Virus record (IMG/VR): IMGVR_UViG_3300001041_000009
Location: 1-64,000 of that record
Length of the DNA: 64,000 bases
From: an uncultured virus (IMG/VR IMGVR_UViG_3300001041_000009)
Taxonomy: Duplodnaviria > Heunggongvirae > Uroviricota > Caudoviricetes
Reading direction: 5' to 3' (one strand)
The position numbers and the translations under genes were made by a program. Positions 1-64,000 of this stretch are shown in pieces. Every line of letters begins with the position of its first letter. Positions within the stretch are counted from its first letter, which is position 1. Below the pieces are notes generated by a model. That model saw only the letters and a list, made by a program, of their open reading frames with translations. It was not told the origin of the DNA and did not search any database.

Positions 1-24
1 ATTAATACCCCCCCCCCCATCATA

Positions 25-270
25 TTAAACTTCAACAAAACAAAATAATCTTAATTTGTATTCACTAAGGCCGAGGAGATTAAGAACCTTCTTTATCCTA
101 GAGGTCCTATGCTCCAGATTGCTTATACCACTATCACCAAGTATAACCTTGTTACCACGTTCGGCAACGGTAATAAAATTTGGTAGATTAATTGTATCAA
201 GTTTAAGTAATACATTTCGTGGAATTGCAAACCCAATAAACGTAGTTAACTTCATAGGATTAATTGGCAT
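25..270 (-). CDS. hypothetical protein
   Basis: 81-aa ORF with a strong RBS (AGGAGGAG) upstream, co-oriented with neighbours. Confidence 0.7.
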   Translation of the reverse strand: MPINPMKLTTFIGFAIPRNVLLKLDTINLPNFITVAERGNKVILGDSGISNLEHRTSRIKKVLNLLGLSEYKLRLFCFVEV

Positions 271-295
271 TTTAATCTCCTCCTAATTAATAGAG

Positions 296-1054
296 TTAAT
301 CAATTTTAAAATTAATCGATTCTAAATATTCTAAAACTTCTGGGTGTGGTTCTTTAATGCATGTAATACACCCCGGATCAATTTTAACTGCGAATAATTG
401 TACCATACAACTTGGATTTTTAAGAACTCTAATAATATCAGTATCATTTACCAGGGCGGCTAATTGAACTTCTTCAGACGGATTGGTTATTAATTGAATA
501 TTGAATGGATCTAAACCAATTGATAATGCCTGGATGAATAAACCAGGGTCTTTGATATATTGAATAGATGAACTATAACTTCCAATGGCAGTTATTTGAA
601 CCAATATATTAGGATTCTCTATATATTGAATACTATGACCGTTTCTCTTTACAGCAAGCAACTGAATTTCAACACTCGGATTCTTAATGTATTTAATAGT
701 ATTACCACAGCCTGTCACAGCATGTATTTGAACGTTTATATCGGGATTTCTAATATACTGAATATTATCCCAGTTCTGAGATACAGACTCCATCTGGGCT
801 TCAATACATGGCTTTCTAATATGGCTAATAGCCCAATCATCTTTAGTGACAGCAGCTAATTGCACCTCAACACTTGGATCGTTAATGAATGTAATGAATA
901 ATGGATCGATTTGTACCGCCTCCATATCATCCATGGATTCATTATATTCACAATCAGTGACAATATTATCTTCTTCATGGTGTAAAAAGGTTGTTGTTTT
1001 CACAACCTTTTTACACTCATTTGAATCTACAACATTAGTAACGATATTTTTCAT
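296..1054 (-). CDS. DUF4116-like 24-aa repeat protein
   Basis: Tandem repeats of the form I.YI.NP..EVQL.AV..NG..; RBS GGAGG. Confidence 0.8.
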   Translation of the reverse strand: MKNIVTNVVDSNECKKVVKTTTFLHHEEDNIVTDCEYNESMDDMEAVQIDPLFITFINDPSVEVQLAAVTKDDWAISHIRKPCIEAQMESVSQNWDNIQYIRNPDINVQIHAVTGCGNTIKYIKNPSVEIQLLAVKRNGHSIQYIENPNILVQITAIGSYSSSIQYIKDPGLFIQALSIGLDPFNIQLITNPSEEVQLAALVNDTDIIRVLKNPSCMVQLFAVKIDPGCITCIKEPHPEVLEYLESINFKID

Positions 1055-1074
1055 TTTATTATCCTCCTTAATTA

Positions 1075-1478
1075 TTAAAACTCAGTAATAACAACTTTCC
1101 CAGCTTCCATTAGTTGTACTAATTCTTTTGTGGGTGGTAACGTATCACCGTATGGTGATTTTTTAATAACACTAATAGTTATTGGATGTGGGGTTATTAA
1201 AAAATCAGATGGTTTAAACTGATCTTCATAATGTTGTGTACCATCATTTTCCGTTACAACACTTGGATATCTTACTGGTAATCCAAGTGTTGTCAATTCA
1301 TCAATAATAACATCGGTAACTTCTCCGATACCCCCATATCCCATTCCATATCCGGCTGTTCAGTCAATGTACGGATACAATCAAATACACTGTTATAGAT
1401 ATCATCATTCCGTTCAGCCATTCCATCTGTTAATTCAAGTTCTTCTTTAGGACTTTCAATGTTTATATTGATTAACAT
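1075..1478 (-). pseudogene. hypothetical protein split by a 1-nt frameshift in a G5 run
   Basis: ORFs 1293..1478 and 1075..1344 join into MEWDMG-GIGEVTDVIIDEL if one G is added to the run at 1331-1335; RBS GGAGG before the TTG at 1478. Confidence 0.6.
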
Positions 1479-1503
1479 AAAATCCTCCTATTATAATCAT
1501 TAA

Positions 1504-1797
1504 TTACGTTTTTGATACAAATATTAGTTTCAAGTCAAGGACATCTGCAATTCTAAGAATAGTACTTAAACTTGGAGAAACATGTTGATTTTCAATCATT
1601 GAAATATTTTGTTGTCTAAATCCAAGTATTTCAGCCAAATTTCTTTGGGTAAGACTCTTTTCTTTTCGGCTCTTAACTAATTCACATATCAATTCATATT
1701 CGAATTTAATTAATTCGGGACTTTTTAAAGACCCATTGCGATATTTTTGATCGGTAATGTCAACATTACCGATCGTTATGAGTTGAATTCCACTCAA
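1504..1797 (-). CDS. XRE-family helix-turn-helix regulator
   Basis: RKEKSLTQRNLAEILGFRQQNISMIEN...SPSLSTILRIADVLD, a classic HTH_3 pattern. Confidence 0.85.
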   Translation of the reverse strand: MSGIQLITIGNVDITDQKYRNGSLKSPELIKFEYELICELVKSRKEKSLTQRNLAEILGFRQQNISMIENQHVSPSLSTILRIADVLDLKLIFVSKT

Positions 1798-1806
1798 TTT
1801 TAATCA

Positions 1807-2145
1807 TCACTCCTTTATCTCAATATGTATTTTACCTATTGCCATTGCTTCCTCTTTCATTCGTTTACGGACAACACCCTTATTAACCCCTTTATTCTCA
1901 CAGTACATTTTAATGTACATCAGAACTTTAGGATCTGGGTTTTGAATATGGACAATATTCTTAGCACTATGCCGTACAGCGATCATCTGTAATTTCCTAC
2001 CTGGATTCTTGACATATCTGATATTACTACCATTATGTCTTACTGCAGCTACCATTAGTTCATGACTAGGTTTGTTTGCCAATGCAATAGATAAGTCACC
2101 TGCGGCTGCTAATATAGCAGCAATTTTCTTTTGTAATTTAGTCAT
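1807..2145 (-). CDS. short DUF4116-like repeat protein
   Basis: AAVRHNGSNIRYVKNP repeats; start moved to the ATG at 2145 behind RBS GGGAGG. Confidence 0.75.
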   Translation of the reverse strand: MTKLQKKIAAILAAAGDLSIALANKPSHELMVAAVRHNGSNIRYVKNPGRKLQMIAVRHSAKNIVHIQNPDPKVLMYIKMYCENKGVNKGVVRKRMKEEAMAIGKIHIEIKE

Positions 2146-2146
2146 G

Positions 2147-2887
2147 TTAGTTAGCCTCCCCATTCATTAATTTTACCGTATCGATTATATATCGTAATTC
2201 ATTATTAATTGAAACAAGAATATCTCCTTTAATATATAGAACAGCATACGGATTCTGACAAATGGCAGCAAGTTGTATTTCTTTTGAGGGATTATCGATA
2301 TACTGAATAGCAAGTCCATCTTGTCGCACCGCAGCTAATTGAACCTCAGTATCTGGATTTTGAATATGCCTAATATTACAACCATCTTGACCCATACTGT
2401 ATAATTGAACATCTTTGTGTGGATTTATAATATGGGCTATAGTATTTTTATCTTTAGTGATAGCAAGTAACTGAATAGCCATACTAGGATTTTTAATATA
2501 TTTGATTATAAATCCATGCGAATTTATCGCAATCATCTGTAAAATTAAATCTGGATTTTTAATATGCTGAATTGCATAAGCATCTTCTTGAACTGCAAGT
2601 ATCTGTACAGCATATTGTGGGTCATTTATATACCGAATAGAATACCCATTCTGTCTAACTGCAACTATTTGAACATCTTCATCAGGATCTTCGATATACT
2701 GAATAGCAGGCCCACTTTTTCTTACAGCCTCTATTTGCACATCTTTATCGGGGTTTTTAATATACTGAATAATATCACCCGATTGTTTAACGGCAGCTAA
2801 TTGTATTTCTTTACAGGGGTCTTGAATTAACTTAATAGTTAAAGGCTCCTTTGTCACCATCTCTAATTGATGTTTTAATAAGTTCAT
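2147..2887 (-). CDS. DUF4116-like 24-aa repeat protein
   Basis: About nine repeats of IQYIKNPDKDVQ.EAV; start at ATG 2887 behind GAGGAGG. Confidence 0.85.
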   Translation of the reverse strand: MNLLKHQLEMVTKEPLTIKLIQDPCKEIQLAAVKQSGDIIQYIKNPDKDVQIEAVRKSGPAIQYIEDPDEDVQIVAVRQNGYSIRYINDPQYAVQILAVQEDAYAIQHIKNPDLILQMIAINSHGFIIKYIKNPSMAIQLLAITKDKNTIAHIINPHKDVQLYSMGQDGCNIRHIQNPDTEVQLAAVRQDGLAIQYIDNPSKEIQLAAICQNPYAVLYIKGDILVSINNELRYIIDTVKLMNGEAN

Positions 2888-2888
2888 G

Positions 2889-3194
2889 TTAAATTCCTCC
2901 TCTTTCTCGTACATAATCTAATACTTTCACACAAGGATTTTCGATATATTTGATATACTTAATATTTTGCTTTACAGCAAGCATCTGAGCCTTTTTACAA
3001 GGGTTGTCAAACTGTCTAATATATTTACCACCCTTTAACTTAATGAGAGCCACCTGAGCTTTTTTACATGGATTTTCAATACGTTTAATATACTCATCAT
3101 TATTTGATTTAATAATTTCCATTTGTTTCTTCTTAGTGAAATGACCAAATAAAGCATTAAACATTTCCGATGCTATATCTACTTGTTTTTTCAT
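2889..3194 (-). CDS. short DUF4116-like repeat protein
   Basis: YIK.IENPCKKAQ..AV repeats. Confidence 0.75.
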   Translation of the reverse strand: MKKQVDIASEMFNALFGHFTKKKQMEIIKSNNDEYIKRIENPCKKAQVALIKLKGGKYIRQFDNPCKKAQMLAVKQNIKYIKYIENPCVKVLDYVRERGGI

Positions 3195-3236
3195 TAATCA
3201 ATCTTCTCCCTTCTGTTTTATATGTAGTATACTATA

Positions 3237-3246
3237 ATAATATATA
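3237..3246 (-). promoter_or_regulatory. early-type phage promoter motif TATATATTAT (representative copy)
   Basis: Same 10-mer on the minus strand upstream of leftward genes at 3237, 4997, 5685, 9403, 11338, 12106, 12790, 15268, 20551, 25848 and 61619. Confidence 0.7.
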
Positions 3247-3476
3247 ATTTAAAATTATTATGACCTTTTACTTAACTGTTACCATCTTAATTAAATTATA
3301 AATTATTTGAATGGAACATAATAGTAATGAAATAATTTAATTACTTCATAAGGTTATAGATGACAAAAGCTGGACTTCTGCTCTATGATATCACTTTAAT
3401 GAATCCCGACATATTTGGGGGCTTGGTTCTTAAATTGAGGGTTGTTTACATACACTCGTATGAGAAATAGTACAAA

Positions 3477-3514
3477 AAAAATAAAGGAGTACCTTAATTG
3501 GTACTCCTTTATTT
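3477..3514. terminator. bidirectional intrinsic terminator
   Basis: AAAATAAAGGAGTACC-ttaatt-GGTACTCCTTTATTTT hairpin with A/T tails. Confidence 0.8.
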
Positions 3515-3786
3515 TAACGTCTAAAATCCTTTAATATTTCAGACTCTATCTTATGCCAAATAATAGCGTTTGAGTTAATAGATGTTAACCAAGGCTCATC
3601 ATCACCAATAAGTGAATGCACCTCAAAGATCTCAATATCGCATTTGATCGAATTCTCACTATTTGATATTAAGATATACGAGTATTGAATTTCATTCACT
3701 TTGATTACACCCGAATAAATGACAAATCCCATTCCTCTGGAAACTAATCTAGTTGTATGATCTTTATTTGTTAAGTCTTTATCCAT
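3514..3786 (-). CDS. hypothetical protein
   Basis: 90-aa ORF coupled to the upstream gene. Confidence 0.7.
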   Translation of the reverse strand: MDKDLTNKDHTTRLVSRGMGFVIYSGVIKVNEIQYSYILISNSENSIKCDIEIFEVHSLIGDDEPWLTSINSNAIIWHKIESEILKDFRR

Positions 3787-3787
3787 T

Positions 3788-4186
3788 CTAATAAAATCTC
3801 CTTTTCAAAACTCTCACATCTAACATTGATAAATCAACATTTTGGTGTGGGGTTGTAAAACCTTCTTCTTTACGAGTCGACATCCCTTGTTTAATTGAAA
3901 AACATAGAGCATATTCTCCGGCCTTTTCTAACCCTTTAAAGAGATTAGTTGGGGCCTTTACTGCCCCAAAAGACTCAACGATTTCCTTTGTGGTTGGATG
4001 CCCAATATAATGGGAAATTCCAGTTAGATCAGGAATTTCTGAGATGTTAATAGAATTGATTTCATAACAACCATCCAGTGGAATAATAGTTGTTGATAAG
4101 ATTGCAATAGGCATTCCATAAGCATCTTTACATGAACAAAATCCCGTGACATTCTTTTTTCCACAAAACATACAAGTGTTTTCCAT
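3788..4186 (-). CDS. DUF1874 (STIV B116 / AcrIII-1-like) protein, putative cA4 ring nuclease, with an N-terminal Cys-rich extension
   Basis: ILSTTIIPLDGCY...ISHYIGHPTTKEIV...GEYALCF resembles the DUF1874 pattern, including the conserved GH motif; recognised by eye. Confidence 0.55.
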   Translation of the reverse strand: MENTCMFCGKKNVTGFCSCKDAYGMPIAILSTTIIPLDGCYEINSINISEIPDLTGISHYIGHPTTKEIVESFGAVKAPTNLFKGLEKAGEYALCFSIKQGMSTRKEEGFTTPHQNVDLSMLDVRVLKRRFY

Positions 4187-4213
4187 TTTACATTACCTCT
4201 TTCTTTTTAATAC

Positions 4214-4393
4214 TTAACCACATTCACTCCAACCATTTGGGGCGGGACACGTGGCCCAATGTTCGCCTGAACCACATGTACACTTACGTGTAAAATTAGA
4301 TGTGTCTTCACATGTTGGACATTGGGATTTCTCACTCGCACAGTTCCAACACTCGTGATATGAGGAAATCATTGCAAATATTACCTCTTCCAT
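4214..4393 (-). CDS. small Cys-rich protein (59 aa, not in the ORF track)
   Basis: MEEVIFAMISSYHECWNCASEKSQCPTCEDTSNFTRKCTCGSGEHWATCPAPNGWSECG; RBS AAGGAG. Confidence 0.65.
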   Translation of the reverse strand: MEEVIFAMISSYHECWNCASEKSQCPTCEDTSNFTRKCTCGSGEHWATCPAPNGWSECG

Positions 4394-4431
4394 TCTATAT
4401 CACTCCTTTCTTTATTTTAAATTTACCACAT

Positions 4432-4620
4432 TCACTCAGAAATTTCCCCCTCCTCATTATTCCACCATTTCCCAGGTAAGATTTCCTCGAATTCAATTTC
4501 TGTAGGTTTTCCAGCTCTAGACGATTGGCAAAGTAAACGACAGAGGGGGCACTCATTATCTCCAATTAAACTTTTTGTAATATGATTAAATTTACATTTA
4601 AAGAAAATTCTTTTGGGCAT
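4432..4620 (-). CDS. small zinc-ribbon-like protein
   Basis: CxxxH...CPLC motif; RBS CAGGAGG. Confidence 0.65.
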   Translation of the reverse strand: MPKRIFFKCKFNHITKSLIGDNECPLCRLLCQSSRAGKPTEIEFEEILPGKWWNNEEGEISE

Positions 4621-4650
4621 TTTTCAAACCTCCTGTCATAATTTTATGTT

Positions 4651-4953
4651 TTATACAGTATGCTTAAACTTACTGTGATAATACTCGCCAGCAGGGGAAA
4701 TTATAGTTAATTGGCAACCAATATTCCCCCATGAACCACTCCCCACTTCCCAACCTTTAGATTTGATGAACTTAATTGCATCTTGAATAAGATCGAAACA
4801 TGGATGTAATTTAATAGTTTCTGGACTTGGATTAAACGTATCATATGCGGCACATAGATAATCCTTTACTCTTTCACAATCTCCGGCGTATAAATGCTTT
4901 CTTAATTTAGAAATAAAACTCATACTGTTACCGAGTAAATTAAAATCATACAT
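4651..4953 (-). CDS. hypothetical protein
   Basis: 100-aa ORF, RBS AGGGAG, early motif at 4997. Confidence 0.7.
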   Translation of the reverse strand: MYDFNLLGNSMSFISKLRKHLYAGDCERVKDYLCAAYDTFNPSPETIKLHPCFDLIQDAIKFIKSKGWEVGSGSWGNIGCQLTIISPAGEYYHSKFKHTV

Positions 4954-5012
4954 TTTATCAACATCTCCCTTTATATAATTTAGGTATCGTATACGTATAA
5001 TATATACTTGAA

Positions 5013-5645
5013 TTATCTAGCACATAATTTTTGTTGACAATATTCTATTACATCTGGATGAGGATCATAAATATATTTAATTACTCTTTTATCTTTATAT
5101 ACACACAATAACTGTATATCTCTATCAGGATTTTTAATATATTTAATATCAAATATATTATTTTGTATAGCTGCAAATTGCATATTTATATCTGGATTTG
5201 TAATATGTTGTATATTTGAACTATCTCTTTGTACTGCTAATAGTTGAATGTATTTATCCGGTTTATTGATAAATCGTATTGATGCACTATTCTTATTTAT
5301 AGATGCCAATTGGATATCTGTATCAGGATTATCAATATATCTAATAGAGCTACCATCGTTAACAGCAAATAATTGCATTTCTTTAGTTGGTTTATCAATA
5401 TAATATATAGCCCTACCATCATCCTTAACAGCAGTTAATTGAACATCTAAGCTTGGATTATCGATATACTTGATATTAATACCATTGTTAATTACTGCAG
5501 CCATTTGAATTTCATTATCTGGATTTCTAATATAATGAATAGCATACCCATTTTGTTTTACAGCAATTAGTTGCAACTCTTTACTTGGATTATCAATAAA
5601 TAAAATGTTTAAAGGATCTTTTAACACCATCTCTAAATCGGTCAT
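5013..5645 (-). CDS. DUF4116-like 24-aa repeat protein
   Basis: Starts MTDLEMVLKDPLNI like its paralogs; RBS GAGGAG; about eight repeats. Confidence 0.85.
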   Translation of the reverse strand: MTDLEMVLKDPLNILFIDNPSKELQLIAVKQNGYAIHYIRNPDNEIQMAAVINNGINIKYIDNPSLDVQLTAVKDDGRAIYYIDKPTKEMQLFAVNDGSSIRYIDNPDTDIQLASINKNSASIRFINKPDKYIQLLAVQRDSSNIQHITNPDINMQFAAIQNNIFDIKYIKNPDRDIQLLCVYKDKRVIKYIYDPHPDVIEYCQQKLCAR

Positions 5646-5821
5646 TTTAATCTCTCCTCTATTAGTTTTTAATATTATACTATTATAATATATACTTGAT
5701 AGAGGAGAATATACTAATTGATTAAAAATAAATAATACCAAATAGAATTTAAATTCTATTTGGTATTATTTTAATTAATATATTGAGTATCAACTATGAC
5801 GTATAATGCGTCAACTACGAC

Positions 5822-7846
5822 CTACTGAATATCAAATAAACTTACCATTCTATTTGATATATCAAGATTTGCGTAAGGCAACAAGTCAAATTTTCTAAGA
5901 TATACACTAGTCGAACTATTTCCAGTTCCAAGCAAGTAATAATATCCATTGTATGCTTCAATGTTTGGATAGACAGATTGCATCGTTCCTTGAACAACGA
6001 TACTGCTATTACCAAGATTGGAAGGGTCTATTTTTAATATTTCAGTTCTTTGTCTTGCACATGTGCTATGAACCAAATAAATATTAGTACCATCTGTGAA
6101 AAAATATCCTTTTGACCCAGCATCTTGAATCTTAATTTGTTCCACTATCGCCTTAGACGTAAGATTGATTTTAGATAAGAGTATTTTAGTATTGAATGGT
6201 TCTGTGCTATTTGAAATTTGCCTTAATGCGTAATACAGATAACCATCTTTGCAGAAGCAAGAACCCTCCCAGTTAGCTTGCGAATCAACGAATTGAGGTT
6301 CAAGCCAATATTCAAAGGTTAAGAAATCTAGTGTCCTGATCAAAATACTGTTTGGAATCAAACTATTGAACAGTAAGCCACAATAATAATAACCATCAGT
6401 GTGTTTACTCGCCTGTGCCCCAACATTAGGAAAGTGGTCTACACTTGGAAGCGTGAATACATTTAAGCTAATATTATCAGTTGTAAAATCAAAGGTCGCC
6501 GCCTCGTAAGTAAACTGACAAATACCTGCGGCTCCGAAAGTGCTAGTTGCTACATCAAACACTTTACGCAACATATACCATTTGTTGTCACTAAGTTTCG
6601 CGCAAAACGTAACTGTTATATCCCCATCAATGATAATTGGTGTAGCGCCGCCAACACCTGAGATAATTGTAAAACCGCCAACCGCATCCCCATACTTACC
6701 AACATCATACCTACCAAGTAATGTCCAACTATCCAAATCAATTATTTCCAAAATAGAATATGCGTCTGTATACGTTGGGCTATCTCCTGTTCCAACATCA
6801 TTAGTAAGCATACAGCAATAGGCTAAACCATTTACTGCATCAATCGCAAGTTTGGAATCATGGGAAAAATTAGTCGTCATTTTATAGCGGACATCAAATG
6901 TATCCTTATCAAATTTCACACTGTTTAGATAAGTTGTCATTTCATCGACAACCGATTGTGTACCTACATTCCATCTATTAGCAGGGTCTTGGTATGTTAA
7001 AGACTTGTCTGAAAATGTAACGCAATTTGTTTCAACATACTTTTCGGTTGCAAGTCTGTCATAAATGTACTTATACACAGACAAATTTGCTAATATATTG
7101 AATTCTAAGTATTTACAGTTTTCTGGTATAGTAATTTCAACATCCCATACACCGTCACCATAACATTCCCCCCCAATGAAGATAGAATCTTCATCCAAGT
7201 AAATGACATGGTACAAATCAGCCCTGCTACCTGTAACCTGAATATGGAATTTATCTCCCGCCTTAACTTCGATAGGTTCTGTGTAATAGTAGTATAATAG
7301 GCTGGTTAAAAGAATTAATGTATGTCCAAGGTCGCTATTCATAGCAGACCATCTTGCACCGCTTATTGCCGGTACAGTTTGTAATACATAATCACCCGTT
7401 AAGTGTGTCCAATCTTTTTCACCACCAATATTTGTCTTTAATTTACCAATTTGCCCTCTGACTGCTTCCCCTGCACTTCCATAGGTTATACCATCGGCCC
7501 CAATTTTCAGATCTATTAATTCTGCACTACCACTCGCTACACCATAAACAAGTAATACATAATCACCCGCTACTGCTGTATATCCTGTCGCTACTGGTGT
7601 AACGCTTGCAAGATTAATTTGTCCTGTAGTTGCTCCACTCTCTACTATTAATAATACTCCAGTTATCCCTGCTGTAGATTTTTCGTAAAAAGAAGCATTG
7701 GTGACCGCGACTAAATTATTAATCCTTGCCTTCTCAATATCTAATGCTATTTGCGGTGCTTTATCAGCTAACTGTGCCGTAGTTTCTGCCTTATACGCAG
7801 CAAGATCTGCTTTTACAGTACCCGGTAATTTAAAATAACCTTCCAT
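5822..7846 (-). CDS. putative tail-associated protein with a C-terminal beta-propeller/glycoside hydrolase-like region
   Basis: N-terminal ELIDLKIGADGITYGSAGEAVRGQI motif seen in phage minor structural proteins; beta-rich C-terminal half; downstream of a late-type promoter. Confidence 0.5.
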   Translation of the reverse strand: MEGYFKLPGTVKADLAAYKAETTAQLADKAPQIALDIEKARINNLVAVTNASFYEKSTAGITGVLLIVESGATTGQINLASVTPVATGYTAVAGDYVLLVYGVASGSAELIDLKIGADGITYGSAGEAVRGQIGKLKTNIGGEKDWTHLTGDYVLQTVPAISGARWSAMNSDLGHTLILLTSLLYYYYTEPIEVKAGDKFHIQVTGSRADLYHVIYLDEDSIFIGGECYGDGVWDVEITIPENCKYLEFNILANLSVYKYIYDRLATEKYVETNCVTFSDKSLTYQDPANRWNVGTQSVVDEMTTYLNSVKFDKDTFDVRYKMTTNFSHDSKLAIDAVNGLAYCCMLTNDVGTGDSPTYTDAYSILEIIDLDSWTLLGRYDVGKYGDAVGGFTIISGVGGATPIIIDGDITVTFCAKLSDNKWYMLRKVFDVATSTFGAAGICQFTYEAATFDFTTDNISLNVFTLPSVDHFPNVGAQASKHTDGYYYCGLLFNSLIPNSILIRTLDFLTFEYWLEPQFVDSQANWEGSCFCKDGYLYYALRQISNSTEPFNTKILLSKINLTSKAIVEQIKIQDAGSKGYFFTDGTNIYLVHSTCARQRTEILKIDPSNLGNSSIVVQGTMQSVYPNIEAYNGYYYLLGTGNSSTSVYLRKFDLLPYANLDISNRMVSLFDIQ

Positions 7847-8317
7847 TTATCTCACCCCCACAATTTGAACAATTGGGGTTCCTGTAGAAATAACATGGAT
7901 TGTCGTTCCCTGCATAGATATACCATATCCTGTTTCAGCAGGTAATAAAGTACTTGTTGTACCATTAACAGATGCAACCCCATCGACCTCATAATAAGCA
8001 TCACCTGGTCCAACATTAAGAATATCAAATCTTTTACATACACCTGAAAATGTAAATAATGTATCAGTATTAGCTACTAATGTATATCGTTTAACTTCAT
8101 TAACAGTATTGCCTGCAATAAATGCATTAATAGTAGTTTGTATACCTTTCATAACATTATAAATACTAGATAACCAACCTCTTGAACCAGTACCACCAGA
8201 TTCCTGAGTTACTCCAGTAGCATCAGTTCCATCTAATACAGCTTGTGCTGACCAAGTACCATCACCATTATCTTTTACCTTAAGGTTAACACCACCATAA
8301 TTAACGAATTTATCCAT
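7847..8317 (-). CDS. putative virion structural protein
   Basis: 156-aa Gly/Thr-rich ORF, RBS AAGGAG, AACA-N6-TA at 8346-8357. Confidence 0.6.
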   Translation of the reverse strand: MDKFVNYGGVNLKVKDNGDGTWSAQAVLDGTDATGVTQESGGTGSRGWLSSIYNVMKGIQTTINAFIAGNTVNEVKRYTLVANTDTLFTFSGVCKRFDILNVGPGDAYYEVDGVASVNGTTSTLLPAETGYGISMQGTTIHVISTGTPIVQIVGVR

Positions 8318-8413
8318 AGCTATTCAACTCCTTTATATTTGTTTTTATTACTATGTTTAATTGTATTAATACAAAAAAATAAAGGATACCTCAATACCCT
8401 TTATTATTTTTAA

Positions 8414-9382
8414 TTAATCCGCGTCATATTCAATTTTAGCTATATTGAATTTCTCTCTAAGTTCACTAACATATTGATCAGCTTCAGCATTTGTTAGTAT
8501 ATCATTTTTGGATAACAGAGAATTAACTTTACCATTACCATTGAAGACAATCACATAAATAGTTTTATTTCTACAGTTAACTAGTACACTAAGTTTTTCT
8601 TTAATATATATACCCGAGGAATCAATTTGTTTAGCTAGAAGCCTCTTAGTATAATCTATAACCTTTCTACTAGGATCATAGATATATCGAATTGCATCAG
8701 GGCATATATCAACAGCAGCTAATTGAATTTCCTCACTAGGATTAGCAATGCACCTAATGAGACTATAATCTAGATTTAATGCTTTAAGAATCACTGTTTT
8801 AAAAGGTTTCTTAATATGCATTATAACTATAGGATTTTTTTCAATAGCTGCTAGTTGGACTCGCTCCGATGGATTGAATAAATATTTAATTACTGTACCA
8901 TTTTCCCTTACTGCTGTTAATTGTACATCTTCAGATGGATTATTGATAAACTGTATCATCTTCCCATCTTGTTTAAGAGCAGTTATCTGTACTACCTCTA
9001 GCGGATTGTGAATATATTGTAACGCTTTAGCCTTAATAGAGTTCTTAACTGCTGTCATTTGTAATAATTCGGACGGATGCTCAATAAAGCATATCGCCTG
9101 TCCATTTTGTTTGATAGCAGTCAGTTGAACTTTTTCAGACGGATCTTTAATAAACTGCAATAACATTCCATCTTGTTTTACGGCAGCCAATTGGACTTTT
9201 TCTGTGGTATTATGCATAAATTTAATGTCCCAGGCACAGTTTAAAACTGATTCTAGTTGTGCTTGTTCACTTTGTTTCTCCAATGTAATCGTTTGATTAA
9301 TAATGGAGTTGATCATATTTAATTTTTCTAAAGGAATATCTTTCCGGGTATAGCCTTCCATTTTGTTTGTTAGCTCCTTCAT
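8414..9382 (-). CDS. DUF4116-like repeat protein with a unique C-terminal domain
   Basis: About eight 24-aa repeats followed by about 75 non-repeat residues; start may be the ATG at 9361. Confidence 0.8.
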   Translation of the reverse strand: MKELTNKMEGYTRKDIPLEKLNMINSIINQTITLEKQSEQAQLESVLNCAWDIKFMHNTTEKVQLAAVKQDGMLLQFIKDPSEKVQLTAIKQNGQAICFIEHPSELLQMTAVKNSIKAKALQYIHNPLEVVQITALKQDGKMIQFINNPSEDVQLTAVRENGTVIKYLFNPSERVQLAAIEKNPIVIMHIKKPFKTVILKALNLDYSLIRCIANPSEEIQLAAVDICPDAIRYIYDPSRKVIDYTKRLLAKQIDSSGIYIKEKLSVLVNCRNKTIYVIVFNGNGKVNSLLSKNDILTNAEADQYVSELREKFNIAKIEYDAD

Positions 9383-9465
9383 TTTTTATGTATTACATTA
9401 TTATAATATATAAACAAAAAAAGTAAGAATACGAATTATCGTATTCTTACTTTTAGTTAATTAAG

Positions 9466-10179
9466 TTATCTGAAAACTATAGAGTGTTTTAACTGTTGTT
9501 TTACATATTCCATTACCTCAGCATCAGGATTGATAATATATCTAATACAATGTATATCAGTCTTAACAGCAGCCATTTGCACTTCTTTACTAGGATGGGC
9601 AAATCTTTTAATAGTAGAACAATCCTTTTGTACAGCTAATATGGCTACCTCCATACTGAATACTTTAATGAACTCCATAGCTCGTGCATCCTGTTTTACG
9701 GCAGCCATTTGGATATTTTTAGCAGGTTGTCTAATATACTTAATAGCACAACCACTTTGCTCTACAGCAGTAAGTTGAAGTTCTTTACTTGGATCTGAAA
9801 TATATCGAATGGCGTAACCATTCTGTTGAACAGCAATAGTTTGTAACTGAATAGAAGGATTTTTAATGAACTTAATAGAAGTCCCTTCTTCAAGTACAGC
9901 CGCCAATTGAACCTCTTCACATGGGTCTGGTATGTAACGAATAGCTACTCCATTCTGCTCAACTGCAGCTATCTGAACTTCTTTACATGGATTATTGATA
10001 TAACGAATAAGTCTTCCATCTGTCCGTACGACTTTTAATTGGAGATTAACACTTGGATTTTCAATGAACTGGATAACATAACCTGCTGTGGTTACGGCAG
10101 CTAGTTTAACCTCTTCACTCGGATCTTTAATGGTTAAGATGTTTAAAGGATCTTTGATTACTAATAATGTATTATTCAT
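9466..10179 (-). CDS. DUF4116-like 24-aa repeat protein
   Basis: About nine repeats; RBS AGGAGG. Confidence 0.85.
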   Translation of the reverse strand: MNNTLLVIKDPLNILTIKDPSEEVKLAAVTTAGYVIQFIENPSVNLQLKVVRTDGRLIRYINNPCKEVQIAAVEQNGVAIRYIPDPCEEVQLAAVLEEGTSIKFIKNPSIQLQTIAVQQNGYAIRYISDPSKELQLTAVEQSGCAIKYIRQPAKNIQMAAVKQDARAMEFIKVFSMEVAILAVQKDCSTIKRFAHPSKEVQMAAVKTDIHCIRYIINPDAEVMEYVKQQLKHSIVFR

Positions 10180-10211
10180 CTTTAAATTCCTCCTAAATAT
10201 TTATTTTGAAT

Positions 10212-10733
10212 TTAATATCCCCTCTTTTTTAATTCACTTCTAGCGTATTCTACTACACTAGGATCAGGTTTATCAATAACACATAACGCGAAAGGACAAT
10301 TTTTAATTGCCGCTAATTGTACATCAATACTAGGTGTTTTAATAAATCTGATTACCATACCGAAACTTTCCACAGCAGTTAATTGAACCTCTTCACTTGG
10401 ATTTCCAATACTTCTAATGATATCTGGATTTAATCGCACCATTTGTAAATCTATTGATTCTTCCATAATACCATCATAAATATCTATTTCCATATCTAAA
10501 TCAATGTATTCATCACTTAATATAATAGGACATTTTGCTGTGGATAAAAGCTCTTCAAATTCTTGCTTGGTAATAATAGTAGATGGTCTATATGATTTAT
10601 GTATAGAACTAGGTCTACTTTTATGAATATAGTAAGACTCACTCCTTTCAATTTTCGTGGCGACCAAATCTGCCAGTTCTACAACCCTATATGTTTTGAA
10701 AAATGTTATGAAACGAAATTTATTTCTATCCAT
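10212..10733 (-). CDS. protein with a unique N-terminus and C-terminal DUF4116-like repeats
   Basis: Repeats only in the last ~80 aa. Confidence 0.75.
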   Translation of the reverse strand: MDRNKFRFITFFKTYRVVELADLVATKIERSESYYIHKSRPSSIHKSYRPSTIITKQEFEELLSTAKCPIILSDEYIDLDMEIDIYDGIMEESIDLQMVRLNPDIIRSIGNPSEEVQLTAVESFGMVIRFIKTPSIDVQLAAIKNCPFALCVIDKPDPSVVEYARSELKKRGY

Positions 10734-10747
10734 TTATAAACACCCCT

Positions 10748-11299
10748 TTAATTTATTTCAGAATGATAATCCAATTTCTTTAATTCATGCCTAACATATT
10801 CTGATATGGCAGGATCTGGATTATCAATCATATTAATAGTTGAAATCTGACTCTTTACAGCAATCAACTGAATACTTTTATCAGGATCTTTGATGTACTG
10901 TATGGCTTCGGGATTTTGTCTTACAGCAAGTAATTGAACTGATCTGATTGGATCTTTGATATACTTAATAACAAGGCCATTTTCCTTAACTGCAATAAGT
11001 TGAACTTTTATGTGTGGATTGGTAATAAATTGGATAGCACATTCGTTTTGTCGTACAGCTACAATTTGAACATCCTTATCCGGGTTTTGGATATACTTAA
11101 TTACATTTCCATCTCTTCGGACCACAGTAAGTTGAACTTCTTTATCTGGATTCTTAATATACTGGATAATATAACCAGACTCCCGTGTTGCGGCTAATTG
11201 CAAATTCCTACTTGGATTTTTAACAAGTTTAATGTATAAAGGATTCTCCTTTATTAAAGATAATGTTGATCGTATCAATTGATTAGTCTCAGATGTCAT
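10748..11299 (-). CDS. DUF4116-like 24-aa repeat protein
   Basis: About six repeats. Confidence 0.85.
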   Translation of the reverse strand: MTSETNQLIRSTLSLIKENPLYIKLVKNPSRNLQLAATRESGYIIQYIKNPDKEVQLTVVRRDGNVIKYIQNPDKDVQIVAVRQNECAIQFITNPHIKVQLIAVKENGLVIKYIKDPIRSVQLLAVRQNPEAIQYIKDPDKSIQLIAVKSQISTINMIDNPDPAISEYVRHELKKLDYHSEIN

Positions 11300-11421
11300 C
11301 TCAATTCCCCCTAAATAATTTATGTATTTACTGATCTATAATATATAGTTGAATAGAATATTAAATATTACAAAAAAAATAAAGAATACGAATTAATGTA
11401 TTCTTTATTTAATGATACTAA

Positions 11422-11895
11422 TTATTTATAGTTAAACGTCCCATCAAATAGCCAACTATTTTGTTGTATAATTACCATCTGAACATCATCGTCTGGGTCT
11501 TCAATAATTTGGATAGACAATTCTTTGTTTTTCACAAACCCTAGTAATATATCCCTATTGGGATTTTTAACATGATTCATACTATATCCATTAGAGCTCA
11601 TATGTATTAAATCCAAATCTTTATGTGGATCTATAATATGATAAAAATTTGTATCGACATCCATTTCAAATATGAAGAGCTGAGTCTTATTGCTACCATC
11701 CTTAATAAACCCCACAAAGAATTTAGATCTATGGTCATACCATAGTGCTGCTAATTTTATATCACTATCAATATTGTCAGTAAATTGAATACTGACAGCA
11801 TATTTTTGAATAGCCGCCTTTTGTAAAGTAATATCCGGCTTATCAACTAATAGGATATTTATTGGGTGTATTTTTATAAGCTCCAGATCAGTCAT
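11422..11895 (-). CDS. degenerate DUF4116-like repeat protein
   Basis: MTDLELIKIHPINI N-terminus; decayed repeats. Confidence 0.7.
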   Translation of the reverse strand: MTDLELIKIHPINILLVDKPDITLQKAAIQKYAVSIQFTDNIDSDIKLAALWYDHRSKFFVGFIKDGSNKTQLFIFEMDVDTNFYHIIDPHKDLDLIHMSSNGYSMNHVKNPNRDILLGFVKNKELSIQIIEDPDDDVQMVIIQQNSWLFDGTFNYK

Positions 11896-12074
11896 TTAAC
11901 ATCACCCCATTGTTGCATAAATGTATAATCTCGTGGATCTAATTCATCACCGACCTGGACACTAAAATGGCCACATTCAATATTAATATCTTTTAGATAT
12001 ATGAATATTCCTGGGTTTTTAATACGTAGCTGGCACAAACAATCGTCAATTATTAATTTCACATCATCGTCCAC
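11892..12074 (-). CDS. hypothetical protein
   Basis: 60-aa ORF behind RBS AAGGGG and the early motif at 12106; overlaps the next start by ATGA. Confidence 0.6.
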   Translation of the reverse strand: MDDDVKLIIDDCLCQLRIKNPGIFIYLKDINIECGHFSVQVGDELDPRDYTFMQQWGDVK

Positions 12075-12120
12075 TATATTACATCCCCTTTCTATATACT
12101 AATATAATATATACTTAAAA

Positions 12121-12923
12121 AAATAAAGAATACGAATTATCATATTCTTTATTTCATAGATTACAAATTCTTTAATAGTTCTTGTTTCACGTACTCTAAT
12201 ACATCAGGATGGGGATTATTGATATATCTGATTGAGTTGATATCATGCTCAACGGAATACAATTGAACTTTTGGATGTGGATCTTTGATATTTTTAATGG
12301 TATTTGTAAAATATTCTCGTCGAAATTTCATAATCTCTTTATATTCGTCTTCAAAAGGGGATTTGAATTGATAGCTATCTTGTTTGAATGCCATTATTTG
12401 TATATGGGGTTCTGGATTTTCAATACACTGAATAGCCCGGCCCCCTCCACCATGTATAATAGCCGCTCTTTGAACAGGCATATTTGGATCTTTAATGAAG
12501 CGAATACTCATAGAATTACTATATACAGCAATTAATTGCATTTCAAAATCAGGATCTGCAATAAACTGAATTGCATCACCGTTATTTCTAACAGCACACT
12601 CTTGGACTTCACGGTTAGGGTTGATGATAAATTGTAACAATAACCCGTCTTTATTTACTGTAGCTAACTGCACATCAACATCTGGATTCTCAATAAGTAT
12701 AATGTTTAAAGGATTCTTCTGCACCATTTCTAAATCTGTTAATTTTTCCATTAATAAATTCCTCCTAAATTTTATTTCTTTACTAATATATAATATATAG
12801 TTGAATAGATTATTAGATTTAATAAAAAATAAAGAGTATGAATTATCATATTCTTTATTTCATAGATTACAAATTCTTTAATAGTTCTTGTTTTACATAC
12901 TCTAATACATCAGGATGGGGATT
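12121..12923. repeat. ~97-bp near-identical direct repeat (12121-12217 and 12827-12923): gene 3' end plus terminator
   Basis: ATTATCATATTCTTTATTTCATAGATTACAAATTCTTTAATAGTTCTTG... occurs twice, 706 bp apart. Confidence 0.85.
12161..12751 (-). CDS. DUF4116-like 24-aa repeat protein
   Basis: MEKLTDLEMVQKNPLNI...HPDVLEYVKQELLKNL. Confidence 0.85.
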   Translation of the reverse strand: MEKLTDLEMVQKNPLNIILIENPDVDVQLATVNKDGLLLQFIINPNREVQECAVRNNGDAIQFIADPDFEMQLIAVYSNSMSIRFIKDPNMPVQRAAIIHGGGGRAIQCIENPEPHIQIMAFKQDSYQFKSPFEDEYKEIMKFRREYFTNTIKNIKDPHPKVQLYSVEHDINSIRYINNPHPDVLEYVKQELLKNL

Positions 12924-13586
12924 GAATAAATGTGTAATAAAATTAATACTCTGTTTTACAGCGATCATTTGAATCTCAACTGATGGATTTTCAATACATC
13001 GAATGACATTGCCATCTTGTTGAACTGCAATAAGTTTTAATGCATCTGAAGGTTCCCCAAAGCAACTGATGGCAAATCCATTTTGTTGTAGAGCCATAAC
13101 GCAAATGTCATCATCAGGATGAACGATCCATCGAATGGCATAACCTGATTCTTGTACTGCGGCTATTTGTACATCCTTATCTGGGTTTTTGATATATTCA
13201 ATAACATCCCCATCATTACTCACCGCAGCCAACTGGACCTTTTTACTTGGATCTTTAATGAATTGAAGGGCGTATGCATTTTCTTTGACCGCAAGTAATT
13301 GTAATTCTTCACTCGGGTCTTTAATATATTGGATAGCAAATCCGTCAATACTTACTGCTGTTGATTTCACGTCCATGTCTGGATTTTTAATATATTTGAT
13401 TATATCGTCACTATCAAATTTACTACTAGATAATGCTTTTATTTGCACATCTTTATCAGGACTCTCAATAAACTGAATATTACTACCCTCATTTGTAACG
13501 ACTACCATTTGAATCTCCTTAGTTGGGTTTTTAATAAGTAAAATGTTTAAAGGATTCTTCTGCACCATTTCTAAATCAGTCATCAA
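12867..13586 (-). CDS. DUF4116-like 24-aa repeat protein
   Basis: About nine repeats; C-terminus identical to that of 12161..12751. Confidence 0.85.
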   Translation of the reverse strand: MMTDLEMVQKNPLNILLIKNPTKEIQMVVVTNEGSNIQFIESPDKDVQIKALSSSKFDSDDIIKYIKNPDMDVKSTAVSIDGFAIQYIKDPSEELQLLAVKENAYALQFIKDPSKKVQLAAVSNDGDVIEYIKNPDKDVQIAAVQESGYAIRWIVHPDDDICVMALQQNGFAISCFGEPSDALKLIAVQQDGNVIRCIENPSVEIQMIAVKQSINFITHLFNPHPDVLEYVKQELLKNL

Positions 13587-14458
13587 TTAACACTTCCTTT
13601 ATCGTCATTTAATTTATCACGAAGTTTTTGTTTTACATATTCTAATACTTCTGAGTGCGGAGTATTAATATATTTAATATTATCAATATCAATTTCAACA
13701 GCCTTCAGTTGAATACACATATCTGGATTTTCAATATATCTAATAAAACTAACATTCATGGAAATTACAACTTCTTGTATCTCTATACTTGGATCTTTAA
13801 TAAATTGAATAGTTGGCGCATCTGATATAACTGCAGCTTCCTGGATATCCTCATCGGGGTTTTTGATATATTGAATGTTACGCCCATAATATACCACAGC
13901 GATTAATTGGACCTCTTTAGTCGGTTCTTTAATAAATTTAATAGAAATTGGCCTCTTTGTAACAGCAACTAACTGAACCTCCTCACTGGGATTGTCTATA
14001 TATTTGATATTGCGACTTTTTCGTTTAACTGCCTCTAGTTGAATTGTTACATCGGGATTATTGATATATTTAAAATACTTCCCGTTAGGGGAATGATTCA
14101 ATACTTGATATTGTGCAGATAATGCTGGATTTTTTATTAAACTGATATAGGTAGGATTAATTTTGACTAGGATTTGTTGAATTTCCTCATGTGGATCTGA
14201 TATAAATTTAATATAAGCCCAAGATTGATTTATAGCGATTAACTGGACTTCAATATCTGGGTTCATAATAAATTTAATATTACGACCAGTTTCAATAACA
14301 GCAGCGCGTTGAACATCCTTATCTGGGTTTTTAATAAACCGGATATATTTTCCATTATGATTGACTGCAATTAATTGAACCTCTTTACTAGGATTCTCAA
14401 TAAACATGATATTTAAAGGATTTTTCTGCATCATTTCTAAATCTGTTAATTTTTCCAT
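13583..14458 (-). CDS. DUF4116-like 24-aa repeat protein
   Basis: About eleven repeats; N-terminus and RBS nearly identical to those of 12161..12751. Confidence 0.85.
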   Translation of the reverse strand: MEKLTDLEMMQKNPLNIMFIENPSKEVQLIAVNHNGKYIRFIKNPDKDVQRAAVIETGRNIKFIMNPDIEVQLIAINQSWAYIKFISDPHEEIQQILVKINPTYISLIKNPALSAQYQVLNHSPNGKYFKYINNPDVTIQLEAVKRKSRNIKYIDNPSEEVQLVAVTKRPISIKFIKEPTKEVQLIAVVYYGRNIQYIKNPDEDIQEAAVISDAPTIQFIKDPSIEIQEVVISMNVSFIRYIENPDMCIQLKAVEIDIDNIKYINTPHSEVLEYVKQKLRDKLNDDKGSVN

Positions 14459-14491
14459 TAATAAATTCCTCCTAATATTTTATTCTTTTAT

Positions 14492-15229
14492 TTAATGTTT
14501 CTTTAGATCAGTCACTGTAGATACGTCTAATATGAGATTGCAACTAATATGTTTATTATGATTCACATTATTAGCATTTGTAATTCTTTCCCTTTCTTTC
14601 ATTAATTCTAATAATACATATTCTGTAACTTCAGAGTCTGGATTATCAATTAATGTAAGCGATCTAAGATTTTGTTTTACAGCTATTAACTGTAAATCTT
14701 TCGATGGGTTTTTAATAAATTGGATAGCATCACCATCTTTTTCCAATGCTAATATTTGTACATCAATATCAGGGTTATTGATATATTTAATAGCACATCC
14801 ACTTTCATTAACAGCTATTAATTGCAGACCTTTATCCGGACTAGCTATAAACTTAATAGCATATCCATTTTGTTTAAGCGCTACACTTTGTATAATTCTA
14901 GTTGGTTCTTTAATATACTGAAGTGCAAGACCATGGGCTGAAACTGCAGCGCATTGGATCGGTTTACTTGGATCTATAATTTGTTCAATAGCAGTAGGAT
15001 CATACTTTACTGCTAATAACTGCACTTCAGTATCGGGATTTTTAATATACTTAAGAGCTTCACAATTTTGTCTTACAGCAGCTAATTTGATTTCATTATC
15101 TGGATCATCAATGTATCTGATCATAAGGCCATTTTTTTTGACAGTTGCTAATTGAACTTCTTTACTGGGAGGATTCTGGAGAATTAAAATATTTAGGTGA
15201 TTCATCTTCACTATTTCTAAATCTGTCAT
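14492..15229 (-). CDS. DUF4116-like 24-aa repeat protein
   Basis: About eight repeats; early motif at 15268. Confidence 0.85.
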   Translation of the reverse strand: MTDLEIVKMNHLNILILQNPPSKEVQLATVKKNGLMIRYIDDPDNEIKLAAVRQNCEALKYIKNPDTEVQLLAVKYDPTAIEQIIDPSKPIQCAAVSAHGLALQYIKEPTRIIQSVALKQNGYAIKFIASPDKGLQLIAVNESGCAIKYINNPDIDVQILALEKDGDAIQFIKNPSKDLQLIAVKQNLRSLTLIDNPDSEVTEYVLLELMKERERITNANNVNHNKHISCNLILDVSTVTDLKKH

Positions 15230-15328
15230 TAATAAATTCCTCCTAATTTTTATTTCTTTACTAGTATATAATATATAGTTGTAAACATTATTACTTTCTA
15301 CTCTACAATCATTATTTTACGATTTATC

Positions 15329-15340
15329 AACAATCACATA
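15329..15340 (+). promoter_or_regulatory. late-type promoter AACA-N6-TA (representative copy)
   Basis: AACA-ATCACA-TA. Same pattern before gene starts at 8346(-), 26055, 29457, 39344, 43465(-), 49310(-), 49717, 52492, 54761 and 62552(-). Matches the AR9 late consensus. Confidence 0.7.
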
Positions 15341-15374
15341 AGAGTATTAAATCTAGGGATAGGAGTGATATAAT

Positions 15375-18300
15375 TTGAATAGTGTTTCTAGTACACCGCA
15401 TCTAAAATTATATAAACAGAAAACGGTTTTAGATGTAAATCCCAAAACACCCACATTACACAGCCTAGTTCTTATCAATAACAATACTTTACAATCATCT
15501 ATTAACCTTATTAATAATCCTCTAATATATCATAACAATAAATTCCATTATTATTTTATCGATCAATCATATAAAGGTAAATTATTCAATAAAACATATA
15601 GATCATTAGTTAATAAGGAGAGACAGTTAATCTATTCTGAAGTAAATTCTAAATTATCATTTATTAATACACCGACTCAGTTAGATAGTATTGATGGTAA
15701 GAATGTTTATGTGGATTTATCTAAATATAATGAGATCTTTTTTAAATATGGAGTAAAGATAAAATTTAATGTTAAGATATTAGCTTATATGGATTTAATA
15801 AAGTCTATATTGGTGGATTCTAAATATGATGAGTATAATCTTAAAACTATATGTATCGATGCCGATAGTTGGGTAAAGAATGTTAGAGCGTCAATGAAAC
15901 AAAAGATGGTATTAAATAATCCTGTATTTATTATCTATTATGCTATGCATAAGTTCTTTAAGAAGTTTCAAGAACTTGGAGATATCAATATATTAATTTA
16001 TGGTGGAAATACTATGATACGAGTCAATCCATCATTATGTGATGATAAATCTTATACGGTATTAAGAAGAGAATTAATTAAGATTGCACCTGATATGAAT
16101 ATTACCGATAACGATAAAGACCTAGATAGACAAATTGAAGTTCAAGAAATTAGAGATGATCTTCTGGGTAAATTCTTATATACATTCGGTTTTACTGGGA
16201 ATCATCCAGATGATCCTCAAGATGAAGATGAAGAAGTTTCTGAAGGAGATAACGATGAAGAATTTCAGGAAGCTATTACTTCTAGAATAGATGAGTTAGT
16301 TAATTCACCTGAAGCCAAAACCCAAACTACAAAGGAATTAAAAGATAAATTGGAGAATGTATTAGTTAATGACGAGAAGTTATTAAAGGAAATCTATACA
16401 CTTAATCAGGAAAAGAAAGTTGGTAGAACTCCTCAGTCATTAAAAAGAGATATTGAGTTAAGAGAAAATCAAAAGAATATTATGTTGGGTAAAATGACTT
16501 TAGATGAAGCCAGAAATATTAAATTAAAAGAATCTTTTATTCCGTCAATTGATGTGACGAGTAATGTTAATACTATTAACAAAAATATGACTGGAATTAA
16601 ATATCCTTTCTTTGAAAAGTCGTATAATGAAAATCTGTATCATGCTGATGTTGCCAATACATTAACATGTTTAAATGATAAGGGCCTTCCTGTATTTGTT
16701 AGAAAGATAGACGTTGAAGATAGCTCTGATGAATTAAATTACAGAGAGACTTTTTCGGTTGAACTTGAAGATTCAAATAGAGTCCGACATAAATTAAAGT
16801 TTGATATGCCTAAGTTTATTGATGATAAATTCTTATATCTAAATGGTAATAAGAAGATTATCAATAAGCAATTGTTCTCTAAACCTGTAATAAAGATTGG
16901 GCCCGATAAGGTTCAGGTTTGTAGTAACTATAAAAAAATCTTTATTATGAGATATGGCAACAAAGTTTCATCCAAAATAGAAAGATTTAAGAAAGTCATA
17001 TCTATACCCAGATCTGGTGTAATTATCAAATATGGTAATAATGCCAATAATAACTCTAAGTACAAATCTCTATTGGAATATGATGAATTATCGAAATATA
17101 TCTCATATATTAAAATATCAAATTGTGAGTTCTATTTTGATCAAAACGAAGTTCATGATTTATTAGTTAAATATAAAACTAAACTTAAAGAAGATGAGTT
17201 CTGTATTGGATTTTTCATAAATCCTCGTAGTCCTATCATTATGAACTATAGTACTCAACGTATGGGTAATTTCGATATTGTTGATTTTATAATGTCAGTA
17301 TCTTCAGGTGAAGCATTCAAAGAATTTGAAGATACTAAAGCTGGCAAAAAGTTTTCTTACACAAGAGCGTATATTATGAAAAAAAATGTACCATTAGTAT
17401 TATTATTAGGGTATGTAGAGGGTTTAACCTCAGTGCTGAAGAAAGCCAATATCAAACATCAATTTGTTGATAAACGACCAAAACTTGCTGATAATGAAAA
17501 TTCAATTCAATTTTCAGATGGGTATCTTGTATATGATGTGAATCCCTTTGAGAATTCTTTATTAATGAATGCCTTTGTCGATGTACCTACTAAAGCATTC
17601 GAATATACAGATTTTGATGATAAGGAAACGTATCTAACAATATTTGATACCATGTTTAATACTAAGATAATCGGTAACGCTTTTGATAACTTTTATGAGT
17701 TTTTAATAGATCCAATCACCAAAGAAGTTCTAGAAGACTTAAATTATCCTACAGATTTTGTAAGTTTAATGTTATTTGCCAATGCTTTATTATCTGATAA
17801 TTCATATATTAATGAAAAGGATATGAGTCTTTATAGGATTCGTTCCAATGAGGTAGTAAGTGCAATTTTATATCAAGGTATTGCTCAGCAGTATAGTAGG
17901 TATAAAGCAACTGCTAACAACAATAATCCAGTCCGTATTTCACTTCCCAGGGATTACGTAACTAAAGAATTATTAATGGGTCAGACGATTGAAGATTATT
18001 CTACACTAAATCCCATAGTTGAATTTTTCGTAGTTCCATTATGTAGTGATATATAATGCAAACTTCTTTAATTGCAGGAAACCCCTTAGTGCTTTATAAT
18101 ATAAAGATTGGACAATCTGCATCCAATATTCTATATGATAGAATAAGGTTCAACGACTAACTTATAGGGCTCAAGTGAGTGGAAGTTAATTCCTTAAACT
18201 GAAACGGGAAGCATCTCAATGGAGATGATGATATAGTCTGAACATCTATTGAAAAATAGAGAAAGATAACATCTTTACATTATCTAACAAATAATGTTAA

Positions 18301-21300
18301 CTATTTGTGGAAAAAGGTCGTGTGATATCCCAAAAGGGATTTAGTGGGATGAACGAAGATAACGCTTATACCCAAGATAAGAGAGCGTATGATGAAACTA
18401 TGTTAGGTATTATAGCAATATCAACGTCACCCGACGCAAACTGTGGTATCGTTAGACAGTTAACATTAGAACCTAATATAGTTAGTCCGAGGGGTTATAT
18501 TGACATAAAGAATGATCAATTGGATAAATTAAAAGATTCAAATTTATTTTCTCCTGCTGAATTATTATCACCATTGGGTGTAACACGGGATAAATTACTA
18601 TTGTCCCTTTATGTAGAAATACATAATAAGAATCCTTTTAATTGTCGGGGAACCCCTTAGAGCTTTATAATATAAAGATTGGGCAATCCGCAGCCAAGTC
18701 TCTATAAAAAAATTAAAGAAGTTGAACCTCTTTAATTTCAAATGGTTTATCATTAGATATATAGAATGATTTGTTATTATTATACTCATAGTCGATAAAT
18801 GTATTTTCATTACCTGTAACTACATACATATAGACATATCGATACTTTTTAAAATGTGGCTCTAATGATTCGATGTCTGTAGTAAAATATATTCTATTTT
18901 CAGAGTATAAAAATTCATCTCTACTTTTAAATGATGATTTTAAAAAATCATATTTAGTTTCGGATACATGATATAAAAGAGTACCGAGTTTAAGTTTATG
19001 TGATTTAATTGGTAGATGGTCAATACTGATATTTCCACGCCTTTCAAATATTTTGGAGATATAATGATTTAGTTTACCATATGTATTAGTTAATTGAGTA
19101 TAGAATTCTATATACTGATCGAAGTCTGTTATATTATGGATATCATTTATTATCATATCATATCAATTCAACTCCATTATTTTATTATATTCAAGTATAT
19201 GATATATAAATTCAGAGTATGATATTACTATTTTTTATAGAGAAAGGTTCAACGACTAGAGTGTAAACTCGTAGGTTTATTTATAAGCCGAAATGGAGGA
19301 CATCTAAACATGTAACTATGTAGATGAAGATATAGTCTGTCATTTATGGAAACATGAATGGTTACGGATAGTACAAGAACTGCGATGAATAATACTGTCG
19401 CATAAGTATAGTAATATATTTAAAGTCATTTCTTTAATTGACGGGAAACTCCTTAGAGCTTTATAAGATAAAGATTGGACAATCCGCAGCCAAGTCTCTT
19501 TATAAGAGGAAGGTTCAACGACTAGAGTGTGAACTCGTAGATACTTTATGTATCGAAATAAGAAACTCCTTTATATAAAAAAAATAAAGGACGAAGATAT
19601 AGTCTATTATCCTAATGAAAGTTAGGGAAGTTCGTAAGAGAACTGCATGTGCTAATAACTCATGTGCATGAAAGGGCCAGTAAACAATCGAAGCATATCA
19701 TACCTATTGTAAAATCATCACCTGTTTTAATATCTAATGGTGCGGAACAAGTTATTCAATATCATTTATCAAATGACTTCGTTATTGTGGCGAAACAAGA
19801 TGGTATTGTAGAAGAAGTTAATGATGCTAATGGTTTAACTATTATTAGATATAAAGACAATTCTATACAAGCTATTGATACTTCAACTAAAGTAGTTAAA
19901 AATGGTAAACTAAAATGCCCTTTATATGTGTGAATGTATAAAGAATATCCTTTAATTGTCGGGAAACTCCTTAGAGCTTTATATAATAAAGATTGGACAA
20001 TCCGCAGCCAAGTCTTATAGTAAAAAAAGAGAGGTGATATAAAATCACCCATATAGTATTAATAGATTATCCGTGATATGATGGCATGTCAAGTATTCTT
20101 GGGTCGGCACATAGATAATGATGAATCTGTCTGAGTTCTTTACGTAAAACCATATTATATGGATTCTCAGTCCATTGTGATGGATACATAGATTGATAAG
20201 TGGAACGCTGTAAATCAATGAACTCCTCAATATATAAATTGAAGAGATATAGATTCTTTTTTACGATGAAGGCGTCATATGCCTTAGCCTCATCACCGTT
20301 ATATTGTTTTAAGACACTAAGAAATCGATTATAGAAAAATCTGTTGGTTAACTCAATGGCATTTTCTTGAAATAATTCATCGTCTTGTGCAGTTTGAATT
20401 AAGTTCATTAAAATATCCTTTGGTGTAATCATAGTAAAACACTCCCTAATTATTTTTTACCTAAACGACTGAGAATACGAAGCAACATAAAGAATATAAT
20501 AACGTGGAACATAGTAATTATTTGGCTCCTTTATTTTATTATCTATTAATATAATATATACTTATAATCTTCTATATTACTATAAGACAGGTTCAACGAC
20601 TAGAGTGAGAACTCGTAGATATATTTATATATCGAAATAGGGATCATCTTTATAAGATGAAGATATAGTCTAGTATCCTAATTAACATTAGGGAAGTTCA
20701 TTTGAGAACTGTATAGGTTTATAATCTATATGAATATAATGGCTGGGGGTTTCTATCTATCAAATAAATTAACATGTAATCTAGTTAAAGGTCAAAAATT
20801 TAAACAAAAAGATATACTTGCATCGGATAGTAAATTCTTTACTGATAGTAAAATAACTGGTAATAGATTTAATATTGGATCATTACAAAAAGTTGCATGT
20901 TTATCAACATATTCTACCTTTGAAGATTCTGCTTTTATAACAAAGAAATTGGGTAGAGAAATGGCGGCAGACATTGTTATGGAAAAAACTGTTGCTCTAG
21001 GTTTAAATGCGAATGTTGACTATATGGTTGAGATAGGGCAGAAAGTTCAAGTTTCAGATGAACTTATCCGGTTCGAAGTTTCTTTTGATGACAACTCATT
21101 AAATAAATTTTTAGATTCTATTGGTAAGGAATTACGAGAAGATATTAAATCATTAGGGAAAACGCCTATTAAAACTAAGTATTCTGGTGAGATTGTAGAT
21201 ATCAAGATCTACACTACGGTTGAACTAGAAGAGTTAAGTCCCTCATTGAGAAAAATTGTATCTGATTATTATACTAGAATAAATAAGAAGAAAAATGTTC

Positions 21301-23483
21301 TCAATAAATATGATAAAGGGGATTCTATATATAAATGTGGCATTATGATGAACGAACCCACTAAAAAAATCGAATCTAAGGATGGTAAAGTTAAAGGTAC
21401 TGTAGTGGACCAAGGAGTTTTATTTGAATTTTATATTAAGTATAATGACGTGCTCGGGATTGGAGATTACATACAGTTTGTCTCCCTAGTATAGTGATAT
21501 ATTAGTAAAAAACTTCTTTAATTGCGGGGATATCCTTATTGCTCTATCTACTAATTAATTTTATATTAATGACTGGGAGTAATTAACCTAGTATAAGTAA
21601 TAATGATAAAGATTGGATGATCCGCAGCGAATGTGTTGTAAGAAAAATAACTAATAATATATGGCTAAACGTATATCTAATATAAAAATTAAAGAGGTGT
21701 TTCTATGAAATTATTTATAAATATTGTAACTGACCATGAGCAATGGAAAGATATAGTGTATAAAAATATCAAACCTAAGTATATGATTAGTGATCATGGT
21801 AGGGTAAAGAACATTGAACGAAATAAAATATTAGGATTTAATAACCCCGGTAATGAAAAAGGATATTGTCGTGTTGCTTTAGAGGTAGATAATAAGAAGT
21901 ACAAAAAATTTTCAGTTCAACGTTTGGTATTGATCCATTTTAATCCATTACCCAATAATATTATAGAAGAGTTAGAGGCTAATCATATAGATGGTAATAA
22001 ATTAAATAATAGGGTTGATAATTTAGAATGGGTGACTGCTAATGAAAATAAGGCACACGCCGCTAAGAATAACCTTTATGAGAATTGTGACAGACACTTT
22101 AAAGCATTCTTTACAAACGATGAAGTACATCAAATATGTAAATACTTTGTATTGGGATATAGTTTAACAAAAATAATTAATATATTTCATTGGGAAGATA
22201 GACCGAATATATTATCTATGTTATCTGAAATTAAACATAGAAAAAGTTGGAGAGCTATAAGTGATTTGTATGTATGGGATAATGATAAAATATATTATAA
22301 AACTTATAGTAAAGAAGATATTATTGAGATGAGTAATATGTTGATTCAAGGTATACGTATAAAAGATATATTACCTAAATTTGATTATGATTCAAAAAAA
22401 TTAAAAAATATGTTAAAAAAATTAAACCAGGGTAAATTATATAAAGGTATATATAAAGAATGTCTTACAACATATCGTTCAACGACTATCCTTTAGTGTT
22501 GAAATACACAATAGGAGTAGGGCCTAAATGGGTGGGTGAAATCCCCTTAAATCGAAATAAGAAGCATCTCTATCTAAGAAGTAATTACCTTATTAAGAGA
22601 TGAAGATATAGTCTAGTATCCTAAGGAAACTTAGGGAAGTTCCATATGTGAACTTATACATGCTTATGGACATGTATGAATATAAAGAAGATTGTCTATT
22701 TCACCGCTCTCAAGTCTATCATAGGGGAGGTGGTCGAGGAAGGTTTTGAACCATACGCCTTATCTCGGCCTAATGAAGAAATAAGTTCCACCATAGCACC
22801 GGGCTCAATTTTAGCGAGGATGGAATTCGTCCCATTGTATAGTGATATATAATGCAAACTTCTTTAATTGCGGGAAACTTCTTAGGGCTTTACTAATATA
22901 GATTGGACAATCCGCAGCCAATATTCTTACAAAAGAATAAGGTTCAACGACTAGAACGGTAGAGTTCTTAGATTTACAAGTGTGAATCAAAATAAGAAGC
23001 ATCTCTAATGAGATGATGAAATAGTCTGAACTTCTATTGAAAGATAGAGAAAGGATTTTATCCTTTATAATATTTAACGAATATTATTAACATTATTGGA
23101 CTCCTAGTATTCTATTAACCATGTTTGGCAATAAAGTCTTAATTGAATTAAAAAGAAAATTGCAAGAAATTTATACTAATAAACCATGGGAACCTATCAA
23201 AGAAGGTGTTGGTGTAGAATCACTTCCGAATTCAATATATAGTAAATGGGATGAAGATGGGAAAATGACATTCTATACTAGTAAAAAAATAAATTCTGGT
23301 GAAATAGTAAGTCCCTTATATGTAAATCATTGGGTAAATTATTTAGGTTTGCATATTCAATATGATCAAAATCCAAATTGTCAATTAGTCGGTGATGATT
23401 TAATAGCTGTTACTGATATTATGCCTGATGAAATATTGACAATTCCAGGTGATGTTTATGACGATATTCATCATGGTGGATAA
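15375..23483 (+). CDS. phage multisubunit RNA polymerase beta-like subunit, 7 exons: join(15375..18024,18308..18591,19367..19386,19675..19906,20742..21467,22688..22821,23099..23483), about 1476 aa, probably the virion RNAP
   Basis: The spliced frame is open (4431 nt) and restores beta motifs NPIVELEK, STSPDANCG, RDDSTRTAMASKQ, TFEDS, GIGDKIVYFTALKS and SILARMTPS. Every junction follows the exon-U / intron-G rule. Confidence 0.88.
18025..18307 (+). ncRNA. group I intron 1 in the RNAP gene (283 nt, no ORF)
   Basis: P1 GAAU/GUUC with U-G pair; core motifs TTAATTGCAGGAAAC, CAATCTGCATC, GTTCAACGACTA, GATATAGTC; terminal G. Confidence 0.88.
18592..19366 (+). ncRNA. group I intron 2 (775 nt) carrying an antisense ORF
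   Basis: P1 GGGAU/GUCCC; P10 UACUAUU pairs with exon start GAUAGUA; core motifs AATCCGCAGCC, GTTCAACGACTA, AAGATATAGTC. Confidence 0.88.
18713..19156 (-). CDS. intron-borne antisense protein, ADP-ribosyltransferase-like fold (tentative)
   Basis: LLYHVS...NRIYFT...YVYMYVVTG...KPFEIKEV parallels the Arr/ART motif order; RBS GGAG; TATATATCAT upstream. Confidence 0.55.
   Translation of the reverse strand: MIINDIHNITDFDQYIEFYTQLTNTYGKLNHYISKIFERRGNISIDHLPIKSHKLKLGTLLYHVSETKYDFLKSSFKSRDEFLYSENRIYFTTDIESLEPHFKKYRYVYMYVVTGNENTFIDYEYNNNKSFYISNDKPFEIKEVQLL
19387..19674 (+). ncRNA. group I intron 3 (288 nt, no ORF)
   Basis: P1 GCGAU/GUCGC; same core motifs; ends in G before G GCC AGT AAA. Confidence 0.88.
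19907..20741 (+). ncRNA. group I intron 4 (835 nt) carrying an antisense ORF
   Basis: P1 GGU/GCC; core motifs; stem GTCTTATAGTAA/TTACTATAAGAC encloses the insert; splicing gives KNG-AGGFY. Confidence 0.85.
20067..20432 (-). CDS. intron-borne antisense hypothetical protein
   Basis: 121 aa, RBS AGGGAG, exact early motif TATATATTAT at 20551-20560; no nuclease motif seen. Confidence 0.7.
   Translation of the reverse strand: MITPKDILMNLIQTAQDDELFQENAIELTNRFFYNRFLSVLKQYNGDEAKAYDAFIVKKNLYLFNLYIEEFIDLQRSTYQSMYPSQWTENPYNMVLRKELRQIHHYLCADPRILDMPSYHG
21468..22687 (+). ncRNA. group I intron 5 (1220 nt) with a homing endonuclease
   Basis: P1 GGAGAU/GUCUCC; core motifs; splits the GD|K motif. Confidence 0.9.
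21705..22496 (+). CDS. NUMOD4/HNH homing endonuclease
   Basis: EQWKDI...YMISDHGRVK (NUMOD4) and NHIDGNKLNNRVDNLEWVTANENKAHA (HNH_3). Confidence 0.9.
   Translation: MKLFINIVTDHEQWKDIVYKNIKPKYMISDHGRVKNIERNKILGFNNPGNEKGYCRVALEVDNKKYKKFSVQRLVLIHFNPLPNNIIEELEANHIDGNKLNNRVDNLEWVTANENKAHAAKNNLYENCDRHFKAFFTNDEVHQICKYFVLGYSLTKIINIFHWEDRPNILSMLSEIKHRKSWRAISDLYVWDNDKIYYKTYSKEDIIEMSNMLIQGIRIKDILPKFDYDSKKLKNMLKKLNQGKLYKGIYKECLTTYRSTTIL
22822..23098 (+). ncRNA. group I intron 6 (277 nt, no ORF)
   Basis: P1 GGAU/GUCC; close sequence relative of intron 1; splicing gives ARM-TPS. Confidence 0.88.
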
Positions 23484-23494
23484 ACTTTAAAAAA

Positions 23495-23531
23495 AATAAT
23501 AGACTAGCAATTAAGCTAGTCTATTATTTTT
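23495..23531. terminator. bidirectional terminator between convergent genes
   Basis: AAAATAATAGACTAGC-aattaa-GCTAGTCTATTATTTT. Confidence 0.8.
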
Positions 23532-23535
23532 AAGG

Positions 23536-24060
23536 TTATGTTACCTTTTTATAGTTACGTTCAAATGATACATGTGTAATTATTTCATGATCTGGGCATG
23601 ACGGAATGAATTCATGCATTCTGAGTTCAAAGAAAGATCTAAAATGACTTATACACTGTAGATATATTACTTCAAAGTTATTTTTCATAAAATTGAGTTT
23701 AGTAATTATATCCGGTTGTATAGATGATCGATACCAATAGTCCCCATCGACAATAATGTTACTATTATTAGATGGTCCGTTAATATCCAATTTATAGTAA
23801 ATTCTCCCATTAAGATATGAACCATCATTACAAATTTGAATCTTATCTAGTATTTTAGTATCCCCAAGAATTTTATTAAATATTTCTCTGTCAATATCGG
23901 TTATGACATTACGTTCTAGAAATGATAGAATTATCTTCACGGTATCTCTCCTAGAGAATTTACGGGTATTTTTCCGTTGAATATCAATTTGTTCTTCAAC
24001 TGAAAATGGCCGTTTGAATAAGTTAGTTTCACAAACGGCTGGTATTAATTTCTTTTTCAT
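23536..24060 (-). CDS. hypothetical protein, paralog of 24231..24584
   Basis: Shares KLIPA... and K.QI.NDGSY.N with its neighbour. Confidence 0.7.
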   Translation of the reverse strand: MKKKLIPAVCETNLFKRPFSVEEQIDIQRKNTRKFSRRDTVKIILSFLERNVITDIDREIFNKILGDTKILDKIQICNDGSYLNGRIYYKLDINGPSNNSNIIVDGDYWYRSSIQPDIITKLNFMKNNFEVIYLQCISHFRSFFELRMHEFIPSCPDHEIITHVSFERNYKKVT

Positions 24061-24230
24061 ATGGTATCCAACACCCCTTTCTTTATCGAGAATTAATTAT
24101 GGCTGCAATCTTATCCTCTGGAAGCATAAATAGATAAGCCTTATTACAACCCCTACCTTTATCTCGTAAGATATCACTCCACCGTTCCATCGTTAAATTT
24201 AGAAATATCACTTCAGCACTAGCAAGATAT

Positions 24231-24584
24231 CTAGGTTAATACTTCTTGATAGTTATACATAGGAAATCCTGATTTAATGCAACCAGTTTCTTGAATTCTA
24301 TCGGGCCGCACACCCAATACGAAATTCCTGTAACTTCCATCATTAACAATTTGGGTTTTAGATAATAACGACATATTATCTAAATAGAGGTCTATAAATC
24401 CTCTAGTATGCATTGAGATATTATTTCTTGAATAATTCTTTAAGACTTTTCTAACTTCTTTTAAACTAGTTGCAACCGTAGTGTTCTTTATATAATTAGT
24501 TCGGGCATCTTCTTCGAGTAATACATTTTCAACAATAGTCCAATCATAAGCTGGGATTAGTTTCATTTTAAATATCCTCCTCAT
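24231..24584 (-). CDS. hypothetical protein, paralog of 23536..24060
   Basis: MKLIPA...KTQIVNDGSYRN. Confidence 0.7.
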   Translation of the reverse strand: MRRIFKMKLIPAYDWTIVENVLLEEDARTNYIKNTTVATSLKEVRKVLKNYSRNNISMHTRGFIDLYLDNMSLLSKTQIVNDGSYRNFVLGVRPDRIQETGCIKSGFPMYNYQEVLT

Positions 24585-24999
24585 TTTTCATTTCTTTTGG
24601 ATGACATGGTATAGAGTTTTTCTCCAACGTTTTTGAAGGTAAAGTTAAATGAATAACCGGTGTATATTTCTTTTTCACAGAAGATATAAGCACCTCAGGA
24701 AGGAAATATTCTGGTTTCATATTAATATGAGGGACATTACATAGTCCAAGTAACATCGACGCATCACCAGTCATATTAGCTGATATAATTTCAGTATAAC
24801 CTCGGTTTAAAAGCCCGTGTCTTATTTCGATACCAACACTAGACTGGCTTAATCCTTCAGCAAGATATTTACTTTTCTTTACAACTCCTTCTTTGGATAC
24901 ATTACATTTAATATAGTCAAATTTACCATCGTTTCGTTCCACGAAGTATTTGACTACATCCTCTTGAGTACATTCTTTAACAAATTTAATTAATTTCAT
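24568..24999 (-). CDS. hypothetical protein
   Basis: 143-aa ORF with RBS AAGGAG. Confidence 0.7.
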   Translation of the reverse strand: MKLIKFVKECTQEDVVKYFVERNDGKFDYIKCNVSKEGVVKKSKYLAEGLSQSSVGIEIRHGLLNRGYTEIISANMTGDASMLLGLCNVPHINMKPEYFLPEVLISSVKKKYTPVIHLTLPSKTLEKNSIPCHPKEMKNEEDI

Positions 25000-25006
25000 T
25001 TCATTA

Positions 25007-25798
25007 TCACTTCTCCTTTAATTCTTGAATTCCAGAGAGTATTTTTAACCGGTTTAGTATGTCAGAAAATATACGCATATTTTTATTACATATATCGAAA
25101 CCATACTTTTTCCAGGTATTCAGGATCATAGTATTATGAATTTTGATTTCTTTTAAAATTTCAGATAAATTAGTCAATGCTAAGATATTAACTTTGTTTG
25201 AATCGATACAAACAGGAAACATCCATTTTCCAATACTATAATGCAGTCCCCCATATATATTACAGGGGATAAGTATCGAATAGTCGGAATGAATAATACT
25301 GGGCGCAAGTTTAGATAGTGTAAACTTAAAGTCATCAATATCAACCGATTGATAGTAGTAGTTATTCAGATACGGAACTATTGAATCATAGATGATTTCG
25401 TATTGATCTGTTATGTCGCCGATTACTTTATATTGAGTAGATTCATCAGTATAATCGAGGGTTAACATTTCATTATTAACGAATCCAATAACTTCGGATT
25501 TCCCTGTAAATCGTATAGCCTCAGTTATTCCATCAGCCAGAAGAATCTTATTTACAATATGCCCCTGAGAATGGAACTTAAAAGTCTCTATGATAAATTT
25601 CTCGTCAATAACAGGTAATGGATCGAAAACTAAACTATTTCCGGATGCAAAAATAGTCCTTTCCTTCTCATCTAGTTTATCTACTAAGGCATAGCCAGGT
25701 TTAGTTATACCTGAATTAGTTGCCGGTTTAACGATTTTACCCCGATTGTTGATTTTAGAAAATAGACCTCGTTCACTCTCTTTAAATAATAATAACAT
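25007..25798 (-). CDS. hypothetical protein
   Basis: Likely start MLLLFKES behind GAGGAG; early motif at 25848. Confidence 0.7.
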   Translation of the reverse strand: MLLLFKESERGLFSKINNRGKIVKPATNSGITKPGYALVDKLDEKERTIFASGNSLVFDPLPVIDEKFIIETFKFHSQGHIVNKILLADGITEAIRFTGKSEVIGFVNNEMLTLDYTDESTQYKVIGDITDQYEIIYDSIVPYLNNYYYQSVDIDDFKFTLSKLAPSIIHSDYSILIPCNIYGGLHYSIGKWMFPVCIDSNKVNILALTNLSEILKEIKIHNTMILNTWKKYGFDICNKNMRIFSDILNRLKILSGIQELKEK

Positions 25799-26082
25799 TA
25801 TTACCACACTCCTCTTTCTCTTTATAATATGTACTCTAACTAATAAGATAATATATAATTCAAAATCATTATGATCCAAAAAGCGAATAGGGCTGGCGGA
25901 TATCCGCCAGAATCTCCCTCTTTTATATTCGCATAGTCTTCACTTTTATAATATATAAATATATAGTTTTAAATTACTATTTATTCATATTTAAATTTAG
26001 GATCATATAAAATTAATATACTATTATAAATATATATTATTCTACTAACTACATAACAAATGTTTAAGAGGAGGTGAGGCAT

Positions 26083-26250
26083 ATGGGTAGTAAAATAAAT
26101 ATTGATGAATTTGTTATAGATGATGTATTTGATACCCTTAAGAATTTAGGTCATAAAGTGGCCATGAAGAAGGGTAAAAAGAAACATGGTAAGAATAAAG
26201 ACAAAGATGAACAAACTGATGGTAAAATGGTGATTAATATTAACGTGTAA
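26083..26250 (+). CDS. small basic protein (55 aa, not in the ORF track)
   Basis: MGSKINIDEFVIDDVFDTLKNLGHKVAMKKGKKKHGKNKDK...; RBS GAGGAGGTG; AACA-N6-TA at 26055. Confidence 0.7.
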   Translation: MGSKINIDEFVIDDVFDTLKNLGHKVAMKKGKKKHGKNKDKDEQTDGKMVININV

Positions 26251-26303
26251 AAACTTACACGTTAAACTTATTATTAATTAAATTAGTAGGAGGTAATGTT
26301 ATC

Positions 26304-26846
26304 ATGAGTACAGTCAAAACATTTCAGGAAGTCTTTGATGAGATCAAAGCAAACGTATCGATGTCAAAAAAGAACAAGCCGGTAAAATCATTCAGTCGGG
26401 CCGATTTCAATAAGTTGGCTACAGCGTTTTTGAACGAGGAAGCTTACGTTATTAACAGTGTCGGCACCAAAGATGGCGCTATGGTTACTAAGGAAGTTCT
26501 ACCTATCAAAGAATTCCGGAATATGCTCCGGGTTATCCTTGTTGACTTCGGTGTTGACAAGCAAGAAGCTCAGCGTGTTGTTGATGGATATGATATCCAT
26601 AATGTTGACGGCCTTTACGAAGTATGTTCCGAGCTGGTATTCCAGTATATTGCGGCTGGCAAGAAGTTCGATTTCATTCCGAAAGAAGATTTCATCGGCT
26701 CTCTCTCATTGAAAGATCTCGGCCCTTCGGTTGGAGAATTCCGTGATATCAAAACTAAGGATCTCATTAAGGTCAGTAAGAAAGCCCATAGCCTGCTTGA
26801 AAAACGCAGCAAGTGCCCGAAGTGGCTTAAAGAACGCGTCGTTTAA
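26304..26846 (+). CDS. hypothetical protein, probably highly expressed and possibly DNA-binding
   Basis: Strong RBS AGGAGGT; C-ending codon bias unlike neighbours; Lys-rich. Confidence 0.75.
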   Translation: MSTVKTFQEVFDEIKANVSMSKKNKPVKSFSRADFNKLATAFLNEEAYVINSVGTKDGAMVTKEVLPIKEFRNMLRVILVDFGVDKQEAQRVVDGYDIHNVDGLYEVCSELVFQYIAAGKKFDFIPKEDFIGSLSLKDLGPSVGEFRDIKTKDLIKVSKKAHSLLEKRSKCPKWLKERVV

Positions 26847-27017
26847 TTAGTTATCTTTGCCGCCGAGGAGAGCACGAATTAATCCTGGGAATTAGTCCTC
26901 CGTCGGGATTATCGAATCATACCAGCATACATTTTTTGGTTACTTATAATGACCTGCCGTCATTTCAACCAAAAGCTTAATTATGGTTCATTGCCACTCG
27001 GCGACATTTATTAAAAC

Positions 27018-27060
27018 TAAACCCCACAGAGTATCAATAAAAGATACTCTGTGGGGTTTA
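27018..27060 (+). terminator. long hairpin terminator
   Basis: TAAACCCCACAGAGTATC-aataaaa-GATACTCTGTGGGGTTTA, perfect 18-bp stem. Confidence 0.75.
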
Positions 27061-27152
27061 GACGTTTTCAATACTTGGTCTTAACTATGTATTTCACCTA
27101 GTATGTATTATCTGATATTTATCAGATATATTAAATAAAGGGGGTAATTGTT

Positions 27153-27320
27153 ATGACAGGTGGATTAATTGCCTTGGGAGTTGCTGGGGTAATTTTGGTA
27201 AAACGAAATATCATTAAAGAGGAAATCCGTAGAAGTACAACTTCAGCATTGGCTTTCTCAATTGGTGGTAGTCTTATCGTGATATTATGTGGACTGATAT
27301 ATTTAAAAGCTGGTATGTAG
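27153..27320 (+). CDS. small two-helix membrane protein (55 aa, not in the ORF track)
   Basis: MTGGLIALGVAGVILVKR...ALAFSIGGSLIVILCGLIYLKAGM; RBS AAGGGGG. Confidence 0.6.
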   Translation: MTGGLIALGVAGVILVKRNIIKEEIRRSTTSALAFSIGGSLIVILCGLIYLKAGM

Positions 27321-27323
27321 TAT

Positions 27324-27728
27324 ATGACATATTATCAGTTTCCAACATATGAAGATAGACTAAATGCTCATAATTTAATTATTCGTCATGCTAATGCTAA
27401 AGGTGAATTTAGTCGGGTCGTCATGATGATTGAACTGGCTAAAATCATTACTAAATATAACCTAACTACTATACCGATATTCAATTATTCAATTCACATA
27501 CTTGGATATTCTAATCTTATACCTATTATTTCTATCATAAATACCAGGTTAAGTGATGATTGTCCAGATTGTAAAGCAGGTTCAGAATCTGCAAGTTATT
27601 TCAGAACTGAAAGAGAAAATCATAATGAAATTTTTGACGTTATTAGTATAGTCTGTCTTAATTGTGGATGTGTTTACAGTGCTAAGGCATCTAATGGGCG
27701 GACTAATATTAATAAGTTAATGAAGTAA
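27324..27728 (+). CDS. zinc-ribbon-containing hypothetical protein
   Basis: CPDC...CLNC pairs. Confidence 0.7.
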   Translation: MTYYQFPTYEDRLNAHNLIIRHANAKGEFSRVVMMIELAKIITKYNLTTIPIFNYSIHILGYSNLIPIISIINTRLSDDCPDCKAGSESASYFRTERENHNEIFDVISIVCLNCGCVYSAKASNGRTNINKLMK

Positions 27729-27746
27729 ATAGAGAAAGAGGAGAGT

Positions 27747-29060
27747 GTGTTTAACATGGCTAATTTTGAAGTGGGTAAATGTTATCAACATGAAAGCGGA
27801 ATTGAGACTAAAGCAGTTGAGGTAGTTCAGAGTACAGCATTTGGTGCAAAACTTCTTTGTAGAGCTGGCACTGGAGCTTTGATTATGATTGGTAAAGACG
27901 ACCCGGCATATACCGAAGGTTGGGTTGAAATAACCGAGACAGAACACAATAAGCATAAAAAGATCTATGAAGCTATGGCTATTATGTCCGATAAGTATCT
28001 TGAGTGGGATCTTGATCAAATTTTGGAGGTCGGGGAATTTTTAACCAATGTTATCTCCGACGATGACGATGATGATCCGTGTGATGAATTGGGATGTATT
28101 GGTTCAGATTGTGAACACTATGGTGTTGATGATATGGAGGAGTGTCAAACCCCAGATAATCTTAATGGGAAAATACAGATGGGTAGACCATCTATGGTCA
28201 TAGAACTTTTTAATGTTAATTCTCTCCAACGATTAAAAGTTGAGAATGAGTTAATACCTCTTATAGATAAGAAGTTTTGTGAATTCATGGAAGGTTTATG
28301 CGATAAGACTAATGCCGGTGTCCTGGATTTAAAACATCGAGAATATCATTGTATTAGTACTTCAATTCCTAAATCCCAGAAAGATCCTCTAGAAAAGGAT
28401 CTGAGTAAACTTCTAGAAATGGACATTACCTCGGTATTTCCAGATTTTGAATTATCGGATAGTAGTATTGATAAATTGAAGATCACTGGGAAGTTCAACG
28501 AACTTAAATACGCTTTTGAGTGTTTGAGTAAAGCAATGGATGTATTTATTCAAACCCCAAATTATGCCGTAACTGAGTTAAGTGATGGGGTTAATAACAT
28601 TCCCGTAATGGACCGAGTTACTGATACCGATATTGATGCAAGTTGTCTGAGCGACGTGGTTAGATCTAGGCCTGGATCTGTTATCACGGATAATGATTTC
28701 AAACGGAGAGACGAAGCATTTGTAGAAAGATGCTTTCCTGGTGAAATGGGTATAATTGATTCTATTAGTATTGATAAAGGCAGTATGAAGCCCTCAACTC
28801 CAGAGAATGAATTACCTAATATCAAACAACCGGAACGCTTTGAGATAGGTAAATATTATCGTCATACTTCAGGTGTAGATATTCATATTATAAAACTTGC
28901 GGATATATCAACACATGGACTTGGGGTTCTTGAAGTGGCAAGTTATAACCCAAACGATTCTAATCATATAGGTGTGGGTCGTGTACTTGTTAATTCTACT
29001 GGTAATTATACTGAGATAACCCAAGACGAATGGACAAAAAACTTACAAGGGAGTAGATAA
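27747..29060 (+). CDS. acidic hypothetical protein with a duplicated terminal domain
   Basis: FEVGKCYQHESG...WVEITETE at the N-terminus and FEIGKYYRHTSG...YTEITQDE at the C-terminus. Confidence 0.75.
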   Translation: MFNMANFEVGKCYQHESGIETKAVEVVQSTAFGAKLLCRAGTGALIMIGKDDPAYTEGWVEITETEHNKHKKIYEAMAIMSDKYLEWDLDQILEVGEFLTNVISDDDDDDPCDELGCIGSDCEHYGVDDMEECQTPDNLNGKIQMGRPSMVIELFNVNSLQRLKVENELIPLIDKKFCEFMEGLCDKTNAGVLDLKHREYHCISTSIPKSQKDPLEKDLSKLLEMDITSVFPDFELSDSSIDKLKITGKFNELKYAFECLSKAMDVFIQTPNYAVTELSDGVNNIPVMDRVTDTDIDASCLSDVVRSRPGSVITDNDFKRRDEAFVERCFPGEMGIIDSISIDKGSMKPSTPENELPNIKQPERFEIGKYYRHTSGVDIHIIKLADISTHGLGVLEVASYNPNDSNHIGVGRVLVNSTGNYTEITQDEWTKNLQGSR

Positions 29061-29064
29061 CAGA

Positions 29065-29370
29065 ATGTATATGTTGGTTGAAGAAAAAAATACGCAGAGA
29101 CATATTAGGAAAATTGATGAGGTTATTACTAAGACATTAAACGTGAGAGCTGTGTTATCTGAAGATTTACATGTTGAATTAGTTACCACATGGATACAAA
29201 CTCATGGTAAACAACATCGGGTTAAAGTTAAATCTGGCCAGATGCGAGTAGATGATACTTATACATTTCAAATTGAATGTACCGGTACTGTTACACACAT
29301 CAGAAGTTATAAAATGATGATAGCTAGTCTAGTTGCCAGTTATTCAAAACAATTTGAATTTAGTGAATAG
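29065..29370 (+). CDS. hypothetical protein
   Basis: 101-aa ORF followed by a hairpin terminator at about 29383-29420. Confidence 0.7.
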   Translation: MYMLVEEKNTQRHIRKIDEVITKTLNVRAVLSEDLHVELVTTWIQTHGKQHRVKVKSGQMRVDDTYTFQIECTGTVTHIRSYKMMIASLVASYSKQFEFSE

Positions 29371-29500
29371 TGTAATCTATTTAAATATACAGAGCATCTT
29401 TTTGATGCTCTGTATATTTTTTTGTCTTTTTAACAAACCTTATTTTTTTATAGTAAAACATTTATCTAAGACTATATGTATTATGAAAGGAGATGAAAGT

Positions 29501-32500
29501 ATGATTGATAAAAGTAAGAAAGGATCAGTTAAAGTTAAAACTCCAAGTGCAATGTCTTGGTTTAAAAATGTTGGTAAATCATTAGGCTATACATCTATGG
29601 ATCTTGTAAATGAAATGATGCCAGCAACTATTGATTTCACTACATCTAATGTAGAAACTGTAAAGGAATTATATACAGATTTACGCAGAATGAAATCTCA
29701 AGGTAAACGTGTCGTTGATGAAATTATCGGTAGTGAATATGCTGATATAGCAAGATCATCAATACAAAATGCTATGAAGGATATTAAATCAGGTAAGATA
29801 TATAATAAGGATCGTCAAGATAAGGTATTCCAAGATGGTGACGATGAATTTGGAATGAGTGATTTTAACTTTGATGAATCCGATGATACATCATCTAAGC
29901 AACAACCAATTCATATTAATAATATAGAAGGTAATATAAATAAGAATAATCCCATGGTTAAAGCTGTAGATAGACAAACTCAAGCTATGTTGTCAACAGC
30001 TCAGGTAACAAATGATTTAGGTGTATCATTAGCTACCACCACATTATTATCTAATAAAAAAATAGGTACTGGTATAATGCAGGGATTGAATGGGATTAAT
30101 AATAACTTAGCTTTATTAGTTAACTTCCAGAGTGAATCTATGACAAAATATATATCAGCATCTTTAGTCTATTACGAACAAAATCTAAAAGTATTAGGAG
30201 ATACTTTACTTGAGATTCAAAAGTCTTCACCTAAACCTACTGAACCAGGTAAGAGGAAAGACGATCCTTTAGATATGGCTTTATTATCTAAAGGAGGTTT
30301 GAATCTTAAAGGTTATGGTAATATGGTATGGAAACAAGTTGGAAATGCTATTGATTCTAATATGTTTTTATCACCAATAAAAAGTATGTTGCAGGATAAA
30401 GATACTTTAAAATTCCTTGCGGCCTCACCCTTAAGTTTTATTTCAACTAAAATAGTTACAGCTTTAATACCAAATATGCTTAAGTCAGCGATGACAGATA
30501 TGGATAAGTCCTTTCAGGGATTTTTCCCAGCCATGCTAATGAAAATTAACAGACTAGCTTATAAATCTGATAATCCTATAATGCAATTATTTGGTCAGGT
30601 GTTTGGAGCTAATGTTAAAACAAAATCATCTGTAGATATGTCTAAGTTTAATAAAGGGCCAGTTCCTTTTGATGGGTATGTTAAGAAATCAATAACTGAT
30701 GTTATACCAACATATTTAAGAAAAATACTCTCTGCTTTAACAGGTAAAGAAGAGATGGGTTTCGATTATGATAAGGGAACATTTGGATCAGTTTATCAAA
30801 TGAAAAAAGATTTTGATGATCAGAAAGAAAGAACTGTTCTAAATCAATTTAGTGATGCTATTAGTGAAATAAAAGATAGAGCTAATTCATTTTATATTGA
30901 AGATGGTGTGGAACGTAATAAATTTTATAAAGATATAGATAGTTTCTTTATAAACCTTGCAAAATCTAATTATCTTGTAAATCCAACTAGTACTAAAGAT
31001 AAAAATGGTAATGCCGTTGATGAACTAGCTGATGTATTTAAATTTAAAGGGGATCAGCAGAAATTCTTTAGACAATTGATTCTATCTCTACCTAAGAATA
31101 TGCAATCACAGATGTTTGGTATGGGCGTAATTAATGCCCGTAGAGAACAAAACAGATTCATGATGGATGCCGAGGAGAATCCTTTAAAGAATAATGCTAA
31201 TAATATATTTAATGAAGCTGGAATAGATGGTCATCTTACTCGCGATACTAAAGATCCAAGTAAGTTTAAACTAAAAAAAGGCGGAGGGTTATTGCCATCC
31301 GATGCATATGATCTTAACAGTTTAGATTATTTACGTGATATTAAAAAAATATTACTTAAAGGCATAATAGTATTTCCAAATCAGTCAACTAATACAGATC
31401 CTCTTTCACCATTCGTTCCACCGACTCATAGTAGTAGTGGATTAAAGAGAATGAAACAAAGAGAAGATATTATAAAAGAAAGAAATCGAAAGAATAATAC
31501 AATCACACCATCAACTGAAACTCAAATTGGTCAGAGAATGAATCATGGTCAAAGAACAATAGATTCACTTTCAGATTCGGGTCTAGGAGAAGGAGATTTT
31601 CAAGCTCAAATTGGAACATATGTGAGTGAAAGAGATAAAGTTCCTGGACCAAATCAAGGTAATAATATATTCAAATGGGCAGGTAAATTCTTTAAAGGTG
31701 ACGCTCAAGAAAGATATAATATGATTAGAGAGAAAGTCAATGATTTATTTCAGGCACCAGTTAAATTATTATCAGGTGTATTTAAGAAGATAGATTTAAC
31801 CATGTATGAAATGGTGTTTGGTAAACAAGGAACTGATGAGAACACTTCATTTTTTTCTAAGACTTTATCATTAATGAAAACTAAATTTGAAACATTTTCT
31901 ACATGGATGAAGACAGAGATATTTCTCCCGATTAAAGATGCTCTCTTTGGAAAAGATGGATTTATAACTAAATTGAAAAATAGTGAAATGGTTAATACAG
32001 CTAAAGGTAAACTCTCTAAATTAGCCAATTATCTATTTGGAGATCCGGGTGGAGCTAATGGGGCAAGAGAAAATGGTGTATTCTCCCAAACTGCAAATTC
32101 ATTAATGGATATCTGGGATGGGGCTAAATATTATTTCACTGGTAAAGGTTATACTAATAGAGCTGGTGATAAATTCTCAGATAATAATTCTAGTGTTTTC
32201 GGTGAATTGAAATCGATGTTTAAAGACTTTAAAGGAAATTTAAAAGAATATTTATTTGGCAAGAAAGATACTAATGATCCTACTAATAATACTAAAGGTG
32301 TTTTTTCTGGAATTGTTAGTAGTATTGGTAAAGGTTTCCAAAACTTTAGTGATGCTATGTTTGGACCAAAACGAATTGGTGGTAAAGATAATCAGAATCA
32401 TATTGTCATGGATGAACTATTTAAAAATATTAAAAAGAAGGCACCAAAGTCATTAGCTTATGGTTTATTAGGTGGAACTGCTGGTTTATTATTTGGAGGT

Positions 32501-35500
32501 AAATTAGGTTTACTAGGCTCGTTATTATTACCAGGTGGCCCTATTGGTGGGGCTGTAGTCGCGACTACTATGGGATTCTTATCCCAATCAGATAGATTTA
32601 ATAATTGGTTGTTTGGTCCTAAGGATATTAATGGAACTCGAATTGGTGGTTTTGTTAGTAAAAAAACAACTGATTTTTTAAAGAAGAATAAGGTTGGTAT
32701 AATTGGTGGAGCTAGTATGGGAGCCGCTAAATCATTATTAACTAGCTTCGGCTTATTACCATCATTTTTCTTACCTGGAGGAATTGTCGGTGGGGCTATA
32801 TTAGGGGTTGGCACATCTTTATTAGTACGATCCGAACGTTTTCAAAAGGCGATGTTTGGTGAGAAAGATGCTGATGGAAAAAGACAAGGTGGAGTTGTAG
32901 ACAAATTATTTGGTCAATTTAGAAAAGGAAAGAATAAAAATTTATTTGGTAATATGGGAGCTGGTGCGGCTGGTGGAGCCGCACTTGGTATGATTACAAG
33001 TAAATTTGGTTTAATGGGTGCGATGCTATTACCTGGTGGTCCTATTGGTGGAGCATTATTAGGTGCCGCCGCAGGTATTGCATTATCTTCAGATAAATGG
33101 AGAAAGGCTTTGTTTGGTGAATTCGATGCTGATACACAATTAAGAAAAGGAGGACTTTTCGGGAAATTTATTAACTGGACAAAGTTAGAAGTATTAGCTC
33201 CTTTAAAATTAAAATTCGGAGAGATAAACCTTAATATACAAAAATGGTTTGGGGAGAGTATTGCTAATCCATTCTTAAATGCAATAGATCCTTTAAAACA
33301 TGAAATGACTCTTATGATTAGGAGCTTAAAAGATACTTTTGTTCAGGGTTGGAAAAACTTTCAAACATTCTTAGGGACTTCCTTTGAGAAATTTGTTGGT
33401 AAACCTTTTGGACAATTTATGAATGATAATGTTATGAAACCTTTGAAAAGTTTCTTATCAACACTTCTTAATGGTATTGGTAGAATATTTGGGCCATTAT
33501 TGTCAGCACCACTTAGAGCTATGGAAGGTTTATCTGAAGGATTAATGGCTCGACATAAAGAGCAAGGTGTTGCGGCTTATCGTAAGAAAAGAGGTTTCTG
33601 GGGTTCAGTTAAAGACAGTATATTCAATAGACAAGCTATTGAAGATGCTAGGAATAGTTCTGAAGGAGCACCTTATGCTAAGGAATTAGAGATTGCTAAA
33701 GCTAAACGAGCATCCGATACTGCAGCTAAATATAATGAGAAGAAAGCTATATTGGATGCTAAGTGGGATAAACTTAATAGAAGACGTGGTGTTGGTTCTG
33801 ATAACGATTATGATAATTTTGATAGAAATGGTAACGTAATAGTTGATGTATATAGAACTCATGGTAGTGAAGGAAATCCTATTGAATCGGCTAATACTAG
33901 AATAGCTGAAGCTAACAATATGTCAAATCCAAATCAATCAAATAAGTCTACATTTCCCGTTGTTAGTTTAGATGATTATAGGCAATCGAAAAGTTCTAAT
34001 ATACCAACAACTCAAAGTGGACCAACTCAATCAAGACCCACTCTTCAATTAGTTCCACCAATTAATAACTCTCAACAGGATAATGGACCAACTCCTATAA
34101 TGGATAATTCTTCAAATAAAACAAATACAACTACTTTAGCACCTCAAGTTAGTAAATCTGGTAAGACGTCTACATTAGAATTTAAACCTCAAATTATGAA
34201 TGATATGGCCAGCGATATTAAGATTATTGCTCAAGAAGTAAAAGGTCAATTAGATGGTGTTGGTAGTAATGTATTTAAAATAAGAAAATTATTACAACAA
34301 CAAAGTGGTATAGGAGATGAAGATCTATCCGGTAGTTCTAATAGGGATAGAATTGGTTTCTTAGGTAAAATAAAAAGAGCTTTATATAAACCTTTTGACA
34401 CAGCTAAAGAATTATTGATGAAACCAATTAGATATGTTGGAGATAAATTATCAACTCTTGGTACTACAATTGTAAGTGTAGGTAAAGCAATTGTAAAAAT
34501 TCCTGTCGATATAGCTAAGGGGATGTGGAATTTTAGTAAAGAAGTATTAAATATTGGTAAAGAAACATTATTGGCTTTAGTTAAATTACCATTAGCTATA
34601 GTAAAAACTGTTGGATTTGCATTACAAACGGTCGCTGAATCATTAAAGATTGTGGGACCTGCCATTGGTGAATCATTAAAAGGTGTCGCTAAATTATTCA
34701 GTGGTACATTAGGTTTAGTATCACATTCACTAATCGGTTTCGGTAAAGGCCTTGGAGAAATACTTCTCGGTGTTGGACAAGGTTTAGGTATGATAACAAA
34801 AGGTATTGGTGAAGCTGTTGGTAAAGCTATATCTGGTACTGTAGGTGCACTATTCAAAATGGTTCCTATGGTAACTGACTTTATGTTTAAATCGGCAAGT
34901 GCTATAACAGATTTCACATTTAATGTAGTCACATCAGTAGGTCAGAAATTACTTTCTATTGGTGATAGTTTATTTGAAATTGTAACATCACCTATTAAGT
35001 TCTTAGCTGGTTCTATTGGTAAAATGGCTGGGTGGAAAAGTGAGGTTATTATAGCCGGGGGTTCTTTAGATTTAGTTAAAGAAGTTAGGGTAATGCAGAT
35101 TAATGGAAGTGCAAGAACTTTAGCTCCTACAGGAACTGATGGAGTAACCCATTCAGGGAATTTAACTCCAATGCCAGTACGAATAGTTTCATCGGATACA
35201 TTACCAGTTAGATTAGTATCAACCACTCCATCTCCAAACTCAGGTTCATCAACAAGAGGAAAAGTACTTCCCTTCCGTTCTATATCTAATGGGATGGATC
35301 AAATTACAAACTCAATGCTCGGTGCAATGAATATTTTTGATACTAAAGAAGATAAAGAGGATGCTGCCAGAGCTGAAGAAGCTGCACAAGAAGCTGAGTT
35401 GAATGCTGACCAGAAACAAGTATCCAGAAGAACCGCTTCTTTTACTATAGCTCAAAATCAAGCCAGAGAGGATAGAGAATTTACTCAGAATAGTCAGATT

Positions 35501-38500
35501 CAAGAGGTATCTTTATTAAGCAATATTGCTGGCCTTATTAAAGGCCAACGAGCAGATTGGTTAGGAATATTTGGTAAGGCTGGTTTAATCACAACAGCCG
35601 CATTAATGGCATTACCATATTTAAAGAAGTTATTTAATTGGTTTATAGGTAAAACTGATTCCCCAACCGATGGTGATCACAGTGATACCTATGGTAATCC
35701 GATAACAGATATGGATACTGCCGAGCATGTTGGTAAAGGACTCGTATATGGCACCAGACTTTTAAATAAGAAACTTGTGGAACCTATGGTAGCTGGTGGG
35801 CGTAAAATGATTAAAACTGGCACCAAAGTAGTAAATCCAATAGTTAATACAGGTAAAAAAGTATTGACTAAAATATTAGGGAAACCCTCTTCTGTTGTAA
35901 AAGAATCCGGTCTAGCTGTTATAGAGGATTCGACTAAAATGGCCAATGATGTTAAAGGGTCACAGATAGCTAAAATTCAAAAAACTATTCAAGAAATGAT
36001 GTCAAAATTATTTGCATATCTTGGGGAGAAATGCCCACAAGCTAAAAAAGGTTTTGGGGCAATAAGCGCAACTGTAACTAAGGTATTCACGAAAGAGGTT
36101 CTTGGAAAGACACTTCCTAAATGGTTAGCTGGTACTGCTCGTTTAGCAGGATCTGCAGCAACATTAGGCTTACTTGATGCTACTTGGGTAACATATGGTC
36201 TTGTAACTGGGTGGTTTGAGGCGTCTCATTTGTTCAGAGTACACCCAGAGCAGACTGATTATATGATGAAGAGTATTTCATCTGCTATGAAGGGGATGTT
36301 AAATTTTAGTTGGTTCTTCTTGATCAATATAGCAAACGATGTATTTGTCAGTGCTACCCAAGGAAATACGATAGCCTCATCAATAACTGGAGGAACAGGC
36401 TTTCTGGAAATGATTGCTAATTATTTATATGCAGCATGGGCTGGTGACGATAAAGGAATTAAATTAGAAAATAATCAAGGTGCCTTTAAAAAGGAATTGG
36501 AAGAATATAATATCGAAAATAATAAAAATTTAACTCCAGATGAATATAATGCCTTAACAAATCCAACTATTGCCGATAAAGTTGTCGGTGGAATTAAAAA
36601 TGGAGCTAGTTACGTTGGTGGGAAGATTTCTCAGGGAGCTAGTTATGTAGGCAATGGTATTGTTAACAATACTAAATGGGTCGCCAATAATATGCCAATA
36701 GTTGGTGATTTTATAAATAACGATACCGTTAAAAAGAATCTCAATGTTACGGGTAATGGAACTATATCTACTGGAATGAGAATAGCCTCAGGAATATCGG
36801 GTGGGCTGGAAAGTGCATCATTGGGTATACTAGATTCTGAAAAGACTGCAAAAACTATATATGGGATTGGAGTTACGGCAAATAACTTTATAGATACATT
36901 AGGTATTAATTTAGGTAAGACCAGTGAAAAGATTAGTACTGAAACGAGCACAAAACTAGATTCGATAACTGGATCATTTAGAGATACTTGGGCTGTTATG
37001 ACGTCAATTGTTGATGAAAAAGTGGCTGAGATTAAAAAAGATGTTGGTGAAAAAGTCGATTTGATTTCAGGGTCATTTAGAGATACTTGGTCCGTTATGA
37101 CGTCAATTGTTGATGAAAAAGTGGCCGGAATTAAAAAGGATATTAATGAGAAAACAGAACCTATAGTTAAGGCTTTTAGAGATACTTGGGTTGTTATCTC
37201 AGGATATGTGGATGATGCTATTACACCAATAAAATCATTCTTTAAAAATATTGCTGATGGTATGAAAAATACTTTTGGTAAAATTGGAGATAAAGTAAAG
37301 AATGGTTGGAATTCGGTTGTAAACCTCTTCAATGGAAATGCCGATCTTGAGCTTAAAGATGCGAACTTCAGTACCAATACTACATCTAATGTTCGTCGAG
37401 GTGGTATGGGTGGATTTAATGGTGGTTTTGGAGAAGCCCCATCGACTGTTAATAACTTCTCATATTATTCCCAAGCCGATGATCGTTGGGCTAATGTTCC
37501 TTATGATTATAGTCCAGGAAAAGGACACTCACCTAATCCAGCAATGGAAAAACGTGGTTGTGGGCCAACATCAGCCGCGATGGTTGTATCTCAATTAACT
37601 GGTAAGCAATATACTCCAGTTCAAATGGCTAAGATCGCACAAGAAGATGGGTATAGTACGAATCAAGGAACTAGTTGGGGATATTTTAATGATATAGCAA
37701 AGAAGTTTAGTATGCAAACAACACAGATCGATCCATCTTCAAATAAAGGAACTGTTAGAAATTGGTTAGATAATGGTGTGCCTATAGTATTATCTGGAAT
37801 TCGACCCGGATCGTCAGCTTCAGAAAATTCACCATTTACTTCAGCCGGACATTTTGTAGTAGCTGTTGGTAATGATGGTCCTAATAAGGTTATGATTAAC
37901 GACCCAAGAGGAGAAAAATATTCACATTCATATAATATGAACACTGTAATGAATGAGGCTAAACAAGCATGGGGCTTTAAATATGGTGGTGGACCTATCC
38001 CTACACCAAGTACAGATACACCGAGTTCTAGCCCATCTGTTGCAAAAAAAGAAGGACCATTTTCAGGTGAAGATTTATTTAGTAAATTGAGTGAGTTAAT
38101 GGGTATATATACTGAGAATGCCTTCTTTGGAAGAAATGATCAATTATCTTGGGGAACTGATGATACGGGTTCACCTATACAAGCACCATCTAGTACAGCA
38201 GGTATTGATTTTATACCAAAGAATTTACAAGATGCTATATTGAAGAAAACTGCTGAAGAAACTATTAAGCATGAATCTAATGGAAACTATACTTTTGCTA
38301 AGAATGACATAAATGGAAGTACAGGACAATCTATATCACCATCCATTGGAGCTTTACAATGGAGAGGTGGATACGCTAAACAACTTATGCAAAATATGGC
38401 GGCAAAATTACCTGGTAACAGTGAAGCTAATTATTTTGCTAATAAAGTTAATTGGAATAGTAATTCTCCTTGGTCTAATTCGGAACAAACTAGATTGCAA

Positions 38501-39331
38501 AATTTCTTAACTAGCAATTATGGTATTACTAAACAAGTTGAAGACGACATGATTATGAATCATGTTAGAGATACAAATTTATCTCAAGTATATAAATATG
38601 GAGTAGTTCCTAAGAAAATAGCAGATCCTAGATCAATAGTATTCTTAGGAGATTTTGCAAATACTGGACCTGCTAATATAAGTCCATTTATGTCAGCATA
38701 TTCAAAAACATCTCAAACTGGTAAATCTGAATTTGATCATTTATATAATGAATTTAAAGCAAAGAGTTATTGGGGTAAACATTCTGGCATATATTCAGGC
38801 AGGATGTCTGGATTATACTCAGACTTATCTGATTGGGACCCAGAACAAGGTGGATATGGGGCACAACATGTACCTGGTGGTTTCGGAGAATTAACTGACT
38901 CTATAACAAGCAAACTCACATCTAATCCAGATAACGGCACAGTTATGAATAATTTGTCATTCCCAAGTTTCTCATCAGGAAGTTCTCCTGCAGTAAGATC
39001 ATATATGAGTAATAATCAACAAGCATCAAATACAGGTAGCTTTAGTGATGAGTTATTATCTGAAGCTATACATGTCTTACAATCAATAGCATCGAATACT
39101 GGTAATACAACTGATGGTATACGTAGTCTTTCAAATATGAAAATTCAAGTTGATGTATCAAATAATCAACCTCCAACATCTGGAAATACTTCACAAAATA
39201 ATATTATTATTGCTCCAGGACAAACTAGTACTAGTATAAATCCTTTTATGGGAATGGGGACTAAGAAAGAGGATAAAGAATCTAGAAACTATGAAGTGGC
39301 CAAAACTATTGCTAGAGGTAGAATAACTTAA
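29501..39331 (+). CDS. tape-measure-like virion protein (about 3276 aa) with a C39-like peptidase and a lysozyme-like C-terminal domain
   Basis: Start MIDKSKK behind AAGGAG and a late promoter; long amphipathic and Gly-rich repeats; YYSQADDRW..GCGPTSAAMV..GHFVV..INDP (Peptidase_C39_2); HESNGNY..SIGALQW. Confidence 0.8.
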   Translation: MIDKSKKGSVKVKTPSAMSWFKNVGKSLGYTSMDLVNEMMPATIDFTTSNVETVKELYTDLRRMKSQGKRVVDEIIGSEYADIARSSIQNAMKDIKSGKIYNKDRQDKVFQDGDDEFGMSDFNFDESDDTSSKQQPIHINNIEGNINKNNPMVKAVDRQTQAMLSTAQVTNDLGVSLATTTLLSNKKIGTGIMQGLNGINNNLALLVNFQSESMTKYISASLVYYEQNLKVLGDTLLEIQKSSPKPTEPGKRKDDPLDMALLSKGGLNLKGYGNMVWKQVGNAIDSNMFLSPIKSMLQDKDTLKFLAASPLSFISTKIVTALIPNMLKSAMTDMDKSFQGFFPAMLMKINRLAYKSDNPIMQLFGQVFGANVKTKSSVDMSKFNKGPVPFDGYVKKSITDVIPTYLRKILSALTGKEEMGFDYDKGTFGSVYQMKKDFDDQKERTVLNQFSDAISEIKDRANSFYIEDGVERNKFYKDIDSFFINLAKSNYLVNPTSTKDKNGNAVDELADVFKFKGDQQKFFRQLILSLPKNMQSQMFGMGVINARREQNRFMMDAEENPLKNNANNIFNEAGIDGHLTRDTKDPSKFKLKKGGGLLPSDAYDLNSLDYLRDIKKILLKGIIVFPNQSTNTDPLSPFVPPTHSSSGLKRMKQREDIIKERNRKNNTITPSTETQIGQRMNHGQRTIDSLSDSGLGEGDFQAQIGTYVSERDKVPGPNQGNNIFKWAGKFFKGDAQERYNMIREKVNDLFQAPVKLLSGVFKKIDLTMYEMVFGKQGTDENTSFFSKTLSLMKTKFETFSTWMKTEIFLPIKDALFGKDGFITKLKNSEMVNTAKGKLSKLANYLFGDPGGANGARENGVFSQTANSLMDIWDGAKYYFTGKGYTNRAGDKFSDNNSSVFGELKSMFKDFKGNLKEYLFGKKDTNDPTNNTKGVFSGIVSSIGKGFQNFSDAMFGPKRIGGKDNQNHIVMDELFKNIKKKAPKSLAYGLLGGTAGLLFGGKLGLLGSLLLPGGPIGGAVVATTMGFLSQSDRFNNWLFGPKDINGTRIGGFVSKKTTDFLKKNKVGIIGGASMGAAKSLLTSFGLLPSFFLPGGIVGGAILGVGTSLLVRSERFQKAMFGEKDADGKRQGGVVDKLFGQFRKGKNKNLFGNMGAGAAGGAALGMITSKFGLMGAMLLPGGPIGGALLGAAAGIALSSDKWRKALFGEFDADTQLRKGGLFGKFINWTKLEVLAPLKLKFGEINLNIQKWFGESIANPFLNAIDPLKHEMTLMIRSLKDTFVQGWKNFQTFLGTSFEKFVGKPFGQFMNDNVMKPLKSFLSTLLNGIGRIFGPLLSAPLRAMEGLSEGLMARHKEQGVAAYRKKRGFWGSVKDSIFNRQAIEDARNSSEGAPYAKELEIAKAKRASDTAAKYNEKKAILDAKWDKLNRRRGVGSDNDYDNFDRNGNVIVDVYRTHGSEGNPIESANTRIAEANNMSNPNQSNKSTFPVVSLDDYRQSKSSNIPTTQSGPTQSRPTLQLVPPINNSQQDNGPTPIMDNSSNKTNTTTLAPQVSKSGKTSTLEFKPQIMNDMASDIKIIAQEVKGQLDGVGSNVFKIRKLLQQQSGIGDEDLSGSSNRDRIGFLGKIKRALYKPFDTAKELLMKPIRYVGDKLSTLGTTIVSVGKAIVKIPVDIAKGMWNFSKEVLNIGKETLLALVKLPLAIVKTVGFALQTVAESLKIVGPAIGESLKGVAKLFSGTLGLVSHSLIGFGKGLGEILLGVGQGLGMITKGIGEAVGKAISGTVGALFKMVPMVTDFMFKSASAITDFTFNVVTSVGQKLLSIGDSLFEIVTSPIKFLAGSIGKMAGWKSEVIIAGGSLDLVKEVRVMQINGSARTLAPTGTDGVTHSGNLTPMPVRIVSSDTLPVRLVSTTPSPNSGSSTRGKVLPFRSISNGMDQITNSMLGAMNIFDTKEDKEDAARAEEAAQEAELNADQKQVSRRTASFTIAQNQAREDREFTQNSQIQEVSLLSNIAGLIKGQRADWLGIFGKAGLITTAALMALPYLKKLFNWFIGKTDSPTDGDHSDTYGNPITDMDTAEHVGKGLVYGTRLLNKKLVEPMVAGGRKMIKTGTKVVNPIVNTGKKVLTKILGKPSSVVKESGLAVIEDSTKMANDVKGSQIAKIQKTIQEMMSKLFAYLGEKCPQAKKGFGAISATVTKVFTKEVLGKTLPKWLAGTARLAGSAATLGLLDATWVTYGLVTGWFEASHLFRVHPEQTDYMMKSISSAMKGMLNFSWFFLINIANDVFVSATQGNTIASSITGGTGFLEMIANYLYAAWAGDDKGIKLENNQGAFKKELEEYNIENNKNLTPDEYNALTNPTIADKVVGGIKNGASYVGGKISQGASYVGNGIVNNTKWVANNMPIVGDFINNDTVKKNLNVTGNGTISTGMRIASGISGGLESASLGILDSEKTAKTIYGIGVTANNFIDTLGINLGKTSEKISTETSTKLDSITGSFRDTWAVMTSIVDEKVAEIKKDVGEKVDLISGSFRDTWSVMTSIVDEKVAGIKKDINEKTEPIVKAFRDTWVVISGYVDDAITPIKSFFKNIADGMKNTFGKIGDKVKNGWNSVVNLFNGNADLELKDANFSTNTTSNVRRGGMGGFNGGFGEAPSTVNNFSYYSQADDRWANVPYDYSPGKGHSPNPAMEKRGCGPTSAAMVVSQLTGKQYTPVQMAKIAQEDGYSTNQGTSWGYFNDIAKKFSMQTTQIDPSSNKGTVRNWLDNGVPIVLSGIRPGSSASENSPFTSAGHFVVAVGNDGPNKVMINDPRGEKYSHSYNMNTVMNEAKQAWGFKYGGGPIPTPSTDTPSSSPSVAKKEGPFSGEDLFSKLSELMGIYTENAFFGRNDQLSWGTDDTGSPIQAPSSTAGIDFIPKNLQDAILKKTAEETIKHESNGNYTFAKNDINGSTGQSISPSIGALQWRGGYAKQLMQNMAAKLPGNSEANYFANKVNWNSNSPWSNSEQTRLQNFLTSNYGITKQVEDDMIMNHVRDTNLSQVYKYGVVPKKIADPRSIVFLGDFANTGPANISPFMSAYSKTSQTGKSEFDHLYNEFKAKSYWGKHSGIYSGRMSGLYSDLSDWDPEQGGYGAQHVPGGFGELTDSITSKLTSNPDNGTVMNNLSFPSFSSGSSPAVRSYMSNNQQASNTGSFSDELLSEAIHVLQSIASNTGNTTDGIRSLSNMKIQVDVSNNQPPTSGNTSQNNIIIAPGQTSTSINPFMGMGTKKEDKESRNYEVAKTIARGRIT
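36971..37185 (+). repeat. 99-bp (33-aa) period tandem repeat in the tape-measure gene
   Basis: GSFRDTW.VMTSIVDEKVA.IKKD twice at near DNA identity, plus a third partial FRDTW. Confidence 0.85.
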
Positions 39332-39405
39332 TAATTAATATAAAACATAGAGATAAGATTAATATCTTATCTCTATGGTTTTTATATTTAAAGGAGGTTT
39401 TCATT

Positions 39406-41133
39406 ATGTCATATGATGTAACTATAACAACGAATTCTTCAGATTTAAATTTCAGAGAAGGTGCTGGAACTAACTATCCAATCAGTGGTTCAATACCAAA
39501 AGGAACTGTTGTAAACGTTGATAAATTAGTTATTGTCGGTGGAGTTGTTTGGTATGGTTTAACAGATGGTAGGGGGTGGATATGTGGAACATATGCAACA
39601 AAAGTTCCTGGTACAGATGTACCACCATTAACTTCACCCACAACATCACCACCATCTACAGGTTCAACTGATACACCTCCAGCGACTGGAACTAGCCCAG
39701 GACTTGATGCTAAAATAATAGAGATGTTATATGCAGCAACAAAAAAGTATGAAGTTAAGATCGACGCTTCAACCAGACTATTCGGATGCCCATTTCAATT
39801 TACAAAAGAAACTGATTTCAGAATAAACGATTCTTTAGATCTAGGGCGAAAATATCTTGAGAACATAGTGGCTGAATCCCCTATAATATATTTTGTTCCA
39901 GGTCGTCCTAATTATCTACCAGATGTATCTGCTGATGACCGTTCAGCAATAACATCCTTTTTTACAGGTAAAACTACGGATGAACCTGAAGCACAAGATT
40001 CATTACTAAAGATAATTGGGAATACATCAGAAATAAGATATTTTGATTTTCTGACAGATTACGCAGAATACATGAAATATGTCAATCTCATGTGTAGGGT
40101 TTGTGCATTATATCTACAGATTGGAGATTTAAAAGGTCCTGGTGATGGAGCACCATATAAATACTACGACTGGAGTGATTACAAGTATAAAAGCGATTAT
40201 GTGCCTAAAGATACTCCGAAGAAATCACTATTTGATGTATCTACAGTTGAAACTGACATATATGATCTCATGTTCGGTAGATATAAATACGTGCAATTTT
40301 ATGTAGAACCCAGTACATCATTCTCGGAATCATCAAATAATAATACACATCAATCAAAAATGGAAGGAATGTTTGATAGTACTGAGGGAATAATTAAAGA
40401 ATTATCTTTCTTAACTAATACAGCCAATCTTAAAAATATTGATGTTGCTAAACAATCATTCGCTAATAATTTAGAAGAAATATCTCAAAAAATGGTTAAT
40501 AGTTCAGGAGATGGATTCTGGTCTAGATTACTTGGTATGTCAGATAAAGTTTTAACTGGATCTAATATACTATTCCCTGAATTATGGGGCGATTCCGCAT
40601 ATAATAAATCATATAGTGTGAGTATGAATTTAGTATCTCCATATGGTGATAAAGAAAGTATTTATCTAAATATATTAGTTCCATTAATGCATATATTAGG
40701 ATTAGCTATGCCGAGACAAACTGGGGCAAATAGTTATTCCGCACCATTCTTAGTAAAAGCATTTGCCAAAGGATGGTTTTCCTGCGAATTGGGAATAATA
40801 GATTCTATAAGTATTGATAAAGGTGGTAATGGTGAATCTTGGACAGTAGATGGTTTACCAACTGAAATGAAAGTTCAAATAGGTATAAAGGACTTGTATA
40901 GTAATTTGATGATTAGCTCTACTAGTAAACCAGAATTATTCTTTCAGAATCAGGGATTGATAGAATTCTTAGCAGTATCATGTGGTATCGACATAACCAA
41001 ACCTAATTTTATGGTCAGATTAGAAACTATGTTTTCAGTATTCTTTGGTTCAACTATTGATCTACCTGGTAATATATATAAAGAATTTGTACAAAATATT
41101 CGGAATAAAATTGAACCGTTATTTAGAATATAG
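39406..41133 (+). CDS. virion/baseplate protein with an N-terminal SH3b domain
   Basis: LNFREGAGTNY...WYGL..GRGWICG SH3 motif, Pro/Thr linker, located next to the tape-measure gene. Confidence 0.7.
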   Translation: MSYDVTITTNSSDLNFREGAGTNYPISGSIPKGTVVNVDKLVIVGGVVWYGLTDGRGWICGTYATKVPGTDVPPLTSPTTSPPSTGSTDTPPATGTSPGLDAKIIEMLYAATKKYEVKIDASTRLFGCPFQFTKETDFRINDSLDLGRKYLENIVAESPIIYFVPGRPNYLPDVSADDRSAITSFFTGKTTDEPEAQDSLLKIIGNTSEIRYFDFLTDYAEYMKYVNLMCRVCALYLQIGDLKGPGDGAPYKYYDWSDYKYKSDYVPKDTPKKSLFDVSTVETDIYDLMFGRYKYVQFYVEPSTSFSESSNNNTHQSKMEGMFDSTEGIIKELSFLTNTANLKNIDVAKQSFANNLEEISQKMVNSSGDGFWSRLLGMSDKVLTGSNILFPELWGDSAYNKSYSVSMNLVSPYGDKESIYLNILVPLMHILGLAMPRQTGANSYSAPFLVKAFAKGWFSCELGIIDSISIDKGGNGESWTVDGLPTEMKVQIGIKDLYSNLMISSTSKPELFFQNQGLIEFLAVSCGIDITKPNFMVRLETMFSVFFGSTIDLPGNIYKEFVQNIRNKIEPLFRI

Positions 41134-41142
41134 AGGTGTAAT

Positions 41143-41799
41143 ATGAAGAGAAGGATTAAAGAATATCAAGAAAAATATGATCACATACCAAATGATTTTT
41201 CAGAACGATTCAAATATATATTAAATTTATTAAAGCCATCGACTAAAGACATCGACAATCTTAAAAAAGCTTTAATGAAATTAAAAAGAGTAAAATGGGA
41301 ATCATTAGACTTTGTTTTCTACTTCTTTCCACAGGCAACGGCTCGCCCAAGAATAGGTAGAAGAAGGGTTTTTTATGTGAAGGATGCCAAGAATTATAAT
41401 GATATATTTAAGGATTTTATGGATAGTTCAAAGGACTTACATCATTTAATAACCACACCATGTAAATTTTATTGTGACCTGTATATGAAAATGCCCGATA
41501 ATATGTCTAAGGTTGAAAAGATATTAGCTGAACTAAAAACATTATGCGCTCTCCCAAGACCCGACTGGGATAACGCCGGTAAGACTTATTCAGATATGAT
41601 TCAGAAACATTTATTGATTGAAGATTGTCTCATAATAGATGGAAGGGTAAGAAAATTTTATTCATTTAAACCACGAATAGAAATTCATATTGAATATATG
41701 GACAAGTATGATTGCAAGTTCAATAAGAAGAAAGTTGAATCGTGGAAAGTATATAATGAGGGTATTGATAACATAATAGAAAGGGATTCTATTATATAA
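41143..41799 (+). CDS. rusA: RusA-like Holliday junction resolvase
   Basis: RPR...PRPDWDNAGKTYSDMIQ..LLIEDCLI..G.VRKFYS.KPRIEI. Confidence 0.8.
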   Translation: MKRRIKEYQEKYDHIPNDFSERFKYILNLLKPSTKDIDNLKKALMKLKRVKWESLDFVFYFFPQATARPRIGRRRVFYVKDAKNYNDIFKDFMDSSKDLHHLITTPCKFYCDLYMKMPDNMSKVEKILAELKTLCALPRPDWDNAGKTYSDMIQKHLLIEDCLIIDGRVRKFYSFKPRIEIHIEYMDKYDCKFNKKKVESWKVYNEGIDNIIERDSII

Positions 41800-41868
41800 T
41801 AAAATAGTTATTTTATATTTACCTATATACAATATATTAATTATATAAAAGAATAGAGGTGTTCCACT

Positions 41869-42192
41869 ATGTCGGAAATTGCAGAAATAGTTGAGAATAG
41901 ATTGGTCAATAATTATATCTATGATCAATTGAAAAAAATTAAGAAGAATAAAATTAATGCGACTTCAATTTTAATTAGGTTGGGAAGTCAGATAACTGGT
42001 GAATATAACTTTAGTTTTACTTCTGAAGAGATGATTATCAAGATAGATCGTAAAAAAGATATTACTGAGATTAGAAATAAAATTACACAATTATTAAAGA
42101 ATTTAATACCACCCACTATTGATATTAACTTTATTTTTAAAATATTATCTGGTAATGGAGAACTTACCATAAGACCTAAACGAAACGTATAA
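41869..42192 (+). CDS. hypothetical protein
   Basis: 107-aa ORF, RBS AGAGG. Confidence 0.65.
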   Translation: MSEIAEIVENRLVNNYIYDQLKKIKKNKINATSILIRLGSQITGEYNFSFTSEEMIIKIDRKKDITEIRNKITQLLKNLIPPTIDINFIFKILSGNGELTIRPKRNV

Positions 42193-42226
42193 TATGGAGG
42201 TAGCTTTAAAAGCTACCTCCATATTA
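42189..42226. terminator. bidirectional terminator
   Basis: ATAATATGGAGGTAGCT / AGCTACCTCCATATTAT hairpin between convergent genes. Confidence 0.8.
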
Positions 42227-42235
42227 TACGTTTTT

Positions 42236-43429
42236 TTATTGTAGTAATTTCTGAGAAAGTTTTTTAACAGATTTGGCATCGTATTTTTCAAGTTGTAAGG
42301 TATGACATAATTCAATTAGTGTATACTTAGTTAATGCCTCAGCAAGGACCATATCCATATCGATCTCAAATTCATCCCTGTCGATGAATGAAGTATTTTT
42401 ATCAGGTTGATATTCACCGATCTCACCAGATAAATCATACTCATTAGAATGTCTATTTTGATGATCTAAATGATCAAGGTCACTACTACCATTAATATCA
42501 TCCACATCAACATTAACCTTATAATTTCTATCTTCCCTATCATCTGCATTATTGGTATCAGAATCTTGAGTGGCGGTATTCTCTAACAACTCTTTATAAG
42601 AGTGGTGCATTAAAGCACTAAACAATGTAACCTCTTCAACGGGATTTTGTTTAATCCTAATTTTAGAAAATGCTTCTTGGGCAGATGTAGGATCAGTTAC
42701 AGTATCATCATCCCTCAATTGATTTTCAATATCTGTAATGAGATCATCTTCTTTACTCTGCCGACTTTTTTCATCTTGAATAACAGTTAGTACTTTTTGT
42801 TTGACTAGACCTGCCAACTCATCCATACCAAGTTTATCTTTCTCATAATCAAATTCATTCTTCTCATCTTCACTAAGTTCAAATGTTAATTGATTTGCTG
42901 TGCTAACTTGTGGTGCCAATTTCATCTTCTTCTTACTAACTTCCTTGGCAACACTTTCGCATAGAGACTGTATATTTTTCAATAATGGGAATTTACTCTC
43001 CATACTGGCAGTTTCAAGAAGTTTAAAACCACCATTCTTATCGATATAAGAATCTGAAACTTGTTTTAAATTCTCAAGATGTTCAAGAACGAACTCTTCA
43101 TCAAGATTCAAGGATTTTCTAAACAGTTCAAATACAATTTCTTTGAATAAAATCTCTTTGCCACTTCTGTAAATATCATTACTCTTATAGAATAATTGGG
43201 ATTCTAGTATTTGTCGACTGGCGATATTTCCCCCAGCCTGTCTATTTTCATATTCTTTCTCAGATTGAATAGCACTTGCATCTATGTCTTCATAGTGTTC
43301 AACTAGCACTCTCTTCATATAAGCTTCTTTACATGCCGCACCAATACTCATATTATTAATGGCATTAAGAGTTTTAACTCCTGTATTATGCTTAACAACA
43401 ACATTATTAGTTTTAGGAAAATTTGTCAT
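42236..43429 (-). CDS. putative virion structural protein
   Basis: 397-aa acidic ORF behind the late motif at 43465-43476. Confidence 0.65.
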   Translation of the reverse strand: MTNFPKTNNVVVKHNTGVKTLNAINNMSIGAACKEAYMKRVLVEHYEDIDASAIQSEKEYENRQAGGNIASRQILESQLFYKSNDIYRSGKEILFKEIVFELFRKSLNLDEEFVLEHLENLKQVSDSYIDKNGGFKLLETASMESKFPLLKNIQSLCESVAKEVSKKKMKLAPQVSTANQLTFELSEDEKNEFDYEKDKLGMDELAGLVKQKVLTVIQDEKSRQSKEDDLITDIENQLRDDDTVTDPTSAQEAFSKIRIKQNPVEEVTLFSALMHHSYKELLENTATQDSDTNNADDREDRNYKVNVDVDDINGSSDLDHLDHQNRHSNEYDLSGEIGEYQPDKNTSFIDRDEFEIDMDMVLAEALTKYTLIELCHTLQLEKYDAKSVKKLSQKLLQ

Positions 43430-43481
43430 TTTATTATCGCCTCTTTCACTCGTTATCGTTTAATTAGTATAATGTTTGATT

Positions 43482-46400
43482 CTACAATAGATCAATAATA
43501 ATATCGTCTAAACTAATTGTTAGATATTCAGGCACATAATTTTGTCTATCAATCTTAGACAATGATGTTATATCGGGAGTTCGGTTCTCTATTATTTGAA
43601 CCGAAGAATCGTAATCATTAAGATTACCAAACCTCATATATTCAACGGTGGAAAAATTTGTTTCTACACTAGTAATTAAATTGGATATATAAATCCCATT
43701 TGAACCTAAAGCATTTATACTTTCAATAAATTTCTTGATGAATACTTTTAATGATAGAATTAAATCATCGACATCTGAACCAACGCTAGGTTTAACTCTA
43801 ATATATATTCTAGTATTGACATTATCTAGTTGAACCCCTAGATCACCTGCAATAAAATTATTTGATCTCCCATAAGTATTATAAAATTTCATATCTATAC
43901 CATAATTATTAGTGACTTTAGATAATGCATTTTGCATATATTCATACTGAATCAATATAGTTTTCATAAAAGAATTATACTTAATTGGATCTTTCATCAT
44001 AGGTGCTGATACAAATGGAACTGCACTGATGGTAACATCATACCCATCAACATTATTAGCGGATGTGAAGTTTACCATACTTCTTAAGATATTAAGAGGA
44101 CTTATGAAATTAACTTTTTTATCTACTGTTGAATATTTATTTGTTAAAGTATAAGGTTGTAATTCAGCAATATGATCATATATATGGGGTATTTTATATA
44201 GATTTCCCTCTTCGTCAAGTTCACTATACTTATAGAAAGCATAAACATTTAATTTACAATTATACATAGGTATTAAAGTATTGACTAAAATAATCCCATC
44301 GATAGTATTATTAATATTCATAACTTGCATATATTGGTCGAAAGTCATGTAATCAGTAGTACTCAAAGTTGCTTCAAATGTATATATATTCGTTAATTCA
44401 TCGAAATCTGTCATTATTGTATCTAAATAGCAAATCTCCACTCCATTATCTTCCACCATTATTTTTATCTTTAATATTCCTAAGTCTGTAATAATATTGG
44501 CAACTTTAGTTGCCATTACTTCACCGTCATCTAAGGTTGGAGTTAATGCGACTGTAATCTTGTATACATCCTCACCTGCAATTGCATTCCTATATATATT
44601 GATGTTATTACATATGAATTGTACTATGGAATCTGAATTCACATACTCGTAATCTAGAGACAATTTATCATCAATTGAATTAATATAGTAACCAATAATC
44701 CCTGGAGATTTACTAACTGTAACTAGAAATAAATTTGTGAATATATAGTCATCAGTTAATACACCAATATCATCCTTAATAGTCAGGATAGGAATTAACT
44801 CAACGGCATTGGTATCTACCTTATCTGTCGTGTTAGTAGTATTCGTTAGATACCACAATAACTTAACCGTTTAAGGTTCTTTAAACCGTCCGACCAACGG
44901 CGAAATCTTTATTTACGTTAGTTAATAAAGATCCTTTAAACGACTTATAAATATTAATAGCCGCATTATTATCTCTGTCATCTATATGCCCGCATATTGG
45001 ACAATTAAAGATTCTTTGAGATAACTTTAACTTAGTTTTAAGTTTATGGTTACATTCAGAGCATGTGTTAGTAGTATTAGGTAACGCTAAAATATATTCG
45101 CTACCGTAAAAGTAGCATTTATATTTTAACACTTGTGTAAACGTAAAGGCACCAACTCTATGAATACCCCTATTAATACGCTTAATACCATCAGATTCTG
45201 TAAGTAATTCTTTAAAACTAAACTCATCGACTACTACGTTTCTATAAGTCTTAGCTAAGAAGGTTGAAACCTTCTGAATATAATCCATTCTGATATTCAC
45301 TATTTTAATATAAATATCATTAAGCTTGGTTCTCGCTTTTATATAGTTTTTCGATGGATCGTACTTATCATACTTCTTTTTAGAAACTATCGTTGAAAGT
45401 TTATCGGTTTTCTTCTCTAGTTTCTTAATAATTCCCTTTGGGAATTTAGGATTTATGATATCTTTTCCATCAAAACAAACTACCGGATTAAGTATTCCTA
45501 GATCTACACCCACTATGTTTTTCGTATGAGTATGCTTTGGGACATCTAACTCATATGTAAATGATACATAATATTTAAAATTCTTCATACTAATAGTCAT
45601 TGTTTTTATTTCATATTGATATAAGAAACTTATATCTTCAAAAGTTTTCAATGACATATGACCATATTCTCTATTAATAATAAAAGAGAATTTGTTTTTG
45701 TCAATAATTTTAACGTTACCTTTATTCTTATTGTATATTCGGAATGATCCATTACCATGGATCTTTCTTTTAAAATGAAGTTTACACCGTTTCTTATTTT
45801 TAATATCTTTAAAGAACTTGTTGACAGTTATATTAAAATCACTAGCCACTTCATTCTTTACAGTTTTATTATATTCTTTAGTCCATTCAAATCCCGGTTC
45901 TTTTTCTTTCTTAGAATATATATGAGTAATAAAATCAAATTTATCGAAGAACTTCTTTAAATCCTTATCAATAATATTACCATTGAATTCTAGGATCTTA
46001 TTAAAATACTCTAAGGTATTATTATATATAAATCGTCTATATCCAAAGCATTTATTTAAATATACTTCTTGTTCTTTAGTCGGTCGTATTCTTGTTTTAA
46101 AAGTCTTAATCATTTTTTTTATTCACCTCCTTTCTTATATTATTTGTTATACCCATAATAATATTTTATTAGGAATGAATTAGTAAGACTTACGGTTAAG
46201 TTATTTCTCTAAGTTTCCTTAAAGCACAGACTATATCTTCACCCATTATAACGTTGTTATACTGGGGCTACCCATTTCGATTTAAGGGATTCTCACCCAC
46301 TCACTTGAGCCCTACGAACTTTACGTTCTAGTCGTTGAACCTAAATCTATAAATAGATCTTTGGCTGCAGATTGTCCAATCTTAAACTTTGTTTATATTT

Positions 46401-47806
46401 ATATCAGTTTAAGCTATAAGGAGTTTCCCGCAATTAAAGTAGTTGCAATTGCATATTACTATGCAACGAGACTCATATTAGAATCTAAAAAGATGTCCTG
46501 GTTTTAAAACTAGTAACTTATTTTGAATATATATGGTATCGAATTCACTTGGTATAATAATTGCATGTAATGTGTTAGTGTGATAAATATCATTATTCTC
46601 ATCTTTCAGTAACGCAAATGATGAAAATAATCTTTCAAATGCGTCATCTCTTTTTTTTATAAATAATATCTCATTACCATATCTATATTTAAAATTAGTG
46701 AAATATACTTGTAAATCATTCTCATTAGTATATGAATCAACAGTAGAGAATTTTTCAACTACAATCGATCTTAATTCTTCAATGTCTAAATAATCAGACC
46801 CACCTACACTATCAGACTGTGGTATAGCAAATATGACAATACCATTATTATACGTATATATTTCAGATTTAGGAATAACATTTACTTCAGTACCTGTATA
46901 TGCAGGAAAATTACCAGCACTTCCAGTCGTTGTATACAGGTCTATTTTAAATTCCGAATTAAATTTTGGTTGAAAGTATTTACTGAGTGTTGAGAAACTG
47001 ATAACAATTTCATTTTGATTTTTAACGGTATAATAACAGAATGGAGTATCTATAGCCGGTGTATTGACAACTCTTTTTTTCAGTTGAATAAAATCAGATG
47101 AATCTGGTGACTTATAATATATTTCAAAATTTGCTAATTGATCTACAAAATTAAGTGAGAATGTAGGAAAGTTAATTTTATCATTAGTGAATACTTGTTC
47201 ACTTATAGATGTTTTACTTAATTGTCTAACCTTAACAAATAAACCTAAATATTTATTCCCAGTATAATTTATTCTTTTAGCTTTTAATATATACGGACCA
47301 TTTTCATCACTCAATGAATTTGTAAAATCTAATTTATATTGAGCTGTAAAAATATAATCTGTCTTATATGGTTTGGCTGTTATAACTATATTATAATCCA
47401 ACATAAATCGTTTATCTTCAATGTCTATTACTAGATCGGAATCTAATATAAACTCATAGAAAGAACCTTTATTTATCCCCAAATTAACTATATCTTTCTC
47501 ATTGATAAATAACATCATATACGTACTTGCAGGCGTTGCAAATAAATTATCTAATTGAAATAATGATGCATAATTATAAATTGATTCTGGTAATATAGCT
47601 TTATTAGGAAACATTTCTTTCAAGAATATTGAAACTGCATTAAATGTATCTTCAGTCGTATTGGATATCATTTCTGTACTATAACCAAACATTCCAATAT
47701 TTAATTGATTAATATCAACCATATCAAAATATTTAGGAGCTATGTCATTTATAGCTAATTCTTTTATTGAATAATTACTACTGTAATCTTTTTGTAGTAT
47801 AGTCAT
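43482..47806 (-). CDS. virion structural (baseplate wedge-like) protein, 2 exons: complement(join(43482..44824,46483..47806)), 888 aa
   Basis: Removing intron 44825..46482 gives an open frame ...KPGHLFR-Y-KVDTNAVELIP; YTTTGSAGN and GGSD motifs resemble baseplate wedge proteins. Confidence 0.75.
44825..46482 (-). mobile_element. group I intron 7 (1658 nt) carrying tnpB in a P9 loop; IStron-like but without a transposase
   Basis: P1 AGAU/GUCU; core motifs TTAATTGCGGGAAAC, CAATCTGCAGCC, GTTCAACGACTA, AAGATATAGTC; 14-bp stem AATAACTTAACCGT/ACGGTTAAGTTATT around tnpB; 3' hairpin with CTAACGA loop then TAACACGACAG, as in introns 1 and 6. Confidence 0.85.
44881..46113 (-). CDS. tnpB: TnpB-family RNA-guided endonuclease
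   Basis: KTRIRPTKEQ..FGYRRFIYN HTH; RuvC-I VGVDLG; zinc finger CSEC/CPIC; RuvC-III DRDNNAAINI; RBS AAGGAGGTG. Confidence 0.92.
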   Translation of the reverse strand: MIKTFKTRIRPTKEQEVYLNKCFGYRRFIYNNTLEYFNKILEFNGNIIDKDLKKFFDKFDFITHIYSKKEKEPGFEWTKEYNKTVKNEVASDFNITVNKFFKDIKNKKRCKLHFKRKIHGNGSFRIYNKNKGNVKIIDKNKFSFIINREYGHMSLKTFEDISFLYQYEIKTMTISMKNFKYYVSFTYELDVPKHTHTKNIVGVDLGILNPVVCFDGKDIINPKFPKGIIKKLEKKTDKLSTIVSKKKYDKYDPSKNYIKARTKLNDIYIKIVNIRMDYIQKVSTFLAKTYRNVVVDEFSFKELLTESDGIKRINRGIHRVGAFTFTQVLKYKCYFYGSEYILALPNTTNTCSECNHKLKTKLKLSQRIFNCPICGHIDDRDNNAAINIYKSFKGSLLTNVNKDFAVGRTV

Positions 47807-47821
47807 AATTACTAATCACCT

Positions 47822-49279
47822 CTAATTCCTAAATTTAAGTTTAAATTCATATGCCTTAGATCCTCTAGATATATTTGTTTCAATAAATGGTGCACCCATG
47901 AATGTTTTCCCAGTACCCACTAATGTTGGCTCATATACTTTTCTATATAAGTATGATCCTGTATTATTCATATTAAATTCAGCTAATGTTAAAGGACTGA
48001 AGTCTTCTTTAAACGCGTATGCGAATGTTGTTGAATACTCTGGTATTTTCATCAGATTACCTTTGGTCCAACTAGTTACGCTAGATGGTGCATTCGTTGG
48101 AAACACTCCGAAGTATTTAGACCAAAACAATATACTTTCACCATCAGGACCACAAAGTATATAGTATGCTGAACACGCATAATCTAATATTTTTTTATGA
48201 ATGTATTCATCACTAGCTTTCAATTCCCCTCTGTAAACTTTAGATATATAATCAATCCATGCTTTATGTGTTTTATATACAGAAAATTCTTGATCATCTA
48301 TGAAGTTAACATTAAATGTTCCAGCCGTTTTTGATTCAATATTATTCTTACCGTACATCACTTTATAACCAGTAAAAGTTTCACCATGTTCCATTGTCTT
48401 TATATACTCATCGGCTATTTCAAAAGAAGTTGCCGTATTAGATAAAAATGGGTGGAACGGATGATCTGCTGATAAGTATCTGGTTAATGATAATAATATA
48501 TTAGAATTATTTTTAGATAAGTAATAATACGTAGGATCTTTTTCAACATCAGGTAATAATGTATAAATACCATCACCCTGATATTCGATCAAATTTAGAT
48601 CAGGTCGAGTAAAGAATACATAAGCAAATGTCTTTGATAAATGATAATCTGGAAATGCAATTTTATACTTATTAAATTCAGTGAATAATTTTTGATTCAT
48701 ATCACTAAACCCTTTATCTCCAATTAGATTTAGATTATTCCTTACCTTCTTTAGATTATTCTCTATAAATGAATGATCCATGAAGTAGTTATAAATATTA
48801 ACCCCTTTATTAACTGATACTAAAGGTGGAAAATTTGAGCTATTGGTTATAGCTGATAATTGTTCAGCATTATTTTTACCTATAGATGTAACATCAAGAT
48901 TACTACCAAATACATTATCTGGAGGCAAAGTTCCACTTGCAATTAAAGCGGCCTGAATTGCAGCGTAGTCTTTAGGTGGAGTTACTGCGGTATCTATAGG
49001 TGGTGTTGTCGACGGTGGGGTTGCTGGAGGAGTTGGCGGTGTTTGTGTCGGCACTTGATTCGGGTCTAGATTTTCAACAATTACTACATAATCTCCACAA
49101 ATCCACCAACCCCCATTATTATCATCAAGTCTGTACCATTTTCTACTCCCATCACTCGCCTGATCATTTACAACCACTTCAGTCCCTTGAGATAAAGCTG
49201 ATACTTTATTGAATGACGTACTAGGACCTTCACGCACATTTAAACCAATAGCAGGGGTAATTCTTACTCTAAGTAACAT
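47822..49279 (-). CDS. virion protein with an N-terminal SH3b domain (tail tube/hub-like C-terminus)
   Basis: LNVREGPSTSF...WY..GWWICGDY; Pro-rich linker; YVFFTRPDLN and WSKYFGVFPT; late motif at 49310-49321. Confidence 0.7.
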   Translation of the reverse strand: MLLRVRITPAIGLNVREGPSTSFNKVSALSQGTEVVVNDQASDGSRKWYRLDDNNGGWWICGDYVVIVENLDPNQVPTQTPPTPPATPPSTTPPIDTAVTPPKDYAAIQAALIASGTLPPDNVFGSNLDVTSIGKNNAEQLSAITNSSNFPPLVSVNKGVNIYNYFMDHSFIENNLKKVRNNLNLIGDKGFSDMNQKLFTEFNKYKIAFPDYHLSKTFAYVFFTRPDLNLIEYQGDGIYTLLPDVEKDPTYYYLSKNNSNILLSLTRYLSADHPFHPFLSNTATSFEIADEYIKTMEHGETFTGYKVMYGKNNIESKTAGTFNVNFIDDQEFSVYKTHKAWIDYISKVYRGELKASDEYIHKKILDYACSAYYILCGPDGESILFWSKYFGVFPTNAPSSVTSWTKGNLMKIPEYSTTFAYAFKEDFSPLTLAEFNMNNTGSYLYRKVYEPTLVGTGKTFMGAPFIETNISRGSKAYEFKLKFRN

Positions 49280-49508
49280 ATGTATTTCACCTTCTTCTTT
49301 AAGGATTATTATATATTTGTTGTATTAACGGAGAATTAATGGAAAGTATGTATATATATTATATATGCATAATAGCAAAATAATATTCATCCAACTACGA
49401 TTATGGTATTTATATTTATTATTAAAACTTCTCCCTCACAAGTTGTTGTTGTCGATTGTAATTAAATTACAAAGACGTAAAAAGAAATTTGGAGGGGATG
49501 TTTTAGTT

Positions 49509-49679
49509 ATGAGTATATTACAAACTATCGCATTTATAATAAGTGCCGGAAGTACAATAACGGATCGAGATGGATTCAATAAAAGAAAGGAGGATAATAA
49601 TCTACGATTAAGCAAACTATCCGCACAAGAAAGATATGACGAAAAACATAGAAAGTATTTAAAAAACTTATCTAGATAA
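49509..49679 (+). CDS. small hypothetical protein (56 aa)
   Basis: MSILQTIAFII... behind GGAGGGG; early motif at 49353-49362. Confidence 0.5.
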   Translation: MSILQTIAFIISAGSTITDRDGFNKRKEDNNLRLSKLSAQERYDEKHRKYLKNLSR

Positions 49680-49764
49680 TCGTATATTGTTGGATGAATA
49701 TTTTTTTTGTTTTCAAAACATATCCATAAGATATAATATAGTTTAGAAAGGGATGATAACTTAA

Positions 49765-51081
49765 ATGGGATTATTAAGAGATGTCCTCGATACAATTAAA
49801 GCAATAAATGTTGTTGGTACTGCTGAAGAGTACTTTAAAAGTAAAAAGTATTCATCTATATCAAAACGTAGTGCCGAAGGGACTTTACAATTTCCAGTAT
49901 TGGTATCTAGATCTATGGATATAGATACTTTACAAACTATATCTAAAGCACTTGAACGTGAATATTCATCTTTCACACAGATTGTTCTTACAATGAGTCC
50001 TATGCTTAATCTCGATTCAGATATAGATGCTGCTGGGTATTTAAAGAAATTTCACCAGAACCTTGATATTAAAACTGATAGAAATGATCTTACTAATAGT
50101 GCCGTTGATGCTCATATTATTGAGAACTATAATTGTTTTGTTAGTGAAACTGGAAATATGCATATATTAGCCATTACTTGTGAAGGATCAACTACTAAAG
50201 TACTAAAATGTAATAATGAACAACTTATGAGTATTTTAGATTATGTTGTCATGGAAAGTGTCAATAGTAAATTTAATCCTAGAAATAATTTATATGTCTT
50301 TAAAGATCCAGAAGTGTCAGCTCGTCATAATCAAATTATAACTGAAAATCTGGATAAAGATACCCCATCAAAATACCAAAGTATAGCTAAACCAAAAGAT
50401 AATGATGTTAAGATGAATGAAAAAGTATTGTTGGATAATGATGTAAAAAAATCCAATGAGTTAGTCCCTACAACTTTGCATATTCGAGTTAATGTAATAG
50501 ACAATGACGGATTAAACCACGGTTATCAAGATTTTATCATTGGGGTTAAAACAACTATGCATCCGATAAATTCTGATGAAATGATAACTAATCTTATCAA
50601 TGGTTGTAACAATGATAACAAGTTCTTTAACTTTATTAAATGGACTACTGGTGAAACAGAATTCTTTAAAGACTTCTTATTTAATATTAAAGAAATAAAA
50701 GATGATGTTGTTAGTAGAAGTCAAGGTGCATCTCCTTGGTGGATAACATTAAAACGTAAGAAGCTTATGGCCAAGATGAAGGACAGATTATTTCTACCAA
50801 ATAAAATCTTACCTAATACGACTATTGTAGTTTCAGCACAAGAAGTGGAATTTATTAAAACTCATTATGGTTTTGATCTAATGAATCCAATGTTTGTAGA
50901 TAAGATCATGGAAACATATTTCTTATTAGGTTTTGTTGTCGTGGATAGTTCCACACAAATAGCCCATTTCTTATTTGATGGACAAAAGAGTTATCAATCA
51001 GTAACCTTCAATGGATTAGAAAGAGAGAATTCTGCTAAGACAGATACTAAAGAAATTCTTAAACTAATGAATAAGATGTAA
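49765..51081 (+). CDS. putative virion structural protein
   Basis: 438 aa, late motif at 49717-49728, structural context. Confidence 0.7.
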   Translation: MGLLRDVLDTIKAINVVGTAEEYFKSKKYSSISKRSAEGTLQFPVLVSRSMDIDTLQTISKALEREYSSFTQIVLTMSPMLNLDSDIDAAGYLKKFHQNLDIKTDRNDLTNSAVDAHIIENYNCFVSETGNMHILAITCEGSTTKVLKCNNEQLMSILDYVVMESVNSKFNPRNNLYVFKDPEVSARHNQIITENLDKDTPSKYQSIAKPKDNDVKMNEKVLLDNDVKKSNELVPTTLHIRVNVIDNDGLNHGYQDFIIGVKTTMHPINSDEMITNLINGCNNDNKFFNFIKWTTGETEFFKDFLFNIKEIKDDVVSRSQGASPWWITLKRKKLMAKMKDRLFLPNKILPNTTIVVSAQEVEFIKTHYGFDLMNPMFVDKIMETYFLLGFVVVDSSTQIAHFLFDGQKSYQSVTFNGLERENSAKTDTKEILKLMNKM

Positions 51082-51464
51082 TTTATGTTATAAAATAATG
51101 GAGGGTATAATATGGTATTAAAAATTATTAATGATCCAATACCTTTTGTATTAAAAGCGTTTGAAGAATTATTTCCTGAAATTTTGGCAGATATTCAATA
51201 TATAGATGGTTTAGAAGGAGCAGGAAGAACAACTTTTCCGGACGACGGTAGCACACCGTTAATTGATATATCAACCGATATTCCACTTTCAGCGTTACCT
51301 GAGATTTTAGCGCATGAATTAGCACATACTGCTAGACCAAATGATGAGCATGGGGTTGAATGGGAAGGAGCATTTAATCTGTTATTCGATAGAGCAATAG
51401 AATTGTATGAATATAATTTTACAATTAATAAAGAAAATTAATTTATGTTATAAAATAATGGAGG
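51079..51464 (+). repeat. 26-bp direct repeat flanking the HExxH gene
   Basis: TAATTTATGTTATAAAATAATGGAGG at 51079-51104 and 51439-51464. Confidence 0.9.
51112..51441 (+). CDS. small HExxH metallopeptidase-like protein (SprT/ImmA-like)
   Basis: EILAHELAH...EHGVEW. Confidence 0.7.
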   Translation: MVLKIINDPIPFVLKAFEELFPEILADIQYIDGLEGAGRTTFPDDGSTPLIDISTDIPLSALPEILAHELAHTARPNDEHGVEWEGAFNLLFDRAIELYEYNFTINKEN

Positions 51465-51473
51465 TGTATTAAT

Positions 51474-52460
51474 ATGATTAATAATCCAATGATGGTTATA
51501 TTACTTGAAAATGCTATGACATTTGCTGATAGAAATAAAGTTTATGGATTAATGGAATCCGAACAGGCTCAAGTTAATAATACTATGATATCCAATCTAT
51601 ATAAATCTGCATTAGAAAAATCCCATATTAATTTTGAAGATATCCCTATTAGTGCTGGTGATATCACCAGATATAGTGGTTACAAATCTATGATGAGTAG
51701 TATTGCTCTTTTAAGGGATATTGCAACTAAATCCAATATAACTATATCCGAATTGGATATAGTTGATAAATCCATATCTAATATTACTGCTTATAGAGAT
51801 GCATTTGAAAAAGGATTTAAACTTGAGAAAGAATTCATTATTCTCCAATATAACCTTTTAGTTTGTGCATGTGTTGAGGCAATATCTTCTATTATCTCTT
51901 CATATGTAGATTACATTAAACGACCAGATAGAATTGAATTTACTATTATTAAGAATACTAAACAAACTGGTTGGATATGTATTCAAAATCTTGATAAGTT
52001 TAATGGTTGTGTTAAATCGGGTGATTTCTCAAAAGCCATTAACGGTGTTATTAATAGTGGTAAAGAAAGTGTTATAGGTATTGATGATATCATTGTGCCT
52101 ACATTAATAATCGGTGGCGTATTAGTATTAGTGCCCATCATAAGAGAATTAATCTTTTATTTCTATCATTCGAGAATGAGAATGTCCGATTACTTAAAAC
52201 AACAGGCGGCCTTTATTGAATTGAATAAGAATAGTATTGGTATTGCTGCTTTACCAGCAAATAAGAAATCTGCTGTTATTAAGAAGCAAAGTGAAGTTAT
52301 TCGTCAACTTCAATCTATATCAGATAAAATACGAGTTAATCATACTACAAGTGAATCAAAATCTATGGATGAACTCAATAAAGAAAATCGTGGTTGGACA
52401 ATTAATGATGTGGCAACCCAATCTGAATCTTCAGATGGTAATGGATTCAAATTACTGTAA
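51474..52460 (+). CDS. putative virion protein with a hydrophobic segment
   Basis: 328 aa; IIVPTLIIGGVLVLVPII. Confidence 0.7.
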   Translation: MINNPMMVILLENAMTFADRNKVYGLMESEQAQVNNTMISNLYKSALEKSHINFEDIPISAGDITRYSGYKSMMSSIALLRDIATKSNITISELDIVDKSISNITAYRDAFEKGFKLEKEFIILQYNLLVCACVEAISSIISSYVDYIKRPDRIEFTIIKNTKQTGWICIQNLDKFNGCVKSGDFSKAINGVINSGKESVIGIDDIIVPTLIIGGVLVLVPIIRELIFYFYHSRMRMSDYLKQQAAFIELNKNSIGIAALPANKKSAVIKKQSEVIRQLQSISDKIRVNHTTSESKSMDELNKENRGWTINDVATQSESSDGNGFKLL

Positions 52461-52534
52461 AAATGTAGACTATTTTATTATCACAACATTAAACATTAAT
52501 ATAAAAAAATAATGTAGAAAGGTGGATTAAAAAT

Positions 52535-53590
52535 ATGAGTATTTTCGCTAGAAAATCATCCACAAATACTGATGTGAGTATACCTGTTTATGAAGGTTAT
52601 CATACCGAATTCAACGGCGAGCTTTTAGCCGTACAAGAAGGATATGAGGATCTACTTGGAGTTATTGAATCTATCCATGCGCTTGACATGGAGGATTTGG
52701 AAATGCGGAAGGATGTTAAAATCCTCCAAGAATCTGGAGCCGATGCTTTGGAAATCGATGCCCGTATGGAGAAGTTTAATTCCGTCACCGAGGGTATGGC
52801 TGGTAATGTATGGGAGCGTATTAAAGCTTTCTTTACCAATATGCTTGGTAAACTCAGGGCGTTTTTTAATTCAGTCATTCGGGCTTTTGACAACATGTTT
52901 AAATCAGGCAAAGATTTTGCCACTAAGCATGAACAAGATCTGAGAGGTTTAACTCTTGGTGGATTCAAATATAAGATGTTTGAATACACAAACATTGACG
53001 GTAGTGACAAGGCAAACACATTCTTAACTACTGCCAGCTCAGCCATTGTTGTTTTAAATTATACCAGTGGGGAGAAAATAGAATCTCAAATTGAGAAATT
53101 TGATGAGACTAAAGATGAAATTTTCAACAAGTTAAGAGGAACTTATTGTGGTGTAAATGATCTTGATAAAGATGAGTACACTGAGGCCTTATATCGGCAT
53201 TTCCGCAATGGGGCCAAAGATGAAACTGATAAAGAAGAGAAACCTATCAATATTGGGGACATTATCAATACACTTAAATCTGAAACGGCAGCAAAGAAAG
53301 CAAAAGATGCTGAAGCAGATTGTGAAAAAATATTTAAGGATGAAATTTCAAAAATTGATAAAATGGGACGGGAGCATCAGACTAATGCTGGTAAAAAAGA
53401 TATTGCTGATACAACTCGTACCGCGCATTATAACATGGTCGCTGTAGCACAAAAACGTTCGTCCGCCTTTAGTGAAGCAAAGACTATCGCGCTTCAATAT
53501 TTTGGGGCTTGGAAATCTGCAGTTCTTGCTCGTAATAATGATTATAAAGCTGTATGTATGGCCGCGTTTCGTTATAAAAAAGAAGCGTAA
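52535..53590 (+). CDS. internal head protein-like, paralog 1
   Basis: VTE-GMAGNVWERIKAFF..MLGKLRAFF motif; late motif at 52492. Confidence 0.65.
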   Translation: MSIFARKSSTNTDVSIPVYEGYHTEFNGELLAVQEGYEDLLGVIESIHALDMEDLEMRKDVKILQESGADALEIDARMEKFNSVTEGMAGNVWERIKAFFTNMLGKLRAFFNSVIRAFDNMFKSGKDFATKHEQDLRGLTLGGFKYKMFEYTNIDGSDKANTFLTTASSAIVVLNYTSGEKIESQIEKFDETKDEIFNKLRGTYCGVNDLDKDEYTEALYRHFRNGAKDETDKEEKPINIGDIINTLKSETAAKKAKDAEADCEKIFKDEISKIDKMGREHQTNAGKKDIADTTRTAHYNMVAVAQKRSSAFSEAKTIALQYFGAWKSAVLARNNDYKAVCMAAFRYKKEA

Positions 53591-53629
53591 TTAAATAAAT
53601 ATAACTAGAGTGAAGGAGGAAATAAAGTT

Positions 53630-54703
53630 ATGTCTATTTTCAGTAAACGGGAAAATATTCAATCCAGTCAAGATAGTATAATTTATCCTAATACTATTCC
53701 AACATCCGAAGGTCATGATCTAATTATTACAGAATCGGCGAAAGAATCTTATCAAATACGGGCGGGTATGTACATTTCGGATGTTATGATGGAGGAATCC
53801 GTATTTGAAGGGACCTCGACGGTAGATATTCTATTAGAAGGATTTGCCACTGACATGTGGACGCGGATAAAGAGTATGTTTAAAACGTTAATGGATAAAC
53901 TCAAATCTTGGTATGAGGTTGTTCGCCGGGCTCTAAGTCTCATATTTTCTTCAGGTAAAGAGTTTGTTACCAAATTTGAAACTGAAATTCGTGGCAAAAA
54001 CCCCAAGGGGTTTAAATATAAAGGATTTAAATACACTATTGAAAGTGCACAGAGTGCAGTATCTGATAAGCTTGGGAAGATTGCAAAGGCGCATGAGGAT
54101 TATGCTAAAGATATTGAGGGAAACGCTGTCTCATCTTCAGCACATCAAGATGCGTTAACCAAACATAAAGATACACTTCAGTCAGAGTATAACGCCGAAA
54201 ATTCGAAAGAAGAGCTTCTCAAGGTTCTAGGTGCTGAATCTTTGAGTGAGTTCCAGGATAATCTCAAAAAGGCATGTCGGAATAATGAAACTGAAAAACA
54301 AGAATTTGAATCATTTAATGGACCTACCAGAGAAGAGATGATGACTTCTTTGAAAAATAAAGATAAGACTATTAATGTTATAACTGAAAAGGAAAAAAAG
54401 GCGACTACTCTTATCAACCGCTCAATCACAGCAATTAATCAAGCTGCAAATAAATTTAAAGGTGACGATTACTCAAAAATTGCACCATTTGTTGGGCATT
54501 CGAGTGAGATGATGCGATTTACTATAACTTTAGTATCGACTATCGCCCGTGTTGAAATTGATGCATATAAAGAAGAGGCGAGAGATTATCAATCGATTCT
54601 AAAAACATTCTTAAGATTTAAGGTTGTTAAGGATTCTTTCAACAGTATTGACGGTTATACCCCGTCCAATTCCATCCTCGAAGCGGCTATACGAAGTCTC
54701 TAA
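53630..54703 (+). CDS. internal head protein-like, paralog 2
   Basis: LLE-GFATDMWTRIKSMF; shares SGK.F..K.E...GFKYK.F.YT with paralog 1. Confidence 0.65.
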   Translation: MSIFSKRENIQSSQDSIIYPNTIPTSEGHDLIITESAKESYQIRAGMYISDVMMEESVFEGTSTVDILLEGFATDMWTRIKSMFKTLMDKLKSWYEVVRRALSLIFSSGKEFVTKFETEIRGKNPKGFKYKGFKYTIESAQSAVSDKLGKIAKAHEDYAKDIEGNAVSSSAHQDALTKHKDTLQSEYNAENSKEELLKVLGAESLSEFQDNLKKACRNNETEKQEFESFNGPTREEMMTSLKNKDKTINVITEKEKKATTLINRSITAINQAANKFKGDDYSKIAPFVGHSSEMMRFTITLVSTIARVEIDAYKEEARDYQSILKTFLRFKVVKDSFNSIDGYTPSNSILEAAIRSL

Positions 54704-54791
54704 TACCAAAAGTTATACTAGATGAATTAATTCATCTAGTATAACTTTTTTATTTATTGAAACAAATTAATAATGATTATGTATAAAAGGA

Positions 54792-55883
54792 GTGGTATAT
54801 ATGTTAGAAAATATATTTTCTAAAAAAGTAACAACTAATAGACCAAAAGCTTATATTGAAGATTTTGATGTAACTCAATCACATTTAGAAACTCTCTTAA
54901 TATTAGAAGAAAATTATTTTGATATTAATAGAAATCATATTCAGGTAACTCATTTAGCATTAAAAGATCAGAATGTTGATATTCTTACTGAAGGAATGGG
55001 TGATTTCATTCATTCTGTTATTGAATTCTTTAAGAATTTATTAAATCGTTTTATTGAATTCATGAAAAACGTATTTATGATTATCTATGCTTATATAGGA
55101 GATTTTGATTCATTCTTAACTAAATATAAAGATAAGTTTAGTGATCTTAAACCTGACTTTACAGTTAAAGGATATGAGTATACATTTAGTTCAAGTATTC
55201 CTAAATTGGATGAGGTAACTAACGTTATTAATGATTACAATAGTGAATTAGATAAAGTTCATACTATGAAGAAAGCTGATATTATTAAAGAAAGAGAAGA
55301 ATTTACTTCAGAAACTTTTATGAATAAAGTAAGAGCTAAAGTAATTGGAGCTAATGGTGAGATTACATCTGAAGAATTCTTAGATCATACTAAGAGAACT
55401 TATCGTAATAATGTAGATAAAGATGAGATTGATATAACTGTTAATAAATCATATCTTGATAAAGTTATTAATGATTATCCAAATTTAAAAAGGACATTCA
55501 ACGATGCTAATAAAGAAAAAGATAGAGTTATATCTCTCATTGAAAGTATGAAAAACTTCTTTGAAAAGAGTGCATCAACTTATTATCGAAATACAACTAA
55601 AGTTACAGGTATGCACCATATAAGTATGAATTCCAATTCATCTGGAATAACAAAAGATGATACCGTTGAACATAATTATGATTTACAGAAGATGGATGTT
55701 ATTAATACATTCTTTAATTTTAAATATACTCAATCTAAAGAAATTGGTAGTATATGTATAACGGTTATGACTGAAAAGGTTAATGCTATTAAAGAATGTA
55801 TGAAGTTATATAAAGTGATTATTCGTAAATCTCTATTTAGTGGACCTGAAAAGAAAATAGAAACGATTAGAGGTGATTCATAA
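54792..55883 (+). CDS. internal head protein-like, paralog 3
   Basis: LTE-GMGDFIHSVIEFFKNLL...FTVKGYEYT; start may be the ATG at 54801. Confidence 0.65.
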   Translation: MVYMLENIFSKKVTTNRPKAYIEDFDVTQSHLETLLILEENYFDINRNHIQVTHLALKDQNVDILTEGMGDFIHSVIEFFKNLLNRFIEFMKNVFMIIYAYIGDFDSFLTKYKDKFSDLKPDFTVKGYEYTFSSSIPKLDEVTNVINDYNSELDKVHTMKKADIIKEREEFTSETFMNKVRAKVIGANGEITSEEFLDHTKRTYRNNVDKDEIDITVNKSYLDKVINDYPNLKRTFNDANKEKDRVISLIESMKNFFEKSASTYYRNTTKVTGMHHISMNSNSSGITKDDTVEHNYDLQKMDVINTFFNFKYTQSKEIGSICITVMTEKVNAIKECMKLYKVIIRKSLFSGPEKKIETIRGDS

Positions 55884-57025
55884 TGGATTATTGTGCATTA
55901 GTATTAAGGAATAATTTAACTGTAACTAAAGAGTTTAATGAAACTATCTTTAATAGAATGGAAGATGAATCAAATTTTATTATTACTACATTAGAGAATT
56001 ATCAAGTATTATTTGAAGAAGCCCAAGTCGCTACTAATAATGCTAGTAATCAAACTACTGGTGTATTTGCAAAATTGGCTGAATTCTTTAAGAGAATCTT
56101 TGGTATATTTTCGGAGAAAACAAAATCTATGTTTGAATCAAATAAAGCTTGGATGGATGCAAATTTTAATAAGTTTGATAAAATTGATTATAGTAAGCTT
56201 AAAATACAAATGATACCCTTTTGGAATATGCCAATAAATAGATTGAAAACTGATTTATACACCATTCAGAAACAAACGGATAAGATTATGTCTAATAAAC
56301 AAACACTAGAAAAATATAAGAATTTAGATGAAATCAAAAAGGATATTTATAGTGAATATCTAGATGCTAATGACGATTTGACTAATGGATTGAAAAACTA
56401 TTATCGTGGTGGTAATGCTAAAGGCGTTGAAGCTATCGCCTTAGAAGGAGATAAATTAAAAACCCAAGTTATAGAATTTAAAAATTATTGTTTTAATTAT
56501 GGGAAAGACATCGAGCCCATGGTTAAAGCTTTAATGGATGCTTCAGAAAAGGAATTTCAGCGTGTGGAAAAGGTGTTGAAGACACGTCCAGTATCAGAGA
56601 ATTTCTGTTTAGTTGAAAATACGTTTTATAGTTCAACTGATATTGCTCAGTTGGATAGTTTTATCCTTCTTGAAGCCGATCAACCTAAACAGCCCGAAAA
56701 GACTACTGATGAACCAAAGAAACTTGCCGATACGACAAAAAAAACTAATCATACTGAAGTCACTATTGTAAATAAATCTGATGCTGAACAAAAGAAAACA
56801 GATGAAGTTAATCAAAAATATGATGGGTTATCTACTATTGAATTAATATTTCTTAAAAATAATATGCAGATTAAGCAATTAGTTATATCTGCATTAATGA
56901 CAGTTTTAGAAGAGCGATTTAAAGCTTATATGAATGCATTAAAAGCTATAATTAAAGAAGCTGGTTCAACTGTAGATAATGATCCTGATGAAAAAGGCAC
57001 TAAGAAAGCAATGGGTACTAAATAA
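55883..57025 (+). CDS. internal head protein-like, paralog 4
   Basis: FEE-A...GVFAKLAEFFKRIF amphipathic motif; LKNYYRGG parallels LYRHFRNG in paralog 1. Confidence 0.6.
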   Translation: MDYCALVLRNNLTVTKEFNETIFNRMEDESNFIITTLENYQVLFEEAQVATNNASNQTTGVFAKLAEFFKRIFGIFSEKTKSMFESNKAWMDANFNKFDKIDYSKLKIQMIPFWNMPINRLKTDLYTIQKQTDKIMSNKQTLEKYKNLDEIKKDIYSEYLDANDDLTNGLKNYYRGGNAKGVEAIALEGDKLKTQVIEFKNYCFNYGKDIEPMVKALMDASEKEFQRVEKVLKTRPVSENFCLVENTFYSSTDIAQLDSFILLEADQPKQPEKTTDEPKKLADTTKKTNHTEVTIVNKSDAEQKKTDEVNQKYDGLSTIELIFLKNNMQIKQLVISALMTVLEERFKAYMNALKAIIKEAGSTVDNDPDEKGTKKAMGTK

Positions 57026-57060
57026 AAACTAAAAAGAGAATAGATGAGAGTTAATCTCAT

Positions 57061-58311
57061 CTATTCTGTATATTTTCTAAATTCACATGTAGCATTTATA
57101 GTAAAGTCTTCACCTTGTTTATTAAAGACAATATGATTTTTACTAATACGATAATTACCACCATATTCGGTATTAATCTTTTGATTTTCAAATACAAATA
57201 AGAACTCTTTATTTGGTGTAATTACATCGGTATCAAAATCTCCTATACTGAGAGTTATAATTTTACTATTTTCACTTCTTTGTAATTTAGCCATAGAATT
57301 ACAATATTCATTATTGTTCTTATTGACCATGACTTTGTATGTCCCATCTTTACGTTCAGTTGAATTTGTTCTTAGGTCAGTTGTAATACCAGTTTCTGGA
57401 TTAATAATTAATAGATTATTACCTTCAGTCTGATCTGTAACAATTGAATGACTATGCATTTGTATAGTATTAGGAAGTACATTTATAATAAATTTCTTAT
57501 TAATATCATCCACATAACTTCCTGGAGTAAATACATCACTACTGATAGAATCTCGTATATTAAATACAGTTTGTGTATATTCAGCTAATCTAAATGCTGT
57601 ACACTTAACATTTAAATCAATAAAATACGTACATTCAACATCAAAGAATAATAATAATCCATTCTTATAAAATCCATATGCTTGTTCTAAAGCCAATAAT
57701 CCTCCTAAGAATGGTAGAGGAGGAAATATAACTTCTTCATATACAGTAGTATTGTCTAATGGAGTCATAAGAACTTCGATGAAATGATTAATACCGAGCA
57801 TATGCGTTAAAACATCAGTCATATTACAATTAGAAAATATCTTATTGTTTATACGCCTTGTATTAATAAGGTCCCATTCATTAAATAAATAAAATGTAAA
57901 TTCATTACTTAAATCTTTAGGAGTAGTCTCAGATTTCTCTACCTTCTTAGTTTCGTCATAAGTTGATTGACTCATAAATGGTGTATCTTCATTTAAGTAA
58001 ACTGAAAATATTCTATTGAACACATCGGTTTTAAATTGAAATTGATTACTTTTATCATATATAAACTTCTGTATTCTTAGTTTAAACCTAACACCTAATT
58101 TATTTTTTAATATATTAAAATATACTGTAGGTGTCAATATAGTAGATAATCGTATAATAGGATAGTAATCATCATCATAATCACGTTCAATTGCAATATC
58201 AGTTATATGTTTAGGTTCTATAACTATTGGTACTGGATCATCGGGTAATAATATAACAAAAGATTCTACTATGTATTTATAAAACTTCATATCAGTAGGC
58301 ATATTATTCAT
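57061..58311 (-). CDS. putative virion structural protein (baseplate hub-like)
   Basis: 416-aa beta-rich ORF; variant TACA-N6-TA upstream. Confidence 0.55.
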   Translation of the reverse strand: MNNMPTDMKFYKYIVESFVILLPDDPVPIVIEPKHITDIAIERDYDDDYYPIIRLSTILTPTVYFNILKNKLGVRFKLRIQKFIYDKSNQFQFKTDVFNRIFSVYLNEDTPFMSQSTYDETKKVEKSETTPKDLSNEFTFYLFNEWDLINTRRINNKIFSNCNMTDVLTHMLGINHFIEVLMTPLDNTTVYEEVIFPPLPFLGGLLALEQAYGFYKNGLLLFFDVECTYFIDLNVKCTAFRLAEYTQTVFNIRDSISSDVFTPGSYVDDINKKFIINVLPNTIQMHSHSIVTDQTEGNNLLIINPETGITTDLRTNSTERKDGTYKVMVNKNNNEYCNSMAKLQRSENSKIITLSIGDFDTDVITPNKEFLFVFENQKINTEYGGNYRISKNHIVFNKQGEDFTINATCEFRKYTE

Positions 58312-58406
58312 TTATAAATCATCCACCTTTATATTTATTATTATATATTTGTATACTAAGACAAAAAAAATAAAGACTAAGCATGTAAGCTTAGTCTTTA
58401 TTTATA

Positions 58407-58772
58407 TTAATATGCATTAAAGTGAGTTATTAAAAATTGTTCCGTATTAAATACACCATTCATTTTAAATTGTACTTTACTGATACAAGCTTCAAGAATC
58501 TTTCCCTTAGGAGTATCTAAAATTTCAATAGACCCGCCAAGTATATTGTCTATCCAATAATACTGGATGATCTTAAATGCAATATTACTGAAATTACATA
58601 AGAATGGATCGGCTTTCACATCCCCTATAGAAATCAATTCACCGAACCAAGAATTACGCTGTATCGCTTCTACAATAAGCATATTACTTTTCAATTCTCT
58701 ATCAACTTCTTCTTTGGTAAATTGATGATCTTTGTTTAAATAAAGTAATATAACTTCATAAATTTTAGCCAT
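58407..58772 (-). CDS. degenerate prohead-protease-like protein
   Basis: WFGEL...IAFKIIQYYW..NILGGSIEILDTPKGKIL resembles T4 gp21-type protease, but GELxHP and the S-R-G motif are missing. Confidence 0.55.
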   Translation of the reverse strand: MAKIYEVILLYLNKDHQFTKEEVDRELKSNMLIVEAIQRNSWFGELISIGDVKADPFLCNFSNIAFKIIQYYWIDNILGGSIEILDTPKGKILEACISKVQFKMNGVFNTEQFLITHFNAY

Positions 58773-58796
58773 TAAAATAAACCTCTTTCATTCAAA

Positions 58797-59155
58797 TTAA
58801 CATGCAACAAATTTAGTTATATGAATCTTTCTCGGGGATCTTTTATCATCAAATCCTTGTGGTTTAAATTTTACCGTATTAAAGAGATCACTCAGGATTT
58901 TACCACTAGGGGTATTTAGAATAGTAATAGTGCCCATAGCATATTTCCAATCCAATAATATTTGAGAATCTTAAAAGCAATTCTCTTATTATCAATAATC
59001 AACGGGTCGTTTCCAATTCCGAGTTCACCAAACCATGATCCACAGCGCATTAATTCAGATATATGGTCGGCACCCAATGCAATATCAATTAATTCTTTAG
59101 TAAACCTAATGTCTGTATTTAGATCAAGTAAAACCACATCATGTAATTCATTCAT
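58797..59155 (-). pseudogene. second prohead-protease-like paralog with a 1-nt frameshift
   Basis: After NMLW the homology continues in another frame as GTITILNTPSGKILSDLF...HITKFVAC; the shift is at the G3 run, 58933-58935. Confidence 0.7.
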
Positions 59156-59180
59156 TATAATCCACTTCCATTCAAATATA

Positions 59181-59414
59181 TTATTTTCTTGGTGGGCAAT
59201 TGACTACCTCATCAGCTCTGAGCATAGTTGGTTTACTATAAGGTCTATTCGCAAATTGCTTACGACCCTCTTGATAATCAATTTCATCACTTATCAGTGC
59301 CAACTCTTTACGTATTCGTCTGCAATTAAACCAACCTGTATCGAAAAGTAAATCATCATGTAATTTAAGAGAACGTTCCTTTAGTTTAGGTAGACTTACC
59401 TTACTCAATAGCAA
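59181..59414 (-). CDS. hypothetical protein
   Basis: 77-aa ORF with TTG start behind AAGGAG. Confidence 0.55.
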   Translation of the reverse strand: MLLSKVSLPKLKERSLKLHDDLLFDTGWFNCRRIRKELALISDEIDYQEGRKQFANRPYSKPTMLRADEVVNCPPRK

Positions 59415-59426
59415 TTAAATCACTCC

Positions 59427-60527
59427 TTATATAAATATATTTGTTTTACTTCGTTTAGTAATAAGTTTAGTAGCGGCTGTTAATTCCATCAGAGATAATG
59501 GGTTGTTAATAAAGTACTCATCATTTATCCTTTTTAATGATACATTATCAAATTTATCAATCACTTGTGATGTAATAGTATATAAATCCTTTATATTTAA
59601 TAATTGAAATTGGGTATCTAGATCTATACATTGGTAATTATTGAGTAGTAATTGTTTATACTCTTCCTTTATTATATTTGAAAGAATATTAATGTTATAA
59701 ACATCTTTACCAATTATATTAATACTAATAGCTTTATTAACCATCTTAATGATAGTAGATAAACCTATACGTTTTAATTTCTCAATCGATCGATATTTAT
59801 CTCCTAGTATAGATAATATAAATGGATAATATTGAGCATTGATATTCTTATCATTAACAATTTTACTTTCAAGTTTTAGTTCAGTAATAAGATTTTCTTT
59901 ACTGATAACATAACTATCATCTCTTTTTGGTCTAATAATATAGAAGTTTTTACATGCATATTGATAATCGTACTTATCTGTAGTTACAATGAAATTAATA
60001 TATTCCTCATCTGAACCTTTCGTTATTATGTGAGGTATGAGAGATGATTCTATACCATCACCTTGAATGAGATATACACCCTCCACGTACTCTAATATGA
60101 TTTTAGTGAAGGGTATGGATTCGTTTAATACTGAATTTAATACAAAATTATTTGGATCGCCTGAATACTTATGTTGATAATAAGATCTATACTCAGGTAA
60201 TACTATATGATTTTTATAATGCTTAGTAGATGGATTTCCTGTATAAATATAAACCTTTGAATATACCTTATTCTTTGTGAAGAAGAGTCTATAATGTGCA
60301 GCTAGATTAATTATATTGCTTATTAACTCAAACGATCTGTCTTCTTTAACTTTTAAATATTGATCTATACTAGAACTAGATAACTTATTAATAACTGATT
60401 CTAGATTAATAAATATATTAAACTTAGATGTATTACCAATATGAGAACAATGTTTATCCATTAATTCGTCCAGCTTTTTAAATTTGACTTTAAACATATT
60501 AAAGATAATATCCAAGGGAATCACCAA
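59427..60527 (-). CDS. 5'-3' exonuclease / T4 RNase H-like fold protein
   Basis: PIN-like N-terminus (IFINLES), IVTTDKYDYQ, H3TH-like ILGDKYRSIEKLKRIG. Confidence 0.55.
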   Translation of the reverse strand: MVIPLDIIFNMFKVKFKKLDELMDKHCSHIGNTSKFNIFINLESVINKLSSSSIDQYLKVKEDRSFELISNIINLAAHYRLFFTKNKVYSKVYIYTGNPSTKHYKNHIVLPEYRSYYQHKYSGDPNNFVLNSVLNESIPFTKIILEYVEGVYLIQGDGIESSLIPHIITKGSDEEYINFIVTTDKYDYQYACKNFYIIRPKRDDSYVISKENLITELKLESKIVNDKNINAQYYPFILSILGDKYRSIEKLKRIGLSTIIKMVNKAISINIIGKDVYNINILSNIIKEEYKQLLLNNYQCIDLDTQFQLLNIKDLYTITSQVIDKFDNVSLKRINDEYFINNPLSLMELTAATKLITKRSKTNIFI

Positions 60528-60533
60528 CCGCCC

Positions 60534-60893
60534 CTATTGTTTTATTTCGATCACGTAATTCTCATCTGTATTAAGATATGTATTATTATTTGTAGTTATA
60601 GTAAACCGATTCCTCTTTTTAGCTACAGCTTTCTCAAGTAATTCCAATGATCCATAATCATTTTCTAATAATAAATCAATCAATTTGTCGACTTCTTCAT
60701 CAGTTAAACTAATACCTTTACCTGCTCTATGATCAGATAAATTCATACTACGTATATCTAAGGATGGTGGTTTATCATTCCAGGCAATACGCGCAACCAG
60801 TTTACACCAGTCGTGCTGATCACTCTCTTTTAAAGATCCAATAAATTCAACTATTTCAAATTTAATTTTTTCAGGTTTTTCTTTCTTTGCCAT
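60534..60893 (-). CDS. PC4/YdbC-family ssDNA-binding protein
   Basis: KFEIVEFIGSL..WCK....IAWND..P.LDIR......GKGISLTDEE. Confidence 0.85.
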   Translation of the reverse strand: MAKKEKPEKIKFEIVEFIGSLKESDQHDWCKLVARIAWNDKPPSLDIRSMNLSDHRAGKGISLTDEEVDKLIDLLLENDYGSLELLEKAVAKKRNRFTITTNNNTYLNTDENYVIEIKQ

Positions 60894-60961
60894 ACATAAT
60901 CCCCTCTACAAAAAAATTAAAAAGATATGTGTTACCACATATCTTTTTATTCAGTATCCGA

Positions 60962-61552
60962 TTAATCTTCGATACGGGAAATAATATTTTGAAGTTTATC
61001 AAGGCCGCCAGAATCTTCCCGATCTAAGAACTTGTTTGTTTTGATCACAGTTAAGATACTATCCCGTTTCTTAATCCGGGCGATTTCAGAAATTGTAATC
61101 GCTTGGCTTCTTGGATCGACGGCAAACATTATGCCGATAACTTTGAAGATACTACATTTGAAGTAAATGACATGTTCTCTTGGATTCGAGTTGATCTTGA
61201 AATCTCTGCAAATAGGCTGCATTGCCTCTTTTAACTCAGGGGAAATTTGATAATTTCCCTCTTCCATTCGACTGGCAAGGGCCGAGGAAATTTTATGCAT
61301 TCCGGTATTAACATCCCTGGACTTATCATCAATAAATACGTATAATGACATTTCTGGACGAGCTGATCCGTCGCGGACAACATTAGTCCGTACACCTGAA
61401 ACACGATCAATTTTACATGTATCTACCAGATAGCTGTATAGGAATTCCTCTACTGCGGACCCGGTTATGTTATAGACAACACCAACTGGATCGATCTCGA
61501 CATTTGTTTCGAGTAAATTGTTTGATTTCTTTAAAGTTTGATTTACACTCAT
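60962..61552 (-). CDS. hypothetical protein
   Basis: 196 aa, RBS AGGAGG, early motif at 61619-61628. Confidence 0.75.
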   Translation of the reverse strand: MSVNQTLKKSNNLLETNVEIDPVGVVYNITGSAVEEFLYSYLVDTCKIDRVSGVRTNVVRDGSARPEMSLYVFIDDKSRDVNTGMHKISSALASRMEEGNYQISPELKEAMQPICRDFKINSNPREHVIYFKCSIFKVIGIMFAVDPRSQAITISEIARIKKRDSILTVIKTNKFLDREDSGGLDKLQNIISRIED

Positions 61553-61641
61553 TACAACAACCTCCTACTTTTATTAATCTTTTGTTATGGGAAATATAAC
61601 TTTATATTATCTGTCTTAATAATATATAATTGAAATTAACG

Positions 61642-62520
61642 TTATCTTTTTACACGTTCGTAATCCTCCTTTATAAGTTTAATTATTATAATTCCCCAGT
61701 CGGAATTACTACAGTATATAGGATTTATTTCAGATATACATATAGTCCCATTATCAATATAACGTGTCTTTATGGTTTTACCAAAAGAATGTACTGAATC
61801 CGATTTTGATTTATAACTATATGCAGAAGCATATGCGTCACCATCCAAGGCATTCATACCGAATAAATTATTCTTATCTCTAGCAATAGGTGAAGTGCCA
61901 TTACCACTTTCTAAACGAGCAACTGCTAATGTAAAGAAACCATTAATCTTATATTTATCTTCAACATCAAGTATTGATTTCTCAATTCCTTCTAATTCAG
62001 TATCTTTAAGTAATAACCTTAAATCGTTAATAGTTAGATTTGATCGGGTCCGTATGTCTAAAGTTGTGGAACGTATAAAATCTAAAGGTAACGATCCTCT
62101 AGATATCACGTACTTCTTAATGTTTTCATTATATTTATTTATAGTTATTAAGTAGTCAGAATGAATAAATCCATCCTTAGTCTGATACCATGTTTCCGAC
62201 TTATTAATAACTTCAAGTTTTTGATCTCTAACATATTGAGTAATCTTTTCGGATTCAATAGACGGTGCACTACGTACATTGAGGATATCAGTATCAACAT
62301 AATAAAACTCACTAATTAGTACGGGTTCGGTAATTTTAGGTTCATCCACTTGTGCTATAGTTTGGATTTCAGTAGGTGCATTGTTTTGAGTAGTGGACGG
62401 GGACGATATATTATTTGTATTATACCTAAATGATAAAAATATTAAAGATGTGAGAATAATATATGTTATAGTCATTAAAGTTATTTCAATAGATTTATTT
62501 GTTTTAATCCTTTTTAACAT
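61642..62520 (-). CDS. membrane-anchored SH3b + glucosaminidase (GH73-like) cell wall hydrolase
   Basis: N-terminal TM segment; LNVRSAPS SH3b; AVARLESGNGTS..A.DKNNLFG; late motif at 62552-62563. Confidence 0.85.
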   Translation of the reverse strand: MLKRIKTNKSIEITLMTITYIILTSLIFLSFRYNTNNISSPSTTQNNAPTEIQTIAQVDEPKITEPVLISEFYYVDTDILNVRSAPSIESEKITQYVRDQKLEVINKSETWYQTKDGFIHSDYLITINKYNENIKKYVISRGSLPLDFIRSTTLDIRTRSNLTINDLRLLLKDTELEGIEKSILDVEDKYKINGFFTLAVARLESGNGTSPIARDKNNLFGMNALDGDAYASAYSYKSKSDSVHSFGKTIKTRYIDNGTICISEINPIYCSNSDWGIIIIKLIKEDYERVKR

Positions 62521-62625
62521 TATTATAACAGCTCCTTTTAATTTCTTTCTTTATAGATATGTTTTAGATGTAGTAAGTAATAAAAATTGTGTACATTCAG
62601 ATTTACTGAATGTACACAATTTTAC

Positions 62626-63906
62626 TTATGCAAGCATAATTGTTTTGAATAATTTCTTAATTCCTAATATTGAATCATGTGATATATTTATTACTAATGA
62701 GCCATAACCTCCATCCTCATAGAATTTAGTAAAATCAAATTTAGGATCAACTTTCTGTATTTCTTTCAAATATGTTTTAAAATCATTGATTGCAAAAGTA
62801 CGAGCTTTTTCTGCATCTATACGTTGATCATCAGTGATTCTTGTTTTTTTATTGTAAATTACATCACGTTCAATAATACTAATTAGAGCGAATAAGAATG
62901 CTAAGTTCTTTTTAGCAGCATCATAGTTTTTAGTTTTTAGATTAACTAATAATAATCGATGATTATCTGCGTACTCATCCATATATGATTTCTTCGGTTT
63001 CATTTCATATCTAATATTACCTTCTTTATCGATGTCTAACCCTTCAGTTAATATATTACTTAATAACAGAGTATTCTCCTTTTCATTCATCAGAATATTT
63101 ATTTTACTTATAGTCATAGGAGTTAATTTACTGGGATCAGTAGTTGTAAAGTTATTCTCAACATTCAGATTCTTACAATCATATAATTTGATCATTATAA
63201 CCTCTCCTGCAATATTAGTTTTACCTAGTATATACAATTTATCTTTATTGATACCAAAATATATATCACTACCATATTTATCATGGGTCATATATATATT
63301 ATCAAGTAAATTTCTTAGGCCTGTAAAGGTTAATAAATCTTTACTATCAAGATACAAACTATAATCTTTATTGTAATATTTAATGTTTCTACTAAGTATC
63401 ATTTCTGGTAAATATTCAATTATATTGAATATATCAATATTATCTCTAGGTACATCTTTTAATAGAAATGTTTTATCGTCATTAAACTGATCTCTAACAC
63501 AACTTATTTGGTTGGTCATCATTATAATATTTATTTGATTTTTAAGTTGATCTTTCAGATTGTTTAAATAATTCTTAGTATTAAGTAGATTCATATCGGA
63601 GGATTTAAGAACAGAATCCATTATCTCTTTTGGAAAACTTAATATCGATAACATAGAAGACTCCTTATCTTTAATAGAACTGAGGAAATCATTTAGATGA
63701 TCTTCCATAGATTTAAGAGTATCGAATGAAATAATTTCTTCACTATTTATACTTAACTCACGCCGATGAATGTAGCAATCAAAGAGAACTTCTTGAACTT
63801 TTCTTTCAATATGAAATATGTTACAGCTAAAATGATCTATTAAGTTTTGCAATATACTAATCTGCGCTTTAATATTTTTATCAGTTCCTGATATTTTAGC
63901 ATACAT
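62626..63906 (-). CDS. hypothetical protein, possibly virion-associated
   Basis: 426-aa ORF, start uncertain; hairpin terminator at about 62583-62622. Confidence 0.65.
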   Translation of the reverse strand: MYAKISGTDKNIKAQISILQNLIDHFSCNIFHIERKVQEVLFDCYIHRRELSINSEEIISFDTLKSMEDHLNDFLSSIKDKESSMLSILSFPKEIMDSVLKSSDMNLLNTKNYLNNLKDQLKNQINIIMMTNQISCVRDQFNDDKTFLLKDVPRDNIDIFNIIEYLPEMILSRNIKYYNKDYSLYLDSKDLLTFTGLRNLLDNIYMTHDKYGSDIYFGINKDKLYILGKTNIAGEVIMIKLYDCKNLNVENNFTTTDPSKLTPMTISKINILMNEKENTLLLSNILTEGLDIDKEGNIRYEMKPKKSYMDEYADNHRLLLVNLKTKNYDAAKKNLAFLFALISIIERDVIYNKKTRITDDQRIDAEKARTFAINDFKTYLKEIQKVDPKFDFTKFYEDGGYGSLVINISHDSILGIKKLFKTIMLA

Positions 63907-64000
63907 AGTATAACAGATATCTGATATAATATTGTAGAATATCTCATTATCCTCCTGAGTACTTGGACCTACAATAAAATGTCCATATAGAAAAACCGTT

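Follow-up and report, generated by a model that had tools for sequence, protein, structure and literature searches.

The 64,000-nucleotide stretch of DNA analysed here (the window) is part of a contig from an uncultured giant bacterial virus, an AR9/PBS1-like jumbo phage, and its first 15 kb encode an expanded family of DUF4116-type alpha-solenoids that stand alone and carry caps. The contig was placed among such phages by the RNA polymerase beta-like subunit encoded at 15375..18056 on the plus strand (30% identity to AR9, E 4e-72). Judged from sequence features, it is somewhat more probable than an even chance that the array supplies, early in infection, a repertoire of stand-alone proteins that bind macromolecules of the host.

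Organization of the repeat gene array

All 14 repeat genes of the array lie on the minus strand, from 296 to 15229, and 8,931 of these 14,934 bp code for repeat proteins, which bears out the earlier note's count of about 14 genes and 9 kb in the first 15 kb. A fifteenth repeat gene lies outside the window, giving 15 copies or more in the whole genome, and all 15 frames are open. An assembly artefact was ruled out by contigs from three runs together with a second assembly. The contigs from the three runs, two of which may themselves be the source of the window DNA, covered the repeat genes and, in the long pieces listed, agreed letter for letter, and the second assembly of the same phage (L008) was identical over the nine genes from 8414 to 15229. 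No variants were listed in the repeat genes from the contigs of the three runs, a type of sequence from which rare variants are lost.

The genes encode 2 to 11 units each (84 clean units counted), close to the 3 to 11 proposed earlier. Ten of the 14 scored above the Pfam cut-off of 24.9 bits for DUF4116 (PF13475), namely 296..1054 (252 aa, 8 units, C-cap; 33.8 bits), 2147..2887 (246 aa, 9 units, no standard C-cap; 69.8 bits), 5013..5645 (210 aa, 9 units, both caps; 53.8 bits), 8414..9382 (322 aa, 9 units; 50.1 bits), 9466..10179 (237 aa, 10 units; 68.4 bits), 10748..11299 (183 aa, 6 units; 51.9 bits), 12161..12751 (196 aa, 7 units, a 23-aa insertion; 30.2 bits), 12867..13583 (238 aa, 9 units, acidic with pI 4.6; 55.5 bits), 13583..14458 (291 aa, 11 units; 31.7 bits) and 14492..15229 (245 aa, 8 units, C-terminal tail; 62.7 bits). 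The other four, with a lower score or no hit, matched PHROG 5925 or 17056 at E 4e-9 or better. These are the short gene 1807..2145 (112 aa, 2 units, basic C-terminal tail; phrog_17056, E 4e-9), the short basic gene 2889..3194 (101 aa, 3 units; phrog_5925, E 3e-13), 10212..10733 (173 aa, 2-3 units and C-cap; phrog_5925, E 5e-14, with DUF4116 at 18.2 bits, below the cut-off) and the degenerate gene 11422..11895 (157 aa, about 4 recognisable units, N-cap, no C-cap; phrog_17056, E 6e-13). Identity between paralogs of the array is only 22-49%.

The fusion of some members to unrelated domains had been overstated, as only 8414..9382 (about 45 aa N-terminal and about 70 aa C-terminal) and 10212..10733 (an unrelated N-terminal part of about 90 aa) carry sizeable extra parts; tails of 30-45 aa occur on four genes. 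The 41-aa N-terminal extension of 296..1054 contains a hairpin with a 15-bp stem at about 980-1016. Profile searches gave no family match for the extra parts of the array genes, and the C-terminal part of 8414..9382 had no homologs at 42-137 aa. The array is interrupted at 5822..8317 by an inserted two-gene block on the minus strand (674 aa and 156 aa) of higher G+C and devoid of the early motif, which is probably late or structural and outside the repeat family. A late-type motif, AACA-6N-TA, lies next to the block at 8346-8357, but as this motif is not enriched (59 against 83 expected), the block is only weakly marked as late.

Repeat unit, fold and relatives

The repeat unit measures 22 aa (66 nt) and not the 24 aa first read, and the fixed scaffold I..I.NP...VQL.AV...G.. 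was recovered over the 84 clean units as G1, I4, I7, N/D9, P10, V14, Q15, L16, A18 and V19. The caps are indeed shared: six of the 14 genes have the N-cap TDLE and several more a looser form of it, and 11 have the C-cap P-x-P/S/A/V-x-V/I-x-E/M/D-Y. The suspected kinship to DUF4116, a family modelled as an alpha-solenoid (PMC8078820), was supported by the profile search and by viral structure matches. A solenoid fold is likewise supported by the AlphaFold2 model of the 9466..10179 protein (one of 14 modelled; pLDDT 97, pTM 0.85), an alpha-solenoid in which helices of 6 and 10 residues alternate. On this model each unit would consist of a short helix, an I-x-N-P loop and a long helix.

Searched against viral structures, the model gave 34 matches at E<=0.001, nearly all labelled DUF4116 or unnamed, including F-box fusions (TMq up to 0.87, rmsd 1.9) and a kinase fusion. 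The PDB fold search gave no match at E<=0.001, and the best structural match to solved chains had Z 7.3 and rmsd 11; such absence of solved relatives by fold is not evidence of a new fold. The best Foldseek probability in the PDB (0.60) belonged to the leucine-rich repeat variant 1LRV, likewise a small two-helix solenoid, but with TM 0.30, rmsd 10, E 0.6 and Z 4.9 it has a similar arrangement without demonstrated kinship. Matches to designed TIM barrels and to HEAT, Arm and similar models were rejected as repeat-composition noise.

The DUF4116-type family comprises 6,287 clusters at E<=1e-10, mostly viral, with no solved structure or known ligand. Pfam DUF4116 and PHROGs 5925, 17056, 25923 and 35305 match by profile and represent the same solenoid type, but the 49-position Pfam model implies about 24-25 aa per unit against 22 aa in the array. 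The 22-aa form is widespread among the fetched homologs, with 1,207 spacings of 22 against 8 of 24, and at the sequence level the array repeat is a shorter DUF4116 subtype that still passes the family profile. Whereas the array proteins stand alone with caps, most homologs carry another domain, 95 of 120 having an extra part of at least 60 aa, which fits a module used for targeting. The commonest partner overall (39 of 120) bears the motif G-x-G-T-x-W-C; it has no PDB match and leads to PcfJ with a score of 0.79, and one Pfam PcfJ hit was obtained among 146 other long homologs. The commonest recognised partner among these 146 was a PLD-like domain, probably a nuclease (4 homologs; the one locus covered for genomic context of the PLD fusions was unrelated), and others included U-box, kinase, PARP, LRR, FNIP and WGR with one each. 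The PLD-like and WGR partners fit nucleic-acid binding as well.

Among sequenced phages, Salicola phage SCTP-2, Bacillus phage AgentSmith and Agrobacterium phage Atu_ph07 gave 25, 9 and 5 profile matches and about 23, 6 and 4 reading frames with the repeat. As in the array, the same repeat occurs there in many, partly clustered copies, annotated as hypothetical proteins, but the clusters are fewer and shorter (2-4 genes), the caps are different or domains are fused, and the TATATATTAT motif was not seen before these genes. The analogy drawn earlier to the F-box, ankyrin and LRR expansions of giant eukaryotic viruses gains support from the occurrence of the same fold there with F-box, U-box and kinase; the array, in turn, lacks F-box and any other effector domains, and the SCF pathway is absent from bacterial hosts. 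The open literature searched in full text held no description of phage DUF4116 arrays (judged by title and abstract), nor did the main text of PMC7824862 mention such repeat expansions. The family is thus already catalogued, and its expansions in sequenced phages such as SCTP-2 are undescribed in the literature searched.

Early expression signals and proposed cassette shuffling

The window has 16 copies of the TATATATTAT motif, where shuffles gave 3.7 ± 1.8; the motif stands directly 5' of 6 of the 14 repeat genes and at the head of every unit that contains one. It matches the early consensus of the AR9 virion RNA polymerase, AAATATATATTAT-6N-G, mapped by dRNA-seq (PMC5312081), in the form TATATATTAT-6N-purine. 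A purine stands at the predicted start in 24 of the 26 contig copies, and the eight intergenic copies in the array have G there in four cases and A in four. The copies are concentrated toward the contig start, nine of the 26 lying in its first 13% (p 0.004). Sites of sigma-70 type show no enrichment (79 vs 92.8 expected). The enrichment and placement of this AR9-type motif bear out the early-type signals behind the proposed early expression. As for the early motif, RBS and terminator noted earlier for many genes, the motif stands directly before six of 14, and seven terminator-like hairpins (z -3.8 to -8.1) lie in the array.

These signals, all on the minus strand, include early promoter motifs at 3237..3246, heading 2889-3194 and the genes below it, at 4997..5006, heading the small non-repeat genes 4651-3514, and at 5685..5694, before 5013-5645. 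Terminator-like elements lie at 3478..3515 (hairpin, z -7.1) and 5730..5771, a perfect 42-nt palindrome at which assemblies break. Terminator hairpin and early promoter are combined in cassettes at 9394..9454 (repeat family D18; z -7.4), 11288..11410 (promoter 11338-11347 with RBS; D17 and D18), 12095..12154 (promoter 12104-12113; z -6.0) and 12740..12860 (promoter 12790-12799 with RBS; z -4.9). At 15218..15293 (D17), a promoter at 15268-15277, with G 6 nt later, and an RBS head three repeat genes.

Gene ends and terminator-promoter spacers, the latter forming the repeated intergenic families D17 and D18, are near-identical, whereas gene interiors are divergent. Exact matches of 54, 44 and 36 nt occur at gene ends; the 3' ends of 12161-12751 and 12867-13583 are 96% identical over 100 nt, and the 5' ends of 12161-12751 and 13583-14458 are 92% identical over 99 nt. 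A metagenome scan for relatives of the array found only the same phage (L008) and a relative, L009, and no orthologous array was found in viral_contigs by RNA polymerase neighbour or promoter pattern. L009 carries a full promoter-gene-terminator cassette at a locus where the array phage has none and a different gene occupies the site (a single case). By analogy, this suggests shuffling of cassettes like that of the promoter-stem-loop (PeSL) cassettes of T4-type phages (PMC2839356). As with PeSL, a repeated intergenic terminator, early promoter and RBS flank genes without an assigned role in a variable region, and gene gain or loss at such units may be reflected in the single case of L009, whose cassette occupies a site that lacks it here. 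In contrast to PeSL, the promoter type is that of the phage virion RNA polymerase and not sigma-70, the homology reaches into the coding caps, and the cargo is one paralog family.

Variable positions and candidate functions

In the window units, entropy peaks (3.85 bits) and the mean BLOSUM score is lowest (-0.93) at position 2; across 1,207 homolog units, positions 2 and 5 vary most. Since positions 8, 12, 13, 17, 20 and 21 are about as variable as 5 in the window, variation is less confined here than in the relatives. The predicted concentration of variable residues at few positions was thus found, and by helix geometry the most variable positions probably form one face of the short helix. 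Per-position substitution rates proved uninformative for the window paralogs, as synonymous sites are near saturation (difference 0.51 vs 0.55 at saturation), while the core differs in 5-30% of pairs. In seven young homolog genes, pN was 0.48 at positions 2 and 5, 0.16 at the exposed positions 12 and 13 and 0.035 in the core, but pN/pS at 2 and 5 was 0.99 (0.73-1.82) and not above 1, so that relaxed constraint fits these positions equally well. With units of about 52% DNA identity, near-saturated synonymous sites and a kept core, the scaffold is under purifying selection, which must have acted long on each copy. The idea that each gene grew by amplifying a single unit internally was rejected, as the nearest unit lay in the same gene in 8 of 84 cases, about chance; mean unit identity within genes is only 1.5 points higher (p 0.001).

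A rather improbable reading is that the repeats read single-stranded nucleic acid at one base per repeat, as in PUF and PPR proteins, each gene having its own target sequence, with position 2 (Y/H/R/F/N and others) stacking and position 5 (Q/K/R/E) reading the edge. The face of positions 2, 5, 6 and 8 is basic and aromatic (net charge +0.43 at position 5 and +0.32 at 8; position 6 79% aromatic), the residues at positions 2 and 5 combine in few ways (YQ, YR, YE, LQ and YK commonest), and PLD-nuclease-like and WGR fusions occur among homologs. The repeat motifs, in addition, resemble the PUF recognition motif, but PUF proteins have a base-reading residue where the array repeat has mostly Gly, at position 1. 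An acidic overall pI (4.6-6.2) is found for nine of the 14 proteins, the pair of positions 2 and 5 is not among the top 15 that covary, and the F-box and U-box fusions point to protein substrates. PPR chains ranked near the top of the structural matches, if weakly (Z 5.8-6.3, rmsd 13-19), yet PPR and PUF matches were no better than armadillo or ankyrin (rmsd 11-19), and the Pfam PUF and PPR profiles had no hit in the array proteins. More generally, it is conceivable, if improbable, that the 22-aa repeat is a modular code in which positions 2 and 5 read one base or residue of an extended ligand, and that jumbo phages carry programmable early RNA or ssDNA binders reshuffled as promoter-gene-terminator cassettes; this would be a phage counterpart of PPR, PUF or TALE in a smaller, unrelated scaffold.

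Solenoids often act as adaptors, and the proteins might instead be adaptors or scaffolds for RNA polymerases, replication or compartment proteins in the early machinery of the phage itself, or act against co-infecting phages. The array adjoins an RNA polymerase subunit gene and three AgentSmith copies directly precede a tubulin-like gene, but copy number and position vary between phages, L009 included, and AR9, PBS1 and related Staphylococcus phages are absent from the 8 tblastn records hit, which is unexpected for a core adaptor and leaves this reading unlikely. A largely neutral gene accordion, in which cassettes ease duplication and most copies are redundant or decaying, would agree with shared ends favouring unequal recombination, with short or degenerate members (1807, 2889, 11422) and with the pN/pS values; we regard it as improbable given the open frames, the divergence of the paralogs and a core kept despite synonymous saturation. 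Very improbable is a late structural or virion-packaged role. The fused homolog gp394 is present in Atu_ph07 virions with 18 peptides, but the stand-alone gp219, gp387 and gp554 were undetected in this one proteome (PMC6102473 Table S5), a weak point that nevertheless supports a non-structural role for stand-alone homologs, and early-type motifs head all units.

Under the favoured reading of an early repertoire of binders, the virion RNA polymerase would transcribe the array genes within the first minutes, and each protein would display a distinct surface from positions 2, 5 and 6 (with 20-22) of successive repeats. Each may thereby recognise a macromolecule of its own during infection, in the likeliest case a host protein, and block or sequester it without an enzyme domain. 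As the genes share their caps and terminator-promoter spacers, recombination between these would enlarge and reshuffle the repertoire, like PeSL. The narrower proposal of the earlier note, inhibitors or decoys of host defence, found no backing, as neither PADLOC nor NCBIfam gave a match above trivial scores for the window proteins tested and the only neighbour of this kind is a weak AcrIII-1/DUF1874-like gene in an early unit (3788..4186, minus strand; PF08960 E 2.4e-4, 21.6 bits against a cut-off of 26; 2j6b match at E 0.23).

Much of the early transcription of jumbo phages comes from genes without an assigned function, and here 9 kb belong to one family whose fold is predicted with confidence, whose variable surface is defined and which has expression cassettes of its own; this makes the question of function tractable by pull-down with 15 natural variants. 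Finding a first target would allow the family to be annotated in phages and giant viruses alike, might bring new anti-defence proteins to light and would provide a small natural scaffold for binders.

Composition and predicted fold of the repeat genes

The repeat is carried by 14 minus-strand genes at 296-15229, which together account for 8,931 of 14,934 bp. When the ORFs of the contig were scanned with a profile drawn from 84 clean units, it recovered these genes and one at contig 98963-99601, with no repeat match in any other ORF. The array described in the earlier note is real and its overall picture broadly right, with the decoy role that it suggested still conjectural, but the 24-aa period was not borne out, as the spacing in the proteins and the 66-nt spacing in the DNA agree on a unit of 22 aa. 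Its suggested kinship to DUF4116 was supported: Pfam DUF4116 scored above cut-off in 10 of the 14, and all eight repeat genes submitted to PHROGs, including the four missed by Pfam, matched phrog_5925 and 17056. The genes encode 2-11 units, with a TDLE N-cap in 6/14 and a P-x-P-x-V-x-E-Y-type C-cap in 11/14. Pairwise identity between paralogs is 22-49% (59 pairs with at least 80 aligned residues), and the non-repeat parts of the array proteins are small and gave no matches in our searches.

The solenoid proposed earlier was also predicted, as an alpha-solenoid, by AlphaFold2 for one protein, 9466-10179, from an alignment of the 14 paralogs (pLDDT 97, pTM 0.85). The modelled unit consists of a 6-residue helix (positions 1-6), an I-x-N-P loop and a 10-residue helix (12-21), and a long C-terminal helix caps the solenoid. 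No solved structure matched this model at E<=0.001, the closest arrangement being 1LRV, and a wide structure search gave middling matches only, to armadillo, PPR and ankyrin solenoids (best Z 7.3). In a viral structure library 34 models matched at E<=0.001, including giant-virus DUF4116 proteins, a kinase fusion and proteins of the Agrobacterium phage Atu_ph07; marseillevirus F-box fusions matched with TMq 0.87 and rmsd 1.9. DUF4116 was modelled previously as an alpha-solenoid without a good template (PMC8078820).

Phage identity and assembly

The window covers the opening 64 kb of one virus contig of 118,479 bp (31% G+C). Gene 15375-18056 encodes an RNA polymerase beta-like subunit that matched 205 records; as the best matches are from Bacillus phages Internexus, Goe21, AR9 and PBS1 (30% identity, E about 1e-72), the contig is, judged by this gene, a fragment of an AR9/PBS1-like jumbo phage. 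The adjoining RNA polymerase gene region (18056-23500) is split into pieces with ORFs between and has repeated segments, a pattern that probably reflects introns carrying homing endonucleases, as AR9 has. Three near-identical ORFs of 380-410 aa (window 44881-46113, contig 80805-82037 and contig 117335-118477) look like transposon-encoded nucleases.

At least 97% of sampled words of the DNA were present in each of four groundwater DNA runs of one study, three of which may be the source of the window's DNA. The repeat genes are covered by contigs of metagenome runs X1, X3 and X4; among the long pieces listed not one letter of these genes differs, and the contigs break at gene ends common to several repeat genes. 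L008, a second assembly of the same phage, shows 10 differences in 17,777 bases and none within repeat genes. No single contig bridges the join at palindrome 5730-5771; both flanks are alike in depth, repeat family and early motif.

Nine clustered differences against L008 and contigs of three runs lie at 6508-6709, five of them changing residues 380, 382, 440, 441 and 447 of a 674-aa protein and none affecting repeat genes. Past window position 5807, L008 continues (17778-20714) into unrelated genes of higher G+C for tail, holin-like and amidase-like proteins. This is either a chimeric join or a gene end common to a temperate phage, which in the latter case could point to the host. In X1 and X3 the 38-nt stretch 4174-4211, which surrounds a ribosome-binding site, shows loose ends and four times the depth; further copies must therefore exist, either in other DNA of the sample or in the part of the genome that is missing.

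Early signals, cassettes and variation

The window contains 16 copies of the early promoter motif TATATATTAT, where 3.7 +- 1.8 would be expected (100 shuffles), and 24 of the 26 copies on the contig have a purine at the predicted start position. Nine of these 26 fall in the first 15.3 kb (p 0.004), one of them intragenic. The remaining eight, intergenic, lie directly before six repeat genes and head units containing the other eight; the fifteenth (contig 98963-99601) is also preceded by one. In AR9 the early consensus was mapped as AAATATATATTAT-(6N)-G, and the virion polymerase reads it with no need for protein synthesis (PMC5312081); so well matched a motif suggests that the array genes would be expressed early.

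Seven hairpins within the array have folding z-scores of -3.8 to -8.1. A hairpin in gene 296-1054 (980-1016, minus strand; 15-bp stem, z -7.3, with A- and T-runs) sits inside a 41-aa N-terminal extension, just ahead of cap-like sequence; it may act as an attenuator, or may once have been an intergenic terminator that the gene has since taken in. The gene pair 5822-8317, which interrupts the array, has no early motif and is, tentatively, probably a late insert; this two-gene block (window 7847-8317 in the comparison) has a paralogous pair at contig 77213-79802 (75% DNA identity over 211 nt). Gene 3788-4186 (minus strand), among the early units, is weakly AcrIII-1/DUF1874-like (Pfam E 2.4e-4, below cut-off; E 0.23 to PDB 2j6b) and has G-H and R-x-x-E-G at what we take to be the catalytic motif sites of that family. 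Such a gene in this place would fit a counter-defence region.

Unit interiors average 52-54% DNA identity. Repeat-gene ends share exact runs of 54, 44, 36 and 26 nt over stop/start codon, terminator and ribosome-binding site; the last 100 nt of the 12161 and 12867 genes are 96% identical, and the first 99 nt of the 12161 and 13583 genes 92%. In the relative L009 the flanking genes share 67-70% DNA identity with those of this phage, and a whole cassette lies between its orthologs of 62626-64563 and contig 65178-65564: an early motif with G at +1, a ribosome-binding site, a capped repeat gene, a hairpin and the next early motif. At the corresponding site this phage lacks a repeat gene. The anatomy of the cassette is that of the promoter-stem-loop (PeSL) cassettes that shuffle genes in T4-type phages (PMC2839356), and the single L009 case makes mobility of repeat-gene cassettes likely, short of proof. 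A remnant related to the 380-410-aa ORFs lies at contig 64643-65026, at the L009 cassette site.

Positions 4, 7, 10, 15 and 18 differ in 5-30% of unit pairs despite near-saturated synonymous sites (0.51 against 0.55 at saturation), so the units read as old copies under purifying selection and dN/dS is unusable within the array. Diversity peaks at position 2 (3.85 bits, mean BLOSUM -0.93); position 5 is Q/K/R and position 6 aromatic. In homologs (1,207 units from 249 of 273 fetched, found with positions 4, 7, 9, 10 and 14 held fixed) the two most variable positions are 2 and 5. In seven recently amplified homolog genes, chosen by mean unit identity of at least 72%, pN was 0.48 at 2+5, 0.30 at 20-22, 0.16 at 12+13 and 0.035 in the core, with pS 0.49; a looser cut-off (nine genes) left the ranking unchanged. 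The variable positions proposed earlier are therefore concentrated, at 2 and 5, but with pN/pS of 0.99 there (resampled 0.73-1.82) no excess over neutrality is demonstrated. Helix geometry would place this variation on the side of the short helix that points outwards; in the older array units the further exposed positions 8, 12, 13, 20 and 21 are now about as variable.

Relatives and the role of the array

The family comprises 13,324 clusters at E<=0.001 (6,287 at 1e-10), mostly viral in the atlas. Profile matches number 25 in Salicola phage SCTP-2, nine in Bacillus phage AgentSmith, five in Atu_ph07 and 12 each in genomes G001 and G002, and tblastn matched 8 of 50,697 phage records, AR9 and PBS1 not among them. 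The family is already catalogued and the array is a variant of it; we found no published account of such arrays in the full-text literature, including the main text of PMC7824862 by term search. An extra part of at least 60 aa occurs in 95 of 120 listed homologs, the commonest (39/120) being an unnamed domain for which PcfJ is a weak lead. The partners recognised in 146 further homologs are PLD-like (four) and U-box, kinase, PARP, AAA, WGR, PcfJ, DUF7666, LRR, FNIP, DUF3945 and DUF5661 (one each). In four homologs (P0135, P0181, P0200, P0210) the 22-aa repeats are fused to a PLD-like domain that weakly matches models of type II restriction, DrmC and ZacB, possibly a sensor-nuclease defence protein.

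Adaptors for phage machinery, or a part in phage-phage conflict, lead the unlikely alternatives. A base-reading code ranks just after them. Nucleic-acid-directed partners occur among the homologs, and protein-directed ones are more varied. The best material for probing a positional code is the set of paralogs in G002 (L011, L015, L021, L025) and SCTP-2 (L001), with an unnamed G-x-G-T-x-W-C N-terminal domain before young homogeneous repeats. A neutral gene accordion comes next. That the repeat proteins belong to the virion is very improbable. In the Atu_ph07 virion proteome (PMC6102473, Table S5 from gp57) fused gp394 has 18 peptides and the stand-alone gp219, gp387 and gp554 are absent, so the particle can deliver fused forms, and stand-alone ones are probably produced inside the cell.

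The variety of fused partners suggests that the repeat behaves as a targeting module. We consider it somewhat better than an even chance that the array is an early repertoire of enzyme-less proteins that would bind host macromolecules and would have grown by cassette recombination.

Follow-up and report, generated by a model that had tools for sequence, protein, structure and literature searches.

Antisense gene cassettes in group I introns of a predicted virion RNA polymerase beta gene from an AR9-like phage

The locus and its host gene

The window (the whole 64 kb stretch of DNA that was analysed) is the first part of a virus record of 118,479 nt, referred to below as the contig. It carries on its plus strand a gene of seven exons and six group I introns (I1 to I6), which are arranged as follows.

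15329..15340, plus strand: late-promoter-like match to the AR9 consensus AACA-(6N)-TA (PMC5312081, available sections), upstream of the gene; weak, as the motif is short and frequent
15375..18024, plus strand: exon 1 of the putative virion RNAP beta gene; TTG start, GGAG about 10 nt upstream
18025..18307, plus strand: group I intron I1; no ORF, phase 1, Rfam 85 bits
18308..18591, plus strand: exon 2; median 65% identity to 79 full-length homologues
18592..19366, plus strand: group I intron I2; phase 0, P6 loop (Q to R) enlarged by an insert of 551 nt
19367..19386, plus strand: exon 3, a 20-nt micro-exon; median 86% identity over its codons
19387..19674, plus strand: group I intron I3; no ORF, phase 2, Rfam 83 bits
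19675..19906, plus strand: exon 4; from PHROG and homologue comparison
19907..20741, plus strand: group I intron I4; phase 0, P6 loop (Q to R) enlarged by an insert of 581 nt
20742..21467, plus strand: exon 5; from PHROG and homologue comparison
21468..22687, plus strand: group I intron I5; phase 0, P6 loop occupied by a nuclease gene in sense
21705..22496, plus strand: predicted NUMOD4-HNH homing endonuclease ORF in I5, 263 aa; Pfam HNH_3 and NUMOD4 above cut-off, end overlapping the R core motif
22688..22821, plus strand: exon 6; from PHROG and homologue comparison
22822..23098, plus strand: group I intron I6; no ORF, phase 2, Rfam 93 bits
23099..23483, plus strand: exon 7; the last ca. 96 codons form a SET-like tail that is missing from most homologues

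The AACA-(6N)-TA motif was found 93 times on the plus strand of the contig. Five exon-bearing ORFs matched PHROG 3148, 14872 and 38251. Alignment to the AR9 virion RNAP, a check named in the original prediction, gave 35% identity over 1336 aligned residues between the spliced beta sequence and its AR9 orthologue, the record of which is labelled as a virion subunit. These matches support assignment of the gene to the large beta subunit of an AR9/phiKZ-type virion RNAP and, by orthology, the subunit would be packaged in the virion. Databases contain an 893-aa fragment of this protein and not the 1476-aa form; a polymerase subunit of that size is overlooked by annotation.

A second assembly (L044, a 272.5-kb contig) contains a copy that is identical over the gene, and the runs in which the phage was found carry the label groundwater metagenome. 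Unique pieces of the locus showed 0 differences from the DNA contigs of three runs, the source perhaps among them. Unitigs stop at the repeated core motifs of the introns, so that the I4 cassette is joined to its own 5′ half on the evidence of the assemblers and of relatives.

The C-terminal tail of ca. 96 aa (window 23193–23480, plus strand) is absent from most homologues. Homologous tails in L053 and L054 (34% identical) scored above the Pfam SET cut-off; the tail encoded in the window gave no Pfam SET match. It appears to be a SET-like domain fused to the virion RNAP subunit.

Intron anatomy and reading frame

The cores of six group I introns were recognised by their motifs at 18.0–23.1 kb. 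From I1 to I6 the introns span 5,074 nt, and the exons measure 2650, 284, 20, 232, 726, 134 and 385 nt. P, Q, R and S core motifs with a P3 of 6–7 bp, a terminal U of the 5′ exon paired with G in the P1 hairpin, and a terminal G at the 3′ splice site were each present in 6/6 introns, as expected from the original description of six related ribozymes within ca. 5.1 kb; the cores are 55–78% identical. Removal of all six introns gave the single 1476-aa frame that had been predicted, with 0 internal stops, and retention of any one intron stopped the protein at 893–1358 aa. The junction motifs NP..E|L, RD|D, AM|, NG|A, GD|K and RM| were recovered as claimed. A scan with a group I covariance model, proposed as a check, divided the set: I1, I3 and I6 passed the RF00028 (Rfam) cut-off, and I2, I4 and I5, which carry long inserts, were matched as halves below it.

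Candidate junctions were scored against three intron-less relatives and compared with 79 full-length proteins among 119 listed homologues. Within 6 aa of junctions I1 to I6, indels were found in 0, 1, 0, 0, 9 and 11 of the 79 proteins, respectively. The expected preference of introns for conserved sites held only moderately, as the junction windows fell at the 54th–88th conservation percentile of 10-aa windows. Judged from this anatomy, the beta RNA is very probably spliced six times.

Alternative junctions for I1 and I4 that scored a few points higher on three distant references were rejected, as they lacked the U/G ends. For I2, another 5′ site with the same score was likewise discarded, because the chosen site forms P1 and gives the homologue consensus.

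The original prediction had exons 3 and 6 missed by ORF callers; exon 3 is indeed invisible, but exon 6 lies within a reported 58-aa ORF. It had also assigned a nuclease gene to one intron only. The ORF in I5 is, by its HNH and NUMOD4 domains, a predicted HNH homing endonuclease, but I2 and I4 are not empty: both contain antisense ORFs. The ORF-less introns of the contig have 21–24 nt between Q and R, compared with 551 nt in I2 and 581 nt in I4.

Intron density in AR9 and other relatives

The orthologous gene of phage AR9 (g189; NC_031039 gp188) is joined from six pieces in its record, with an HNH gene annotated inside. Rfam finds five introns there, which were mapped here to 2.9 kb and which leave an exon of 11 nt. 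In both genes, several group I introns lie close together in the same C-terminal part, and both have a micro-exon. An intron of the late AR9 gene also holds an HNH gene served by an early promoter of its own; this early promoter and sense-strand HNH gene within the beta-gene intron are proven (PMC5312081, available sections). The two genes differ in intron number (five against six), and none of the AR9 positions is shared with I1–I6. They differ too in cargo, as the intronic gene of AR9 is a sense-strand HNH gene, whereas two introns of the present gene hold antisense, apparently non-nuclease units with terminators.

PBS1 and Goe21 showed at most three HSP breaks in the beta gene. At least one intron was found in the beta gene of 18/54 related loci (duplicates included, one being this phage); the highest number outside this phage was four, partly at the same sites. 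Short database homologues mostly (37/40) end in four clusters, although some of these ends may be contig ends; three clusters match I1, I2 and I3 and one matches an AR9 site. In L007, an intron at the I3 site follows an 8-nt exon (read by eye). The contig as a whole contains ca. 16 group I introns, counted by R motifs; a mean of 18.5 per genome is given for another clade in the available part of PMC12880540. The claim that six introns represent a very high density is accordingly weak: the density is not new, the gene follows the known AR9 pattern, and six introns are only marginally unusual.

Early-promoter motif and terminators

The early-promoter consensus of AR9 has been mapped experimentally, and TATATATTAT matches it (PMC5312081, available sections). 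On the contig, 18/26 TATATATTAT sites were followed by a ribosome site and an ORF of at least 50 aa, as against 244/3000 random positions and 4/37 sites of three one-mismatch variants. On this evidence TATATATTAT is the predicted early-promoter motif of this phage. A scan for sigma-70 promoters gave 61 matches, about as many as the 64.5 expected by chance. In I4, and in 5 of the 10 other cassettes compared, the TATATTAT core and the R element are 42 nt apart. All nine cassettes that were folded (I2, I4 and seven of relatives) end in a hairpin with a U tract; z-scores of single terminators are modest (−1.5 to −4.3).

An 8-nt promoter core also occurs on the minus strand in the AT-rich P5 hairpins of I1 (18103) and I2 (18674), with no gene following; these cores are probably a coincidence of palindromic loops.

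The antisense unit of intron 2

The P6 loop of I2 contains the following features.

18702..18739, minus strand: terminator-like hairpin and U tract; −11.7 kcal mol−1, z −1.8 alone
18713..19156, minus strand: ORF of the antisense cargo, 147 aa, its fold probably that of an ADP-ribosyltransferase; from homologues and model
19199..19208, minus strand: early-promoter-like motif with one mismatch (TATATATCAT); from the promoter-motif scan

Six homologues of 157–187 aa align along the length of the ORF, after two long low-complexity matches were dropped; a search for the genomic surroundings of these homologues returned none. In 7/7 sequences of the family H63, Y90, D122 and E124 are invariant, with the His in the first strand, the Tyr in the second motif and the acidic residues in a D-x-E arrangement. 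We take these four residues to be catalytic from family motifs rather than from a structural overlay. The protein model has a pLDDT of 84. Its best fold match reached Z 7.1 (the bar of the tool being 8) with an rmsd of 4.5 over 93 aligned residues, and Foldseek gave no match at E≤0.001. Nearly all of the 50 listed structural neighbours are presumably of ADP-ribosyltransferase fold. An Atlas feature score of 0.93 linked the ORF to Arr clusters, through only 136 shared features.

With Tpt1/KptA, Arr, ART-PolyVal and relatives, which have an H-Y-E-like triad, the I2 protein shares the predicted fold and the invariant His, Tyr and Glu; it differs in having no sequence-family match. An ADP-ribosyltransferase fold is judged likely, and the cargo is probably an NAD-using enzyme of ADP-ribosyltransferase type that would act as an accessory early protein.

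None of three one-mismatch promoter sites like that of I2 passed the gene test (ribosome site and ORF), and the virion RNAP of AR9 is reported to be sensitive to deviations in early promoters (PMC5312081, available sections). Because of the promoter mismatch, a ribosome site distant from the start, and a different, shorter N-terminus in one database record (variant P0001), the I2 unit may be silent or decaying. With these same three points taken into account, expression of the I2 copy is still judged somewhat probable.

The antisense unit of intron 4

The P6 loop of I4 contains a second unit.

20022..20050, minus strand: intrinsic-terminator-like hairpin and U tract; from folding
20067..20432, minus strand: antisense cargo ORF, 121 aa, predicted four-helix protein of no named family; from homologues, model and selection
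20450..20512, minus strand: hydrophobic ORF of 20 codons, placed after the promoter and before the 121-aa ORF; strong ribosome site, read from the sequence
20551..20560, minus strand: perfect early-promoter motif TATATATTAT; AR9 early consensus (PMC5312081, available sections)

The I4 promoter failed the automated gene test because the first ORF has only 20 codons. A database homologue of the 121-aa protein is 63% identical. Further homologues (38–45% identity) are antisense cargo behind the same promoter motif: they occupy the I4 site in L022/L052, L051 and L023/L067, the I2 site in L021/L047, and an intron of a DNA polymerase gene in L073/L074. A homologue of 33% identity belongs to a long antisense gene array beside the 3′ half of an I2-site intron in L055. 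Values of dN/dS were 0.16–0.45 in the 7 unsaturated of 10 pairs, which indicates that the I4 family is under purifying selection at the protein level.

The protein was modelled as a four-helix bundle (pLDDT 88). The fold search returned generic helical bundles (best Z 8.7, for YqeY, under the bar of the tool for helical proteins), nucleases were not prominent among the matches listed, and no Pfam or PHROG family was matched. The cargo would be a small helical protein-binding factor, again an accessory early protein.

For neither cargo ORF did Pfam and PHROGs reveal an HNH, GIY-YIG, LAGLIDADG, PD-(D/E)xK or EDxHD family at E≤0.1. Sequence searches of the PDB gave nothing significant, tblastn against annotated phages no useful match, and PADLOC nothing; a second copy of either ORF is absent from the contig. 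Existing annotation does not reveal these small reverse ORFs as intron cargo.

The P6 loop as an exchangeable slot

P6 is empty in I1, I3 and I6, filled by a sense-strand HNH gene in I5 and by an antisense unit in I2 and I4. In relatives, the introns at the I2 site are empty in L045, L023 and L051 and carry the helical unit in L021; those at the I4 site are empty in L045, HNH-filled in L021 and filled by the helical unit in L022, L023 and L051. An unrelated 125-aa antisense ORF occupies the I4 site of L055, in which three complete introns carry unrelated antisense ORFs. Because introns at the same site are empty, HNH-filled or cassette-filled in different relatives, P6 behaves as a dispensable, exchangeable slot.

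The cores of the I2-site introns of L021 (with cargo) and L051 (empty) are 92% identical. In a tree of the cores the I2-site introns cluster with a support of 100, although the exon bases included favour grouping by site; deep nodes are poorly supported. Throughout the catalogued beta-gene loci with introns, HNH-like ORFs are in sense and other cargo is antisense. A scan for a backward promoter beside an R motif, made with no chance control and with many near-duplicate loci, gave 35 matches at 33 viral loci; 31 of the 35 have a downstream S motif and 16 an ORF of at least 40 aa within 90 nt. Terminase introns are among these matches, as are several unrelated families of cargo; the loops of 42–63 nt among them are probably AT-rich hairpins that arose by chance.

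In L085, L086, L094, L097–L100 and L108, P6 of a terminase-gene intron holds an antisense unit of 364 nt that has a promoter motif and a terminator but no ORF. In L055 (1–5970), more than 5.8 kb of antisense genes precede the 3′ half of the I2-site intron, and no 5′ half or exon is in reach; the array may lie within one giant intron or next to a split intron, the beta gene then being trans-spliced.

Known intron-encoded genes

Phage introns of the T4 td/I-TevI type have an ORF looped out of the core (PMC3984707, available sections), a class into which I5 fits. The cargo of I2 and I4 differs from it in lying on the opposite strand and in belonging to no Pfam or PHROG nuclease family. With I-DsqI of nuclear rDNA introns the units share a gene on the strand opposite the ribozyme (PMC9548176, available sections); that system is eukaryotic and has a proven His-Cys nuclease, whereas the present units belong to a phage, lie behind early promoters of phage type and carry cargo of apparently non-nuclease nature. 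The ORFs of bacterial and phage group I introns are given as homing endonucleases or maturases in the review PMC3984707, in the available sections of which the term antisense is absent. Antisense cassettes are likewise not described in those of PMC10914365, and the terms antisense and opposite are absent from those of PMC11878797; PMC12350094, PMC12908238, PMC7598289 and PMC7824862 provide, in the parts available, general background only. A literature search, with most subscription papers outside its scope, gave no description of phage group I introns with antisense cassettes whose cargo is not a nuclease. More unusual than the number of introns is the presence of antisense cassettes in P6 of I2 and I4.

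Proposed mechanism and alternatives

We consider it likely that the locus belongs to an AR9-like jumbo phage whose late virion beta gene is interrupted by six self-splicing introns, with P6 as a slot for antisense early units. The late pre-mRNA would be restored by the six group I ribozymes, for which the anatomy and the restored frame were found. Late timing would follow AR9, in which all virion RNAP subunits are late (PMC5312081, available sections). Injected virion RNAP would transcribe the antisense units early and stop within the loop, each unit being apparently self-contained with early promoter, ribosome site, ORF and terminator. The anatomy suggests that the backward orientation is favoured because the terminator of a unit placed in sense would cut the late transcript inside the intron; placed backwards, the unit would yield a short antisense RNA confined to a loop that splicing removes. 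The Q and R motifs on either side of the loop are near-identical, and recombination there may exchange cassettes between introns; cassettes may also be carried along as an intron homes, with HNH genes of the I5 type as a possible driving force of the spread. The cargo would be accessory early proteins.

A wider reading is put forward only tentatively. The introns of AR9-like jumbo phages might be mobile docking sites that hold accessory early genes for host takeover or counter-defence (an ADP-ribosyltransferase and a helical factor in this phage, arrays of several kilobases in others) in essential late genes and are spread by homing, so that the intron would benefit the phage and not be a pure parasite. 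If true, swapping antisense early-gene units would be a further route by which phages store and exchange accessory genes with the essential gene unharmed, and such a benefit, which is testable, could help to explain the tolerance of many introns in these genomes.

The I4-family protein could instead be an unrecognised homing endonuclease or maturase that is kept for serving the intron. All complete I4-family contexts retrieved are group I P6 loops, at three different sites, and antisense homing-endonuclease genes occur in eukaryotic rDNA introns (PMC9548176, available sections). The all-helical model and the lack of a Pfam or PHROG family argue otherwise, as do the intact introns at the same sites that have no gene of this family (L045, L051), the filling of the same slot by unrelated proteins, and the homologue within the multi-gene array of L055; this explanation is considered unlikely. 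An effect at the RNA level is rated lower still. Early promoters that face the late gene, and the ORF-less 364-nt unit with terminator in the terminase intron (8/33 loci), would suit antisense RNA or convergent transcription that restrains the beta transcript or its splicing early, the proteins being secondary, yet the terminators would stop the RNA inside the loop, short of the core, and the I4 family shows purifying selection at the protein level.

Least probable is that the six introns represent nothing beyond the usual biology of AR9-type phages, with inserts that are dead filler or contain frames open by chance. The five introns of the AR9 orthologue and the imperfect I2 promoter are in keeping with it; against it, the I2 and I4 ORFs have protein homologues, confident folds, promoters and terminators, and dN/dS in the I4 family is below 0.5.

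Other elements in the same and related genomes

Outside the beta gene, window 44881–46492 (minus strand) contains an IStron-like element, in which a group I intron (Rfam 79 bits) is followed by an IS605 TnpB gene. The ORFs on its flanks (43482–44858 and 46478–47806) may be one split gene. Contig 116962–117420 holds an intron nearly identical to that of this element, together with the beginning of a similar ORF, and contig 80805–82150 a second TnpB-like ORF with a 3′ intron remnant. Roughly nine further group I introns were found in other genes, at contig 71.8–74.2, 84.4–85.0, 100.5–101.4 and 115.2–117.3 kb; three of them are packed into 0.9 kb at 100.5 kb, and one, at 115.2 kb, bears an HNH gene. 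Upstream of the beta gene, window 9466–15229 (minus strand) is a run of small genes, mostly for paralogous repeat proteins (the one scanned matches DUF4116), several of which stand behind their own early-promoter motif.

Among the relatives, adjacent beta exons of L032 (5184–6773) are separated by two intron cores and an HNH ORF; the introns may be nested, or a further micro-exon may be present. The other viral contigs L011/L012 and L013/L014 carry five and four group I introns, respectively, within ca. 2 kb, in genes other than this beta gene.
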